Assembly: GCF_006345805.1 (NCBI RefSeq) | Contig: NC_043010.1 | Coordinates: 59,892,001-59,956,000, forward strand | Source: Octopus sinensis | Taxonomy: Eukaryota | Direction: 5' to 3' | DNA: 64,000 bases | Part shown: in pieces, positions 1 to 64,000 of the stretch | Numbering within the stretch: the first letter of the stretch is position 1 | Layout of the letters: each line of letters opens with the position of its first letter | Translations under genes and position numbers: made by a program | Notes under the pieces: model-generated | What the model was told of the DNA's origin: nothing | Database searches by the model: none | Seen by the model: the letters and a program-made list of their open reading frames with translations, nothing else

Positions 1-654
1 AATGCTGTGGAAATAAATGACACAAAATTGTGTTGTCCAACCAACGTATACCAAATGTTTTAAGATAGAAACTATGTGACACGTCCATGTTTTTATAACA
101 CAATACACCTTTCAAACCACTCCAAGAAGTGGAATTATTGGTGGAAGACATGGCTATTACACCAAATATCCATTTGTGAGAAGAATCTTGTATGAATGTA
201 TTTAACAACTGAAGAAAACACCAATTCTCAACTAATTCCATCCCCAATAATGTTTCTTGTATTCTCTAAGCCATCAGCTTTAATCATCTCTCACTTCTTG
301 CTAATATGCCAGCTAATCTTTCTCCCACTTTTTGCTGTCTAATCTTTATCTCTGCACTGAATTATATCAATTACTGTAGATGTTTATTAATTTAGTCTGT
401 TCTTTCTATTTAGCAGAATCACAATCATCTTACAGAGGACCAGAAACAACACACCATTGGCCATGAGGAATCTCTGAGAATTCACAATGGCTTCCAACCA
501 AATTGGAATTGAGCAGAGAGAAACAACATGAAGAAATCCTGGAAGAATTAGGTTTAAAATGTCTACTGCCTTTTCATAACATCTGTCAATGGGGGTCTAA
601 CGAATAATCTGCAAATTATTAATCCTACATGATATATACTCACTACACCCATAT

Positions 655-1100
655 AATAATAATAAAACATTGTGTACAGCGCTCAGGTGCACTACAACTC
701 ATCTAAAGTGTATGTATAGTGCATAGGGTAATGTACAAGCGTCAGGAAAAGAACAGTGCATGAGTCATGACATACACATATGTGTATGAGTATGGAAGGG
801 GGACAATCAGGTGTAGTTTTGGCGGATTTCAGAAAGCATGAGGGCCTTAAAGGATGCAGTGTCATGGCAGTCAACAACTGACGCAGGCAATTTGTTCCAT
901 GCTTCAGCAACTCTGAGCATGAAAAAATGTTTCCGAAAGTCATGGGAGCTGTGCTGTTTTCTGACTTTGTAGGCATGTCCACGTGTGTTGGACACATGGA
1001 GATCAAAAAGGTGTTCAGTGTTGTTGTTGGTGAGGTGGTTGATAACCTTGTGGGTGTTTACCAAGTCCGTCGCCAGATGCCGGAGCTTCAGTGAATCCAT
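655..1100 (-). mobile_element. 5'-truncated CR1/L2-type LINE 3' end
   Basis: TRGHAYKV...RKHFFMLRVAEAWNKLPASVV...FK is the typical post-RT C-terminus. (TTA)n tail at ~652-665. Related copies at 30080 and 30609. Confidence 0.8.
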
Positions 1101-1125
1101 GCCCAGGGAAATATATTTATTTTAG

Positions 1126-1224
1126 GAGTGTATAGCAGTGAGAGAGAGAGACCATTACCAAGACAGACTTGTGAAAACTCCAAAGAGACAATTACCTTCA
1201 CCTCCAGGTGATGCTAGAAATTGA
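1126..1224 (+). CDS. Candidate terminal coding exon of an upstream gene (ECIAVRERDHYQDRLVKTPKRQLPSPPGDARN*)
   Basis: Acceptor-like atatatttattttAG|G at 1125, then a 32-codon phase-0 frame with a Pro-rich, tail-like composition ending TGA at 1222-1224. No homology check was possible. Confidence 0.3.
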   Translation, partial: ECIAVRERDHYQDRLVKTPKRQLPSPPGDARN

Positions 1225-3729
1225 CTGTCAACGACCATGACGACCAATTGTAGGATAATTTTTCAAAGTGAACATAAAGACTTACACCAGTGGAGTTTAA
1301 GTCAGCTTCTTACAAATGTCTGCTCTTGGAGTTTGAGAAAAGAAACATCCCCTTATTGATATTCCAACAAGAAATTAATATTTTCAAAGTTGCCCTTAAT
1401 TAATCACCTCGTTATTTTATGGTTTAAGCTTTATCTTCACAGACTGGTTTTTTGTTTTTAGATGTATAACAAATATGACCAATATTTTAAACAATTTTAT
1501 GTATTTTGTTAGTTAAAAGTTTGATAAGAAAAATATTAATCATGTAGAAAAATTACTCAGATTATCACCAATCTCAAATTAAAAAGTGTAATTATTAGCA
1601 GCTGTGATTAAGTGTAACAGAACCCTCTGCTGGAATATGAACCCAGATGTCATATGAGTTGGGTGACTGCTCTATTCTTTCAAGCAGAAAATAAGGTCAC
1701 CTATTATTGATTTCTCATCAACAACATCATTTGTCGGCAATCATATGAACATTAAATTGTTCTTAATAAACTGTTTCCATCTGTTGTTTTATGTCACTGA
1801 GATATTAATTAGTGTACAAATTCTCATTCTTTACAATATATTTAAATGATACAGAAGTGGAGGGAAACCTTTAATCATGGGTTAATCCAATTAAAATAGG
1901 TTCCACTCACACACATATTCAAAAACTAAGATGGGAAAGTAGTTTGACTGGTCTGTCTGTCTGTCTGTCTCATATTCATCATCAACATAAACTTATTGCC
2001 ACACTAATTTAACAGTCACATGCACATACAACCATTAACTGCAAGGGACGCTCCATGGTACTCATCCTGTCACTGTTTTTGTAAGTTTATCTTTTTGTTT
2101 TTTTTGTTTTGTTGATATAAATATTCTGTTTCTTGCTGTTGTTGTTTAGTCTCAGGTCAACTTTGACACTAACCAGCCTATAATCGAAGACAATCCAGCT
2201 GCGGCCATCCCATATTTTAGGGCTATATAGGACTACAGATTCATCACCCTTTTTTTAAATCCAAGTTGGTATGATTTGAGGGATATTTGATTGCTATCTT
2301 TAGCAGGCTGAGCTATCAGTAGTGAGCTATCAGCTGTCAGTAGTGAGGGTCATTTTAGATTCTTTTATTATGTATTCAATGAAATCATTTCAGTTCCCTG
2401 ACCCCGTGTTGGGATGCTTGGGGTAATGTTTACAGTTTCTCCAGTGAATAGAGTTCGGTTGTTAACTTCAGCTGGTTGTAGGGTCACTAAACACTTCTCT
2501 CCCCTGCATTGTCTTTCTGCTGCCCCGTTGCCTTCTTCAGCTGCAAACATTTCTTTTGTGCCAGCTCGATTTTTACTCATCTTCCTATACATATATCATT
2601 AATGCACACACATGTAATGTATTTAACTGTTTAAGGGCCTGCCTCCTTATATACAGATTTCCACAGACATTCATCAATGATAAAGCATACAAAATTACAG
2701 CCAGTCACGCATCAATGCACACAGACATACAATAAATAAACACATGAAATGATGAAGTCTGCATTGTTCGTTTTCTGCTAGAATGGGTTGAAGGAACAAA
2801 TGAATCCCTAGCACCGAGGCCTCGTTTCAGATCCACATCACCTTTCTCTTGCTTCATCTTTTTTTCATGCAAGCGATTTTTTCCTTCTTTTTGTATTGTA
2901 TTTCTCTTATCCTTGAAAGTGCTGTCAGCAAACATCACCATTTTTACCTTTAATCCTTTTCACACAATGTAAATATTCACACACACACACATGTACATGG
3001 TTTTTTATACATTTATAAGGGAAGTGGCATAATTAATAAAACCTATAAACACACCAGTTGTTGCTTGTCTATATTTCTCTTCTTTTTTTAAAGCAGTTGT
3101 TTGTTTGTTTGTTTATGTCCCCTAAAATATTTTTCACTACATCAACATGTAGTCTTTTCAATAAACATCTTGAAAAGGATACAGGTTGATGTTGGCTTTG
3201 TTAGTTACGATTCTTCCCAAATATAACAACTGATTTCAACAAATGGTTTACAAGATCAAAGTTCTTGTAAACACAAATTATATATCTGGGCTTCAATACA
3301 GTTTCTGCCCTCCAGTTCTACTCACAAAGCTTTGATCAACCTGAGGCTAAAATAGAAGACATTTGCCTGAAGTGCCATGCAATGAAATAGAACTCAAGAC
3401 CACAACATAACAAAGTGCTCTCCATATCCACCCAGCCATGCCTATCCCTACATAATGACATTTGTCATATTTTGCTGTTATTCAGCTCCAAGTCATCCCT
3501 CACTGAACAGACTTATTGATCAAAGGCTTTCCAGACACTATTTCCAGGAGCAGTGCATCCCACACTAAATGTCATTTGATGTAGCTTTTCTCTGTTTAAG
3601 TAAGGAGTTTTGTAGGAGATGTGACTGCTGTTTCAGGTAATTCAAATGACTGCCTGGAGACAAAGCTGATCAATTTCCATGTCTAAAATAATATGCCTGC
3701 ATGCATGTATGTGTGTGTGTGTGAGCATG

Positions 3730-3782
<53 letters not shown>

Positions 3783-3873
3783 ATGGATTATTTGTAGAAA
3801 TACATAAATCAGGAGGAGAAGCACACTCTAAGGTGTAGAGCAGTTAATGCTATAGTGGGGGGGGGGTAGTTCG

Positions 3874-4014
3874 GTTTATGGGGTTACCCTGGGTTTCTCA
3901 CTCATAAGGGGTTTAGCCTTACAGCATATCTTCAGACTAGTAGTATTTGGGGGCTGAAGATACGTCAAAGACTAAACCCCTTATGAGCGAGAAAACCAGG
4001 GTAACCCCATAAAC
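3874..4014. repeat. Foldback / long hairpin (arms 3874-3935 and 3954-4014)
   Basis: GTTTATGGGGTTACCCTGG...TATCTTCAG pairs with CTGAAGATA...CCAGGGTAACCCCATAAAC with few mismatches. 18-nt loop. Confidence 0.9.
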
Positions 4015-4026
4015 TGGCTTACATTG

Positions 4027-4028
<2 letters not shown>

Positions 4029-4119
<91 letters not shown>

Positions 4120-4120
4120 T
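4029..4120. repeat. (TA)n(GATA)n microsatellite
   Basis: Direct reading. Confidence 0.97.
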
Positions 4121-5212
4121 AAAGCACAGTTTATTCACGATCAGAGGCATTCATAAACAGAGGTGCTACTGTATTAAATGAATCTGAGAAAGACAGGAGA
4201 TAAAGTATGATTTATTGATGATCAGAGCTGTTCGAAAACAGAGATTCTACTGTATTTATATATATATATCATCTGATTTGATGAATTTTATGGGGGTTTC
4301 TGTCTGATGATACTTTGATATATATATATATATATATATATATGCATGCATACCTGTTAGAAAGTATAGAAAACAGACAACCTCATTGGTATTCAATAAT
4401 TGAGACATGACATAATATTAATTACAGAATTGTATTAGCTGTAGTTGACCATGACACAAGAGTGGAAATGCTTTCAAAACACAAGAATCAATTCACTGTT
4501 GATTGCATAGACAGAACATCGAAAATGAGTATAAAAAGGAAATAAGCATCTTTATCTTCTATCTTTTGCTTGTTTCAGTCAAGTGTCTCCTGCTGTAACT
4601 CTACAACCCCAGGCTGGTCAAAGCCTTATGAGCAGATTTTGTAAATGAAGCCTGTTGTGTGTGTGTGTGTGTGTGTGTGTATAGATGGATGGATGCATGA
4701 ATATGTTTTGTGTTTAACCTTGTTTAAACATCCTGTGATGAAATAAACATTATCATCATACACAGTTCAATACAAGCATGGTTCATTTCATTTTCTGTGA
4801 AAAGCATGTCTAGCTGTGAGAAAATATTACTTTTGCATTGAAACCGGTGTGGCTGAGTGACAGAAAAGACATTCAGCTACAAAATGTCTGTCTCAAGAAA
4901 TTCCTCTTCACTCATCTCATGCAAATGCTGATAATGACGTAAGCATATATGTAGGCAATGGCCTAGTGGTTAGGGTAGCGGACTCGCAGTTTCAATTCCC
5001 AGACCGGGCGTTGTGAGTGTTTATTGAGCTAAAACACCTAAAAGCTCCACAAGACTCTGGCAGGGGGTGCTGATCCCTGCTGTACTCTTTCACCACTCTT
5101 TCTGCTGTTGGCCTGCTCGCTTAGCTAGCGGGGTGGCGTCATTCGAACTCATTGTGACCAGTGATGTGTAACTACATCTGATGGACTGGTCGGTCAAGTG
5201 AGTGATCAAGTG

Positions 5213-5271
<59 letters not shown>

Positions 5272-6169
5272 TGCTAGAGGTTAACTAACTGTTTTACCAT
5301 GATCAATTGGATCTTTATATATATATATATATCATTCTCTTCATCATTGTCGTTTAATGTCCACTTTCCATGCTGGCATAGGTCGGACAGTTTGACTGAG
5401 GTCTAGAAGCTGTAGGAATCTGCACTAGGCTCCAATCTGATCAGGCAAAGTTTCTACAGCTGGATGCTCTTCCTAATGCCAAACACTCTGAGAATGTAGT
5501 GGGTGCTTTTTAAGTGCCACTGGCATGAGGGCCGCAGTCAGGTGGTACTGGCATCAACCACGTTTGAATGGTGCTTTTTACATGCCAGCATGCAAATGGA
5601 ATCTCTATATATATAAACGGCAAAATGTCTGTGTGCGTGTCCTGGATACAAATCCACAATTTTTCAGTTAGAGGGCTCGCACTTTCTATGGTCATTCAAA
5701 ACCGTCCAAGGAAAGCCATTAAAAAATCAATAGAAGTGACTTTTTTGTGAATTTTCTATCCAAAACCCAATCAAAATGCCTGAAACTAGCTGTATATGCA
5801 TGCACTAGCATTATGACCAGGCGTTGTCAGGTCATAGGGCTAATATATAAATATATTTTCCATTTGAATGAATGTCTATGTGTTGATTATATGAAACATT
5901 TCTAAGGGAGGAATCTTTGATTTGCTGTTCATGCCCCACCCCCTCTCACCTGGCTGGTTCAGTAAAATGGGAATAGCTGAGTGGAGGTGACATGAGCCCA
6001 GCCAGATCTGAGGAGCAGAGGTCATTATAGGATCAGAATAAAAGGCAGGGAGTAGAGAGAGCGAATGCATCTGTGAATGCCAGCAGTTCAGTTCTGTGAA
6101 AGACACAACACATTGTAAATATTTCAGTTATATTTTATTTGAAATGTTTAAGGTAAGTTGTTGTTCATG

Positions 6170-7400
6170 CAATTACTGCCTTTCCCCAATAAGTAAAAAG
6201 CACATCTTTAAAGATGAAGACATAGTCTCCATGAAGGCACCAAAATACCAACTGATGACATCAAAGAGATGTTAGCACTGTGCCTAAGGACACTGAGTTC
6301 CAGATTGATTATGAAATTTACCAAAAAGTGCAAGGAATAAATAACTGTGTGTTTTCCATCATCATCAAAGCAATGGCACTCATTCACATGAAATGCTTTG
6401 AAGATTTAGTTCTAGAAATGACAGCAATGATAAAGATATGTGAATGACAGCCTCATACTTTGGAAGCCTCAACAGAAAGTCCGAGATGTAGGTAGATGAC
6501 ATAGACTCTGTCTACGTGCATCAGTTCAGTATAAGATGGAAAAGGATATAACCAACCAGCATGCCATCATATATACTGGTGAAAAATACAGAAGATCAGT
6601 GGATCAAATCCCTGCTGGCACTGAAATCTAACCCTTTAGTGTTCGCATTATTCTGCCAAAATTAATGCTTCTTCATCCACATTGTTTTGAACTAATCAGG
6701 CATTATCTTGTAGCTATGAGATTTTGATGAGGTAGCTGTTAATTTTTAAAATGATATTGTAGGGTTGGTGTGAGAGACCAGATCTGGTCATTTTGAATGC
6801 TAAAGGGTTAATCTGTAATTGAGAGAGTCTTTATATGATTGCTCAATCTGTTTAGAAATAGCTGCTAAATCTCCCTCAAATTGTACCACCACAAAAACAG
6901 CAAAGACATATTGGAAAAGATGGGATGCCTTTCATCAAAGGTATGCTCATTAACCTAGGGTTATACAACAATAATAGATAAAATATGAGTCTCACCACAG
7001 CATCCCTTCAGTATTAAGTGTCTACAACACCAGGCAAAAACAATGTGGACTGAGGTATTAGCTTATGCAGACGATATGAATTACCTGAAAACTACCTTCC
7101 TGCATAACAAATGTGTTGCCTCTCATAGAAGACTCACAGCCTATCGCAGTAGATTCACAACCACCCTCAAGCTTAAGGTAGGGATCAAATAAAATTCTCT
7201 GTTTCTACCTTACTGGAAGGGATTGAGACAGCTCACAAAATCTACAACAATTATAATATCAGAACTGTGTACATATGTAACATCACATTTTGATGATTTC
7301 TCACCAAATTGAAACTTACCTCGGAATGGCCAGAATATAGAAACTACATTTACTACACTTATTGCATCCTTTAAGCTGAGAAGTCTTAAAGAGAGAATCT
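6170..7400 (+). mobile_element. Heavily decayed Penelope-like RT/linker relic, interrupted by a MITE and other sequence
   Basis: Hand-translated pieces DDIKEMLALCL..EFQIDYEIYQKVQG, R-x-VDDI (6484-6503) and LPYWKG..AHKIYNNYNIRTV. Many frameshifts. Confidence 0.5.
6632..6807. mobile_element. piggyBac-like MITE
   Basis: CTAA|CCCTTTAGTGTTC ... GAATGCTAAAGGG|TTAA (TIR 11/13). Confidence 0.65.
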
Positions 7401-10304
7401 GGGAGGTCCGTAAAGGTAAGAATTAAGAAATATTATATAAAAGTCTTAGAGAGGGGAGAAACTGTCATGAACGGTTGGAGAGACATGATGTAAGAAATGG
7501 AATTGTTTTGCTATGGAGTGAATTGATTCTATAACTGATAAAGAATCATGGTGGAAAAATAGAAAAAAAGAAATCCATAAAAAGCTGGCTGAAAACCCAG
7601 GTAATAAACCTAGCACTGACCTTAGCTCAACACTGAGTTACCCAAACAGTAAAATCCTGCTCTGACATTAACTCAAAATGCTTGCTATTACTGAAAAATA
7701 CATTGAAACGACCCAATATGGTAGCATAAAATGTATATACAATGCAAAAGTAAGGATAAGGTTGTTGTTTTTCCCTCCTTGCTTGACATAATTCGTTAAC
7801 ATTGCAATGGGGAAAAGAACAGAAAGAGAAATTAATGTGGAGCAACGAGTGAAACTTGAAGGATTGGGATCAGTTGTTAAAAAATGTTCTGTCCACTTTT
7901 GTGTTAGTTTTGTGACAATCCTAGCAACAGCATAATGGATGAACGTGTTTCAACTGTTAGTTTAGAAAGGAAGATTCCTACTTTGAATCTAGTCTCAGAT
8001 AATAGATACATACATCGCAGAGTAAGACATCTAAGAACAATCAAAGATTGAAACTGAGACGAGGTTAATAGTCTGAGATATTTGCCTTGTTTTTGTTTGT
8101 TTATCATTCATTGAAGAATAAAAATTACCTGACAACACCATTAAAATGTTGAACAGACAGACGCTCCTCAAACCATAAGCTAAACAAATGACTGCTAGAA
8201 ATAGCAGGAAGATTTCCTGTACAATTTATTTTCTATCAGCTTACAAAAGAAATGCAGCCCAAGATGTCTGGGTAATAAAAAAAATAGGGATGTTCTTTGA
8301 TTATAGGTCTGTTTAATTAGGGTTAAACTGGGACTAAATAACGGGTTAAAAGTATGGAGAATCTATTCATTTTAAATTGATAGTATCAACTGGAAAGCAG
8401 GTTAAACCTGTAATTTGTTCCCCAAGATACCAACAATTTTTTTATTAGCAAATTTTGATTGTATTTCAGTTAAGCAGATGAAGAAATATAAATTTGAGAC
8501 TCTAATGAACAGCCAGCTGTCATTAGCTGCTTTAATTTGCAATAAAAGACATTATTGTGGACGAGGAAAAGTTGTAATAAACTTTGATTTGTACTTTTAA
8601 GGCATGTTGAATAGTTTTGTTGCTGGAACGAGGAACAGCCTAGAAGTAATGAAGTTTCTATAGTAAAGTTATTGCTAAAACAACCAAAGTCTTCCATTTT
8701 GAATTCTTGGAGGGAAATGATTGCTATATCTCTTATGTAAATAGAGAAAAATGAAAAGAAAGATCTCTCTCTCTCTCAGATCATTGTCATTGTTTTAACA
8801 TCCACTTTGCTTATGGGGCAGACAGAGTCTGTTGAGACAGATTTTCTGCAGTCAGACCCCCTTCCTATAGCCAACCCTCACTTGTTTCCTAGCAAGGTAG
8901 TATTTTCCCAGGGCCAGACATTTTTTTACTGAATATTGGAAATGAATGACTGATCAGGTTGTGTCAGGCTTTGTATTACTAAAAGACCATGTATTTTTTA
9001 AATCTAAGAATTTCTTTCCAACTGAATTCAGGGATCAGAAACTTTCACAAAATGCTAGCACCTTGAGAAGTTTCTACTATTAAACTGGAGAATCCCATCT
9101 TCTCCAAATTAGACAAACAGTTTTCTTCAGCCTTTCCCTGTTGGATTAATCACACCAATCATTGTTAATTCCCCTCTTAATGGACCGAAGGGACATAACT
9201 CTAATCTCTCTGCCTTTCAAGCTTTCTTTTTCTCGTTTTCCTCTTTCTTTTCCATGTTAATCTTTTCTTTGCTTGTTCTTCTTACAGAGCAGCCATGTTT
9301 ATTTGGGGGAACTGAACAATTGCAGGATAGCATCTGACATTCTTTTACAAGTGTGTTTGGTCACTGTACCATCCAAGTAGGAAAATTATGGTGACTCACA
9401 TTTAAATCCTGTGCTTATAAAATGATATGATTTTATAAGGATAAAATGCTTCTTTCAGTCTCCATCAACCAAACCCATTCACAAGGTTTTGTTGTTCTGG
9501 GACTAGAGTGGAAGGTATTTGGCCAAGGTACCACACAGTGAAAGTGAACCTGAAACTCTGTGGTCGAGAAGCAAGCCTCAACGAAATTCCATGCAACGCT
9601 TACAGACATGGGAAAGAAGACATTAACCCAATGATGATGATGATGATGATGATGTCTTTTCTGTCTTCATTTTTACTTGTTTCGGTCACTGGACTGTGGC
9701 TATAAATGGTTCACTCAAACGGATCGACCCCAGTACTTGTTTTAGGCTTAGTACTTATTCTAGCAGTCCCATCCCATTTTGTCAAACCACTTTAAGTTAC
9801 AGGGACATAAACACACCAACACTGGTTGTCAAGGGGCAGTGTTGGATATATCCATAGATACACAACACATACTACACACATGCACCCGATTAGCTTCTTT
9901 CAGTTTTTATCTACCAAATCCACTCATAAAGCTTTAATCAACCTGGGACTACAGTAGAAGACCCCTGCCCAAAGGATCATGTGCAGCAGGAAGAGTGAAC
10001 CAAAGACCCCACGGGTTGGGAAGCAAACTCCTCAGTCACGCACTCAGTTACATTATATACGTGAAGGCCTTGTGGTTAGGGAGTTGCAATCACAGTCACT
10101 AGATTGTGGATCTGATTGCCAAATGGTGTGATGCGTTATGTTCTTGAGCAAAACCCTTCATTTCATGTTGGTCCCGTCCACCCAGCTGTAAATGGGTCCC
10201 CCTACAAAAGAGTAGCTTTCTGGTCAGAGGGAATGTCGACTTGCTCCCCCTCGCCAGCAGCAAGCGGTGCACACTCATCAGAATTTTGCTTCCACCAAAT
10301 GCAT

Positions 10305-10765
10305 CAGGCAGAGATATTGCATGAAGTTTTGCCAAAACTTTAGTGATGTTCAAGGCATCCAGAGATTCAGCAGGCGTTTGGTGATGATAACAGCATGGGT
10401 AGGACTCAGATGAAGGAGTGCTACAACTGGTTCAAACATGGTTTCACCTCAGCGGAGAGCAATGCACACTCAGGACATCTTGGTTTTCAGAAACGAGGAG
10501 CCAGTTGAGAAGATTCGGCAAACAGTCATGGAAGACCTTTGTGTAACAACCCAGGAAATGGCTCACAAAATGGAAATAAGCACAAGGATCAGTGCATTGC
10601 ATTTTAAGAGAGGATTTGTGCATGTGAAGAGTGTAGGCAAAATTCCTCCCCAACGTGCTGGCAAAGCAGCAAAAGCAACTCCAGGACATGCTGGACTGTG
10701 CAAACCATGACCCAGACTTCATGAAGAAAGACCATCATCACCGGTGATGAAACATGGGTTGATGT
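10305..10765 (+). mobile_element. Mariner transposase N-terminal relic
   Basis: IQQAFGD...WFKHG...TQEMAHKMEIS...DPDFM..IITGDETWV across frameshifts. Confidence 0.75.
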
Positions 10766-11278
10766 TCTCTGTGCAATGTTTTCGGTCATCTGGGAAATCA
10801 AAACTCTAACAAACTCACACATAGCACCATGACATGACTGCCACACTGATTGTTAGATGTGGATTAAACTCTTTGCTGGTCTATCAACTTTGGTTATTGT
10901 GTTAGAAATCTGCTTAAACAGACCTGACCCCTTAATATTTAATAACATCAATACAAACCAACAAAGGAGTCTATGCATGGTTACTCAAACTGCTGGAAAT
11001 AGCAGGTGAATTCCCTAAATGCACACCCTAATGTCTCAAGAGAAGATACACTGAACAATGCAAGGTTTGACATTGAAAACGAGAGATGGTCTTGGTCAAA
11101 AGATCTTTGGCCTTAAGTCTGTTCAGTTAGGGTAAAATCTGAAGCCCAACTCCACTGGAACTGACTTCTGATAACTGCATCAATAACCACAGCATCTCCA
11201 CAAATCTGTTCTTTCAGTAATCAAACATCCATCTTGAAAGACTCCTCATCAATTGTACCAATCCTATCACCTTTGTTC

Positions 11279-11530
11279 AGTAGCAGCTGTGATAGTATCT
11301 ATAGCCATTGTGGTTTCTATAACCCTGTGTATTGTGAGATGTAACAATGTGAGAAATAGCTCATCTGAAAGAACAGCAGAAGAGAAACAGGCATACCAAT
11401 GTCGCAATGAGATGAGACAGTTGATCTATCAAGGTAACAACAGTGTACCTGTGATGTCAGGTAATCGAGGAGAGATGTCAGACAGATATGGTCATTCGAG
11501 GAGCCATTACTATCCTGAAGACTGCAATCC
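11279..11530 (+). pseudogene. Orphan protocadherin fragment (TM helix plus juxtamembrane tail only)
   Basis: VAAVIVSIAIVVSITLCIVRCNNVRNSSSERTAEEKQAYQCRNEMRQLIYQGNNSVPVMSGNRGEMSDRYGHSRSHYYPED aligns with 59095-59330 of the intact exon at DNA and protein level. No cadherin-repeat sequence is recognisable upstream. Confidence 0.88.
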
Positions 11531-12573
11531 GCCCCCCCAAAAAAAACATTGCATGCATGATATATTATGCTTTTTGGGCTTGTGTCGTTAATATTAGCTT
11601 TTCATAGTTTTCTAAAATCAAAATTAAAATCTAAGGCTGCTCTGGATTCCTTCTTTTCCCATAAAAAAGAAAGTTTTGGGATTTGATGTTGTCACACTTT
11701 GGTCTTTATTGATTTTAAGCAGCTAAATATTTTCATATTTAAATAATTCTTAAATCTCTTTCATATAATTGAGTTGGAACAACCTGCCAAGATGCGTTTC
11801 TATGTATCATGTATGAGTTGTCTTGAAATACAGTTTCAACACTGCATTGTTAAAGTGTTATCATTAAGCAGTATCTTTGATGATCTTTTAAATATCTGTC
11901 AGGTGAGTTTTAATATTGGTTAGTTTAAGTAATGTAGAGGTCAGCCTCACCTCAAATCCTGTGGGTGGTGGCAGACACTGATTGAACTGATGATGCCTTC
12001 TTTCCCTCCTCCTCCTATTCAATATTGTTTGCTTATTTTAATCCATTGAAGGAAATTTCTCTCAGATTTTCCTTTCATTCTGTATTTGATTCATTTACTT
12101 TTACACAGAAAGCAAGACAATCATTGATCGACCCCCTAATATAGAACTCATCCCCATCCCCTAAACTTTGTATCAATCTGTCCTCAGTTCTGTCTTCACC
12201 GACCACCAGGAACTCCCTTCTTTTAAACAGATATAGAAATGTTATATTCTCAGACAGGTGATGTCAGTGATTCTGTTGGATTCCTAATGAAATACCATTC
12301 ATGTCAGGTAAACAGAATTACTTTGTAATCTTTTGTTCTTTGGATTGTGGCCATGCTGTAGCACTTCATTCAAGGGTTTTAGCCATGCCAGTCCATCATT
12401 ATTTCTATCTGCAATTTATTTTATTGAGCTTTATTTATTGAATCACACAATGTTATACGTTTTATGACAAACCCACACAACATCTTCGGCAAGGTTTCCT
12501 TACACCAAATTCTACTAAAGGGATGTTTGTCAACCTGAGTTTGCAGTAAGACACATTTGCCCATAGTGCTATG

Positions 12574-12718
12574 CACCAGCGTAGCCAGAGTGTCTGCTGC
12601 CCCGGTCGCCCCTTCCGTTTGCCCCCCCACCCCACCCCAAAGCTACATATTGCCTATAGCAATAAAAGTGCCGCCAAGGACGGACTGCCTACCCGCCCCA
12701 CCCCCAGCTATGCTAGTG
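12574..12718. mobile_element. 145-bp hAT-type MITE
   Basis: TIRs CACCAGCGTAGC / GCTATGCTAGTG (10/12). 8-bp TSD GTGCTATG / GTGCTGTG. Inserted in a SINE. Confidence 0.65.
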
Positions 12719-12911
12719 GTGCTGTGTTGTGGTATCAAACCCCAAAACTTGATTATTTTTCTTTTATGTTAAGTTCTTGATTTTTATTATTTCTAAATAA
12801 AACCCTGAAAAATGTGAGGTTAGTTATTGTTGTATGTTTTTCAGGGTCCCTCGCTGTTCAGGCACTGAAACTCAAAGGGAGATAAACAGGGAAAAAATAA
12901 AATGCCTTTAA

Positions 12912-13114
12912 CCCTTTCATTACCAACATGGCAGAAACCAGTTCTGGCTCTGTAGTACAAGTGTCTTGTTTTCATAAATTTTGAATTAAAATCTTCTACC
13001 AAACCTTAGTCGCAATTTATGTTCCTAACACTAGCTGAATGACAACTAAGTTATTTTACTAAATTCTTTGAAAGAAACACAGAGCATCTCAACAGAAATA
13101 GAGTAACAAAAGGG
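12912..13114. mobile_element. piggyBac-like MITE
   Basis: TTAA|CCCTTTCATTAC ... GTAACAAAAGGG|TTAA. Confidence 0.7.
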
Positions 13115-13290
13115 TTAAACTCAGAAATACTCATTAATTTTATCCATTATTCATCTCAGATATTATTTTATCTAGGAAAATAATAAGTTTTCATTAAAGC
13201 ACTATGAGGAATCATCTAGACTAAAGTGTGTGATATTCTTTAAATGGATCATGCGAAAGAAATAGAAACTTCACTAAATACGTGGATATA

Positions 13291-13688
13291 CTCTCTTACT
13301 CTTTTACATGTTTCAGTCATTTGACTGTGGCCATGCTGGAGCACCGCCTTTAGTCGAACAAATCGACCCCAGGACTTATTCTTTGTAAGCCCAGTACTTA
13401 TTCTATCGGTCTCTTTTGCCGAACCGCTAAGTGACGGGGACGTAAACACACCAGCATCGGTTGTCAAGCAATGCTAGGGGTACAAATACAGACACACAAA
13501 CACATACACATACACATATATATACGACAGGCTTCTTTCAGTTTCCGTCTACCAAATCCACTCACAAGGCATTGGTCGCCCCGGGGCTATAGCAGAAGAC
13601 ACTTGCCCAAGATGCCACGCAGTGGGACTGAACCCGGAACCATGTGGTTGGTTAGCAAACTACTTACCACACAGCCACTCCTGCGCCT
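13291..13688 (-). mobile_element. tRNA-derived SINE, family 1 (best copy; others ~9655-10045, 12325-12760, 23600-23866, 33245-33605)
   Basis: Head AGGCGCAGGAGTGGCTGTGTGGTAAG...GGTTCAGTCCC (A/B-box-like). Body repeated several times in the window. Confidence 0.8.
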
Positions 13689-13849
13689 ATGTTAGATATT
13701 TTGAAAAAACAACAACAAAAAAAAGCAAATGAAATATGAAATAATTATTTATATAAGCAAGATGAGTGATAAATGAATATTGACTGGATGTGTGGAGAGG
13801 TTGTGTCACTAAGGTATTTCTGAGAGAAACAAATGGACTGGGATGGATC

Positions 13850-14700
13850 CAGAATGCTAATACATGTAGCCTACACTACAACATACCATGTGATAACTGG
13901 AGTTGTTTATCACCCCAGCAAATTACTATCAAGACACACAACTTTCTGACATCCTCACAACTGCATCAAAGAAAACAGATCCCTATCTTTTCATCACTGG
14001 TTATTTCAACTATTTAGAGATTGTTTTGGAAACCTTTCTCCATCAACTGGAAATTGCAAGAGATTTCCTAGATTCAGTCCTGGATTCAAACCAGTCCCAA
14101 GAAGTCATTTCCCACAAGAGGTGACAACACTTGGGATTATGCTATTTCATCACTGCTCCAGAAACTGTTACCAGCATCACGATCAAGGACTCTTTGGGTC
14201 ACTCTAATCATACCCTGATCATTGCCAATCAGTGTCTTATGAGTAGAACGTAAAGCCACTACCACCTCCAAACTGCTTACTTTGACTGGAATTCCTCTTG
14301 TACAGCATTTAAAATGGCCTGCATTTTACGATTCTAGAGATAATGCTATGCTTCAGCAAGTCTTCAATTCAATCTGGGCTGACGTGCAAAGCATCTGTAG
14401 CATTAAAAACCTCAAGAGTGCAATCTGGGATACTGCAACAGCCTGCCTTGTCAGGAAAGGAAGAGGAGATGCCAAACATGGATACAGATTATATTAAAAC
14501 AGCACAACCATATCAAGCAAATGACTAAAAAAGGAGTATTTAAATCTAAAGAAGAAAGAGCGACCCAGATAGTAAAGTGTTCTAGAAATACATACATTTG
14601 AAACAGTTGCCTCACTCTAGTCAACACTCTCTGAAATCCCCATGCAGGGCAGATTACTGATGATCTCAAAAAGTGTGGGGACACATGGTGCCAAATTCTG
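13850..14700 (+). mobile_element. Decayed LINE AP-endonuclease region (CR1-like)
   Basis: LFITGYFN (GDFN), DFLDSVLDSN, HLGL..ITAPETV and DSLGHSNH (SDH) motifs across frameshifts. Confidence 0.55.
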
Positions 14701-16724
14701 TGCTGGCATTTTGACTTTTGAAAACCCAGACACTCCATCTCCAACACTACTGACTGTCTTTTAGTGTTTTAGTCCATGTATCACACATCTACCTGTGCCT
14801 TTTTTTATTGCTATCTTCTTCTGAACTATGACAGCTTTCTGCCTCCTCTTTTAAACATTTTCAATGGGTTGTCATGCACCTGAGTACTGTATGCAATAAT
14901 CTCATTATTATCACATTATACAATATCATACAACACTTATACATGATAATATACATATCGCATATAATACATGTCACATGAATCGGAACAGAAGTTTTCT
15001 ACCACTGGAAAAATCTATTCTATTTAATCTGATAGCATTAATGTCTCAAGTTTGCTCATTTGAAATCAACTCCACTACTTGACTGGCCCCGGAGGACAAA
15101 AATTGAAATTGACCCTTTAAAGATTTGAAACTGTTTATGTTCTACCAATCTTGCAAATTTACTAAATTGAATGAAATACCATAAAAAAAAACTAGAAAAA
15201 ATAAAAGAAAAAAATGAAATATATCGTTGTATAAATTGTAATAAAAGCAGCATTGTTGTAATATAAATTAAAATATCTGAAAATAGGAACTGATTTAAAA
15301 TTAGAATAAATGGAGAGCGACTTAGGCTAATTAATATGAAATGAAAATAATTGCTGTAAATAAGTCTTGATATAACTATTATATTATTAGAATAATCTGG
15401 CTGTTAAGGAAATATCCTTAGCACTTGGTGGATTACTTGTGTCTTTAAATTATTGTGAAAAAACTAATTAATTTAGAAAATGAATTATTCAGTTGCCTCT
15501 TAATTATCTCCCCATCAATCATAGGCATCGTTTAACGACACACAATAAAAAACAACATTTTCAACTATTGCATTTTGCTAATTTCCCTTCTTTATCAGTT
15601 TACTGATAGTTTAATATTCAAAATATGATGTGAAATAGTGATAAAAAGTAATTTTAATGAATCGGAACACTGAGACAGCATGATTTAATATTTTCATGTT
15701 GGATTTACATAATTTCTCAGTTGTCATTTCTATAACTAAATAAGATTTCTTTAACTTTCTCTCACAATGTAACTGATAATAAAAATGGTGAGAATTAACT
15801 GAAGCCTATGATATATATTATCTGATTATAAAATATAATTTTAAAAGATTCTGTCAATGAATTTCGAACTGTCCCCTTTGGGTATCTCTGTGCATAGAAC
15901 AGCCTTAGACCCTCCTGTCGTTTCTGTTTCCATTTAGTTTTGGAAAGTTACATGCTTCGTTTTGTATCCATTATTTATTAGTGTGTAAAGATAATGGATT
16001 CTTCCAGGGTATGTTGGCATCAGTTAAAGTATTACATCTTAGAACAAGTAGAGGAATACTAAATCTTAGAACGTTAACATGATGAAGCCCAGCAACAATC
16101 TCTCGCCAGAATCCCATTCTAAGTGTTTCAAAAGATCCATAGAGGTAAGATAGTTAAACAGTAGTCAATCAACATGTCTAAACATCTTTATTGTTATGCA
16201 TACTGTCCCAGACTTGAGGAATTTGAGAATATACCTGTGGCCCCTTAGAAAACAGTGAGAAGTTTACTTAGGAAAAAATTGGTTCATTTATTGAGCCTTG
16301 TTTGTATAACACCTGTTATTCTATACACAGGTGTAAGGACAAGTAAGTGAATATTAATTTCATGAAAATTAAATTATATCTGCTAATGAAATAATGATCC
16401 TAACCTGAACTATCAGCTACCAACCTTTCAAATGCCTAACTGTTGGAAAATTTAAGTAAAATGAAATGTTTGCTATAAAGAAAGAAATTTTGCAAAAAGA
16501 AAATCTAATTGACAATAAAATCAGGTATATATGACTGATAAATTCTATTTATATATTTTACCTGGTCTGACCAAATTTGCTTAACTGTAATATCTATAAT
16601 GTGTTGCTGTCTTTGAGAAGTGTAGATTTTGGGAAAAAATTGAAAACTGCTCATTTGAAACACTGGCCTTAACTTGTTTTATTGTTTGGTGCTGTTGTTG
16701 GGTCGTCTCCTTCATCTCTCACAG

Positions 16725-16957
16725 GGAAACACATCTCAACCAATCTAACTGAAGGTGGAGAAAGTATCATCCATCTCCTCCACACCCACCTTCCCGTTTA
16801 CTAAACATCACACATAGACAGAATAGTGAGAGAAGAAAGAACTACAGATTCCCAATGACTTATTCACTTCACTAATCCATCAACATGTCACACCACAGCA
16901 GCAGTCATACTGGAGTATTAATAATACTGGAGAATACTGGGAATTTACACAATAAAG
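16725..16957 (+). other. Candidate non-coding exon, possibly the 5' UTR exon of the protocadherin
   Basis: Acceptor-like ctccttcatctctcaCAG|G at 16724 and strong donor AAG|GTGAGT at 16957/16958, in a stretch without recognisable repeats. The link to 56968 is inference. Confidence 0.4.
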
Positions 16958-18128
16958 GTGAGTATGTTCCTGCTATTTCTGACACCTAAATCAGACTAGC
17001 TGAAAAATCTAAGAAAAGAAAAAAAAAAAAATAAACAAATAAGAAAACCAGCCAGAGAATTAGATTTATTAGTTAAGATAGAAAGCTGTAAGATTCTGAA
17101 GAATTTCGCCAAACATATCTAGTAGTAAATAATTTCCCCATATTCCTTGGAAAATTTCATATATTCTGCGAAAAATATATTGATAATAAATTAGATTTAT
17201 TTTGTGTTGAAGAATTTGTTCTTTTATCAGGTTAAACAAGTTGGAAGATGTTGTTAATGAAAAAAGCTGTGCTATTGCTGGGACCATCTATCTAATATAT
17301 CAGTAATACTGCACCAGCAGGAAAATAACTCTGTTGGATATTTTTAGACATTTTCCTCTTCTATTTCTTGCTTGGAAGGTTTATTGATCAGCTGTAATGT
17401 CTCCTTCTAATGGTTAGCCTCAGGCCTTATACAAGTGAGAAACTGTACACAAAGAATTGTTTCTTGTGTTAGTTGCTGGCCTTTAATTCCTCGGCGGGGC
17501 AGGGAGAGCCAGCAATTTTGTAGGAATAGGGGAGAAAAGAAAACCAACCTTATCCCATTTTAAAGTCATTTCTTTATTGTTATTAGTTAGATCAATGACC
17601 CTGCTCTGCCGGCCAGACGGTCATGCCAGCCTTCTGCATATTCTACCAATAATAACGTGGTTAATGCCCTTAGCAGATCTCTGCTGCTTCCACCTATCAC
17701 TTCCTCTTTGCACTACCATCCCTTCCCCCCTCCCCCACCAGCACCACAGCACCAACTCCCTTCCCTCCCCGACCACCACCGTTAAGCTGCTTCAATTTAC
17801 ACTCTACAATGGAGATGAGCAGATATTCACTCCCATACAACTTACCTCAATTTATTCTTTGTTATTTCATTTCAATTGAAGCAGGCAGATTTCTTATTCC
17901 TATAGAAACACTGCGTATATACCTACACCACACACATGTATACATAAATATGCCTCTTTACGTGTGTGCATGTATGTAAAGCCATATTTATGTATGTGTA
18001 TATATGTTCGTGTGTGTGTGTACTGAAATAATGCATGCATATAGACACATATACACACAAACATTCACCTATGCACAAACCAACTTATGTTCAAAAATAC
18101 ACATGCATGCAGAAGTTCCTTCCTACAT

Positions 18129-18168
<40 letters not shown>

Positions 18169-19199
18169 CAGAGGAACATATATACATAACTTTTCAGATC
18201 TGTTTATGTAGAATGTATGAATATTTCTTTAACACATACGAGAAATAAGCATCGGCTATGTTGTTTTCATGATGCTTGTATATAGATACACGTGTAAATG
18301 CATACAAACATTCACACCTGCACACAACATAAACACACACACACACACACACACAAAGGTTTATGCAATTTTAAGTAGATATTTATGCAAGGACATATAC
18401 AGAAACATAGCCTTAATATTAAAGAGTGTGTGTGTGTGTGTGTTATATATCAGTCGTACTTTTTTCTGAGATTATTTTCTTCCCTAAAAGCATCCAACCT
18501 TCAGATATTCAGTGTATAAAAATAGAACGTTGGTGTTTTCCTTCTACCCACCCAGGCTCTCCAACTTTAATTTAATTTCTAATTAGCTGCCAGCTTCTTT
18601 GTTCCCCCCCCCCTTTATTATTTCAATTACACATCCTTTTTGTTCTGCTCCACAAGGTTGCAGTTGTTCAATGTTTTCAGCTTGACCTACCTGTTAAGTG
18701 TTGTGAGCAGCAGCAGCAGCAGCTACAGCAGGTACTTTCCGGAGAACATGCTTTCTTCATCAGTTTAAGGTGAATGGGGGTGGGGGGTGGGGGAGCGACA
18801 AAATAATTCTAGATTTGAACGAACAATCAAATGCGGACTGGTCTTGGGAGGAGAGTCTGAACTAGTTTCTCCAGGGATCGGTTGCTATCACACGAGAAGA
18901 CAAATGTTTACTTCTCTAACTCAGAATGAAGGTCTTTCCTCTGTGTGTGTGTGTGTGTGTGTGTGTGTTGAAGTACAGGTGTTTTGGAAGAATTAAATAT
19001 CTGTAGAGATTTTCCCAAAATGATGAGACTGGTGGAGACTTTTACCTGTCATTTAATGTGTGTCACTTTGGCTCTTTCTAAGTAGTTTGGATGATCTTCA
19101 AGAATCAGATAATAGAGACAAAAGCACACGACTGGAAACATTAAGTTATGAGGGTTGTACATCACTGACAACACACGCTATGGTACTGATAAACACACA

Positions 19200-20720
19200 C
19201 TATAGTGCTGACAGACAACACTATAGTGCTGACAGACAGCCCTATAGTGCTTACAGACAACACTATAGTGCTGACAGACAACACTATAGTGCTGACAGAC
19301 AACCCTATAGTGCTGACAGATAACCCTATAGTGCTGACAGACAACCCTATAGTGCTGACAGACAACACTATAGTGCTGACAGACAACACTATAGTGCTGA
19401 CAGACAACACTATAGTGCTGACAGACAACACTATAGTGCTGACAGACAGCCCTATAGTGCTGACAGACAACACTATAGTGCTGACAGACAACCCTATAGT
19501 GCTGACAGACAACACTATAGTGCTGACAGACAACACTATAGTGCTGACAGACAACACTATAGTGCTGACAGACAGCCCTATAGTGCTGACAGACAACACT
19601 ATAGTGCTGACAGACAACCCTATAGTGCTGACAGACAACACTATAGTGCTGACAGACAACACTATAGTGCTGACAGACAACACTATAGTGCTGACAGACA
19701 GCCCTATAGTGCTGACAGACAACACTATAGTGCTGACAGACAGCCCTATAGTGCTAACAGACAACACTATAGTGCTGACAGACAGCCCTATAGTGCTGAC
19801 AGACAGCCCTATAGTGCTGACAGACAGCCCTATAGTGCTGACAGACAACACTATAGTGCTGACAGACAACACTATAGTGCTGACAGACAACCCTATATTG
19901 CTGACAGACAGCCCTATATTGCTGACAGACAGCCCTATAGTGCTGACAGACAGCCCTATAGTGCTGACAGACAACACTATAGTGCTGACAGACAACACTA
20001 TAGTGCTGACAGACAACCCTATATTGCTGACAGACAACACTATAGTGCTAACAGACAACACTATAGTGCTAACAGACAACCCTATAGTGCTAACAGACAA
20101 CACTATAGTGCTGACAGACAGCCCTATAGTGCTGACAGACAGCCCTATAGCGCTGACAGACAGCCCTATAGTGCTGACAGACAACACTATAGAGCTGACA
20201 GCCCTATGGTGCTGACAGACAACACTATAGTGCTGACAGCCCTATGGTGCTGACAGACAGCCCTATAGTGCTGACAGACAACACTATAGTGCTGACAGAC
20301 AACACTATAGTGCTGACAGACAACACTATAGTGCTGACAGACAACCCTATATTGCTGACAGACAACACTATAGTGCTAACAGACAACACTATAGTGCTAA
20401 CAGACAACCCTATAGTGCTAACAGACAACACTATAGTGCTGACAGACAGCCCTATAGTGCTGACAGACAGCCCTATAGTGCTGACAGACAACACTATAGT
20501 GCTGACAGACAACACTATAGTGCTGACAGACAACCCTATATTGCTGACAGACAACACTATAGTGCTAACAGACAACACTATAGTGCTAACAGACAACCCT
20601 ATAGTGCTAACAGACAACACTATAGTGCTGACAGACAGCCCTATAGTGCTGACAGACAGCCCTATAGTGCTGACAGACAACACTATGTGCTGACAGACAG
20701 TATTGTAGTACTGACAGACA
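19200..20720. repeat. 21-bp minisatellite (CTATAGTGCTGACAGACAACA and variants), ~70 copies
   Basis: Direct reading. Variants end in AACA, AACC or AGCC. Degenerate continuation at 21060-21330 and 21590-21650. Confidence 0.98.
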
Positions 20721-23700
20721 ATGAGCGTTAGGCCTCATAGGGGCAAAGTGTTTGAGTTCCTTTTGAGTGTTGGGCCTCATGGAGGCAATGGCCAACACAT
20801 TTTGCATTATGTCGTGCTTGGGAAGACCCTTCAAGCCGAGCAAAATTGCAGTCATGGCAGATACTGGTGTCATGCAAATGGCACATAAATGCACCCATTA
20901 CACTCTTGGAGTGGTTGGCATTAGGAAGGGCATCCAGCCAGAGAAAGCCATGCCAAATCAGATTGGAGTCTGATACAGTCTTCCAGCTTGTCAGCCCTGG
21001 TCAAACCATCCAACCCAAGCCAGAATGGACAATGGACGTTAAATGATGATGATGATGATGACAGACAGCACTATAGTACTGATAGTCAATACTAGGGCAG
21101 TGAAAGACAACATTATAAAACTGATAGTCAATACTATAGTACTGACAGACTATGGTACTGATGAACAATGATATAGTGCTGACAAACAACACTATAATAA
21201 TGACAGACAACACTATGGTACGATACACTACAGTACTGATAGATAGCACTATAGTATTGACAAATAACATTATAATACTGACAGACACTATAGTACTGAC
21301 AGACAATACTATTATACTGGCAGACAATATTCTTCTCTACTCTAGGCACAAGACCCGAAATGTTTGGGGAGGGCGCCAGTCGATTAGATCAACCCCATTA
21401 AGTAACTGGTGCTTAATTTATCGACTCCAAAAGGATGAAAGGCAAAGTCAACTTCAGCAGAATTTGAACTCAGAACGTAAAGACAGATGAAATACCGCAA
21501 AGTTTTTCGCCTGGGGTGCTCACATTTCTACCAGCTTGCAGCCTTACTAACAGAGAATATTGTAAGACAACAGTCTAGTAGTGATATAGATAAAACTATA
21601 ATACTGACAGACAACACTATAGTACTGAGAGACAAGGCTACAATACTGAAAACTCTCTCCAAGTGGCAAGCACTTAGTCTCATTGTTAAAATGAGTTGAG
21701 AGGATGATGAGGTTACAATTTCAGTTGCAAAGTACCAAGTCAACAACTTAGTTTCTGCTTCAAATTGCAGCTCCTTCTCTGTCAGTAATATCCTTCATAC
21801 TGCTGGGTCTGAACTAGTTGCATGTGTTCAGATTCAGGCATGTATTAAGCAAACAATATTTGATATGTTGATTCAACAATTAATGTCTTACAATTTGGGG
21901 TTTTGTGGTTGCTTTTCAGATCTGTTGATCATTGCTTCCATTATGTTTGAGGCTCAAAACTCCAAACTAAATCAGTGTTTGATTCCTGATCTTGCAAATA
22001 TTCAGAGTTTAGAAATGTTTACTGTTGTGTTGTATCTGTAACTAAACATTATATAACTACACTAGATGTTATTAATATTAGTTTCAAATTTTGGCACAAG
22101 GCCAGCAATTTTGGAGAAGGTGAATTTGATTACATTGACCCCAGAGTTCAACTGGTACTTATTTTATTGACCCCAAAAGGATGAAAGTCAAAGTCGGCCT
22201 CAGTGGAATTTGAACTCAGAACCTAAAGATGGATGAAAAGCTGCTATGCATTGCCCAGCATGCTAATGATCCTGCAGAACACTGCCATTATTTTATGTTA
22301 TATTAGCTACACTCAATATCTCTAGCTAAAGATCTAGGTTCTGAGTTCAAATTCTACCAAGGTCAACTATGCCTTTCATCTTTCTGGGGTCATTAAACTA
22401 AATACCCGTCATGTATTGGGGTCGATACAATCAACTTACTCCTCCCCTGAAATTGCTGTCTTTGTGCCAAAGTTTGAAACCAATATCTTTAGCTAAAAGT
22501 TTATACAACTTCTCTGGAAGTCATATAAGATTAGTTTCTACAAAGAGACAGAGGATGAAATTTTAGAGCAGCAAGAGTTTAGTTGATTAAATGGACAGCC
22601 CCTACCTTATTGATTCTGTATTTCATTGACCCCAGGAATAATGAAAGGCAAAGTCAACTGCAGTTGGACTCAGAATATAAAAACACTTCTAACCAAATGC
22701 AAGGAATCTCGTTAGACGCTCTAACAATGCTGCCAGTTCTGTCATGGTGCAATAGGTAAGCTCTTACTCTGCCCCAAATGGCATTTCCAGAGAATGGGCC
22801 TTTGAATTCATTTTCATTATTATGTCTCTGGATATATATCCTGCTTATAGCATTCTATCTTTGGAATATGAAGACATCGATGGGTGAGATTTTAATTATT
22901 CAGTTCAACCAAAAATTGTGGAAAGGCACCACAAGCACTTCTATTTGTTACTTGCTCTTTACCTGCCGAGATCCACAATATTTGCACTCTTTGAGCTCTT
23001 TTGGCTTCCAAACTTTAATTTTCTTCCATGGAAATAACTTCATTAATCAACATTAAGATAAATTAGTTGACTCTCTCTATGGAGTTAGAAATGCACAGAT
23101 GAATTGTTAAGGCTGAACACTTGGTTTAACATTTGACATTGAAAATGGAACGAATTCTCTGGTGAAACTGATTGAGGCAAGAGAAGTATTGTCCAGCCTG
23201 ACCGATTGAGGCAAATAATGTTCAGTTAGATTGGTAGTGGCCAGAGACACCCAGCTAAACTGACTCTGAGCCAAGTAATATCTACCTACGTGTATTGAGG
23301 CATTTAACATCCAGCTCGATTAATTAAGGCAAGCATTGTCCAACCACACGAAATGAAGCAAGTGGGAGACCTAAATGGATTAAATGATGCTTTTTACAGA
23401 ATTCGTTAGTGTCTTTTTACCACTATCTCATTACTATAATTAATTGGCCACTGAACATCTAAATTAATTTAAGATTATGACTTATGACAATTCACAAGCA
23501 GAGGCAAAGGTTTTTTGTAGGCCTTATTGCTCCTCATAAATTAGTGAGATAATAATTAGATGTGTGTGTGTGTGTGCTTGCATGTGCATGCGTGAGTATA
23601 TCTTATCTGTTACTTGGTTCTGTCATTGGATTGCAGCCATGCTGGGGTAGTGTCTTGAAGGGTTTGGTCAAACAAACCAACACTCATTGTCAAGTAGTGA

Positions 23701-23866
23701 GACAAGGGACGGACACACACACACACACACGATAGGCTTCTCCAAATCCACTCACTATGTATTGGCTGGTTTGGGGCTACAGTAAGAAAACACTTGCATA
23801 ATATGCTGCACAGTGGGACTGAACCTAAAACCACAGGGTCCCAAAGTGAGTTTCTTGACCACACCT

Positions 23867-25148
23867 CATAAATAATGTGGTTTTTTTTTAAAAAACTTCT
23901 TTTATTTTTCAAAATTAAGAGAAACAAAGTTCTTTTTTAATCTAAAATATACTCTCCTCCTTTTTCTACAATGCTCTTCCATCTATCTGCTAGACTTGCA
24001 AGACCCCTCTTCCACGATTCACTTGTCCGTTGCGGAAAACATTCCTCCAGTACTGTTCTGACCTTGTCTACAGAATTCATTTTCTTTCTGTCCAAATGAT
24101 TTTGAAGATTGTGGAATAAATGATAATCAGATGGGACAATATCCAGCGAATATGGTGGGTGGGACATCATTTCCCATTTAAAAAGATCCAGCCCTTGGAA
24201 TGTCATTCTCGTTGTAGGTGGCCGAGGATTATCCTGATGGAAGAACACCTTTCTTCTCAAAACCAGAGACAGTCATTTTTCTTCTAGCACTCACTTAAGC
24301 CACTCAAGCTGCTCGCAGCAGATCTCCTTTGTTATCATTTGGTTTGGGTTTAAAAGTTCAAAGTGGATTAAACCTTTCATATCCCACCAAACAGATAACA
24401 CCTTACATGGGTAAAGACCTTCTTTAGCCTAAGGTGCCAGTATTTCCTCTTTTCCTACCCACTGTCTTTGGCACTTGACATTTTTATAGAGAACCCATTT
24501 CTTGTCACTAATCACTATTTGATCCAAAAAAGGTTAATTTGTGAGATGTGACAGAAAACAAGAGCACACATTCACTCTTTGCATGCAATTAGACTTGGAA
24601 AGTTTGTGAGGAAATCATTGATCCAATTTGCTGACTTTTCCAATGACACATAGGTGTCAATGAATGGTTGAATGACTAAATCTAAGCTTCTCTGCTAGTT
24701 CCTCAACAGTTACGATGGGATTTTGTTCCACCAGGGTTTGCAGGACAACCTCATTGAGCTCTACAGATCTTCTAGGATGAGGCTCATCCTCTAGGCTGTA
24801 GCTTCTGCCTGGGAATTTCTGGAACCACCGTTGACACTGGTTTATGCTTATTGTCCAATCCCCATATTCTGCATTAATGTTCCTTGCACGTCCTGTTGTG
24901 TTGTTGCCTTTATTGAACTCACAAAGCAAAATATGCCAAATATTCTCATTTGTCACTTCCATTATAGTTTTGAAAAAAATAACTGTTAAAATCGAACTGC
25001 ACTCTTCAAAACTTGCACTAAGAATAAGGACAAGGTAAAATTACTACCTGCCTTTATAGCAACTTGATGGAGGTAGTTTATGCTGTGCCCCTCCAACTTT
25101 TAGTTCATGCAATTGAAAAAACTGCATTATTTATGGTATGACCCAATA
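23867..25148 (-). mobile_element. Decayed mariner (DD34D) element with TIRs
   Basis: HTH region (QCQRWFQKF...LEDEPHP) at 24657-24962. Catalytic end HQDNPRP...HPPYSLDIVPSDYHLF at 23937-24260. TIR-like CATAAATAATG(T/C)(G/A)GTTTTT at 23867 and, inverted, at 25115-25146 followed by TA. Confidence 0.88.
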
Positions 25149-25203
25149 CATACCACTGAGTTGATATTATGAAGATGAATTGAATGGGGAGAACAAATAA
25201 TTG

Positions 25204-25204
<1 letters not shown>

Positions 25205-25284
<80 letters not shown>

Positions 25285-25285
25285 A
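25205..25285. repeat. (GA)n microsatellite (others 29015-29067, 47148-47186, 61511-61578)
   Basis: Direct reading. Confidence 0.97.
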
Positions 25286-25749
25286 AGAAATTGTTTCAAA
25301 TACAAAAAGTTTTAGTTAAGAATTTTTATGCCATACAAAAGAGTCATATTCTTCTGTTGTTCTTTGCATCGACCAATTGTGAGGATTGCAATGGGTTCCA
25401 TGATGTAAAATAAGACATGGCCCAAAAAAAGGAAACATGGCAGAGGACAATAACAAAAGTCTTAAAAGCAGAGGCTTAACAGTGGAACAAGCTCTCAAGG
25501 ATGCTTTCAATGTTAGAAGGTGGAATGTTCTTGTTGCCGCCTCAAGTCCCACAAGGCACAATGAGCACCGAATGAATGAATACAAAAGCCACACATATTT
25601 TGCACAAATGTCTCAGTTTGTAAGCATGGGTTCTATCGTGCCCTTAGATTCTTCCATAGGTCCAAATGCAAGCAAAATAAACACACATAACACTTGCCTA
25701 TATACTTCCATGCTTGTTACAATATCTGTACATTTTTTTCTCTTTCAAC

Positions 25750-26570
25750 AATCAGCAAAAGAAGCTGGCTAGCTGTAATAATCTTTTTTTAATTTTTAAT
25801 TCTTTATCTTTTATCCATTTAATCCTATATAAACCCCCTAAAGTAAGGCATCTATTTTTATAGTTATTTTTTAGCCATCCTTACTGACCACTGAATATTT
25901 TTTCCTGACCACACTGAACCTACAATTCGTTTATTTAATTAATAGCCATAAATGCCTTCCTCCTCCACTTCACCAAAACCTTAATGCCCGACATCTCACC
26001 CTGAACTGACCCTAACAAAGAATAATACTGGCATCTTATCTTTATTTTTTTGTTTGATTTTGATTTTACCTTTGCCCTCATTCATTCTCTCCTCCCCCCC
26101 CCACATCCCATTCCTTTCTCCTCTCTCTTCTATTTACTCACTCACAGCCCATATCTGCCTATCATGATGTCTGTCTCTCTCACTCCGTCTACCCCCCACG
26201 TTGACCATTCTCATACCAGCTAACCACTTAATCTATTCCTTCAACATGAATGCTGCCAAAATACTGCTTGGATTTACACTTAAGGACCTATAACCTTCAC
26301 CGAAGTATGGACCGACCTCCATACCCTCTCGAAGAAAATGAACTGTGAACTTTATTCTCCTCTCTCTAGTCTTCTATCAACCGTTTTACTCTTTATTCTT
26401 CTATCTGCTATTCTATTCTTTTATAAACTGTGAATTCTGTCTTGAACTTTCATACTCACCTTATCTCTGATGACAGAATACTCAGTGTATGAACATGCTA
26501 ACCTGTCACTTGGGATATCCCAGAAACAGCTGTAAGACATTAATTAATTAATTAACTAATTAATTAATTG
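25750..26570 (+). mobile_element. Decayed Penelope-like 3' region ending in a hammerhead-like motif and (TTAA)n tail
   Basis: Pyrimidine-rich 3'-UTR-like sequence, then CTGATGA (26467)...GAAACAGCTGTA (26523-26534) and an AT-repeat tail. Confidence 0.45.
26461..26540 (+). ncRNA. Decayed type I hammerhead motif
   Basis: Core CTGATGA, GAAA, perfect stem III palindrome ACAGCTGT, GUA triplet. Stem I partial (TCT/AGA) and stem II degraded. Confidence 0.5.
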
Positions 26571-26799
26571 CTTCAAATTCATCTTTACTCTAATTAAATA
26601 TTCTAAATGACTTGAGATACTTGTCCTGCCTTGGTTTTTGTTGTCCTTTATCCCCTAATAAATACCTGCTAAAATGGGAGCCTATTACAGATCCCTAGCT
26701 CCAGCCTCAACTGTGAACTTGGAACCTAATGGATGACCAATTACAGCATTTACACTGCATCCCTGTTCGTTTAGGTCACCAGTGAACTAAGACCCCCTC

Positions 26800-28180
26800 A
26801 TATTCTATAAATGAATTAATAAATTCTAATGATTTATTAACATTGGAAGAATTCTAGGTGTGATATAATTTAATGTCCTTGCCATAGCATTTACCGTGAA
26901 GCCATTACCATTAAGCTGGCAACAGGTACGGAACTGTCCATTATGGCTTCTCTCAGTTAAAGTATCGTTGTCCAAGTTGAAGCAATGAAATGGTAGCATT
27001 GGCACCAGCTGCTGGAATTATTGGAAAACAGCCATGTTGAATAACTTCAAAATGCTTGAGGGCACCAATGGATTTTCTCTCAAACTTTACCCATACTTTT
27101 GCTCTCTCAAAGTATTAAATCGGTGATGGAAGCTGGCATTTGACATCCACCTTTTACAGCAGTTTCTATTATATGAAATAATAATCTAAAAATAGTAAAC
27201 ACGATATAGCATCATTTTCTATGTTCTTACAGCTTCTATACTCTATCAATTGCTTATATAACCATCATTCCTGTCTGCTTTGGAGCTGTGTCCTAATATA
27301 TAGTATCATATTAATATCTTGGGCAATCATGTCATACCTCATGAACAAGATAAGCTTTGCTTAGAATATAGAAAGAATAATTACTCTCTTCAAAATCTGG
27401 GTTTTTATTTAATGAATTATTCAGTTAGCCTGAACTTGTGAAATATTTGCCTAGATGTTTTGATATGTACAGTGTTGTGACCGAATATAAGACGCAAAAT
27501 TCTGTTTATATCAGTCTGCCTTATTAAATAATGATGTTACCTAATTTATTATAAACTATAATAGTACATTATTGTATTCAATAGTTTAGGACCACTCTCT
27601 ATCTCAATTCCTATCTAACCCGTTGCCATTGCACTTTCAGGAAAGTAGTACCTTGTCTAAATAGCAGAGCATTAAATTCACCTCCATGAATCTTCTCAGC
27701 AATTGTTTATATACACTTCAGAGAAGAAATGCTGATCTTTCCACTTAGAAATACTAATTTTGTAAAATAAAAGTTGAACATTTAATTTTTGTTTGAGTTT
27801 CATATTTTCCCTTTCTTTAAAATACTCAACATATAATATGGGCTGTTGTATGAAGAACAACATGTTAAACTCAATAATGCATTTTTATTTAGCCATTTGT
27901 GTATCATAATTAATGCAGAGACACTAGGAAAGGCAAATTAAGTGTGGTAGTCATCGCTTATGAATGCTTTGTGTTTCAAGCCACAAAACTATGTCAGCAG
28001 CAAATGAAAACTGTCCAAGAGTGAAAGTGTTTAGGTATAGATTTCTGCTCGATTGGGCTTTGCTGGTAGCTTGAACCCACTACTAGCTGTGTGTTAAGTC
28101 AAAATATGTCTCTACTGAAATAGGAAAACAGCAATTGAAAGCAATCACTGGTGTTGTGATTGGTTGCCTGGCTGAATGAA
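26800..28180 (-). mobile_element. Possible decayed PIF1-like helicase (Helitron-type) relic
   Basis: Fragmentary motifs in PIF1 order: TPVIAFN...HS..FKLP, FISDD, HGGEFNALLF, QF...TVN..RTLNY. Many stops and frameshifts. Confidence 0.3.
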
Positions 28181-29012
28181 AATTCATTATATACCACAGG
28201 GGCAGTATTAGAATAAAATAACCATCACTGTTTCTGCATTAAGTATGATACACAGATACAATTTTTAATTCAATACTGCTCCTGTTGCATATAAGGATTT
28301 TTTATTTTTATTTATTTTATATCACAATTTACAAACAATAGCATTGTGGCAGGGGAGGACAGGTTCCCAGTTGGTTGACCCTTGGTTTAATTGCATTTCC
28401 AACGGTGAGAGAATTTCATTCACAAACACTAGTTTATTATCAGTGTTTACCACTTTCAGTAAGATATATAAGCATAAACCATCTGCACCATTTTATATCT
28501 GCTTTCCATGCTGTCATGGGTTGGATGGGTTGTTATGGTCCAAGTTGGTGCTTATTTAAAGTTGCTGCCCTTCTAAACAGGCCAGAGGACCACATCTTGC
28601 TTGTACTTTCTGTCTTTGACTGAATGCTCTTCCTAACATGACCCATTTCCCAGAGTATACTGGGCATATATGTTTTTGTGGCACCAGCACTAGAGAAAGT
28701 TTACCTGTCCTTGACAAGACTATGGTACCTTCTCAATCCAATGCTGTCTCCATTCATTTGCTAATCACTTTATAGAATGTATTTAATGCATTTTATCCTG
28801 GCACCAGCATCAGTGAAGTTGCCTTGTGCCTCACAGGACAACAGAGTCTTCACTACTTTATGATATCTATGTTAATTCCAGGAAAGGTGAACAAGAGATC
28901 GAATAAGAGAGACTGATACCAGGAGAACCAGAGTGGAAGAAGAGAGAGCATGATGGGAAAAACAGAATGAACAGATTGAGAGGAGAGAGTGATGGCAGCT
29001 ACGTGTTTGCTG

Positions 29013-29068
<56 letters not shown>

Positions 29069-29479
29069 CACACACACACAGATGGACAGTGGGCAATGGT
29101 ATGAATATGTCAATAATGAATAACCCAAGAGTAAAGGAATGATGGCAGGTTGTAGAGAAAGGTGATGGTAAGGTGCACTGGATAGGGGACAGATTTGGTG
29201 CAATTCCTTAATAATAAATGTGGTGCTGGTGAGGAACAGATCCAGTGCCATCCTTCATAACACAGACAGTGTGGTATATAGTGAATGGAAGGTGAGTGAC
29301 AGATGAAAGGGTCAAACAGGAGGTGGGGGAAGTAGATGGAGGTTTAGCAGTGACATAATAAGGGAGAGGTAGAACCCAAAGTGAAATCTATATTATTACA
29401 CATCCAACACTGCATCACCCCCTCCATTTTCATGTCGGTTTCACCAGGCTTGCATAAATGAAGGGTTTTCTCCACACCA

Positions 29480-29830
29480 TATGTTCCCAATTATTTCCTT
29501 TATGGAACTCAATATTTTGAGATCAACCTGCATCGCATCATCTCATCTTCCAGGGTTTTATTCTTCCATAGGTTTTTAGTTACTTTGAGCACTCAGCTTG
29601 ATAAAGCTTTCCGATTCCCCTTATATTCAGGTCCTTTCTCAGTCCATTTATTCATGCACATTAACATTACTCATTCAGTAAAGCCTACCCACTTCATTTC
29701 TTTTTAGCCTTCATAAATTCTTTACATTCAATGCCCCTGTCTTGTTACTATACAGCATCAAGCAATCTGCCCTTCATTCTAAAAAGGGAAACCCTTTGCT
29801 GTTAGTAAAGGAACTAGCTTCCTTGGCTAC
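29480..29830 (-). mobile_element. RTE-type LINE C-terminal relic
   Basis: LVPLLTAKGF...RLKRNE...MSNVNVH fragments. Confidence 0.45.
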
Positions 29831-30079
29831 TATACTTTCAAAACAATCACCACCATTTCTATTTAGGTCATCCAGATAACATAAGCTATCAACAAGCATT
29901 TGAAAGAATTTATTTAACATGTTCTTTTGTTACTAACTACATCTACCACATATGAAGCAATGTCTCACTTTGTACACAAATATTATCCAATCTACCCTTC
30001 ACTCTGTGAAATATTACCAGAGAGACTGTCCACCCGAATGCTACAATTAAATTTATCATATGTATCAGCTTTATAATGA

Positions 30080-30412
30080 AATAATAATAATAATGAAATT
30101 AATTGTATACAGTGCTCAGGTGCACCACAACTTGTCAGAAAGTGCATATAAAGTACATTGCAGTAATGTAGAAATGCCTGGAAAGCGAACAATGTATGAG
30201 TCAGATACATGCTTGTGTGTGTATGGAGGGGAGAAAATCAAGTGTAGTGTTGGCGAATCTCAGGAAGCATAGAAGTTTTGAAGGATGCAGTGCTCCGACA
30301 ACTAACAACTGATGCCGGCAGTTTGTTCCATGCTTCAGCAACCCTCAGCGTGAAAAAATGTTTCCTGAAGTCATGGGAGCTGTGCTGTTTTCCGACTTTG
30401 TAAATATGTCCA
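30080..30412 (-). mobile_element. CR1/L2-type LINE 3' end, same family as 655-1100
   Basis: High DNA similarity to 655-990. A second 60-bp tail fragment lies at 30609-30668. Confidence 0.8.
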
Positions 30413-31844
30413 ATTTCAGAGGACCCTCACTTTTAAATAGTTTGCTTTCATTATATTTCTAGGTACTATCATCTTCTATTATGTAGTATAGAGTTAAGAA
30501 ATGATGATAATAGTGAGAAAAATAAGTGATGTTATGTAGAATTGAAAGCTGTGACCTTTGCTGAAGGATAAAGTTGAAGAGGAAGAAAATTCACTTATGA
30601 GAACTAGTATAATAATAATAATAATGAAATTATTGTATACAGTGCTCAGGTGCACCACAACTTGTCAGTATCTTTAACTGATAAAAGAATAACAAACATA
30701 GCTTATGCCAAGCCTGACTTGCAAAAAAATTGGTTCTTTTATGGACTTGAACAGGTGATGATTGTAGAGTGAATTAGTAAATATCATATTGGTGTAAGTT
30801 GTATCATGTCAATGGAAGAGGTATAAAAAGGGGGAAAAAAAAGATCTCATATTTTCAACTTTTTCCCATTAGTTTAACACAATTTTAGTGATACAAGGAT
30901 TGGAACAGAGAGCAATGTTGTAATCCAAATTATGTAGGATACAAACTGATGATGGAGAAGCATTACAATCTTTTACTTGATGTAAAAGAGATTCTGCCCT
31001 TGCATAATTGTCAGATTTCTTAATAAATCAGTAGAAGAATGTTTTAAAGAATAGTAAAAAAACAGAGCAGCTGCAGTAGCAGGAGGCAACCATTTGAATC
31101 TGATTTACTGAGTGTTGCATATGAAGCCAGTTGGCAGAGTGTGTGTGCAAGTTTAGAAACTTCCTGAACGTTACAGATATTAGTAACAATTGATTTGGTA
31201 TCAATAGATATTGTTAATGGATAATATTGGGTGCAGAGCAACAACGGCCTTAAGTGACATTCCAGTGAAGTAACTTGCCTAACATTTAAATTGTTTTCTC
31301 AGTAGTAATGTCTTGAGGAATTCTTTACTGCCCAGTGACAATGTGGAAAGAAACCATTTAGGTAGAGTTTATCTTTTACCCATTCAATCTTCAACTGTCA
31401 ACAATTTACTTCAAACAATTCACACAACATTTCTATATTTTTCCTTCAAGCACAAGTATTATATTTATTCTTAACCGGAACTGAACCTCAACAAGCCAGA
31501 ACAGAACTTATAAAAAGCAATCTCCAACAAGTTATACAGCAGAGAAAGATCCTCAACATGGTCATATGAATGCAAGAAACATCAGCCAAATCTCCTTCAA
31601 AGTCACACTCTATTGCCTTACAGAAAAAAGGTTACTTTGGAAATTGTAGTCCTACATAACCTGTAAAAGACTGGAATACCTTTAATCTACTTAATTAAGT
31701 TTGACAGGAGATAAATAATTACAATTGTCACAAGTTAATCACTAACATTGTCCCCTATTATGAGCATTATTACAGTCATGAGTTAATGCCTTAATCACCA
31801 TCATTACTATCTCCATCAACATTATCACATTGACATGTTAATAA

Positions 31845-32075
31845 TCCTTTCTGCTATAGGCACAAGGCCTGAATTTTTTTTCTCTTTTTGTTTTGGTGGG
31901 TGGTGGGGCAGTCGATTAGACCGACCCCAGTATGCAACTGGTACTTAATTTATCAACCCTGAAAGGATGAAAGGCAAAGTTGACCTCGGTGGAATTTGAA
32001 CTCAGAACGTAAAGCCAGACAAAATACTGCTAAGCATTTCGCCCAGTGTGCTAACGATTCTGCCAGCTCACCACC
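31845..32075 (-). mobile_element. tRNA-derived SINE, family 3 (others ~21340-21545, 22075-22290, 22325-22490 on +, 35110-35335)
   Basis: Shared core GGATGAAAGGCAAAGT..GGAATTTGAACTCAGAAC (B box GAGTTCAAATTCC on minus). Confidence 0.78.
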
Positions 32076-32895
32076 TTATTGATATGCTAATAATGTCTTA
32101 AATACCATCATCATCATCATCACCACCAATATTATTCGAATCCCTAATTAATGATGTCTTAATCACTGTCATTGCTCCCACCATCAACATTATTGTTGTC
32201 AAACAATTTCTACCAATTTTTCTCCTTTCCTTCCTTTGTCAACAGATAATGATAATTACCATCCTCATCATCATCATTTGCATCTAGACAGGTGGGGAAT
32301 TGACAGAGTCATCAGGGTGTCACACAAAATGTCTCATAGTATTTGTTTCCAGTTCTCTGCAATCTAAGTTCAAATCTAGCTGATGTCAGTCTTGACTTCC
32401 CTTGTTTCAGCTTGGGGACTTGATAAGAATTGTCAGAGTCCCAGACTAAGATACTTTGTTGAATTGGTTCGGGTCTGTTTGCATTCTGCTGCCCAGTTAA
32501 ACACCACCACCTGGTCCTTAGGGGCCTTTAATGCACTTCACTCTGTTGCACACATTCAGGTCAGGTCTGCGGTTGGAAGTTGATTCCCCGCCCCTCCGTC
32601 TCTCTCCAGTCTCCTGGGCTCTGAAAAAATAGGTTCATGAGTGCTGCCCTTCACTTTCTGACTAAATGCTAGAAATATCACTCCACCCCGTTCCCTGCAT
32701 AACCTTTTCCTGAGATGGGATTTTGCAGTATACCCTCTCTTTCTTTTTTCTTATGCTCAGAATTACTCATTAAAGCTAATTAATCATTTCGCCTCTCTGT
32801 TGGGTTTAATTTTAATTAAGCATCTCATTTGGATCCTTTTATTAAATATATCAGCCAACCTTTAACTATATTATTTACAGCTATCATTGCACGAC

Positions 32896-32926
<31 letters not shown>

Positions 32927-34028
32927 GTCAACACCAGCATCATCATCATCGTCAACATCGTGCTCTGAATGCTTCGTTTCTTCAACTGCTCCAATAAAAT
33001 ACGTCTAATCAAGAGTTGTCTACCCTTTATCAGTTTTTGTGCAAATTTTCTCTTCAACTCTGAAACGACATTTTGTTTCTCCTCTTGAAGAGACAAACAC
33101 ACCAGATGTGATCAAATGTTTTAAGATTAACCCCCTCAGTATGTTACTGGTACCTAGAACCTTAGCACCAGAACTATGACAAATGATGTTAACTCTATGG
33201 AATTGGTTTAAATCTGTCTCTACCTCCTTTGCTACATTACTGTTGATTTTAATTCTTGGATTCCTTGGATTGTGGTCATGCTGGAGCACCATCTACATGG
33301 GTTTTAGTTAATTATATTGACCCCTACCAGGATTTATTTCAATCTGGCATTATTTCTCAATTCACTGAGTTATTTTCTGATATGAAGGGACTCAATACTC
33401 TTTGTACTTGCAATCACACTGTCTGTCTGTCTGTCTCTACACACACACAATAGATTTCCACACAGTTTCCATTTAAGAAATTTAATTCCAAAGGCATTGT
33501 CAGCCTGAGTCTACAGTAGAAGAAACTTGCTCAAGGTGTTGTGCAGTGAGATTGGACACAGAAACACCATATGATTGCAAATCTTCTTAACCATCAATGT
33601 TATGCCTGCACTTAATGGGAAACATTTACACTTTGTCACAGATTTTTAAGTAATATCCATTAACCAGTCCTCTCTTACTAATCTACTTAATTGTATCTAT
33701 TTACCCACTTTTTGCCTCTCACTGATAAACCTTAACGATTAACCTACAGCAATTCCTCCATTACCCTTGTTTCTATCCATTTTCTCCATAATAGCAGGGG
33801 TTCAGTAATTCTACATTTAGGAATTCCTGCATGGTTTACAGAAGCAAAAACTATTCTATTATTAAGAAAGATTGGTTATATTTTATCCATATAAACCTCA
33901 CACAAGTGACACATGGAAAGTCTGAAATTGAGTGAGGACTCATCAATATCCAAACTTCATCCGTAATGTTGATTACCTGAAGATTACATGAGTATATTTG
34001 AGCATTTTCAGTGCTGTAATATTGTGAA

Positions 34029-34330
34029 GGCGCATGGCTCAGTGGTTAGAGCATCGAGCTTACGATCGTGAGGTTGTCAGTTCGATTCCCGGACCGGGCT
34101 GCATGTTGTGTTCTTGAGAAAGACACTTTATTTCACATTGCTCCAGTTCACTCAGTTTTAGAAATGAGTTGCGACGTCACTGGTGCCAAGCCTCTGCCTT
34201 TCCCTTGGATAACATCAGTGGTGTGGACAGGAGAGGCTGGTATGCATGGGACTTGCCCAGACTTGTGCCTCAGAGGGTAACTTTCTAGGTGCAATCCCAT
34301 GGTCTCATTCATGACCGAAGGGGGTCTCCT
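34029..34330 (+). mobile_element. tRNA-derived SINE, family 4
   Basis: A box TGGCTCAGTGGT and B box GTTCGATTCC, followed by a non-tRNA body. The anticodon stem does not pair. Confidence 0.7.
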
Positions 34331-34689
34331 CCAATATTACACTGACATACAGTCAATTCATACTTATAGCATCTCACTATAAAACACTCCCTCAATAAAA
34401 GTCCCACCCAACCCATGCCAGGAAGAAGAAAACGATTATGATTATTCTCTAAAGTGATATTATATAAACATATGTTCAGTTTACTAATATTTTGCTCTTA
34501 TATAAAGCACTCAGTCTGCACAGTAAAGTGGTTGGTGTTAGGAAGGGCATCCAGCCATAAAAACCCTGCCAAAACAGACATTGTAGCTTGGTGCAGTATT
34601 CTGCCTATCCAGCCCCTGTCAACCTGTCCAACCCATGCCAGCATGGGAAAATGACATTAAATTATGATGATGATGATTTTATATACATT

Positions 34690-34975
34690 TGACATTAATC
34701 ATCAGAGTCACTCTATACTTTTGTAGAGTACAGATTTATTGTTCTTAAACCTGAATATTACTGACAGTGACTTTGAAGTTTTGGCCACCTCAGCCATCAT
34801 TGGTCTGCAACATATTAGAGTTACTCTTGACTTTCTATAGTGTCTGTTGAACGAAAGATCTTTATTGGGTTTGAGTGGAGTGGTAATTAGGTGGTTAGGG
34901 TTAGGGTTGGGATAGAGGGGTGTTTTGAAGAAATTTTTATTCATTAAATTCAGGGTTATGATGTTAGAATTCATT
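34690..34975 (-). mobile_element. Decayed Penelope-like 3' end with very degenerate hammerhead-like motif
   Basis: Minus strand CCAATGA-tggctgaggtggcc-AAAA-CTTCAAAGT-C resembles CUGAUGA/GAAA/palindrome/GUC. AACCCT units upstream. Confidence 0.3.
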
Positions 34976-35332
34976 CATGCATGTAGAACTTGGTAACCAG
35001 GTGTGTATATTTAGGTGAGCTCTCTTTATATCATGAAATTGTTTCTTTAGTAGTCCACATGTAGGGAGGCAAAGGATGTGCCCCTACCTACATACAATCA
35101 TAATAATAATAATAATAATAATTTCAAATTTTGGCACAGGGCCAGCAGTCTTTGAGGGGAGAGGGAAGTCAATTATATGAACCCCAGTACTTGACTGGTA
35201 CCTGTTTTATCGACTCCGAAAGGATGAAAGGTAAAGTCAATTTCAGCGGAATTTGAACTCAGAACATTAAAACAGATGAAATGCTGCCAAGCATTTTGCC
35301 CAGCATGCTAAGAAATTCTGCCAGTTCACTGC

Positions 35333-35434
<102 letters not shown>

Positions 35435-36699
35435 AGAAGTGAGCAAAGACTGCAATTCTTTTAGCTCAGGGTCACCAATTTTTAGTCCACACCAAGGTCA
35501 TCAGTTTTTTTTACTTTGTGTCGGGGGTCATCAGTTTTTAGTGAATAGGCACCAAAATAACACCTGACTTTTATAACAGCAGTAGTATGGTACCTTGTAA
35601 CGCAATGATAGACAATGTTCAGAAGGTTTAATGGAACATAGTAATTTATTATAAGAGGAAATGAGGATAGCATTAAATCAAGGTCTGCTTGACAGCATAC
35701 AGGGTACAGCATTTAGAGGTATGGTATGACAGTGTCCTATGTGAACAAAAGAACATTTTGAGCTACATGTTATAGGGTCACAAATCTAGAAGAAGGTGTA
35801 TGCAGCATAAATAACATGTAGCACTTACTGTCAGTGTATATTGTAAACTGTGAACAGGATAAATGCTCAAACGGTTCGTAAATAGTTATTTAGTTCTAGA
35901 GAGTTTCTTCCTTCGGTATCGTCCACATAGTGGAGTTGAGCTCTGACAGCGACATGACAAATTATGTCCGACTTTCTCAGAGGCTTGGCTGGGACTGATT
36001 AAAATTTCCCCGTGACTTTGTAATAGGGGGTAGTGTGTATCTATGTGTGAGGTAGAGCAGTTGGCTGAACTAACCAAACCATGCGTGGCTGGATAACAGT
36101 TCTGCTAAAGGGTAACAGTGCTCCCACAGTATCAGAAGCCCTCCATGTCAAACTTAGGAGTCTCATATTTTGGTAACTGTAGTGGACCTCATAGAATAAA
36201 AGTAAATCCTTAGCGAGAATTGGTCATCCTTTCATATATTCATACCCTTAATGCTGTTGAGAAAGGCATGAATGAGACAAATTCACACTCTTTCCTATAA
36301 ATCTGGACTTTATTCTTATGTCAGCCAAATCTTCCACATATCACCGAAAGGAAGGACACTTTGAGTAATACTTTGCCTGGAAGAAAGGACGTGATGGTCA
36401 TGGCTGGAATGATTTTAATTATAAGTTTACTCAATCAGGGCTAGTCTATAGCTAAATTATGCCAACAATAATAAAAATTTACATAACTGCCCCTTAATTT
36501 GTTATTCATTGATTAGAATCTGTGAGGAAGCAAGCAAGGGAGATAACCAGTGTCTTCCTGGCATTTCCATCCTGAGAGTTGAGTTGGCCGGGAAAAACGT
36601 CTTCGCTTCTCATCAATTATCTTCAAACATCAGAGTGTTGCCTGTTGGCTAAAATGTTCATTCTTTTGCAGTAGCATTGATAGATTGCATCCAGCAGAG

Positions 36700-36723
36700 A
36701 GAAATAGAGAGGGTGAGAAAGAG

Positions 36724-36757
<34 letters not shown>

Positions 36758-37140
36758 TGAGAAACAGGAGAGAGAGAGAGAGAGAAGGAGAGAAAGAGAG
36801 CGAGAGAAATAGAGAGGGTGAGAGAGAGAAGGAGAGAGAGAGAAGGAGAGAGGGTGAGAAACAGGAGAGAGAAGAGAGAGAGAAAGAGAGCGAGAGAGAG
36901 AAGGAGAGAGAGAAAGAGAGGGTGAGAAACAGAAGGAGAGAGAGAGAGAGCAAAAGAGAAAGTGGAGAGAAAGAGAGAGAGAGAGTGTGTATGTGTGTGT
37001 GTGTGCACCTGCTTGCACACATGTGTCTGTGCTTGTGTGTTTGCACATGTATGTGTGTGTACAAGTTTATGTGTGCACACATGTATGTGAGTGTGTGTAA
37101 ATGTGTGTGTGCAAACATACATGTGTGTGTGTGTGTGTGA
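36700..37140. repeat. Compound (GA)-rich purine tract followed by (GT)-rich tract
   Basis: Direct reading. Confidence 0.95.
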
Positions 37141-38046
37141 TTAAACTAAAGAGCCACAGTATATGTCATTGTAAAAATATTGTGAATTTCATAATGGAAC
37201 TTATTTATATTAATATAAAAATATTCTTTCGGTAATAGGAATTTTAATAAATCCATTTTTTCTCCCCAGTTATAACTTACATATATAAATGTCAAGTAGA
37301 GCAATAGATACTTTTTTTTCCCCATTTAATCTACTTTTGGTTCATCTTTGTTATATTTTAATTTATGGGAATAAGATTTCAATTTTTCTCTTCAATACAT
37401 TTTTAATAAACCTATTCTGCTATATTTCATGCACATCATTTAAAACTTTTTTAAAAGACACTTTCTGGCTGCATTTTTAGATTTTATAATACTCTAAGCT
37501 CTGGTTATGATCATCATCATCATCATCATTGCCACCACCACCACCACCACCACCAGCAGCATCACTACTTTCATAATCACAACAAAAGTGGCATTCTTAA
37601 CAATATGTTTCTAGCTGTAAATATACAAATAATAGTTCAAATTTTTTATATTTGAATGGTCAGGAATCAGACAGGGCATCAGAATCTCTCACTTTAGGAT
37701 GCTTTCAGTGTTGTGTGAGTTCACTTCTCTCAGTCAGCATCCTGACGACTGTGTCTACTATGGATGAGTGCACTCCTCATTCCAACAGATATGTATACGA
37801 AGCAAGTGTGGTTGTTGAAAACACGAATCAGTGGGAGGGGGCGTGTTCCAGTTCAGTTGGAACAATGATTGGCAGGTGCATTCACCTGTACATTATCTAT
37901 ATCAATACACACACATTAAATATATACAGATATATTATATGTACTAGCAGAAACACCATCCTCCAGGTAGTTTTCTGCTAGTATATATCTTTGTATAAAA
38001 CTATTGCATAACTACCTGTGTATATGTGTGTGTGTGTGTATGTATG

Positions 38047-38109
<63 letters not shown>

Positions 38110-38508
38110 TCATCATCATCGTTTAATGTCCGTTTTCCATGCTAGAATGGGTTGGACGGTTCGACCGAGGTCTAGGAAACCAGAAGGCTGCACCAGGCTC
38201 CAGTCTGATCTGGCAGTGTTTCTACAGCTGTGTTTCCTAACGCCAACCACTCCGTGAGTGTAGTGGGTGCTTTTTATGTGCCAGGGAAGGCTGGCAACGG
38301 CCATGATCGGTTGGTGCTTTTTACGTGCCACCAGCACAGGTATCACAACTACAATTTCCATTTGATTTTTTAATGTTGATGTTCATGTACTTGACTCAAT
38401 AGGTCTCTTCAAGCACAGCAGGTCACCCTACGATCCAAGGTAAACACAGCAGGCCATCCTGCGATCCAAGGCACATATATATATATATATATATATACAG
38501 TGATTAAA

Positions 38509-38976
38509 ATCAAAATAAGCAACAAGGATATCCAGAGGTAATGCTGTACGATCGTTTCATGCAACTCCATTTAATTGAACAATGCAATCATTTCATTAGA
38601 TCAATTTAAAATGTAGAGCAATCCTCAGCTGCACAAAGACATAGAATTTAATTAAATTAAAACAGATGGACACATTAATATAATTTTACCTAAAATCTCC
38701 AATAAGTTAAGGAGATAGACAAAGAACATGTTGTACCAACAACATAATATAGTTAACAATATGTTTCTAACTGTAAATATACAAATAATAGTTCAAATTT
38801 TATATATTTGAATAGTCAGGAATCAGACAGGGCATCAGAATCTCTCACTTTAGGATGCTTTCAGTGTTGTGTGAGTTCATTTGATCGAATGAAATGATTG
38901 CATTGTTCAGTGAAATGGAGTTGCATGAAATGATCATACTGCATTACCTCTGGATATCCTTGTTGCTTATTTTGAT
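38509..38976. mobile_element. Old Penelope-like relic with 96-bp inverted arms (38509-38604 / 38881-38976)
   Basis: Arms differ at ~6 of 96 positions and carry GAAACGATCGTA (minus) and GAAATGATCATA (plus). The internal segment 38757-38880 is duplicated at 37600-37723. (TA)n flanks. Confidence 0.6.
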
Positions 38977-38984
38977 ATATATAT

Positions 38985-39290
38985 GGAGGCGCAATGGCCC
39001 AGTAGTTAGGGCAGTGGACTTACAGTCGTAGGATCGCGGTTTCGATTCCCAGATCGGGCGTTATGAGTGTTTATTGAGCGAAAAAACGCCTAAAGCTCCA
39101 CGAGGCTCCGGCAGGGGATGGTGGCGATCCCTGCTGTACTCTTTCGCCACAACTTTCTCTAACTCTTTCATCTGTTGGCCTGCTCGCTTAGCCAGCGGGG
39201 TGGCGTCATTTGAAGGCTAAAACAATGCAAAGCGCATTGTGACCAGCGATGTGTAGCAACATCTGATAGCCTGGTCGGTCATGTGATCAC

Positions 39291-39294
<4 letters not shown>
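38985..39294 (+). mobile_element. tRNA-derived SINE, family 2 (others 4953-5213, 43330-43444)
   Basis: GGAGGCGCAATGGCCCAGTAGTTAG...GGTTTCGATTCCC head, shared body, (TA)n tail. Confidence 0.8.
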
Positions 39295-39353
<59 letters not shown>

Positions 39354-39399
39354 TTAGGTATGTTTCTGTCAAAACCTGGCTTAGGCCATATCCAACTGA

Positions 39400-39990
39400 A
39401 TAGCACCACCTGATAGAATCTGATGAGCCCTTTAAAGTTAAGCTTTGTGGTAACATGCTCCATTCAAGAAGGGACTTGTTGACCAAGAGGTATCCAGGAA
39501 TAGCTGACTTGTGTGGTATCACTTGATGAAATTTGAAGGTGGTGTTAAGTTTTTTCTCCTTTCATTTATTTTGGGGTAATATCAAATAGAGTAGGGCCCG
39601 TTTATGAAAAGTAATTCTGTTGCAGTGTATTTATGTGTTGTGAGCCTGAATTGTGTAGGGAGCATTTGACTTGGGGTCCCAGCCTTTCAGGAATTCTGAA
39701 TTTGTGCAAATGATGTAGTGCTCACAGAATAAGTTTCAGTGTTTTAAGGTGGTCCCAATAACCAATATCACTCAGGCTGTTCCTTTGTCGAGTAATTGCT
39801 TCCTGGGGTGACTCAATTCTCATAATGTTTTGTGTGGTACGTGGAGGCACAGGAGGCAGCTATATTCTAGGCATGCCTTTTTCATGTATTTACATGCTTG
39901 TTCACTTTCCTTTGCATTTGCCTAGTTTTGCATATCACTTGTTTCTTTGTACTTTTTCTTGACTTTATCTAACCAAGTACATATTTGGTG
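39400..39990 (-). mobile_element. Decayed LINE RT C-terminal relic (CR1/L2 group)
   Basis: Minus-strand pieces GYWDHLKTLKL, FINGP and IPHKSAIPGY...SLLEW resemble the YWERLK.L.LYSL...GP.LFN...PGY block. Confidence 0.5.
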
Positions 39991-40234
39991 TGGATATTCT
40001 GCATATTATTTGTAAAATTGTCTCAACGTTTCTATACACATGCTTGCATGCCGTTACCCAATTACACACATGTACCACGTACAATGCTTTCAGTTGCTAT
40101 CACATGCTCTCTGCTCCCTTTGTAAGACATAACTTGTCTCTATTAGACCCCTGATTGGTCATCGTATAAATAAAGTTGCCTGTCTCTTGCAACACACCAG
40201 CGTGTCACTCTGCCATTCTTGTCACTCATGCGCA

Positions 40235-41710
40235 CACTCATCCTCTGCCTCAGTCATGTGGTGTCAGGTATACTCAGCACTCATTCTCTGTTTCGGTCAT
40301 GTGGTGTCAGGTATACTCAGCACTCATTCTCTGCTTTAGTCATATGGTGTCAGGTATACTCAGCACTCATCCTCTGTTTCAGTCATGTGGTGTCAGGTAT
40401 ACTCAGCACTCATTCCCTGTTTCGGTCATGTGGTGTCAGGTATACTCAGCACTCATTCTCTGTTTCGGTCATGTGGTGTCAGGTATACTCAGCACTCATT
40501 CTCTGCCTTAGTCATATGGTGTCAGGTATACTCAGCACTCATTCCGTTTCAGTCATGTGGTGTCAGATATACTCAGCACTCATTCTCTGCTTTAGTCATA
40601 TGGTGTCAGGTATACTCAGCACTCATCCTCTGTTTCAGTCATGTGGTGTCAGATATACTCAGCACTCATTCCGTTTCAGTCATGTGGTATCAGGTATACT
40701 CAGCACTCATTCTCTGCCTCAGTCATGTGGTGTCAGGTATACTCAGCACTCATCCTCTGCCTCAGTCATGTGGTGTCAGGTATACTCAGCACTCATTCTC
40801 TGCCTCAGTCATGTGGTGTCAGGTATACTCAGCACTCATCCTCTGCCTCAGTCATGTGGTGTCAGGTATACTCAGCACTCATCCTCTGTTTCAGTCATGT
40901 GGTGTCAGGTATACTCAGCACTCATCCTCTGTTTCAGTCATGTGGTGTCAGGTATACTCAGCACTCATCCTCTGTTTCAGTCATGTGGTGTCAGGTATAC
41001 TCAGCACTCATTCCCTGTTTCAGTCATGTGGCATCAGGTATACTTAGCACTCATCCTCTGTTTCAGTCATGTGGTGTAAGGTATACTCAGCACTCATCTG
41101 CTGTTTCAGTCATGTGGTGTCAGGTATACTCAGCACTCATCCTTTGCTTCAGTCATGTGGTGTCAGGTATACTCAGCACTCATCCTTTGCTTCAGTCATG
41201 TGGTGTCAGGTATACTCAGCACTCATCCTTTGCTTCGGTCATGTGGTGTCAGGTATACTCAGCACTCATCTTCTGCCTAGAGTCATGTGGTGTCAGGTAT
41301 ACTCAGCACTCATTCTCTGCCTCAGTCATGTGGTGTCAGGTATACTCAGCACTCATCCTCTGTTTCGGTCATGTGGTGTCAGGTATACTCAGCACTCATC
41401 CTGTTTCAGCCATGTGGTGTCAGGTATACTCAGCACTCATCCTCTGCTTCAGTCATGTGGTGTCAGGTATACTAAGCACTCATCCTCTGCTTCAGTCATG
41501 TGGTGTCAGGTATACTCAGCACTCATCCTCTGCTTCAGTCATGTGGTGTCAGGTATACTCAGCACTCATCCTCTGCTTCAGTCATGTGGTGTCAGGTATA
41601 CTCAGCACTCATCCTCTGCTTCAGTCATGTGGTGTCAGGTATACTCAGCACTCATCCTCTGTTTCAGTCATGTGGTGTCAGGTATACTCAGCACTCACCC
41701 TCTGCTTCAG
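40235..41710. repeat. 43-bp minisatellite (CAGTCATGTGGTGTCAGGTATACTCAGCACTCATCCTCTGTTT), ~34 copies
   Basis: Direct reading. Occasional 39-41 bp units. Confidence 0.98.
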
Positions 41711-42919
41711 TTACACATTGATTGGCATATTCCCCATTCTACACATCCAAAGCAACACTGCTATTCAAACTCACTCAAGTAGATCTTGTCCTTGGATCCT
41801 CTTTTTTTCCCTCTACATTCATCTCTCTCAGCTTTTGCCTGCACCTACACACATACTTTGCACATTTTGAATGTTGCTCTCAATTTTTCTTTTTTTTTTG
41901 TTGGCCCTGAGAGGTATATTTTGCTTTACACTTTCAGTTTGCAGGAGGATATTTGTAGTGAGACATGTATGTCAGCACTATTTTGTTGTGGTGACATAGC
42001 ACAGTCATGCTGGGCCAATTTCATCCAATTACTGCTGGCTGCAGAAGGATACATGTGGCAACTTCCACTCAGTGGTGAAGTGTGCCAGTTTTGAAAGGCA
42101 AAAAGTCAGTTGCCAATAGAACGTTGAGATGTAAACATCAGTTGCTGTTGGACCACCTAAATGCCAACACTTCATTGCTGTTACTACATGCTGACAAGAT
42201 GTAGTTGCTGGTTTATTCGTGAGATTCTAACTCACCTTGGATGCCACTCATTGGATTTGCTGTATATGCTTACAGCTTGAAATCTTCAGGTTCCAAACTT
42301 AACTAACTTGTATGCTATGGGAAATTAACTCAGGTCTCACACAATACCTGGTGATGTGTTTTTTCTGCATCCACATGTGTGATTTACCATCAACAAATAA
42401 ATTGTTATATTTATTAATGAAAAGATGTTGTCTTCTGATATTTCTTACATCCACATAAACACATATCTGGAACCTTCTTAGATACACAGCATCCAAACTA
42501 ATGTGGTATCATCTTTCTATTTTGTTAAAGTGATAACTTAACTTTTCTGTTATTCTGACCTGACACAAAATTATAAATAACAAAGTGTGTATGGTTGGGA
42601 AAGATGAAAAGTATACAATGAAATAACAGAGAAGAATGAAGTGTGTTGTGAGGAAGAAGAGAGAAAGAAGAAAGGGAATGAGACATGAAAAACCTGCCGA
42701 CTGCCTTGCAATGAATTACAATTAGTTTCCTGACTGAAATCATGAAATCTTTAATGGTAAAAGAATCATAGAAACCACATTTGACAAAACTATGTTAAAA
42801 GTGGAATTTTAATGATTTTTCTGGCAATGTAGTCTTTAATAATTGCTTTCTTTTAGTAAAAGTTACATACTCATAACTAATTAATAAGCAGCTTTCTTTA
42901 TTATAGTATATATATGTAT

Positions 42920-43320
42920 AGGCACCCTTGCCAACCCCCTTTGCTTGTGAAGACATGTTGGGGCAAGCGAAATCGAAATCGAATTGAACCAGCCAGGATC
43001 CCTGGTCTGGTGGTACGTAAAAAGCACTATCCGACTCGTGGCCGATGCCAGCACCGCCTCGACTGGCTTCCGTGCCGGTGGCACATAAAATACACCAATC
43101 TGACCGTGGCCGTTGCCAGCCCCGCCTGGCACCTGTGCAGGTGGCACGTAAAAGCACCCACTACACTCACGGAGTGGTTGGCGTTAGGAAGGGCATCCAG
43201 CTGTAGAAACATTGCCAAATTAGACTGGAGCCTGGTGCAGCCTTCTGGCTTCCCAGAACCCCGGTCGAACCGTCCAACCCATGCTAGCATGGAGAACGGA
43301 CGTTAAATGATGATGATGAT
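42920..43320 (+). mobile_element. Interspersed repeat ending in (GAT)n (LINE 3' end or LINE-tailed SINE); others ~5335-5590, 20770-21060, 34515-34678, 38107-38475, 45040-45500
   Basis: Shared GTGGTTGGCGTTAGGAAGGGCATCCAGCTGTAGAAAC...CCAACCCATGCTAGCATGG...TAAATGATGATGAT. Confidence 0.8.
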
Positions 43321-43871
43321 ACATATAGTGGAGGAGCAATAGCCCAGTGGTTAGGGCAGAACACTTGGATTTGTAGGATTGTGGTTTTCATTCCTAGACT
43401 GGGCGTTGTGAGTTTTTATTGAGCAAAAACACCTAAAGCTCCATCGGCCACGTCAGCAATTTTGATTTCACTTGCCTCAACAGGTCTTCGCAAGCAAAGT
43501 TTATTGTCCAATGAATGAAGGATACTCATAAGTGGGCTGGTTATACACCACTGAAATCAGCCACGGGTTATGGCCTCACTTGGCTTGTCAGGTCTTCTTA
43601 AGCACAGCATATCTCCAAAGGTCTTGGTCACTAGTCATTGCCTCAGTGAGGCCCAATGTTCGAAGGTCATGCTTCACCACCTCATCCCAGGTTTTCCTGC
43701 GTCTACCTTTTCCACAGGTTCCCTCAACTTCTAGGGTGTGACACTTTTCTTATCCATTCGCAACACATGGCCATGCCAGCGCAGTCATATCTCTTGCACA
43801 CCACTTCTGATGCTTCTTAAGTCCAACTTTTCTCTCAGAGCGCTTACACTCTGTCATGTATGCACACTGAC

Positions 43872-43917
<46 letters not shown>

Positions 43918-44358
43918 TATAGCTGTGTATGCAATGAAATAATTTACTTATGAATGTCATTTTCTCACACTTCTTGTAATGTGCCAAATTTATGTTATTT
44001 TCCATAAAATGAAAAATATAAATCCAATTTTTGAGATATGCTAAAATGCATATCTTGCTTTCAAGGAGAATCTCCTTGTAGGCAGAATTATCAGTAAAAA
44101 TACTGTTTCCATTTCTCTAAGCCAATATTTTTATGTCAGCCTTCTTCCATAATCGAGATAATGCAACATACACTGATAATGACCATGCGAGAAGAACTGT
44201 GCTGGAAGAGATATTCCACTTTATTCAAATGTCTGTGATTAATAGATAATTCTAAGTAATCTTGATATGATAAATAAGCAAAGGGTAAAAATTTCACAAA
44301 TACTATAAAAGAATTTCAAAGAAAAACTTTGTAATCACTTTTTCTTAATGAAAACAAC

Positions 44359-44390
<32 letters not shown>

Positions 44391-45514
44391 AAGAGAGAGT
44401 GTGTGTGTGTCAAGGAAAGAAAAGTGACAGTGTGCTGTGAGGAAAGACAAAAAGTACTAAACAAAATGACAGAGCAAGGATTATGAACAAAGTTTGTGTG
44501 TAAGAGAAGGGACAAAATCTGATGCAAAGAAGATGTTGAAAAGAAAAAAGAAAATCCACATCAAAATATTACCTAACAATAAATACAAAGTTGATTTACA
44601 ACAGAAAATAATCTGAGGCCATTATTCAAATGACCACGACTAATACATTTGTCTATAATGAAATAAAACTTCTAAGTAGTTTTGATATGATAAAATGGAG
44701 GTAGTGTGAAAATTCTCTTATTTTTTAATGAAAACAACTGAGAGAGGGGGAGGAAAGGAGAGAGAGAGAGGAGATGTGTTGCAATGAATGAAAATTCAAG
44801 CATATACTTGAATATTCATTGATAAAAGAAGTTTGGAAACCTCATTTTGATAACCATATATTAAAATTAGAATTTATAAGAAATTTCTAGACATTGAAGC
44901 ATTTAATAACTAATTTCTTTCAGTAAAAGTTACATAATTCTAGGAAGGGTATCTGGCTGTAGAATATCTGTCTCAACAAATTCTGTCTGACTATACAAGC
45001 AGCATGGAAAAGTGGACAGTAAATGATGATGATGATAATGATGTGCAAACCGAATTCGATGACTGGCACTCGTGCCAGTGGAGCACTAACAGCTCCATCC
45101 GAGTGGGATCACTGCCAGAGCAGCTGTCTGGCTTTAGTGCCAGTGGCACATAAAAAGAACCATTTGAGTGTGATCGTTACCAGCGTCACCTTACTGGCAC
45201 TTGAACAAAACATTCGAGCAAGGTCGTTGCCAGTGCTGCTGGACTGACTCCTGTGCAGGTGGCATGTAAAAAACACCATTACAAGTGTGGCCGTTGCCAG
45301 TACTGCCAGACTGGTGCTCGTGCGAGTGGCACATAAAAGCACCCACTACACTCTTGGAGTGGTTGGCGTTAGGAAGGGCATCAAGCTGGAGAAACTCTGC
45401 CAGATCAGATTGGAGTCTGGTGCAGCTATCTGGTACGCCAATCCTCAATCAAATCGTCCAACCCATGGAAAGCAGACGTTAAATGATGATGAGGATGATG
45501 ATATATGTGTGTTA

Positions 45515-45550
<36 letters not shown>

Positions 45551-45699
45551 CATACATACACACACACATATACATACACACACACACGCATATATATATA
45601 TATACATACATACACACACATATATATATATATACATACATACATACATTGCCAATTTGTTATATATCTGAAAAAGCTGCACACCCTAAAGCATAAAGC

Positions 45700-46022
45700 T
45701 GCACTGTATTTGTACAGTGATTCTACTGCCTGGAGTGAAGACAGGAGAGGTATGCAGTGATATATGTGTGGACGGTGCTGGAGGGGCTGACACCAAACTT
45801 TGGAATCGAGAGTTATACCAGACCTTGATATGGACATCACTGCACTGTTCCAAAATTCCAGGTGTTCCATCTAAGGTGAAGACCATGTACTGCAATAGCT
45901 GAAGGGCCCACAGCTGTTCAATGCCTTGCCAAAACATCTGAGAGATCTCTATGGAGTGGGGGTAGTTATTTTCAAGAAACAACTTGACCTCTCGCCATCC
46001 AAGATCCCACAGGTATATTCTT
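45700..46022 (+). mobile_element. LINE RT C-terminal relic (CR1/L2 group)
   Basis: RRERY..YVW..LEGL.PNFGI...KGPQLFNALPKHLRDLYGVGVVIFKKQLDL. Confidence 0.65.
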
Positions 46023-46869
46023 CCAGCAACCACCCTCTTGACCCAGGGCAGCACTATCGCCTGCAGGCACTTGATGTAGGTGTCTATGTTGAGTGTGAAA
46101 CCATGTGGGAAGATGAATGGAGGCATAATATCGCCGTCACTCCAAACATCATGATGTTGACTGGATGTTTGATTATTATCACACTTGGTACATGTTTTGG
46201 GGACATTGCCAGCCAATGGTTGTTCTGTGTATCCATCACCTGATACTGGCAGAAATTTTTCTCGTCTGTGAAAAACCAAAGCATGTTCAATTGGAGGAGA
46301 TTCTTGAGTTTGTTCAAAAGATTCATAACGTGGTCTTTCCTCTTGTCCTTGATGGCTTGGGGAAAAAATTGACCTTTTCTTATTTTGTATGAGGAATACT
46401 GAATGTCATCATGCAATACCTTCCTGATAGGAAACTCAGGCACTGCCATGTCCATGGTGATGGACCTGATTGGTTTGGAGGGATCGTTACCAATCATGGT
46501 CCAGATCTCACCAACAAATTCAGGAGTTCTTTTCTTACCAGGATGATCAGAGTGAGTTTTCCAAGCTACCATACCTTCATACTCACCATCAAATAGACTC
46601 ATCCAACTCTTTCTGAATCCTCTGTACTGTCCTCAGATTGATACCCAAACACTGAAATGTTTGTATTGGAGCTTCCAGTGTGAATATCAAGCAGTACAGC
46701 ATGTCGTTTCCAAATTTGTGGCAGAGTGAACTGCATCATGGTGCTGTTTTTCTCAGAGATGGTGCCCAACTGACTCTACAATACTGTGCAGTCGACTAAA
46801 CCAAAAAGCAAGCAATGTGCATGTGCAAAATTAGAAATATAAAATGGTGATAATTTACCCATTGCACCT

Positions 46870-46871
<2 letters not shown>
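46023..46871 (-). mobile_element. Tc1/mariner-superfamily transposase relic, maT (DD37D)-like
   Basis: WFFTDEKNF..NNHWLA...KHPVNIMMFGV..SDGDIMPPFIFPHG..YIKCLQAIVLPWVKRVVAGR. TIR-like end TACAAGGTGCAATGGGTAA adjoins (TA)n at 46872. The subfamily call is inference. Confidence 0.75.
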
Positions 46872-46924
<53 letters not shown>

Positions 46925-47109
46925 GTGTTTGTGATTAACCAAAGTCATGGGGATTCATCATTTTTCTTTTTACCTACATAAAAAAAGGGTGTTTTTGTCT
47001 CGGAGATTTTTATGGTAGTTGAAAAGACATTAGCGTCTATTTCTAATTCAGTACGTGGTGAGGCACTTAGCTGACCCATGATTATAATTATGTATATAAT
47101 TATAGAATA

Positions 47110-47188
<79 letters not shown>

Positions 47189-48003
47189 TAAGTTTAAGAG
47201 ACAGAAAGACCCACAGGCAATTCAATCATCATTGAACGACATTATCCATGATAGGTACATATAGGACTAAATGTTAAAATTATCAAAATTAATGACTTCT
47301 CATGATTTATTATTATTCACTTCCCTTACACAGTAAATATAAATAATAGAAAACACCTTTTAAGAACTTTTAGATGTTAATAAAAATTATCTCCCCTATA
47401 CAGTAACTCTCAATGTTGGATTATACGATTGCTTCATGTGGTAGCTATGTTTAATTCGTGGAGAGAAAATTACCATACAGATTAAGTTAACATTTCTTTT
47501 TACTAACATTTCTTTTTCCTATTTTTATTCCACATTTCTGTTCATTATTTACTAAAGTTAAATTATTTCGACAACTTCTAGTTATATAATTTTAATTTGT
47601 CATGTCTTTATATAGGATGTAAATAGCAAAATAAGTTCATATAGTCTAGACCTGAAGATTGGCAATATAATCGTTTAATATGGTATTGTATTTAGAGACA
47701 TTCTACTTCAGCGATATCGAGGAATATGTTGTCATGAAATGTGAGTAATCTATATAATGTAAAGTAAATGATTTAGAATAAGAATTGAAGGTATTAATTT
47801 TGATAATTTTAAGATTTAGTCCTATATGTACCTATCATGGATAATGTTCAATGATGATTGAGTTGCTTGAGGGTGATTCTGTCTCTTAAACCTATCTATA
47901 TATATGTATATGTATATAATACAGTGAGTACCACTAAATTGAACTTCTCTCTCCTGTGGACTCGGAAATAACTTCCCTAATATTAATTATTTATATACAT
48001 ATG

Positions 48004-48044
<41 letters not shown>

Positions 48045-48302
48045 ACACACATATATATATATATATGTTGTATTTGTTACATTTGAAATTTTATTTTGAT
48101 AACCATATATTAAAATTGGAATTTATAAGAAATTTCAAGATATTGAAAATTTTAATAACTACTTTTTTTTCCGTAAAAGTTACATAATTCTAGGAAGGGT
48201 ATCTGGCTATAAAATATCTGTCTCAACAAATTCTCTCTGACTATACAAGCATGGAAAAGTGGTCATTAAATGATGATGATGATGATGATGGTGATGTGCA
48301 CA

Positions 48303-48358
<56 letters not shown>

Positions 48359-48659
48359 TACATATGTAAGGGCCATGTGATGTGTGGTGATGAGAATGGC
48401 TCTTTTTTACCACATCACACAGCTCTTACAATAAAGAGGAATTTAATAGTACAAATAAATGCCAGATGGAAAAGAGACACAACTGTGTAAGAATGATTAA
48501 GGGAACATTTATTGATATGTTAACATGTGTGTCTGTGTGTGCGTCATGTATACAGAATAATAGACAGGCCATCATGAGAACAGTGTATGTGTGTGTGTGT
48601 AAGCATGAACGTATGTGTGTGTGTATTAAGAACATTTTAGGATGGCAATGAGGAAGAAG

Positions 48660-49330
48660 ACAGTGATAATGTCTATAACCATCAGAGTGAGAAGTTCATA
48701 GACACAAGAAAGCTAATACCAGTTCATAGTCAGTCATACAGGGTGGTTGAAGTACTGTTTCAAAAAGTCGCGGCCATGATGCTGAGCCGGTTATAGGTAC
48801 ATGTCATATGTGAATTCGTGGCTGTGATGCTGCTGCCTGGATCACTTGATACAGGAGTTCATGCAGGTTGTATATTTGCTGTTGATCTGTGGTGAAATAA
48901 TTCGTGAACAGTGAACTGTTGGAATTTGGGTGAATTACTTGCTGAGCTGTGTACGTAGAGAGGTGATGTTGACGAGGTTAAGTAGGATGTGATGGTGGTG
49001 ATGAAGAAGGAGGTTGCTATAATGCTGTTGGACGAAATTGGTAAGTCTCAACATAGCTGCAGTGGTGTTGTCTGGCATTGTCGCTGGAACTGGCTGTGGT
49101 CAGTGGCTAGACCTTAAAAGGTCTGGAACCAAAGACCTTGGAATGAGAACAAGCTGAGTTTTTATAAGGAGCTATAGGCTCAAACAGAATAGTAAACAGG
49201 TTGTCCCACCAGCCTCTGACTGGTTATTTGCGGCAAGTTGGCACAATTGAGTAAGAGCCAAATTGTGCCAATACCAACCAATCATAGTAGCAGCCAAAGG
49301 TTAGCTGTTCTCTGCTACGTTTAAATGCAT
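48660..49330 (-). other. Possible solo-LTR-like island with promoter-like motifs
   Basis: Unique GC-richer segment with CCAAT boxes, a minus-strand TATAAAA near 49160 and two short inverted repeats. No TSD or partner LTR found. Confidence 0.25.
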
Positions 49331-49561
49331 GTATATATCATAAATGTGAGTGAGGAATTTCATCAGAGTTTATGCTATACATACATATATATGTACATAT
49401 ATACCTACATACATTCATATGCACACGTATATACATACATGCATGCATACACACATACATTGTCAATGTATCATATATCCAAAAAAGAAGCACACTCTAA
49501 AGCATACAGCAGTAATGAATCTCTGCAATATATTTATAATGTGTATGTGTATGTATGTGTG

Positions 49562-49624
<63 letters not shown>

Positions 49625-49626
<2 letters not shown>

Positions 49627-50120
49627 ATAAAACGGTAAGATAACAAAAGAAAGAAAGAGACCTCAATATTATGTAAATAGAGGAAGGTGCGGTCTATGCG
49701 ACATGGAGAGATGGCTTATCTGGAAAAGCAGCTTAGACCCTACATGTCTAAATACAAGGACAGAACTTTTCGGATCATGCCCACATGTGACTAAATTTCT
49801 GTTACGTTTTTGGTCCCCTAAAGAAAACAGATAGAACATGCTTTCTATGTTATGTCCCAAGAAGATTTTATATATTTTTATATATTTTTATATATTTTTT
49901 ATGTATTTTTATATAATTTTTATGACAAAAAATGCGAGCGATGTATAAGTACGCAGGCAAGCAGAATTATAACACAGTAATTTCCCTTTATTTAACGGTA
50001 TTTTTTCATAGCGTTTTCAAATAGCCAGATAACCGAAGAGATGGTGTTGTGGATTTCCACTTCGGCATCTGAAACTCAGAGTTTTATCTTGACTACCGAG
50101 TAAAGTAACATATTATTGTA
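49625..50120 (+). mobile_element. 3' end / pseudo-LTR relic of a second Penelope-like family, flanked by (TA)n
   Basis: Unique ~500-bp island between (TA)n runs. Contains a hammerhead-like motif at 50027-50089. Confidence 0.5.
50027..50089 (+). ncRNA. Variant/decayed type I hammerhead motif
   Basis: Stem I AGATAA/TTATCT, core CCGAAGA (U4 to C), stem II GATG...CATC with inner GTGGA/TCCAC hairpin and an extra T, GAAA, near-palindrome ACTCAGAGT, GUU triplet. Confidence 0.55.
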
Positions 50121-50226
50121 TATATATATATATATATATATATGAACTTTAGGTTTCTCATCACTGCTTCGTTTCTTAGAGCTCTGCTGATACCACTACT
50201 ACTACTACTGCTACTACTAAATAAAC

Positions 50227-50257
<31 letters not shown>

Positions 50258-50261
<4 letters not shown>

Positions 50262-51605
50262 AGCGAGAAAGAAGCAACAAGAATGGATAGGTTTTTAGTA
50301 CGATCGTTTCATACAAGGACAGGTTTTATTAAAAGTTGCAAAGATTACAGCATATAAACGAGTCCCGTACTCATCAGCTAAAATACATGTAAGTTCTCTA
50401 GACATCCTAGTGTTTGAGGCTATACTCATGAAGTAATGTAGATAATTAAACAGATTTCTAAAGTTTCATTAAAGTTCTTTAAAGATGATGCATAGTCTTA
50501 TCACAGAATTTTAAAAAAGTTTTGGTAGCATCACAGAGAAGGTGACCTAATCCATATGAATTTCCATAGATATGATGAGGGATTATATACTCACAGAAGA
50601 CAAATTTATCCATTGTTATTAGCATTACAGAGAGGGTGAATTAATCCTTTGTATATATGCACAGATTCCAATGGTGTAGATGTAAATTTCCAGAGAAATG
50701 GAGATGAATTTCATATTCACAGGCGATAAATTTTACAATGGTTGAACACAATGAGGTAGGTACCAATCCTTGTTATATGATTAGGTGTTTGCCATATTAA
50801 TCACATTACTGCTATTCACAAGAGGCTGCAGCTATTTAACTCTTAAAGGTTGAAGGGCTTACTAGATCGGCCAAGAATAGAGAAGGGAATAGAAGAAAAG
50901 AGAGAAAATAATGGAGGAGGGAGCAAAAAAGGGGGGGAAAGGGGGACTAAAAGAGAAGAGAAAAGGGAACAGAGAATAAGAAGAAGAAAAAGAAGAAAGA
51001 GAAAAGAGAAAGGAATAGGGAAAGAAGGGAAAAAAAGAAAAAGAAAAAAGAAAAAAGAGGGTTCTAGTTATACAGAAGAGCTAGTAGACTGTAAGTCTGG
51101 TTTTAATCAACAGGCATCTGGGGACTGGAGGGGAATATTATTATTCTTTGACCAGTAAACCGTTAATTTATTGCTGTTGAAATCAGCTATGAGTTTAAAG
51201 AGAATCTAAAGAGATAACACAGTCAGGGGTTAAGGGGTCAGATGCTAAAATCACCAGAAAATACATTAGGAAAATCTAAGTATAATCTTATCAAAAAGTC
51301 ATTAAAAATTTACTTATTTAATTTATTCATTTTATTGTCTTAAGGAGTTGTCGTTATTATTCATACATTGACCGACTACAGGTCAAATCTTATAAGATCA
51401 TTTACAAGGTGTTAGGGGATTGTCTATCCTAATGAAGATAATCATATTATCACCGAGGGAATAGCCTTATTTATTTAATTATGAAATAGAATTATGGGGC
51501 TACAGTAACTAATTATAATTTATTAGAGTTATGCTACTTAAATTAGATTAAGTTAGGAATTAAAATTAAATATTACAATTAAGATTTAAAATTAAGAATT
51601 TAAAA
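50258..51605 (-). repeat. Left arm of 1348-bp inverted repeat (partner 55064-56411)
   Basis: Reverse-complement identity checked at many anchors. Only two 1-nt indels and one substitution were seen by eye. The junction with the forward element shares TTTAAAA at 51599-51605. Confidence 0.95.
50293..50383 (-). ncRNA. Type I hammerhead ribozyme motif, inverted copy
   Basis: Exact reverse complement of 56286-56376 by eye. Confidence 0.78.
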
Positions 51606-51970
51606 TTCTGTGATAAGACTATGCATCATCTTTAAAGAACTTTAATGAACTTTAGAAATCTGTTTAATTATCTACATTACTTCATGAGTATAGCCTCAAA
51701 CACTAGGATGTCTAGAGAACTTACATGTATTTTAGCTGATGAGTACGGGACTCGTTTATATGCTGTAATCTTTGCAACTTTTAATAAAACCTGTCCTTGT
51801 ATGAAACGATTGTACTAAAAACCTATCCATTCTTGTTGCTTCTTTCTCGCTTATAATCACCCCACATTACTGTATTGTTAAATCAGTATAGTTTTTTTTT
51901 TGGTGCATCTAAGTTAGGTACCATATTCAAGTAAATTTTTTAAATTAACTTGAATCTTTATTGCTCTTTG
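51599..51970 (+). repeat. 5' pseudo-LTR (direct repeat of 56155-56531)
   Basis: Identical by eye except for a C/T at 51811 and a poly-T of 10 vs 15 nt. Confidence 0.93.
51730..51820 (+). ncRNA. Type I hammerhead ribozyme motif, copy in the 5' pseudo-LTR
   Basis: Same as 56286-56376, but stem III reads ACGATTGT (C to T at 51811, still G-U compatible). Confidence 0.75.
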
Positions 51971-52024
51971 AATATATTCCCATACAGTCTGTATGTTTTT
52001 CTGGTACTTAATTTCTCAACAAGA

Positions 52025-52504
52025 ATGGAAAAAGTAAACATTAAGTTCTCCCCTAAAGACATCCCCTTACATAGTATAGATGAATATAATTGGCTTCTCA
52101 TTCATAGGATTAACGATTTCATTAGAAGAATCAGGTGGAAAACGTACCATTTTGATGTCAAACAGAAGAAGAAACCTCAGGAAATGAATACCGAAAAGAA
52201 TTTTAGAAGAATTTTTAAAAGTAGAAAAAGCCCACCTCAGAACCCATTCCTGGAGAACTTTGAGAAAGACTTGCTGAATCTTATAGATGATATTAGCTTC
52301 AATGAACACCCGTTAAGATATAACCCTCACCTTAGACACCTTAGGAACTTTATTCAGTCAACCCGGTGCAAACGTGGAATCCTAGTACCAGCAGATAAAA
52401 CGGGTAATATGTATAGAGTTGATTACGATATTTATAGCAAATTAATTAGGAAAGAACTAAACTCCAAATATAAAATTACAACTAAGAACAATTTGAAAAA
52501 GTAA
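52025..52504 (+). pseudogene. Penelope-like ORF, N-terminal part (frameshifted at ~52490-52505)
   Basis: MEKVNIKFSPKDIP...LIHRINDFIRRIRWKTYHF...FEKDLLNLI...LVPADKTGNMYRV resembles the PLE N-terminal region. It continues in the -1 frame as FEKVNMEMKEI. Confidence 0.75.
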
Positions 52505-52506
52505 AC

Positions 52507-53715
52507 ATGGAAATGAAAGAGATCATGGAGAAACTAAATTTAACAGATAGAACGGAGCCACTTAAACCCTGTGAGCCCAGGATCAACCTTAAAGACCACA
52601 AAAAGGACTTCTTGGATAACCCTTCAGTAAGGCTGATCTGTCCAACTAAGTCGGACATTGGCCGACTTAGTAAATCTATCCTGGATACTGTTCTACCCCA
52701 AATAACCCCTCTTCTCCCCTTAAACCTATGGCTAAGTACCGACGAAGTTCTAAAATGGTTTAACTCTCTAACTAATACTAGTAGTCTGTCCTTTATTCAG
52801 TTCGATATTAATAGTTATTACTCTAGCATTTCCCCTATCTTACTCAACAAATCACTAATATTTGCCATGAATCGCTCCCTCATAACTAGAGAAGAAATCA
52901 ATATTGTGCTACTAGCTAGGAAGACATTTATTGAATTTGAAGATAAATTATGGACTAGAGCAGATACACCAAATTTTTTTGATATACCAATGGGTTCCAG
53001 TGATTCGGCTGAGGTAACCAACCTAGTAGGCGCATATCTATTAAAATGCATAAGCAAGGATATCCCAGAAATACAGGGGGGTCTATATAGAGATGATGCT
53101 CTGTTTGTTATCCCTAGTAATAATAAATCTGTTATAGAAAGGATTAGAAAGAAAATTAATAAGTTCTTTAAGGATTTCAACCTCAGTATAACGTATGAAC
53201 CGGGCACTAAAATAGCTAATTTCCTAGATATTACCCTAGACCTTAACTCCAAGCTACATTACCCATTTAGAAAGGAAGGCGAAGTCACGAATTACGTAAA
53301 TAAATTATCAAATCATCCCCCAAATATAATAGAATCTTTAGTAAGAAATATTTCATTAAGAATTTCAAAATTATCATCCAATAAGGATATATTTAACTCC
53401 CATTCTGAGCATTATAATGCGGCGTTAACTAAGGCTGGATACAACCAAAAGATTACATTCGTTGATAGGGAGAACTCACGTATTCCTAATAATGAAGTTA
53501 TCAGTAATCAAGTAAGCAGCAAAAAAGACCAAACCCGAAATAAAAGTAGAATTAAATTAACGGTAAACGCCAATCTAGAGTACAGGCCCAACAATTCAAA
53601 TAGAAGCATTGACCAGAACATAGGTAACTCGGATAAGATTGAAGTAGATAAACCTAAGATGCACACAAATAAAATAAAAATAATGGTAATAAATACAATA
53701 ACTCCGGTGAGATGA
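52507..53715 (+). pseudogene. Penelope-like reverse transcriptase domain
   Basis: INLKDHK...RLICPTKSDIG, motif A FIQFDINSYYSSIS, motif B IPMGSSDSAEV, motif C LYRDDAL, NFLDITLDL, and thumb YVNKLSNHPP. Confidence 0.9.
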
Positions 53716-53749
53716 ATAGTAGTAATTCTACGAACCCTAAATTTTATAA

Positions 53750-53995
53750 AAAGATATATTATGGCTGAATATTCCTTTCAACTGTGCGATACAATCGGAT
53801 ATACAGAACAAATTCAAAGTAATTCTGGAAAAAAATTTCCCTATCTCTCATAGATATCATAGAATTATTTCTAGGAAAACAGTTAGGATTTCTTATTCAA
53901 CCCTCCCAAATATGTCCACTTTAATAGCTAAAATTAATAATAACAACATTAAACTAGCCAGGAAAGATAGAAATAAAATAATAATATCAGAATGA
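53750..53995 (+). pseudogene. Penelope-like post-thumb conserved segment (separate frame, absent from the ORF track)
   Basis: Hand translation KDILWLNIPFNCAIQSDIQNKFKVILEKNFPISHRYHRIISRKTVRISYSTLPNMSTLIAKINN matches the W-x-N-x-PF...F-P...K/R-x-SYS-x-x-PN block of PLE ORFs. Confidence 0.7.
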
Positions 53996-54436
53996 ATACC
54001 AATAGCAATAACAATAATACTACCAACAATAAAAACAGCAATAGGAACTATCAAACATAGGTGAAATTAGTAACCACAGAATGACTAATAACATTAACAT
54101 TAATAGTAATAATAACAATGCCGATATTAATAGAAGTAATATTGTTAATAATAGAAATAATAGAAATAAGGCTAATGGAGAAAATAAGGAGAATGAAAAT
54201 ATCAGTGATATCTATAACAATAATATACAGTTGGATAAAAGACTAACAATAATAATAACATTACGAATAATATAAGAAATCTTGGTAGGACTTTACGCCT
54301 AAATGATGAAACGGAAGGATCAATAAATAATAACAATACTTTAGATATCAGTACCAACTATAGAAATGATAATCAAAATAATAGGAACCTTAAACATCTA
54401 CCCAGGAATAATCCAAGGCCTGAAGTTGTTCCTCCT

Positions 54437-54862
54437 GTGTGTAAGTGTAGAATAAAATCAAAATGCCCGGCACCTGGTCTATGTAGGGAAAATAATGTAA
54501 TCTATAAATGTACCATATCCACGGAGAATAACAAATATTTTTACATTGGCTGTACAATTAATTTTTTAGCCAGAGTTAGAAATCACATCTCGACTTTTAA
54601 ATTACGTCATAAAGCTGGTACCACCACACTTTCAAACAAAATCTGGGAACTCAAAAATAATAACAAAAATTATACCCTTAATTGGGAAATAGTTAGGAGA
54701 GCAATTCCGTATAAAAATAGTAGGGTTGGTTGTCAACTATGCTCCATGGAGACGTACGAAATTCTAAAGCATAGTAAACATAGAAACTTATTGAATAACC
54801 ATATCGAACTAGGTCAAGTTTGTGTCCACGCTAAATTGAAGACTTTAAAATATTTTAAATGA
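54437..54862 (+). pseudogene. Penelope-like GIY-YIG endonuclease with preceding Cys cluster
   Basis: CKCRIKSKCPAPGLC, then NVIYKC...FYIGCT, R-x-x-x-H (RVRNH), LSNKIWELK, CQLC, LLNN and CVH (CCHH-type residues). Confidence 0.88.
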
Positions 54863-55063
54863 TTGGAATATTCATAACTAGATAGATAGATATAACTTGA
54901 TTTCTACTAGTATAGCACTGCTTTAAGTAGATAACTAAGAGTTCTCACATTACAGTTATCTTTATCTTTTTCCTTATATCTACATCAGTTTTTTGAGAAC
55001 AGAGAAATGAATAGTACTTATTCGCTACTTAATTGAGGCTTTATTTAATTTCAAACTCACAAT

Positions 55064-56411
55064 TTTTAAATTCTTAATTTTAAATCTTAATTGTAATATT
55101 TAATTTTAATTCCTAACTTAATCTAATTTAAATAGCATAACTCTAATAAATTATAATTAGTTACTGTAGCCCCATAATTCTATTTCATAATTAAATAAAT
55201 AAGGCTATTCCCTCGGTGATAATATGATTATCTTCATTAGGATAGACAATCCCCTAACACCTTGTAAATGATCTTATAAGATTTGACCTGTAGTCGGTCA
55301 ATGTATGAATAATAACGACAACTCCTTAAGACAATAAAATGAATAAATTAAATAAGTAAATTTTTAATGACTTTTTGATAAGATTATACTTAGATTTTCC
55401 TAATGTATTTTCTGGTGATTTTAGCATCTGACCCCTTAACCCCTGACTGTGTTATCTCTTTAGATTCTCTTTAAACTCATAGCTGATTTCAACAGCAATA
55501 AATTAACGGTTTACTGGTCAAAGAATAATAATATTCCCCTCCAGTCCCCAGATGCCTGTTGATTAAAACCAGACTTACAGTCTACTAGCTCTTCTGTATA
55601 ACTAGAACCCTCTTTTTTCTTTTTTCTTTTTCTTTTTTTCCCTTCTTTCCCTATTCCTTTCTCTTTTCTCTTTCTTCTTTTTCTTCTTCTTATTCTCTGT
55701 TCCCTTTTCTCTTCTCTTTTAGTCCCCCTTTCCCCCTCCTTTTTTGCTCCCTCCTCCATTATTTTCTCTCTTTTCTTCTATTCCCTTCTCTATTCTTGGC
55801 CGATCTAGTAAGCCCTTCAACCTTTAAGAGTTAAATAGCTGCAGCCTCTTGTGAATAGCAGTAATGTGATTAATATGGCAAACACCTAATCATATAACAA
55901 GGATTGGTACCTACCTCATTGTGTTCAACCATTGTAAAATTTATCGCCTGTGAATATGAAATTCATCTCCATTTCTCTGGAAATTTACATCTACACCATT
56001 GGAATCTGTGCATATATACAAAGGATTAATTCACCCTCTCTGTAATGCTAATAACAATGGATAAATTTGTCTTCTGTGAGTATATAATCCCTCATCATAT
56101 CTATGGAAATTCATATGGATTAGGTCACCTTCTCTGTGATGCTACCAAAACTTTTTTAAAATTCTGTGATAAGACTATGCATCATCTTTAAAGAACTTTA
56201 ATGAACTTTAGAAATCTGTTTAATTATCTACATTACTTCATGAGTATAGCCTCAAACACTAGGATGTCTAGAGAACTTACATGTATTTTAGCTGATGAGT
56301 ACGGGACTCGTTTATATGCTGTAATCTTTGCAACTTTTAATAAAACCTGTCCTTGTATGAAACGATCGTACTAAAAACCTATCCATTCTTGTTGCTTCTT
56401 TCTCGCTTATA
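55064..56411 (+). repeat. Right arm of 1348-bp inverted repeat (partner 50258-51605)
   Basis: As for the left arm. Includes a T/C-rich tract at ~55610-55800. Confidence 0.95.
56286..56376 (+). ncRNA. Type I hammerhead ribozyme motif (PLE-associated, palindromic stem III)
   Basis: Stem I TTTTAG/CTAAAA. Core CTGATGA 56292-56298. Stem II GTACGGGAC/GTCCTTGTAT (one bulge, G-U closing pair). GAAA 56359-56362. Palindrome ACGATCGT 56362-56369. Predicted GUA cleavage after 56370. Confidence 0.8.
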
Positions 56412-56531
56412 ATCACCCCACATTACTGTATTGTTAAATCAGTATAGTTTTTTTTTTTTTTTGGTGCATCTAAGTTAGGTACCATATTCAAGTAAATTTT
56501 TTAAATTAACTTGAATCTTTATTGCTCTTTG

Positions 56532-56572
<41 letters not shown>

Positions 56573-56949
56573 ATGGGGGAGAGAAATAGAGATTAACATA
56601 TATAGTACAGAGTGAGTGCTTTAATCCAATTTGTTGAGATTAGCTTTCCAATCCTGTCTGGTTTCATTAGCAAGGTGCTACTAAATCATCGTAAAAACAT
56701 TATTCTCTGTCAATGATTGATGGCTTAACTCTACAGCTTAATATTGTTTCAGATTCTTTTGTTTTGAAAATGCAATATGTGGCTAAAGTGGAGAACAAAT
56801 CTATAACTGTGATATGAGTCTATAACTTGAACATCTTATTTGCCTGCTACTTGGTGTTTTTTTATTGTCACAAAAACAATATTTCTTAGTTTTAAAAAGA
56901 AATTATGTCTAAAATATGTTTCAAAATAATATTTTGAAATAAACATTTT

Positions 56950-56967
56950 GCTTTCCTTTCATTGCAG
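56950..56967 (+). other. Splice acceptor of the protocadherin coding exon
   Basis: Pyrimidine tract ctttcctttcattgCAG ending at 56967, 41 nt before the ATG. Implies an upstream non-coding exon. Confidence 0.75.
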
Positions 56968-57008
56968 AAACGCTGGGTTAATTTCATGGCTGTCTTTTGC
57001 CTTTCACA

Positions 57009-59405
57009 ATGACAAGCGAAAATATGATGTTGATTGTAATATTTCTGCTCTCAGTTCAGGAGTGTCAATCAATTGACCTTACTTACACTGTCAGAGAAGA
57101 AGAAAGTCCCGGCACTTATATTGGAGACGTTGCTGCTGATTCCCATTTCTTCGATACTGTCCCATCCAAGGATGCACATTTGATAACATTCAGTGAGGTG
57201 CAACGGAGAAAGACGCAGTTGTTTAATGTGAGTGAAAATGGAGGATTATACACAGCACACAAGCTGGATGCTGAATCCCTCTGTACTTTTAACAAAGAAT
57301 GTAGTAGAGTTTCTAAAGTTGCTATTCGGAAAGGGAAATCGTTTTTGAAGATCCTTAAAGTGAAAATAATTATTGAAGACATTAACGACCATCAGCCAAA
57401 CTTCCCTAACTCTCATGTTAGTATCCAGTTTTCAGAACGAGATAGCAAAGGGTCACAGCTGACTATCCCCAATGCTATTGATAAAGACATTTTCTCCCAA
57501 AATCACATGATCAACTATCATTTAAAAAAAATTGATGGTGAACCATTTTCATTGTCTGTTACTAAAAGAGTTGATGGTATATCCTCCTTAAAGATTATTT
57601 TAGAAACAAAATTAGATCGAGAAGTAAAAGATACATATAATATTGAAGTTGTAGCAAAGGATGGTGGTTCCCCACCAAAGCAGAGCAGCTTAAATGTAGA
57701 AATTACAGTTAAAGATGAAAATGATAACCAGCCAGTCTTCTCACAGAATGTTTATAATATATCCATAGAAAGTACACATGAATTAGACAGACCGGTGTTG
57801 AAGTTATCTGCTAATGACCTAGACATTGGCAATAACGGTATTGTTTCTTATGATTTTAGTCCTATGAACTCAAATAATATGAAAACTAAATTTCGGTTGA
57901 ATGAACGGACTGGGGAAATTTTTTTGACTAAACAGTCTCATGTTGAGGAAAAGAATAATTTTGAGTTGTACATCGAAGCCAGAGATGGAGGCAGCCCTCC
58001 TCTCAGTTCCATAGCCACCATTATGATAAAAGTTATCAATCATCACAATAACCCTCCAAATATTGATATAGACTTTGTCTCAGCTATCAATGACAACACA
58101 GCAACCATTTTCGAAGACATCAAAGTTGGTAGTTTCATTGCTTATGTGATGGTCACTGACAATGATGTTGGACACAATGGACAGGTGAACTGTCATATCA
58201 AAGATGACACATTCAAACTACAGTCAATGGGATCGAAGGAATATAAAATAGTTCTAAAGAAAGCAGTAGACAGAGAGACACAGGAACATTATCACTTTAC
58301 TGTGTCGTGTGAAGATAAAGGATTACCTGCTCTGAAAACTGATAAAGATCTGTCAATCCAAGTGTTGGATGTGAATGATGTAGAACCACACTTTACGAAA
58401 GACACATTCAAGTTCCTTACCTATGAGAATGACAAAGCTAATTTCCCTATTGGCTTTATCAATGCTACAGACCCAGATATTGGTAAGGGAGGTGAATTGT
58501 CTTATTCTCTGAGAAATAAACAGCAATATCGTCTGCCATTCCAGATTATCAACTCTGGCTTTATTTCAACAAACCAGTCTTTAGACAGAGAACACAGAGA
58601 TTTCTATGAGTTTGAGGTTTTTGTGAAAGACAATGGAAGCCCATCTCTGAATAACACAGTGAATGTTGAAGTGGAAGTATTGGATAGAAATGATAATGCT
58701 CCCTATTTTACATTTCCTAGTGTTGACCCTTTCACTCTTGATGTCCACTATCATCCGCAAAGTAAGAACGACATCACAGTTCTGAAAGCATCTGATATAG
58801 ACAGTCACATGAATGCTTTTCTCAGGTATGAAATCGTTTCAGGTAACGAGAGACAGTTATTTAAACTGGACTCGTTCACTGGTGTGTTATCTTACTCTCG
58901 CACAGTTTACCAAAATGATGCCGGATCATATGAGCTTGAGTTTGTTGTGAAAGACAGTGGTACTCCAGTTCTCTCAGCAACAACTAGCATCTCTTTGACA
59001 CTGACTGTTAGCAACAAGACGTCACCAATGTTCACAGCTGTGCACCTACCAAGTGATAACACAATAGATGCGACATTGTTGATTATCATTGTAGTAGCAG
59101 CTGTGATAGTATCTATAGCTATTGTGGTTTCTATAACCCTGTGTATTATTCGAGGTAATGTGAGACACGGCTCATCTAGAACAGAAAATAAACAGGCATA
59201 CCAATGTCAGAATGAGATGAGACAGTTGATCTATCAAGGTAACAACAGTGTCTCTGTGATGTCAGGTAATCAAGGAGAGATATCAGACAGATACTGTCAT
59301 TCAAGAAGTCAGTACTATTCTGAAGACTGGAATACTCCAACTGTTCCAAGACTGCCAAAATCATTGAAGGTAAGTTTCCTTTGTTCCAAGTATTTTAATT
59401 CATAA
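57009..59405 (+). CDS. Pcdh: Protocadherin, large coding exon: signal peptide, 6 cadherin repeats, TM helix, proximal cytoplasmic tail (spliced form probably ends at 59369)
   Basis: The ORF-track start at 56997 is TTG; the first in-frame ATG is 57009 (MTSENMMLIVIFLLSVQECQS, signal-like). Cadherin linkers DINDHQP, DENDNQP, NHHNNPP, DVNDVEP, DRNDNAP. LDRE/VDRE and A-x-D-x-G-x-P motifs. EC1 LDAESLCTFNKEC Cys pair typical of protocadherins. TM LLIIIVVAAVIVSIAIVVSITLCII. The single large EC+TM exon matches protocadherin gene architecture. The symbol is family-level only. Confidence 0.96.
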   Translation: MTSENMMLIVIFLLSVQECQSIDLTYTVREEESPGTYIGDVAADSHFFDTVPSKDAHLITFSEVQRRKTQLFNVSENGGLYTAHKLDAESLCTFNKECSRVSKVAIRKGKSFLKILKVKIIIEDINDHQPNFPNSHVSIQFSERDSKGSQLTIPNAIDKDIFSQNHMINYHLKKIDGEPFSLSVTKRVDGISSLKIILETKLDREVKDTYNIEVVAKDGGSPPKQSSLNVEITVKDENDNQPVFSQNVYNISIESTHELDRPVLKLSANDLDIGNNGIVSYDFSPMNSNNMKTKFRLNERTGEIFLTKQSHVEEKNNFELYIEARDGGSPPLSSIATIMIKVINHHNNPPNIDIDFVSAINDNTATIFEDIKVGSFIAYVMVTDNDVGHNGQVNCHIKDDTFKLQSMGSKEYKIVLKKAVDRETQEHYHFTVSCEDKGLPALKTDKDLSIQVLDVNDVEPHFTKDTFKFLTYENDKANFPIGFINATDPDIGKGGELSYSLRNKQQYRLPFQIINSGFISTNQSLDREHRDFYEFEVFVKDNGSPSLNNTVNVEVEVLDRNDNAPYFTFPSVDPFTLDVHYHPQSKNDITVLKASDIDSHMNAFLRYEIVSGNERQLFKLDSFTGVLSYSRTVYQNDAGSYELEFVVKDSGTPVLSATTSISLTLTVSNKTSPMFTAVHLPSDNTIDATLLIIIVVAAVIVSIAIVVSITLCIIRGNVRHGSSRTENKQAYQCQNEMRQLIYQGNNSVSVMSGNQGEISDRYCHSRSQYYSEDWNTPTVPRLPKSLKVSFLCSKYFNS
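59367..59375 (+). other. Splice donor ending the protocadherin coding exon (phase 0)
   Basis: AAG|GTAAGT perfect consensus at 59369/59370. 57009-59369 is 2361 nt = 787 codons. Confidence 0.85.
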
Positions 59406-60184
59406 TAGGGTTTGGGGGATTTTAATAAAAGTATTAACAGTGGATATAGTCAATTCAATTTTACCAGTCACAATTATTCAAAACAAACAATGCAAAAAAT
59501 AGGAGGCCCTGAACTTACACAAGAACAATAGAAAATGCTAGAAAAAAATATTTAAATTTTTGCTGGCCATGTCTGTATATGAAGTAGAAAATATGACCCC
59601 AAGATAAAAATTATTTTTTGGTTAAAAAAATTTGTAAAACTGCTTCTCATGCATTCACCCTATTTTCCTCTAAAGCACTTATAATACCTTTCCCTAATGA
59701 ATTTGTATGCTCTTCTCTAATTGCTCTGTAGTGTATTCCTTTAAGTTATGTACCAATCTTTTATAATGGCTCTGTAGCTTATGCTCCTAATTATATTTCT
59801 CTAATAGTCTTAACCAGCTTTTATGAATTTATTACACATACATATATTTTTGCAATTGTACACATAAATCCATTAACGAATATCATCTTCCAGAAAGTTG
59901 TATGATGTAAGAAGTAATCTTCTTTAAAATGATACAATTCTCTTCCAATAATCATAACTGTATTCCTTTGATAACAACATTCGATTGTCAATTTTGGTTC
60001 AAAAACCATACAACAGTCCTGACCGGTGTGTGTGTGTGTCTGTGTGTGCATTTGTATATGTGTGAATAGGGGCATAAGTAGACAATAATGAGGGGTGTGG
60101 GTGGAGTAGGTTTATGACTGAAAAAAGGGATTGAGGTAATCAATGTGTAACAGGATAACTGAGATTAGACAATCCTGATTAATG

Positions 60185-61507
60185 CAACGGTGACATTTAT
60201 CTATGTCTCTGCTCCACAATCTGCACTGGCAGATAAACCAAGGTACTGACTCTACGAGGCTCTCTTGCAAAGGACCTTAACGACAACTGACAATGGCATA
60301 ATCATTGTGGCTGATGACTTCAACAGACATGTTGGGCAGCATTCTGATGGATTACATGGTGCGCATGGAGGTTAAGGATTAGATTCAAGAAAAAGGAAAC
60401 AAGGCAGCTGGGGGGTTCTGTGATGCTAATGACTTAATAATTTGCAACACTTAACTTCAGGAAACCACTTGGCTACCCGGTCATTTTTCACTCAGGTTAA
60501 CACACAAACCAGTTAAACATCATTTTTTCTAGGAAATGAGACAGACAAATGGTATAGTCTTTCACTGGTGAACAATGCAACACCCAACACAGGCTTATCA
60601 TGTATTTCCCTAATGAATTTCTATGCTAATTGGTCTGTAGTGTATTCACTAACGATTAGTGATTTCAGACTTGAAGGTAGTTTGGAAAAGGATGATGTAG
60701 AAGTTGTTATATTTAGGGATGGTCATTTTTTCTTGCCAAATAAACACACACATTGTCTATTCGTTCTTCACTTGTTTATTATTGTTCTTAGTTTCTCTTA
60801 TATCCATTGTCTGGAAATTTTTCATCACACTCCTGTAACTTCAACAGCAACTCTTCCATCTCGCACGTCTCCTGTTTTGCTCAGTCCATTCTTTGGCAAG
60901 TAAAAAAAATGACCATCCCAAAATATAAGAATATCTGTTTCAAAATATGATTTCTCATCAGGAATCTTCCAAAACAAATTCATAAACGTAATACTATAGA
61001 AGCTTAAAGATCTGTTGAACAGCTGGAAATTTATAAGAACTAGTTGAAATATTTGAGAAAAGAGAGGGAAAAATAGAAACAATAACAAAGAGGACAAATG
61101 GAAGTTGGTGTGAGACAACCTGCTGAGGGGTTCAGACGAAATTAGGGGACTGGTGTAAGATTTCAGCCAGATTGAAGGTGATATGGTGATGGGGCAGTAA
61201 GGTAGGCAGAGGTAGAAAGAAGAGAAACAGGCTTTGAAAAACTGGATGAAAGGGAGTAGCAGAGATCCATATTGGATAGCTTAAAGGGACAGCAGGCGTA
61301 CATAGCAAAGGAATGAGTAGACAGGAAGAGATGAATAAGGTTCTATGGCTTGAGATTCAAATGGGTGGTCATATTCTGGATTGTAATGTAGTGTACCAGA
61401 GAGAATCAGATGTTGTGGTGGAGATGGATAATGGCCCACTTGCACTTAGTAACCCTGAAAAGAAAGCAGCTTGAAATATTTAAGGCTATTAAATGTAGAG
61501 AATGAAT

Positions 61508-61581
<74 letters not shown>

Positions 61582-62830
61582 CTTCTCAGCATATAGTCAA
61601 CTGACGAAAAGTCATTCTAGTAGATGCCAGTATGATTGATAAATCCATAGATGATATGAAGGTCCCTGGTCCATCAAGAATTACCACTGAGGCACTTAAA
61701 ATATCTGGAAAGTAGGGTTTGGACTAGTTACCTGAGTACTCAACCAGGTTGTACAGGGAGATATCAGATGTCACCCACTAACTGGTGTAGCTGCATCGTA
61801 GTCAATGGCTACAAGGGTCAAGGGTCAACTGTTACAAGAGATACCTTACAGAGTGGTAATTACAAGTGTATGAAATTACTGGATTAGGTTTCAGAAAGAG
61901 TTATAAGCTCAATTAATCAGGAAGAGCATTGGCCTGGATTAGATGCAGTTTGGATGTATGACAAGGAGAAGTACTTAGCATTTGCCAACCTGGAGTGAGC
62001 TTTTGACAGGCTCCCTTGTTCTGAGATCTGGAGGTTACTGAGAAAGCTGGGAGTAGATAAATGACCTACGAGAGTCCAACAAATCATGTACATGGATGTT
62101 ATCAGCAAGGTGAGAGTGATGAGTGTAGTGACAAACTTAATGTGCCGGCAGGGGTCCACTATGGCTTAGTTCTTAATCCTTGTATATTCATTATATTATA
62201 ATCCCTGTATATTTATTATAGTATATTGGACACATGAAAGAAATTTATGACTGGATGCCTGTGAAAACTTCCATGATGACAATGACTTCATTCCCATAAC
62301 TGAAACTGTAGCAAGATTAGCGGGGAAATTATGGATGTGGAAGTTACACCTAAAATAAAAGACTTCAAAGTTACCTTTGTAGAGACTCATCTGTTTAAGT
62401 CCTTTGCATTCATCAGAGAGATGGCCTTGTTCAATACAAAGAAAAGGAGTAGGCAGAAAGTCCATATGGTGTGCTCAGGGCAAACTATGAGTACACAATA
62501 AGTGCAGCAGTATGACAAGCATTTAAACAGAGAAAGCAGGCTTTGCACATGGCAGATACTTTGGAACAATAAACACTAAGAGCACACAGGAAACAGATTC
62601 TTTTAAATGCACAGAAGGATGTTGATAGCCTCTGTCACTTAGGTTGCCTAATTAGCAGCAGAAGAGGATTTTCTAAAAGAATAGTAGCTAGAATAAGAAA
62701 GGCTGGAGAAAGTTCAGAGAGCTATTGTCTGTTGGTAATGAAGGTTTTCTCTTTGTGTACAAGTTGCAATTTTATGCAGTGGTGAGACAAAAAAAGACCA
62801 GAAAGGCAGGAAGTGAATGTCCATATGCTG
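60185..62830 (+). mobile_element. Fragmented RTE-clade LINE (endonuclease and RT pieces, with insertions)
   Basis: YVSAPQ...IVADDFNRHVG...GAHGG...FCDANDLIICNT at 60185-60480. RT pieces GPSRITTEALK, NYKCMKLLD, MQFG, FDR.P.SEIW.LLRKLGVD and GVH.G.VLNP at 61650-62190. Confidence 0.7.
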
Positions 62831-62959
62831 AGGGATGAGCGATGTAAGTTTAGAAAGCAGTCACAGTTTTCCATGATAATGAGGAGATATTTGTACTGAT
62901 GTCTATATAGTAATGTGCATACTCTGTTGTGTGTGCACATCTAGCGGATCATGCTAGCT

Positions 62960-63290
62960 TCATTACTTTTGAGCCTACGCAGTCACTGCCATGAAGCATG
63001 GCAGTTCACACACCTGCATCGTACAAACTATCTTCTACTCTGAGCGAGAGACCCTTTGTCACCAGTAGGGGTAGAAGCTTTCTGAACTTAGCCTAGGCTA
63101 TTCTTATTCTAGTGGTAACACTCTCTGAGCATCCACCCTCACTACAGACTTGGTCACCTTCGTAATGGAAGCTATCAACTACTTCTAGTTTCTTCTCCTG
63201 GCATGTGATGGAATCTGTTTTCTGAGCATCTGTGGTGTTTATTGCCCCTGTGAATCTGCTGCACACAAAAGCTATCTTCCTGGTTTAATC
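62960..63290 (-). mobile_element. RTE-type LINE RT C-terminal relic
   Basis: Resembles VDSFRYLGDQVSSGGGCSESV..RIR.A..KFRELLPLL in degraded form. A similar plus-strand piece lies at 62640-62760. Confidence 0.5.
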
Positions 63291-63599
63291 TTCCTTTGAT
63301 GTTGCTGCACCTCTTATGTGTCCATAGCTTACTTTCTATCATTTTTGGTCCAGTCTATAATTCCAACTCCATATCTGATTAAGCTAACTGATCTTGAATT
63401 TATTGTTTCAATAAAATTTTTGGAATTCACCTTTGACTACAATAATTTTCTCACCCTCCTTGTGTACTCCCAACTGGTAATTTATTTCATTTCTTCATTT
63501 TTTTTTTAATCTCGTCTGCTTCCAGTATTCCCAAGTACTCGTACCACTGTCCTTTCTCAACCACTCTCATTCTTTGACCATTTGGCATTACAATTCCTT

Positions 63600-64000
63600 G
63601 GCTTCTTTCAAATCTTCCTTGTTTCATTTTCAGTATTGCCCACTTTTCTATCCCAAATTCCATACCTACAACATTTGAGAAAATGTGGATTGTTCTTTAC
63701 AAGACTTCCAAGCTGTTTCTCATTTATATCATCCATGAAAAGGAAATGATTTATCTGACCATTTCCTTTTCCCAAATTGTAGGCTATTTTAACATTACAT
63801 AGTATCATAGTGAACAGTGTCATCAGCCAATCCCACCTTTTTTTCCAGTAACTTCTGTTGTGGCCCCATGGAATTGATGGTGTAGTCCCTTATATAATAC
63901 TTCTTCATGTCCTTTTTGCACATCTTCCTATGTTTTTTTTCGTTTTGCTCTGCTTTCAATACTCCCTCATTCCTAACTGACACCAGCAAGGTTCCCTTAC
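63600..64000 (-). mobile_element. R4/Dong-like LINE RT relic
   Basis: INHFLFMDD..EKQLGSLV...D.GME.G..K matches the NHLLFMDD motif region. Confidence 0.5.

What the first reader, a model, noticed from the sequence alone, without database searches (positions are those of the whole stretch)
50258..56531. Penelope-like element carrying three hammerhead ribozymes, 436 bp upstream of a protocadherin coding exon
Seen: RT and GIY-YIG pieces, a direct pseudo-LTR, and three 91-nt type I hammerhead motifs (51730-51820 +, 56286-56376 +, 50293-50383 -) with intact CUGAUGA/GAAA core, 6-bp stem I, a long stem II insert, palindromic stem III ACGATCGT and GUA triplet. Known: PLE pseudo-LTRs carry minimal hammerheads that cleave efficiently as dimers through palindromic stem III. 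Inference: the two plus-strand copies are sense to the protocadherin. If this is intron, one pre-mRNA holds both dimer partners, the last cutting ~600 nt before the acceptor. That could be a self-cleaving switch affecting protocadherin splicing or yield.
Basis: partly seen in the sequence, partly recalled or inferred. Interest (0 to 1): 0.82.

Follow-up and report, generated by a model that had tools for sequence, protein, structure and literature searches.

The report
Young Penelope-like retrotransposon beside octopus protocadherin
This is a very recent insertion of a Penelope-like retrotransposon, absent from the Octopus vulgaris reference genome, whose hammerhead ribozymes belong to the element itself; nothing shows that they regulate the protocadherin gene 0.5 kb downstream.

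Summary
Window 50262-56531 is one composite Penelope-like element (PLE). It consists of an inverted 5'-truncated copy, a partial tandem copy that forms the pseudo-LTR, and one full 4.56-kb unit. Three 91-nt type I hammerhead motifs sit at the stated coordinates.

- **Hammerhead is real.** Related elements in O. sinensis, O. bimaculoides, Argonauta hians and an ENA assembly carry it at the same pseudo-LTR position, with compensatory changes in all three helices.
- **Clade.** The protein motifs (RWK, DKT, CxCX5C, CxxC/CxH) and the (TA)n target match the Hydra clade of PLEs.
- **Corrections.** The 5' pseudo-LTR copy reads ACGATTGT, not ACGATCGT. The reading frame is broken in at least four places. 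Rfam models do not detect the motif.

The proposed protocadherin switch is not supported:
- The whole complex is missing, as a clean empty (TA)n site, from the O. vulgaris reference, which encodes an identical first coding exon.
- The insertion is very young (about 0.1% divergence between its internal copies).
- A read-through transcript would lock the sense ribozymes into perfect dsRNA with the inverted copy.
- The literature reports very low cleavage rates for PLE hammerheads.
- The gene's transcription start is unknown.

Verdict: a new member of a known kind, of modest interest.

The parts
50225..50261 (.). Left half of the (TA)n microsatellite that was the insertion target
   Evidence: In the reference locus L006 the (TA)n is continuous (9505-9566). 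The window aligns up to 50261 and resumes at 56532.
50258..51605 (-). Inverted, 5'-truncated copy of the PLE unit, equivalent to 55064-56411
   Evidence: Inverted repeats I1-I3. One mismatch and one small indel (2 gap columns) in 1,348 nt. The Argonauta element L001 has the same arrangement.
50293..50383 (-). Hammerhead motif of the inverted copy. On the plus strand it is the exact antisense of the other two.
51599..51970 (+). Upstream partial tandem copy (5' pseudo-LTR)
   Evidence: Direct repeats D4/D5. One mismatch and a 5-nt poly-T difference against 56155-56531.
51730..51820 (+). Hammerhead motif with stem III ACGAUUGU (C to U at 51811, a CpG to TpG change). Predicted cleavage after 51814.
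51971..56531 (+). Full-length PLE unit, 4.56 kb
   Evidence: Repeat spacing of 4556-4561 nt and the end of homology with the empty site.
52025..52495 (+). N-terminal part of the PLE ORF, with the RWK motif (52133-52141) and the DKT motif (52394-52402)
   Evidence: ORF translation; tblastn with P0004 and P0005; motif description in PMC8557442.
52492..53631 (+). Reverse-transcriptase core in a different frame (frameshift near 52495-52501). YRDD lies at 53086-53097.
   Evidence: RVT_1 E=8e-4. Invariant G-L-Y-R-D-D in 11 homologues. Predicted fold matches TERT, retron and group II intron RTs at E of about 1e-5 to 1e-6.
53750..53953 (+). Conserved post-RT segment of the WFNPPF...SYS type, in a frame shifted again. 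It is followed by stops and an N-rich low-complexity stretch at 53990-54430.
   Evidence: tblastn and three-frame translation.
54437..54862 (+). CxCX5C linker (54440-54466) plus the GIY-YIG endonuclease domain. All residues invariant in the family are present.
   Evidence: GIY-YIG E=2e-3. Alignment invariants C,C,C,Y,Y,G,R,H,CxxC,E,N,CxH. The model's best PDB match is the I-TevI catalytic domain, TM 0.71.
56155..56531 (+). 3' pseudo-LTR. The last 120 nt (56412-56531) form a tail that the inverted copy lacks.
56286..56376 (+). Hammerhead motif with palindromic stem III ACGAUCGU. Predicted cleavage after 56370.
56532..56575 (.). Right half of the target (TA)n microsatellite
56616..57008 (+). Non-coding block upstream of the protocadherin ATG, conserved with the Argonauta orthologue. 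It holds an acceptor-like site (TTTCATTGCAG, AG at 56966-56967) and is not part of the element.
   Evidence: 71% identity over 702 aligned columns (window 56616-57300), running into the CDS; alignment A4.
57009..59372 (+). First coding exon of a clustered protocadherin: signal peptide, six cadherin repeats and a transmembrane segment. The donor AAG|GTAAGT follows 59372.
   Evidence: Pfam Cadherin E=4e-72 with 6 stretches. 100% identical to P0030, 'protocadherin beta-15-like isoform X2 [Octopus vulgaris]'. Donor sequence.

Best explanation
A Hydra-clade Penelope-like retrotransposon inserted very recently into a (TA)n microsatellite about 0.48 kb upstream of the start codon of a clustered protocadherin gene in Octopus vulgaris. 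The insertion has the composite form typical of PLE integration: an inverted 5'-truncated copy, then a partial tandem copy (the pseudo-LTR), then a full unit. The hammerhead therefore appears three times because the 3' end of the unit is present three times.

The hammerhead is the element's own conserved RNA module. Its inferred role is to cut the element's longer-than-unit transcript at 51814/51815 and 56370/56371. This would probably happen as a dimer formed through the self-complementary stem III. It would release a unit-length 4,556-nt RNA, possibly circularised, that serves as the retrotransposition template.

This copy is probably non-autonomous as assembled, because its reading frame is interrupted. 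Nothing indicates a role selected for the protocadherin gene. Any effect on the gene would be an incidental consequence of a transposon landing near its 5' end.
For: **Shown**
- Architecture and near-identity of the repeated parts.
- Exact empty site in the O. vulgaris reference.
- The same composite architecture, (TA)n target and hammerhead position in the Argonauta hians relative, whose RT is 41% identical. The same hammerhead position and (TA)n junction also occur in O. sinensis, O. bimaculoides and ENA relatives.
- Hammerhead covariation. On 10 sequences anchored at the core, 87% of cells pair and 13 of 14 pairs show changes on both sides. The covariation score is 0.72, against 0.25 in shuffles (0 of 500 reach it) and about 0.1 with slid partners.
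- RNAalifold on an automatic alignment recovers the base of helix II, with 5 of 6 pairs compensated.
- Stem III is self-complementary in every intact relative: ACGAUCGU, ACAAUUGU, ACGUACGU, ACAGCUGU, AUAAAUUUAU.
- The 10.1-11.1 pair runs G-C, G-U, A-U across relatives.
- Hydra-clade motifs are present: RWK, DKT, CxCX5C, CxxC and CxH around the E and N residues, and a (TA)n target.
- The predicted folds are RT and GIY-YIG.
- PLEs are among the young TE families of O. vulgaris (PMC13282606).

**Inferred from the literature, not shown here**
- Processing of the element's own RNA, and a circular intermediate (PMC4209133, PMC6765202).
Against: - No cleavage data exist for this sequence.
- The window copy has G10.1-U11.1 instead of the G-C that PMC4209133 calls highly conserved.
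- The ribozyme fold is 5 kcal/mol above the predicted MFE, and the predicted dimer does not use helix III.
- The ORF has at least four frame disruptions. Either the copy was mobilised in trans or the assembly carries indel errors.
- The unit is 4.56 kb, longer than the '<3 kb' reported as typical of Hydra-clade elements.
- No phylogeny with reference Hydra sequences was run.
- Craig et al. note that PLEs lacking hammerheads proliferate well, so the ribozyme's role in transposition is itself unproven.
Confidence: 0.8

Rival explanations
1. First reader's model. The element lies in a 5'UTR intron of the protocadherin. Its two sense hammerheads dimerise within the pre-mRNA and cut it about 600 nt before the acceptor, acting as a switch on splicing or mRNA yield.
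For: - The motifs are in the same orientation as the gene.
- An acceptor-like site 41 nt before the ATG is conserved in the Argonauta orthologue, and a similar one lies 57 nt before the ATG of a paralogue. A 5'UTR intron is therefore plausible.
- Intronic self-cleaving ribozymes that tune mRNA output are known, for example the CPEB3 ribozyme (PMC10919898) and the amniote intronic hammerheads (PMC6155905).
Against: - The insertion is absent from the reference genome and from the Argonauta orthologue, so it is not a conserved device.
- The transcription start is unknown. The conserved 390-bp block ends just downstream of the element and may hold the promoter.
- In a read-through RNA the antisense copy would sequester the sense ribozymes in perfect duplex.
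- PLE hammerheads cleave poorly in vitro, even as dimers (PMC4209133, PMC6765202).
- The two sense copies are 4.5 kb apart.
- The window copies have G-U at 10.1-11.1, and one copy has a loop III change.
Confidence: 0.05
2. The insertion does alter expression of the protocadherin allele, but through ordinary transposon effects and not through ribozyme cleavage. Possible routes:
- it moves upstream regulatory DNA 6.3 kb further away;
- the 3' pseudo-LTR drives read-out transcripts;
- the 1.35-kb perfect inverted repeat yields dsRNA that attracts editing or small-RNA silencing.
For: - The element ends 85 bp from a non-coding block conserved with Argonauta and 478 bp from the ATG.
- The inverted repeat is 1,348 nt long with 1 mismatch.
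- PLE pseudo-LTRs typically contain promoters (PMC6765202).
Against: - No expression data.
- No promoter was mapped in this family.
- Many TE insertions near genes are neutral.
- The carrier allele's coding exon is intact and identical to the reference.
Confidence: 0.2
3. In this copy the hammerheads are inactive relics. The motif is inherited from an active master element, but this copy can no longer cleave, because of the G-U closing stem II, the weak stem III and the competing folds.
For: - G10.1-U11.1 in the window, against G-C in the O. sinensis and O. bimaculoides relatives.
- Both point changes are CpG to TpG, the usual decay pattern.
- The MFE fold is not the ribozyme fold.
- The ORF is broken.
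- Some relatives are clearly decayed, for example GGAA in L007 and A15.2 in L005b.
Against: - The full catalytic core is intact in all three copies.
- G-U also closes stem II in the Argonauta element, and the closest O. sinensis relative has A-U. The position therefore still behaves as a pair under selection.
- The insertion is so young that the source element carried this same sequence while it was mobile.
Confidence: 0.25

Closest known systems
Hydra clade of C-terminal-endonuclease Penelope-like elements (Craig et al. 2021, PMC8557442)
   Same: - RT followed by a C-terminal GIY-YIG domain.
- RWK and DKT motifs.
- CxCX5C linker, with CxxC and CxH around the catalytic E and N residues instead of CCHH.
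- Insertion into (TA)n.
- Pseudo-LTR plus an inverted truncated copy, and a hammerhead in the pseudo-LTR.
- The clade has been reported from Mollusca among other phyla.
   Different: - The unit is 4.56 kb, not under 3 kb. It has a long N-rich linker and a long 3' UTR.
- The ORF is interrupted in this copy.
- No tree with reference Hydra proteins was built here.
- I could not see which mollusc families that paper lists, because its supplements are not held.
Minimal type I hammerheads of metazoan PLEs (Cervera & De la Pena 2014, PMC4209133)
   Same: - Type I topology and location in the pseudo-LTR.
- Very short, self-complementary helix III, implying action as a dimer.
- Helix II larger than usual.
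- Many variants per lineage, with compensatory changes.
   Different: - Helix II is about 60 nt with an internal hairpin, not 6-8 bp.
- There is no unpaired nucleotide between A9 and 10.1.
- The window copies close helix II with G-U, not G-C.
- Helix I is 6 bp, not 4-5 bp.
Non-LTR retrozymes (PMC7229834; bioRxiv 10.64898/2026.07.22.740005)
   Same: - Related hammerheads derived from PLE pseudo-LTRs.
- Unit-length RNA released by two cuts.
- A retrozyme-like 503-bp tandem array with compact hammerheads lies next to a related PLE copy in O. sinensis (L005).
   Different: The window element is a coding-type PLE unit of 4.56 kb, not a short non-coding tandem repeat.
Intronic self-cleaving ribozymes of host genes: the CPEB3 HDV-like ribozyme (PMC10919898) and the amniote intronic hammerheads in RECK, CTCL and DTNB (PMC6155905)
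   Different: - Those ribozymes are conserved at orthologous positions across species. This one is a presence/absence variant within O. vulgaris.
- Its intronic location is unproven.
- It comes with an antisense copy.

Membership tests
Penelope-like elements (EN+ type) | Reverse transcriptase domain | tested here: met
   - RVT_1 hit at E=8e-4, below Pfam's cutoff.
- Invariant FDI and GLYRDD motifs across 11 homologues.
- The AlphaFold model (pLDDT above 90 over the core) matches TERT, retron and group II intron RTs at E of 4e-6 to 1e-4.
Penelope-like elements (EN+ type) | GIY-YIG endonuclease C-terminal to the RT | tested here: met
   - Pfam GIY-YIG at E=2e-3, below its cutoff.
- Catalytic Y, Y-G, R, H, E and N residues are invariant.
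- The model's best PDB matches are I-TevI, T4 EndoII and UvrC-N.
Penelope-like elements (EN+ type) | Pseudo-LTRs from partial tandem copies, often with an adjacent inverted 5'-truncated copy | tested here: met
   The same layout occurs in the Argonauta relative. The layout is described in PMC8557442.
Penelope-like elements (EN+ type) | Hammerhead motif in the pseudo-LTR | tested here: met
Penelope-like elements (EN+ type) | RT groups with PLE and TERT reverse transcriptases in a phylogeny | tested here: inconclusive
   - TERTs are among the top structural matches, but retron RTs score equally well.
- A profile search of PDB sequences found nothing.
- No tree was built.
Penelope-like elements (EN+ type) | Single uninterrupted RT-EN reading frame (an autonomous copy) | tested here: not met
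   The frame changes near 52495-52501 and again between 53631 and 53750. Stops and frame changes occupy 53990-54430. Relatives P0006, P0011, P0014 and P0017 have one continuous ORF.
Hydra clade of PLEs | RWK motif, and DKT in place of DKG | tested here: met
   IRRIRWK and PADKTGN lie in the 51950-52504 ORF. Relatives have RWK, RWR or RWM, and DKT or DKS.
Hydra clade of PLEs | CxCX5C linker; no CCHH; CxxC and CxH flanking the conserved E and N | tested here: met
   The window reads CKCRIKSKC ... CQLCSME ... NNHIELGQVCVH. All of these are invariant in alignment A3.
Hydra clade of PLEs | Insertion into (TA)n | tested here: met
   The empty site lies inside (TA)n. Relatives end in (TA)n as well.
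Hydra clade of PLEs | Short element (generally under 3 kb) | tested here: not met
   The unit is 4,556 nt here and 3,217 nt in Argonauta.
Hydra clade of PLEs | Placement inside the clade in a tree with reference Hydra families | not tested
   No reference Hydra sequences were available, and the paper's supplements are not held.
Type I hammerhead ribozyme | Conserved core: C3 U4 G5 A6 N7 G8 A9, G12 A13 A14, A15.1-U16.1, H17 | tested here: met
   All three window copies have it. The core columns are invariant across 10 relatives, apart from one decayed copy.
Type I hammerhead ribozyme | Three helices around the core, supported by covariation, with helix I open | tested here: met
   13 of 14 pairs have changes on both sides, and 0 of 500 shuffles reach the observed score. 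The alignment was anchored by hand on the core and trimmed inside helix II. One search gives an automatic alignment that recovers only helix II.
Type I hammerhead ribozyme | G10.1-C11.1 closing helix II (highly conserved according to PMC4209133) | tested here: not met
   The window and Argonauta have G-U. O. sinensis L005 and O. bimaculoides L008 have G-C. O. sinensis L007 and ENA L004 have A-U.
Type I hammerhead ribozyme | Match to the Rfam hammerhead covariance models | tested here: not met
   No hit at gathering score or at E<=10. The models also miss compact PLE-type hammerheads in L005, so the test lacks power for this subtype.
Type I hammerhead ribozyme | Self-cleavage at H17 | not testable with these tools
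   Needs in vitro transcription or RNA end mapping.
Host-gene intronic regulatory ribozyme (CPEB3 or RECK type) | Conserved at the orthologous position of the host gene | tested here: not met
   Absent from the O. vulgaris reference and from the Argonauta orthologue's upstream region.
Host-gene intronic regulatory ribozyme (CPEB3 or RECK type) | Lies within the host pre-mRNA | not testable with these tools
   Gene records available here begin at the ATG, and no transcript data are on hand.

The most novel reading that the evidence does not exclude
In octopuses that carry this allele, the element might lie inside the protocadherin primary transcript. Its ribozymes, or more likely its 1.35-kb perfect inverted repeat, would then lower or re-route that allele's mRNA. 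This would be a natural presence/absence polymorphism in which a retrotransposon's RNA modules change the output of one member of the neuronal protocadherin repertoire.
Probability: 0.07. Interest if true: 0.6.

Novelty: new member of a known kind. Interest (0 to 1): 0.25.

Why it matters
- **For transposon biology.** It adds a cephalopod lineage of Hydra-type PLEs: O. vulgaris, O. sinensis, O. bimaculoides and Argonauta. Their hammerhead has an unusually long helix II that standard Rfam models miss. The presence/absence difference between two O. vulgaris sequences shows that the family was mobile very recently.
- **For octopus neurogenomics.** It marks a structural variant 0.5 kb from the start codon of a clustered protocadherin. 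The variant could be genotyped and tested for allele-specific expression.
- **Limits.** It does not reveal a new mechanism. The ribozyme-switch idea has known precedents (CPEB3, amniote intronic hammerheads), and the evidence here does not support it.

Tried and rejected
- **Rfam, whole window at gathering score and 8 kb at E<=10.** Only microsatellite-driven miRNA-like noise came up. I do not count this as evidence against the hammerhead, because a control region with compact PLE-type hammerheads is also missed.
- **Thermodynamic folding.** Z-scores of -0.2 to -0.8, and the MFE is not the ribozyme fold. This is uninformative for minimal hammerheads and only weak evidence against efficient cleavage.
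- **Sequence searches for the RT.** A profile search against PDB sequences, NCBIfam and Pfam on four relatives found nothing significant.
- **Vertebrate-style shared constant exons.** I considered whether the element sits in pre-mRNAs of upstream variable exons. This was rejected because cephalopod protocadherins are whole-gene duplicates (PMC9068888).
- **Assembly artefact for the inverted duplicate.** Rejected, because the same layout occurs in the Argonauta relative and is the described PLE pattern.
- **Look-up of the O. sinensis protocadherin P0032.** No record was found.
- **Supplements of PMC8557442.** They are not held, so I could not check whether an octopus Hydra family is already listed.
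- **Gene ranges from the look-up of encoding contigs.** They start at the ATG and give no UTR information.

Full report
**What is in the sequence.** Repeat analysis of 49500-57500 and pairwise alignment show that the finding's interval is one composite insertion with three parts:
- 50258-51605 is the reverse complement of 55064-56411. It is 1,348 nt long and differs by 1 mismatch and one small indel (2 gap columns).
- 51599-51970 is a direct copy of 56155-56531, with 1 mismatch and a 5-nt poly-T difference.
- 51971-56531 is a full 4.56-kb unit.

The 3' part of the unit is therefore present three times, once inverted. That is why one hammerhead motif appears three times. Both flanks are (TA)n.

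**The hammerhead motif.**
- Each hit has stem I UUUUAG/CUAAAA and a CUGAUGA core.
- Stem II is about 60 nt and starts GUAC.../...GUAU, so it closes with G10.1-U11.1.
- GAAA follows, then stem III ACGAUCGU and the GUA triplet.
- The 51730 copy has ACGAUUGU (C to U at 51811). This sequence still self-pairs through G-U.
- In 300 dinucleotide shuffles the relaxed descriptor gives 0.027 hits per window, the palindromic version 0.003, and the observed stem lengths none.
- Rfam finds no hammerhead at gathering score or at E<=10. It also misses compact PLE/retrozyme-type hammerheads in a control locus, so this negative carries little weight.
- Thermodynamics give no support. The z-scores are -0.2 to -0.8. 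The ribozyme fold is -9.0 kcal/mol against an MFE of -14.3 kcal/mol. The predicted dimer does not use helix III.

**Comparative evidence for the hammerhead.** The 402-aa RT ORF finds 29 homologues, in Octopus sinensis, O. bimaculoides, Argonauta hians and an ENA assembly. I fetched DNA around eight of them.
- The Argonauta element, whose RT is 41% identical, has the same composite layout and the same (TA)n flank.
- Seven of the eight loci carry a hammerhead of the same build about 40 nt from the unit's 3' end. It was not found in O. sinensis locus L009, whose only motif is of a different build.
- Stem I differs between lineages but stays paired: UUUUAG/CUAAAA, UCGG/CCGA, GCAG/CUGC, GAU/AUC.
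- The base of stem II co-varies: GUAC/GUAU, GUCA/UGAU, GUAU/GUAC, AGUC/GAUU.
- Stem III stays self-complementary: ACGAUCGU, ACAAUUGU, ACGUACGU, ACAGCUGU, AUAAAUUUAU.
- I aligned ten sequences, anchored on the core and trimmed inside helix II. In that alignment 87% of cells pair and 13 of 14 pairs show changes on both sides. The covariation score is 0.72, against 0.25 in shuffles (0 of 500 reach it) and about 0.1 with slid partners.
- That alignment was hand-anchored and so leans towards the structure. An automatic MAFFT/RNAalifold run recovers only the base of helix II, with 5 of 6 pairs compensated.
- The 10.1-11.1 pair is G-C in O. sinensis L005 and O. bimaculoides, G-U in the window and Argonauta, and A-U in O. 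sinensis L007 and the ENA element. The wobble is thus part of a pair that is maintained, not clearly a lesion.
- Some relatives are visibly decayed: GGAA in L007 and A15.2 in L005b.

**What the element is.** Pfam gives only sub-threshold RVT_1 (19.6 bits) and GIY-YIG (18.6 bits) hits. Profile searches against PDB sequences and NCBIfam find nothing.
- Alignments of the homologues show invariant FDI and GLYRDD motifs, and the GIY-YIG catalytic set Y, Y-G, R, H, E, N.
- AlphaFold models built on those alignments match reverse transcriptases, including TERT (E of about 1e-5 to 1e-6), and the I-TevI GIY-YIG domain (TM 0.71).
- Craig et al. 2021 define the Hydra clade of PLEs by the following: RWK; DKT instead of DKG; a CxCX5C linker; loss of CCHH, with CxxC and CxH around the E and N residues; insertion into (TA)n; and canonical hammerheads.
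- The window element has every one of these. It reads IRRIRWK, PADKTGN, CKCRIKSKC and CQLC...E...N...CVH, and it sits in (TA)n.
- It is longer than the clade's usual size of under 3 kb.
- I did not build a tree with reference Hydra families.
- This copy's ORF is interrupted. The frame shifts near 52495-52501 and between 53631 and 53750, and stops and frame changes lie in an N-rich stretch at 53990-54430. Relatives have a single ORF.

**The insertion is young and polymorphic.** The protocadherin exon (ATG at 57009, donor after 59372) is 100% identical to an O. vulgaris RefSeq-type protein, P0030.
- The reference locus, OX597827.1 or L006, aligns colinearly with the window at 95-99% identity. 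However, window 50262-56531 has no counterpart. Window 50100-50261 maps to L006 9369-9532 and window 56532 onwards maps to L006 9523 onwards, inside one continuous (TA)n.
- Divergence between the internal copies is about 0.1%.
- The region upstream of the Argonauta orthologue also lacks the element.
- A 2026 repeat annotation lists PLEs among the young TE families of O. vulgaris.

**Relation to the protocadherin.** The two plus-strand hammerheads are in the same sense as the gene. The element ends 436 bp before an acceptor-like site (AG at 56966-56967) and 478 bp before the ATG.
- That acceptor-like site is conserved in the Argonauta orthologue. A similar one precedes a paralogue's ATG. A 5'UTR intron is therefore plausible.
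- However, the 390 bp upstream of the ATG is 71% conserved with Argonauta, and the homology stops about 85 bp from the insertion. This pattern fits a promoter plus first exon at least as well as it fits the end of a long intron.
- The gene records within reach start at the ATG, so the transcription start is unknown.
- Cephalopod protocadherins are whole-gene duplicates without shared constant exons. The element therefore cannot sit in transcripts of upstream 'variable exons'.
- If a transcript did read through from upstream, the antisense copy would be made first. In the MFE fold of 50240-51880, all 91 nt of the 51730 ribozyme pair with it. The 208-bp duplex is worth -364 kcal/mol.
- The literature read here reports low in vitro cleavage by PLE hammerheads, even as dimers.

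**Most likely mechanism.**
- Shown: the hammerhead is a conserved module of this PLE family and sits near the unit's 3' end.
- Inferred from published models: it cuts the element's longer-than-unit transcript at 51814/51815 and 56370/56371, probably as a dimer through the self-complementary stem III. This releases a 4,556-nt unit RNA that may circularise and serve as the template for the next insertion.
- Nothing supports a function selected for the host gene.
- An incidental cis effect on this allele remains possible. It could come from promoter displacement, pLTR read-out or dsRNA, and it would need expression data to test.

**Verdict.** The identification as a PLE carrying hammerheads is right and can be sharpened to the Hydra clade. 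The regulatory-switch reading is unsupported, and several lines of sequence evidence count against it. This is a new member of a known kind.

Noticed in passing
L005 1410-2878 (O. sinensis VCDQ01005361.1): Tandem units of about 503 bp each carry a compact minimal hammerhead (CCAUG/CUGAUGA/U/GGCUG...CAGCC/GAAA/CUAAUUAG/UA/CAUGG). Three are on one strand and one on the other. This looks like a retrozyme-like array next to a Hydra-type PLE copy. Rfam does not detect these hammerheads either.
   Followed up: partly
window 56616-57008; L010 9612-10000: The 390 bp upstream of the protocadherin ATG is 71% conserved between O. vulgaris and Argonauta. Conserved blocks include TTTAATCCAATTTGTTGAGATT, TGTCAATGATTGATGG and GAAATGCAATAT, a donor-like CAAGGTG and an acceptor-like TTTCATTGCAG. 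It may be a promoter plus a short 5'UTR intron.
   Followed up: partly
window 19165-20721 and 40235-41711: Two large minisatellites: a 21-bp unit repeated 74 times and a 43-bp unit repeated 34 times. The second is also present in the reference locus L006, arranged differently, so it is likely length-polymorphic.
   Followed up: no
window 43170-43320, 45346-45502, 48233-48296: A short interspersed repeat has more than ten copies, 70-87% identical, in the Argonauta protocadherin locus L010. It looks like an old SINE-like family shared by octopods.
   Followed up: no
window 45686-46602 (-): Two adjacent ORFs of 197 and 172 aa in different frames resemble a decayed transposase. Neither has a significant Pfam hit.
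   Followed up: no
proteins P0002, P0003, P0005, P0008, P0012, P0029: Public gene models name fragments of this PLE ORF 'GATA zinc finger domain-containing protein 14-like', 'serine/threonine-protein kinase DDB_G0283337' and similar. One ankyrin-repeat gene model includes a short PLE-derived stretch. The N-rich low-complexity linker probably drives these misannotations.
   Followed up: no
window 51811 versus 56367; position 11.1 of all three hammerheads: Both point differences in the hammerhead are CpG to TpG transitions. One is between the two pseudo-LTR copies. The other separates this family's U11.1 from the C11.1 of the O. sinensis and O. bimaculoides relatives.
   Followed up: partly
window 56412-56531: A 120-nt tail follows the canonical 3' end of the unit (...GTTGCTTCTTTCTCGCT) in both direct copies but is missing from the inverted copy. 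Several relatives end in (TA)n at the shorter point.
   Followed up: partly
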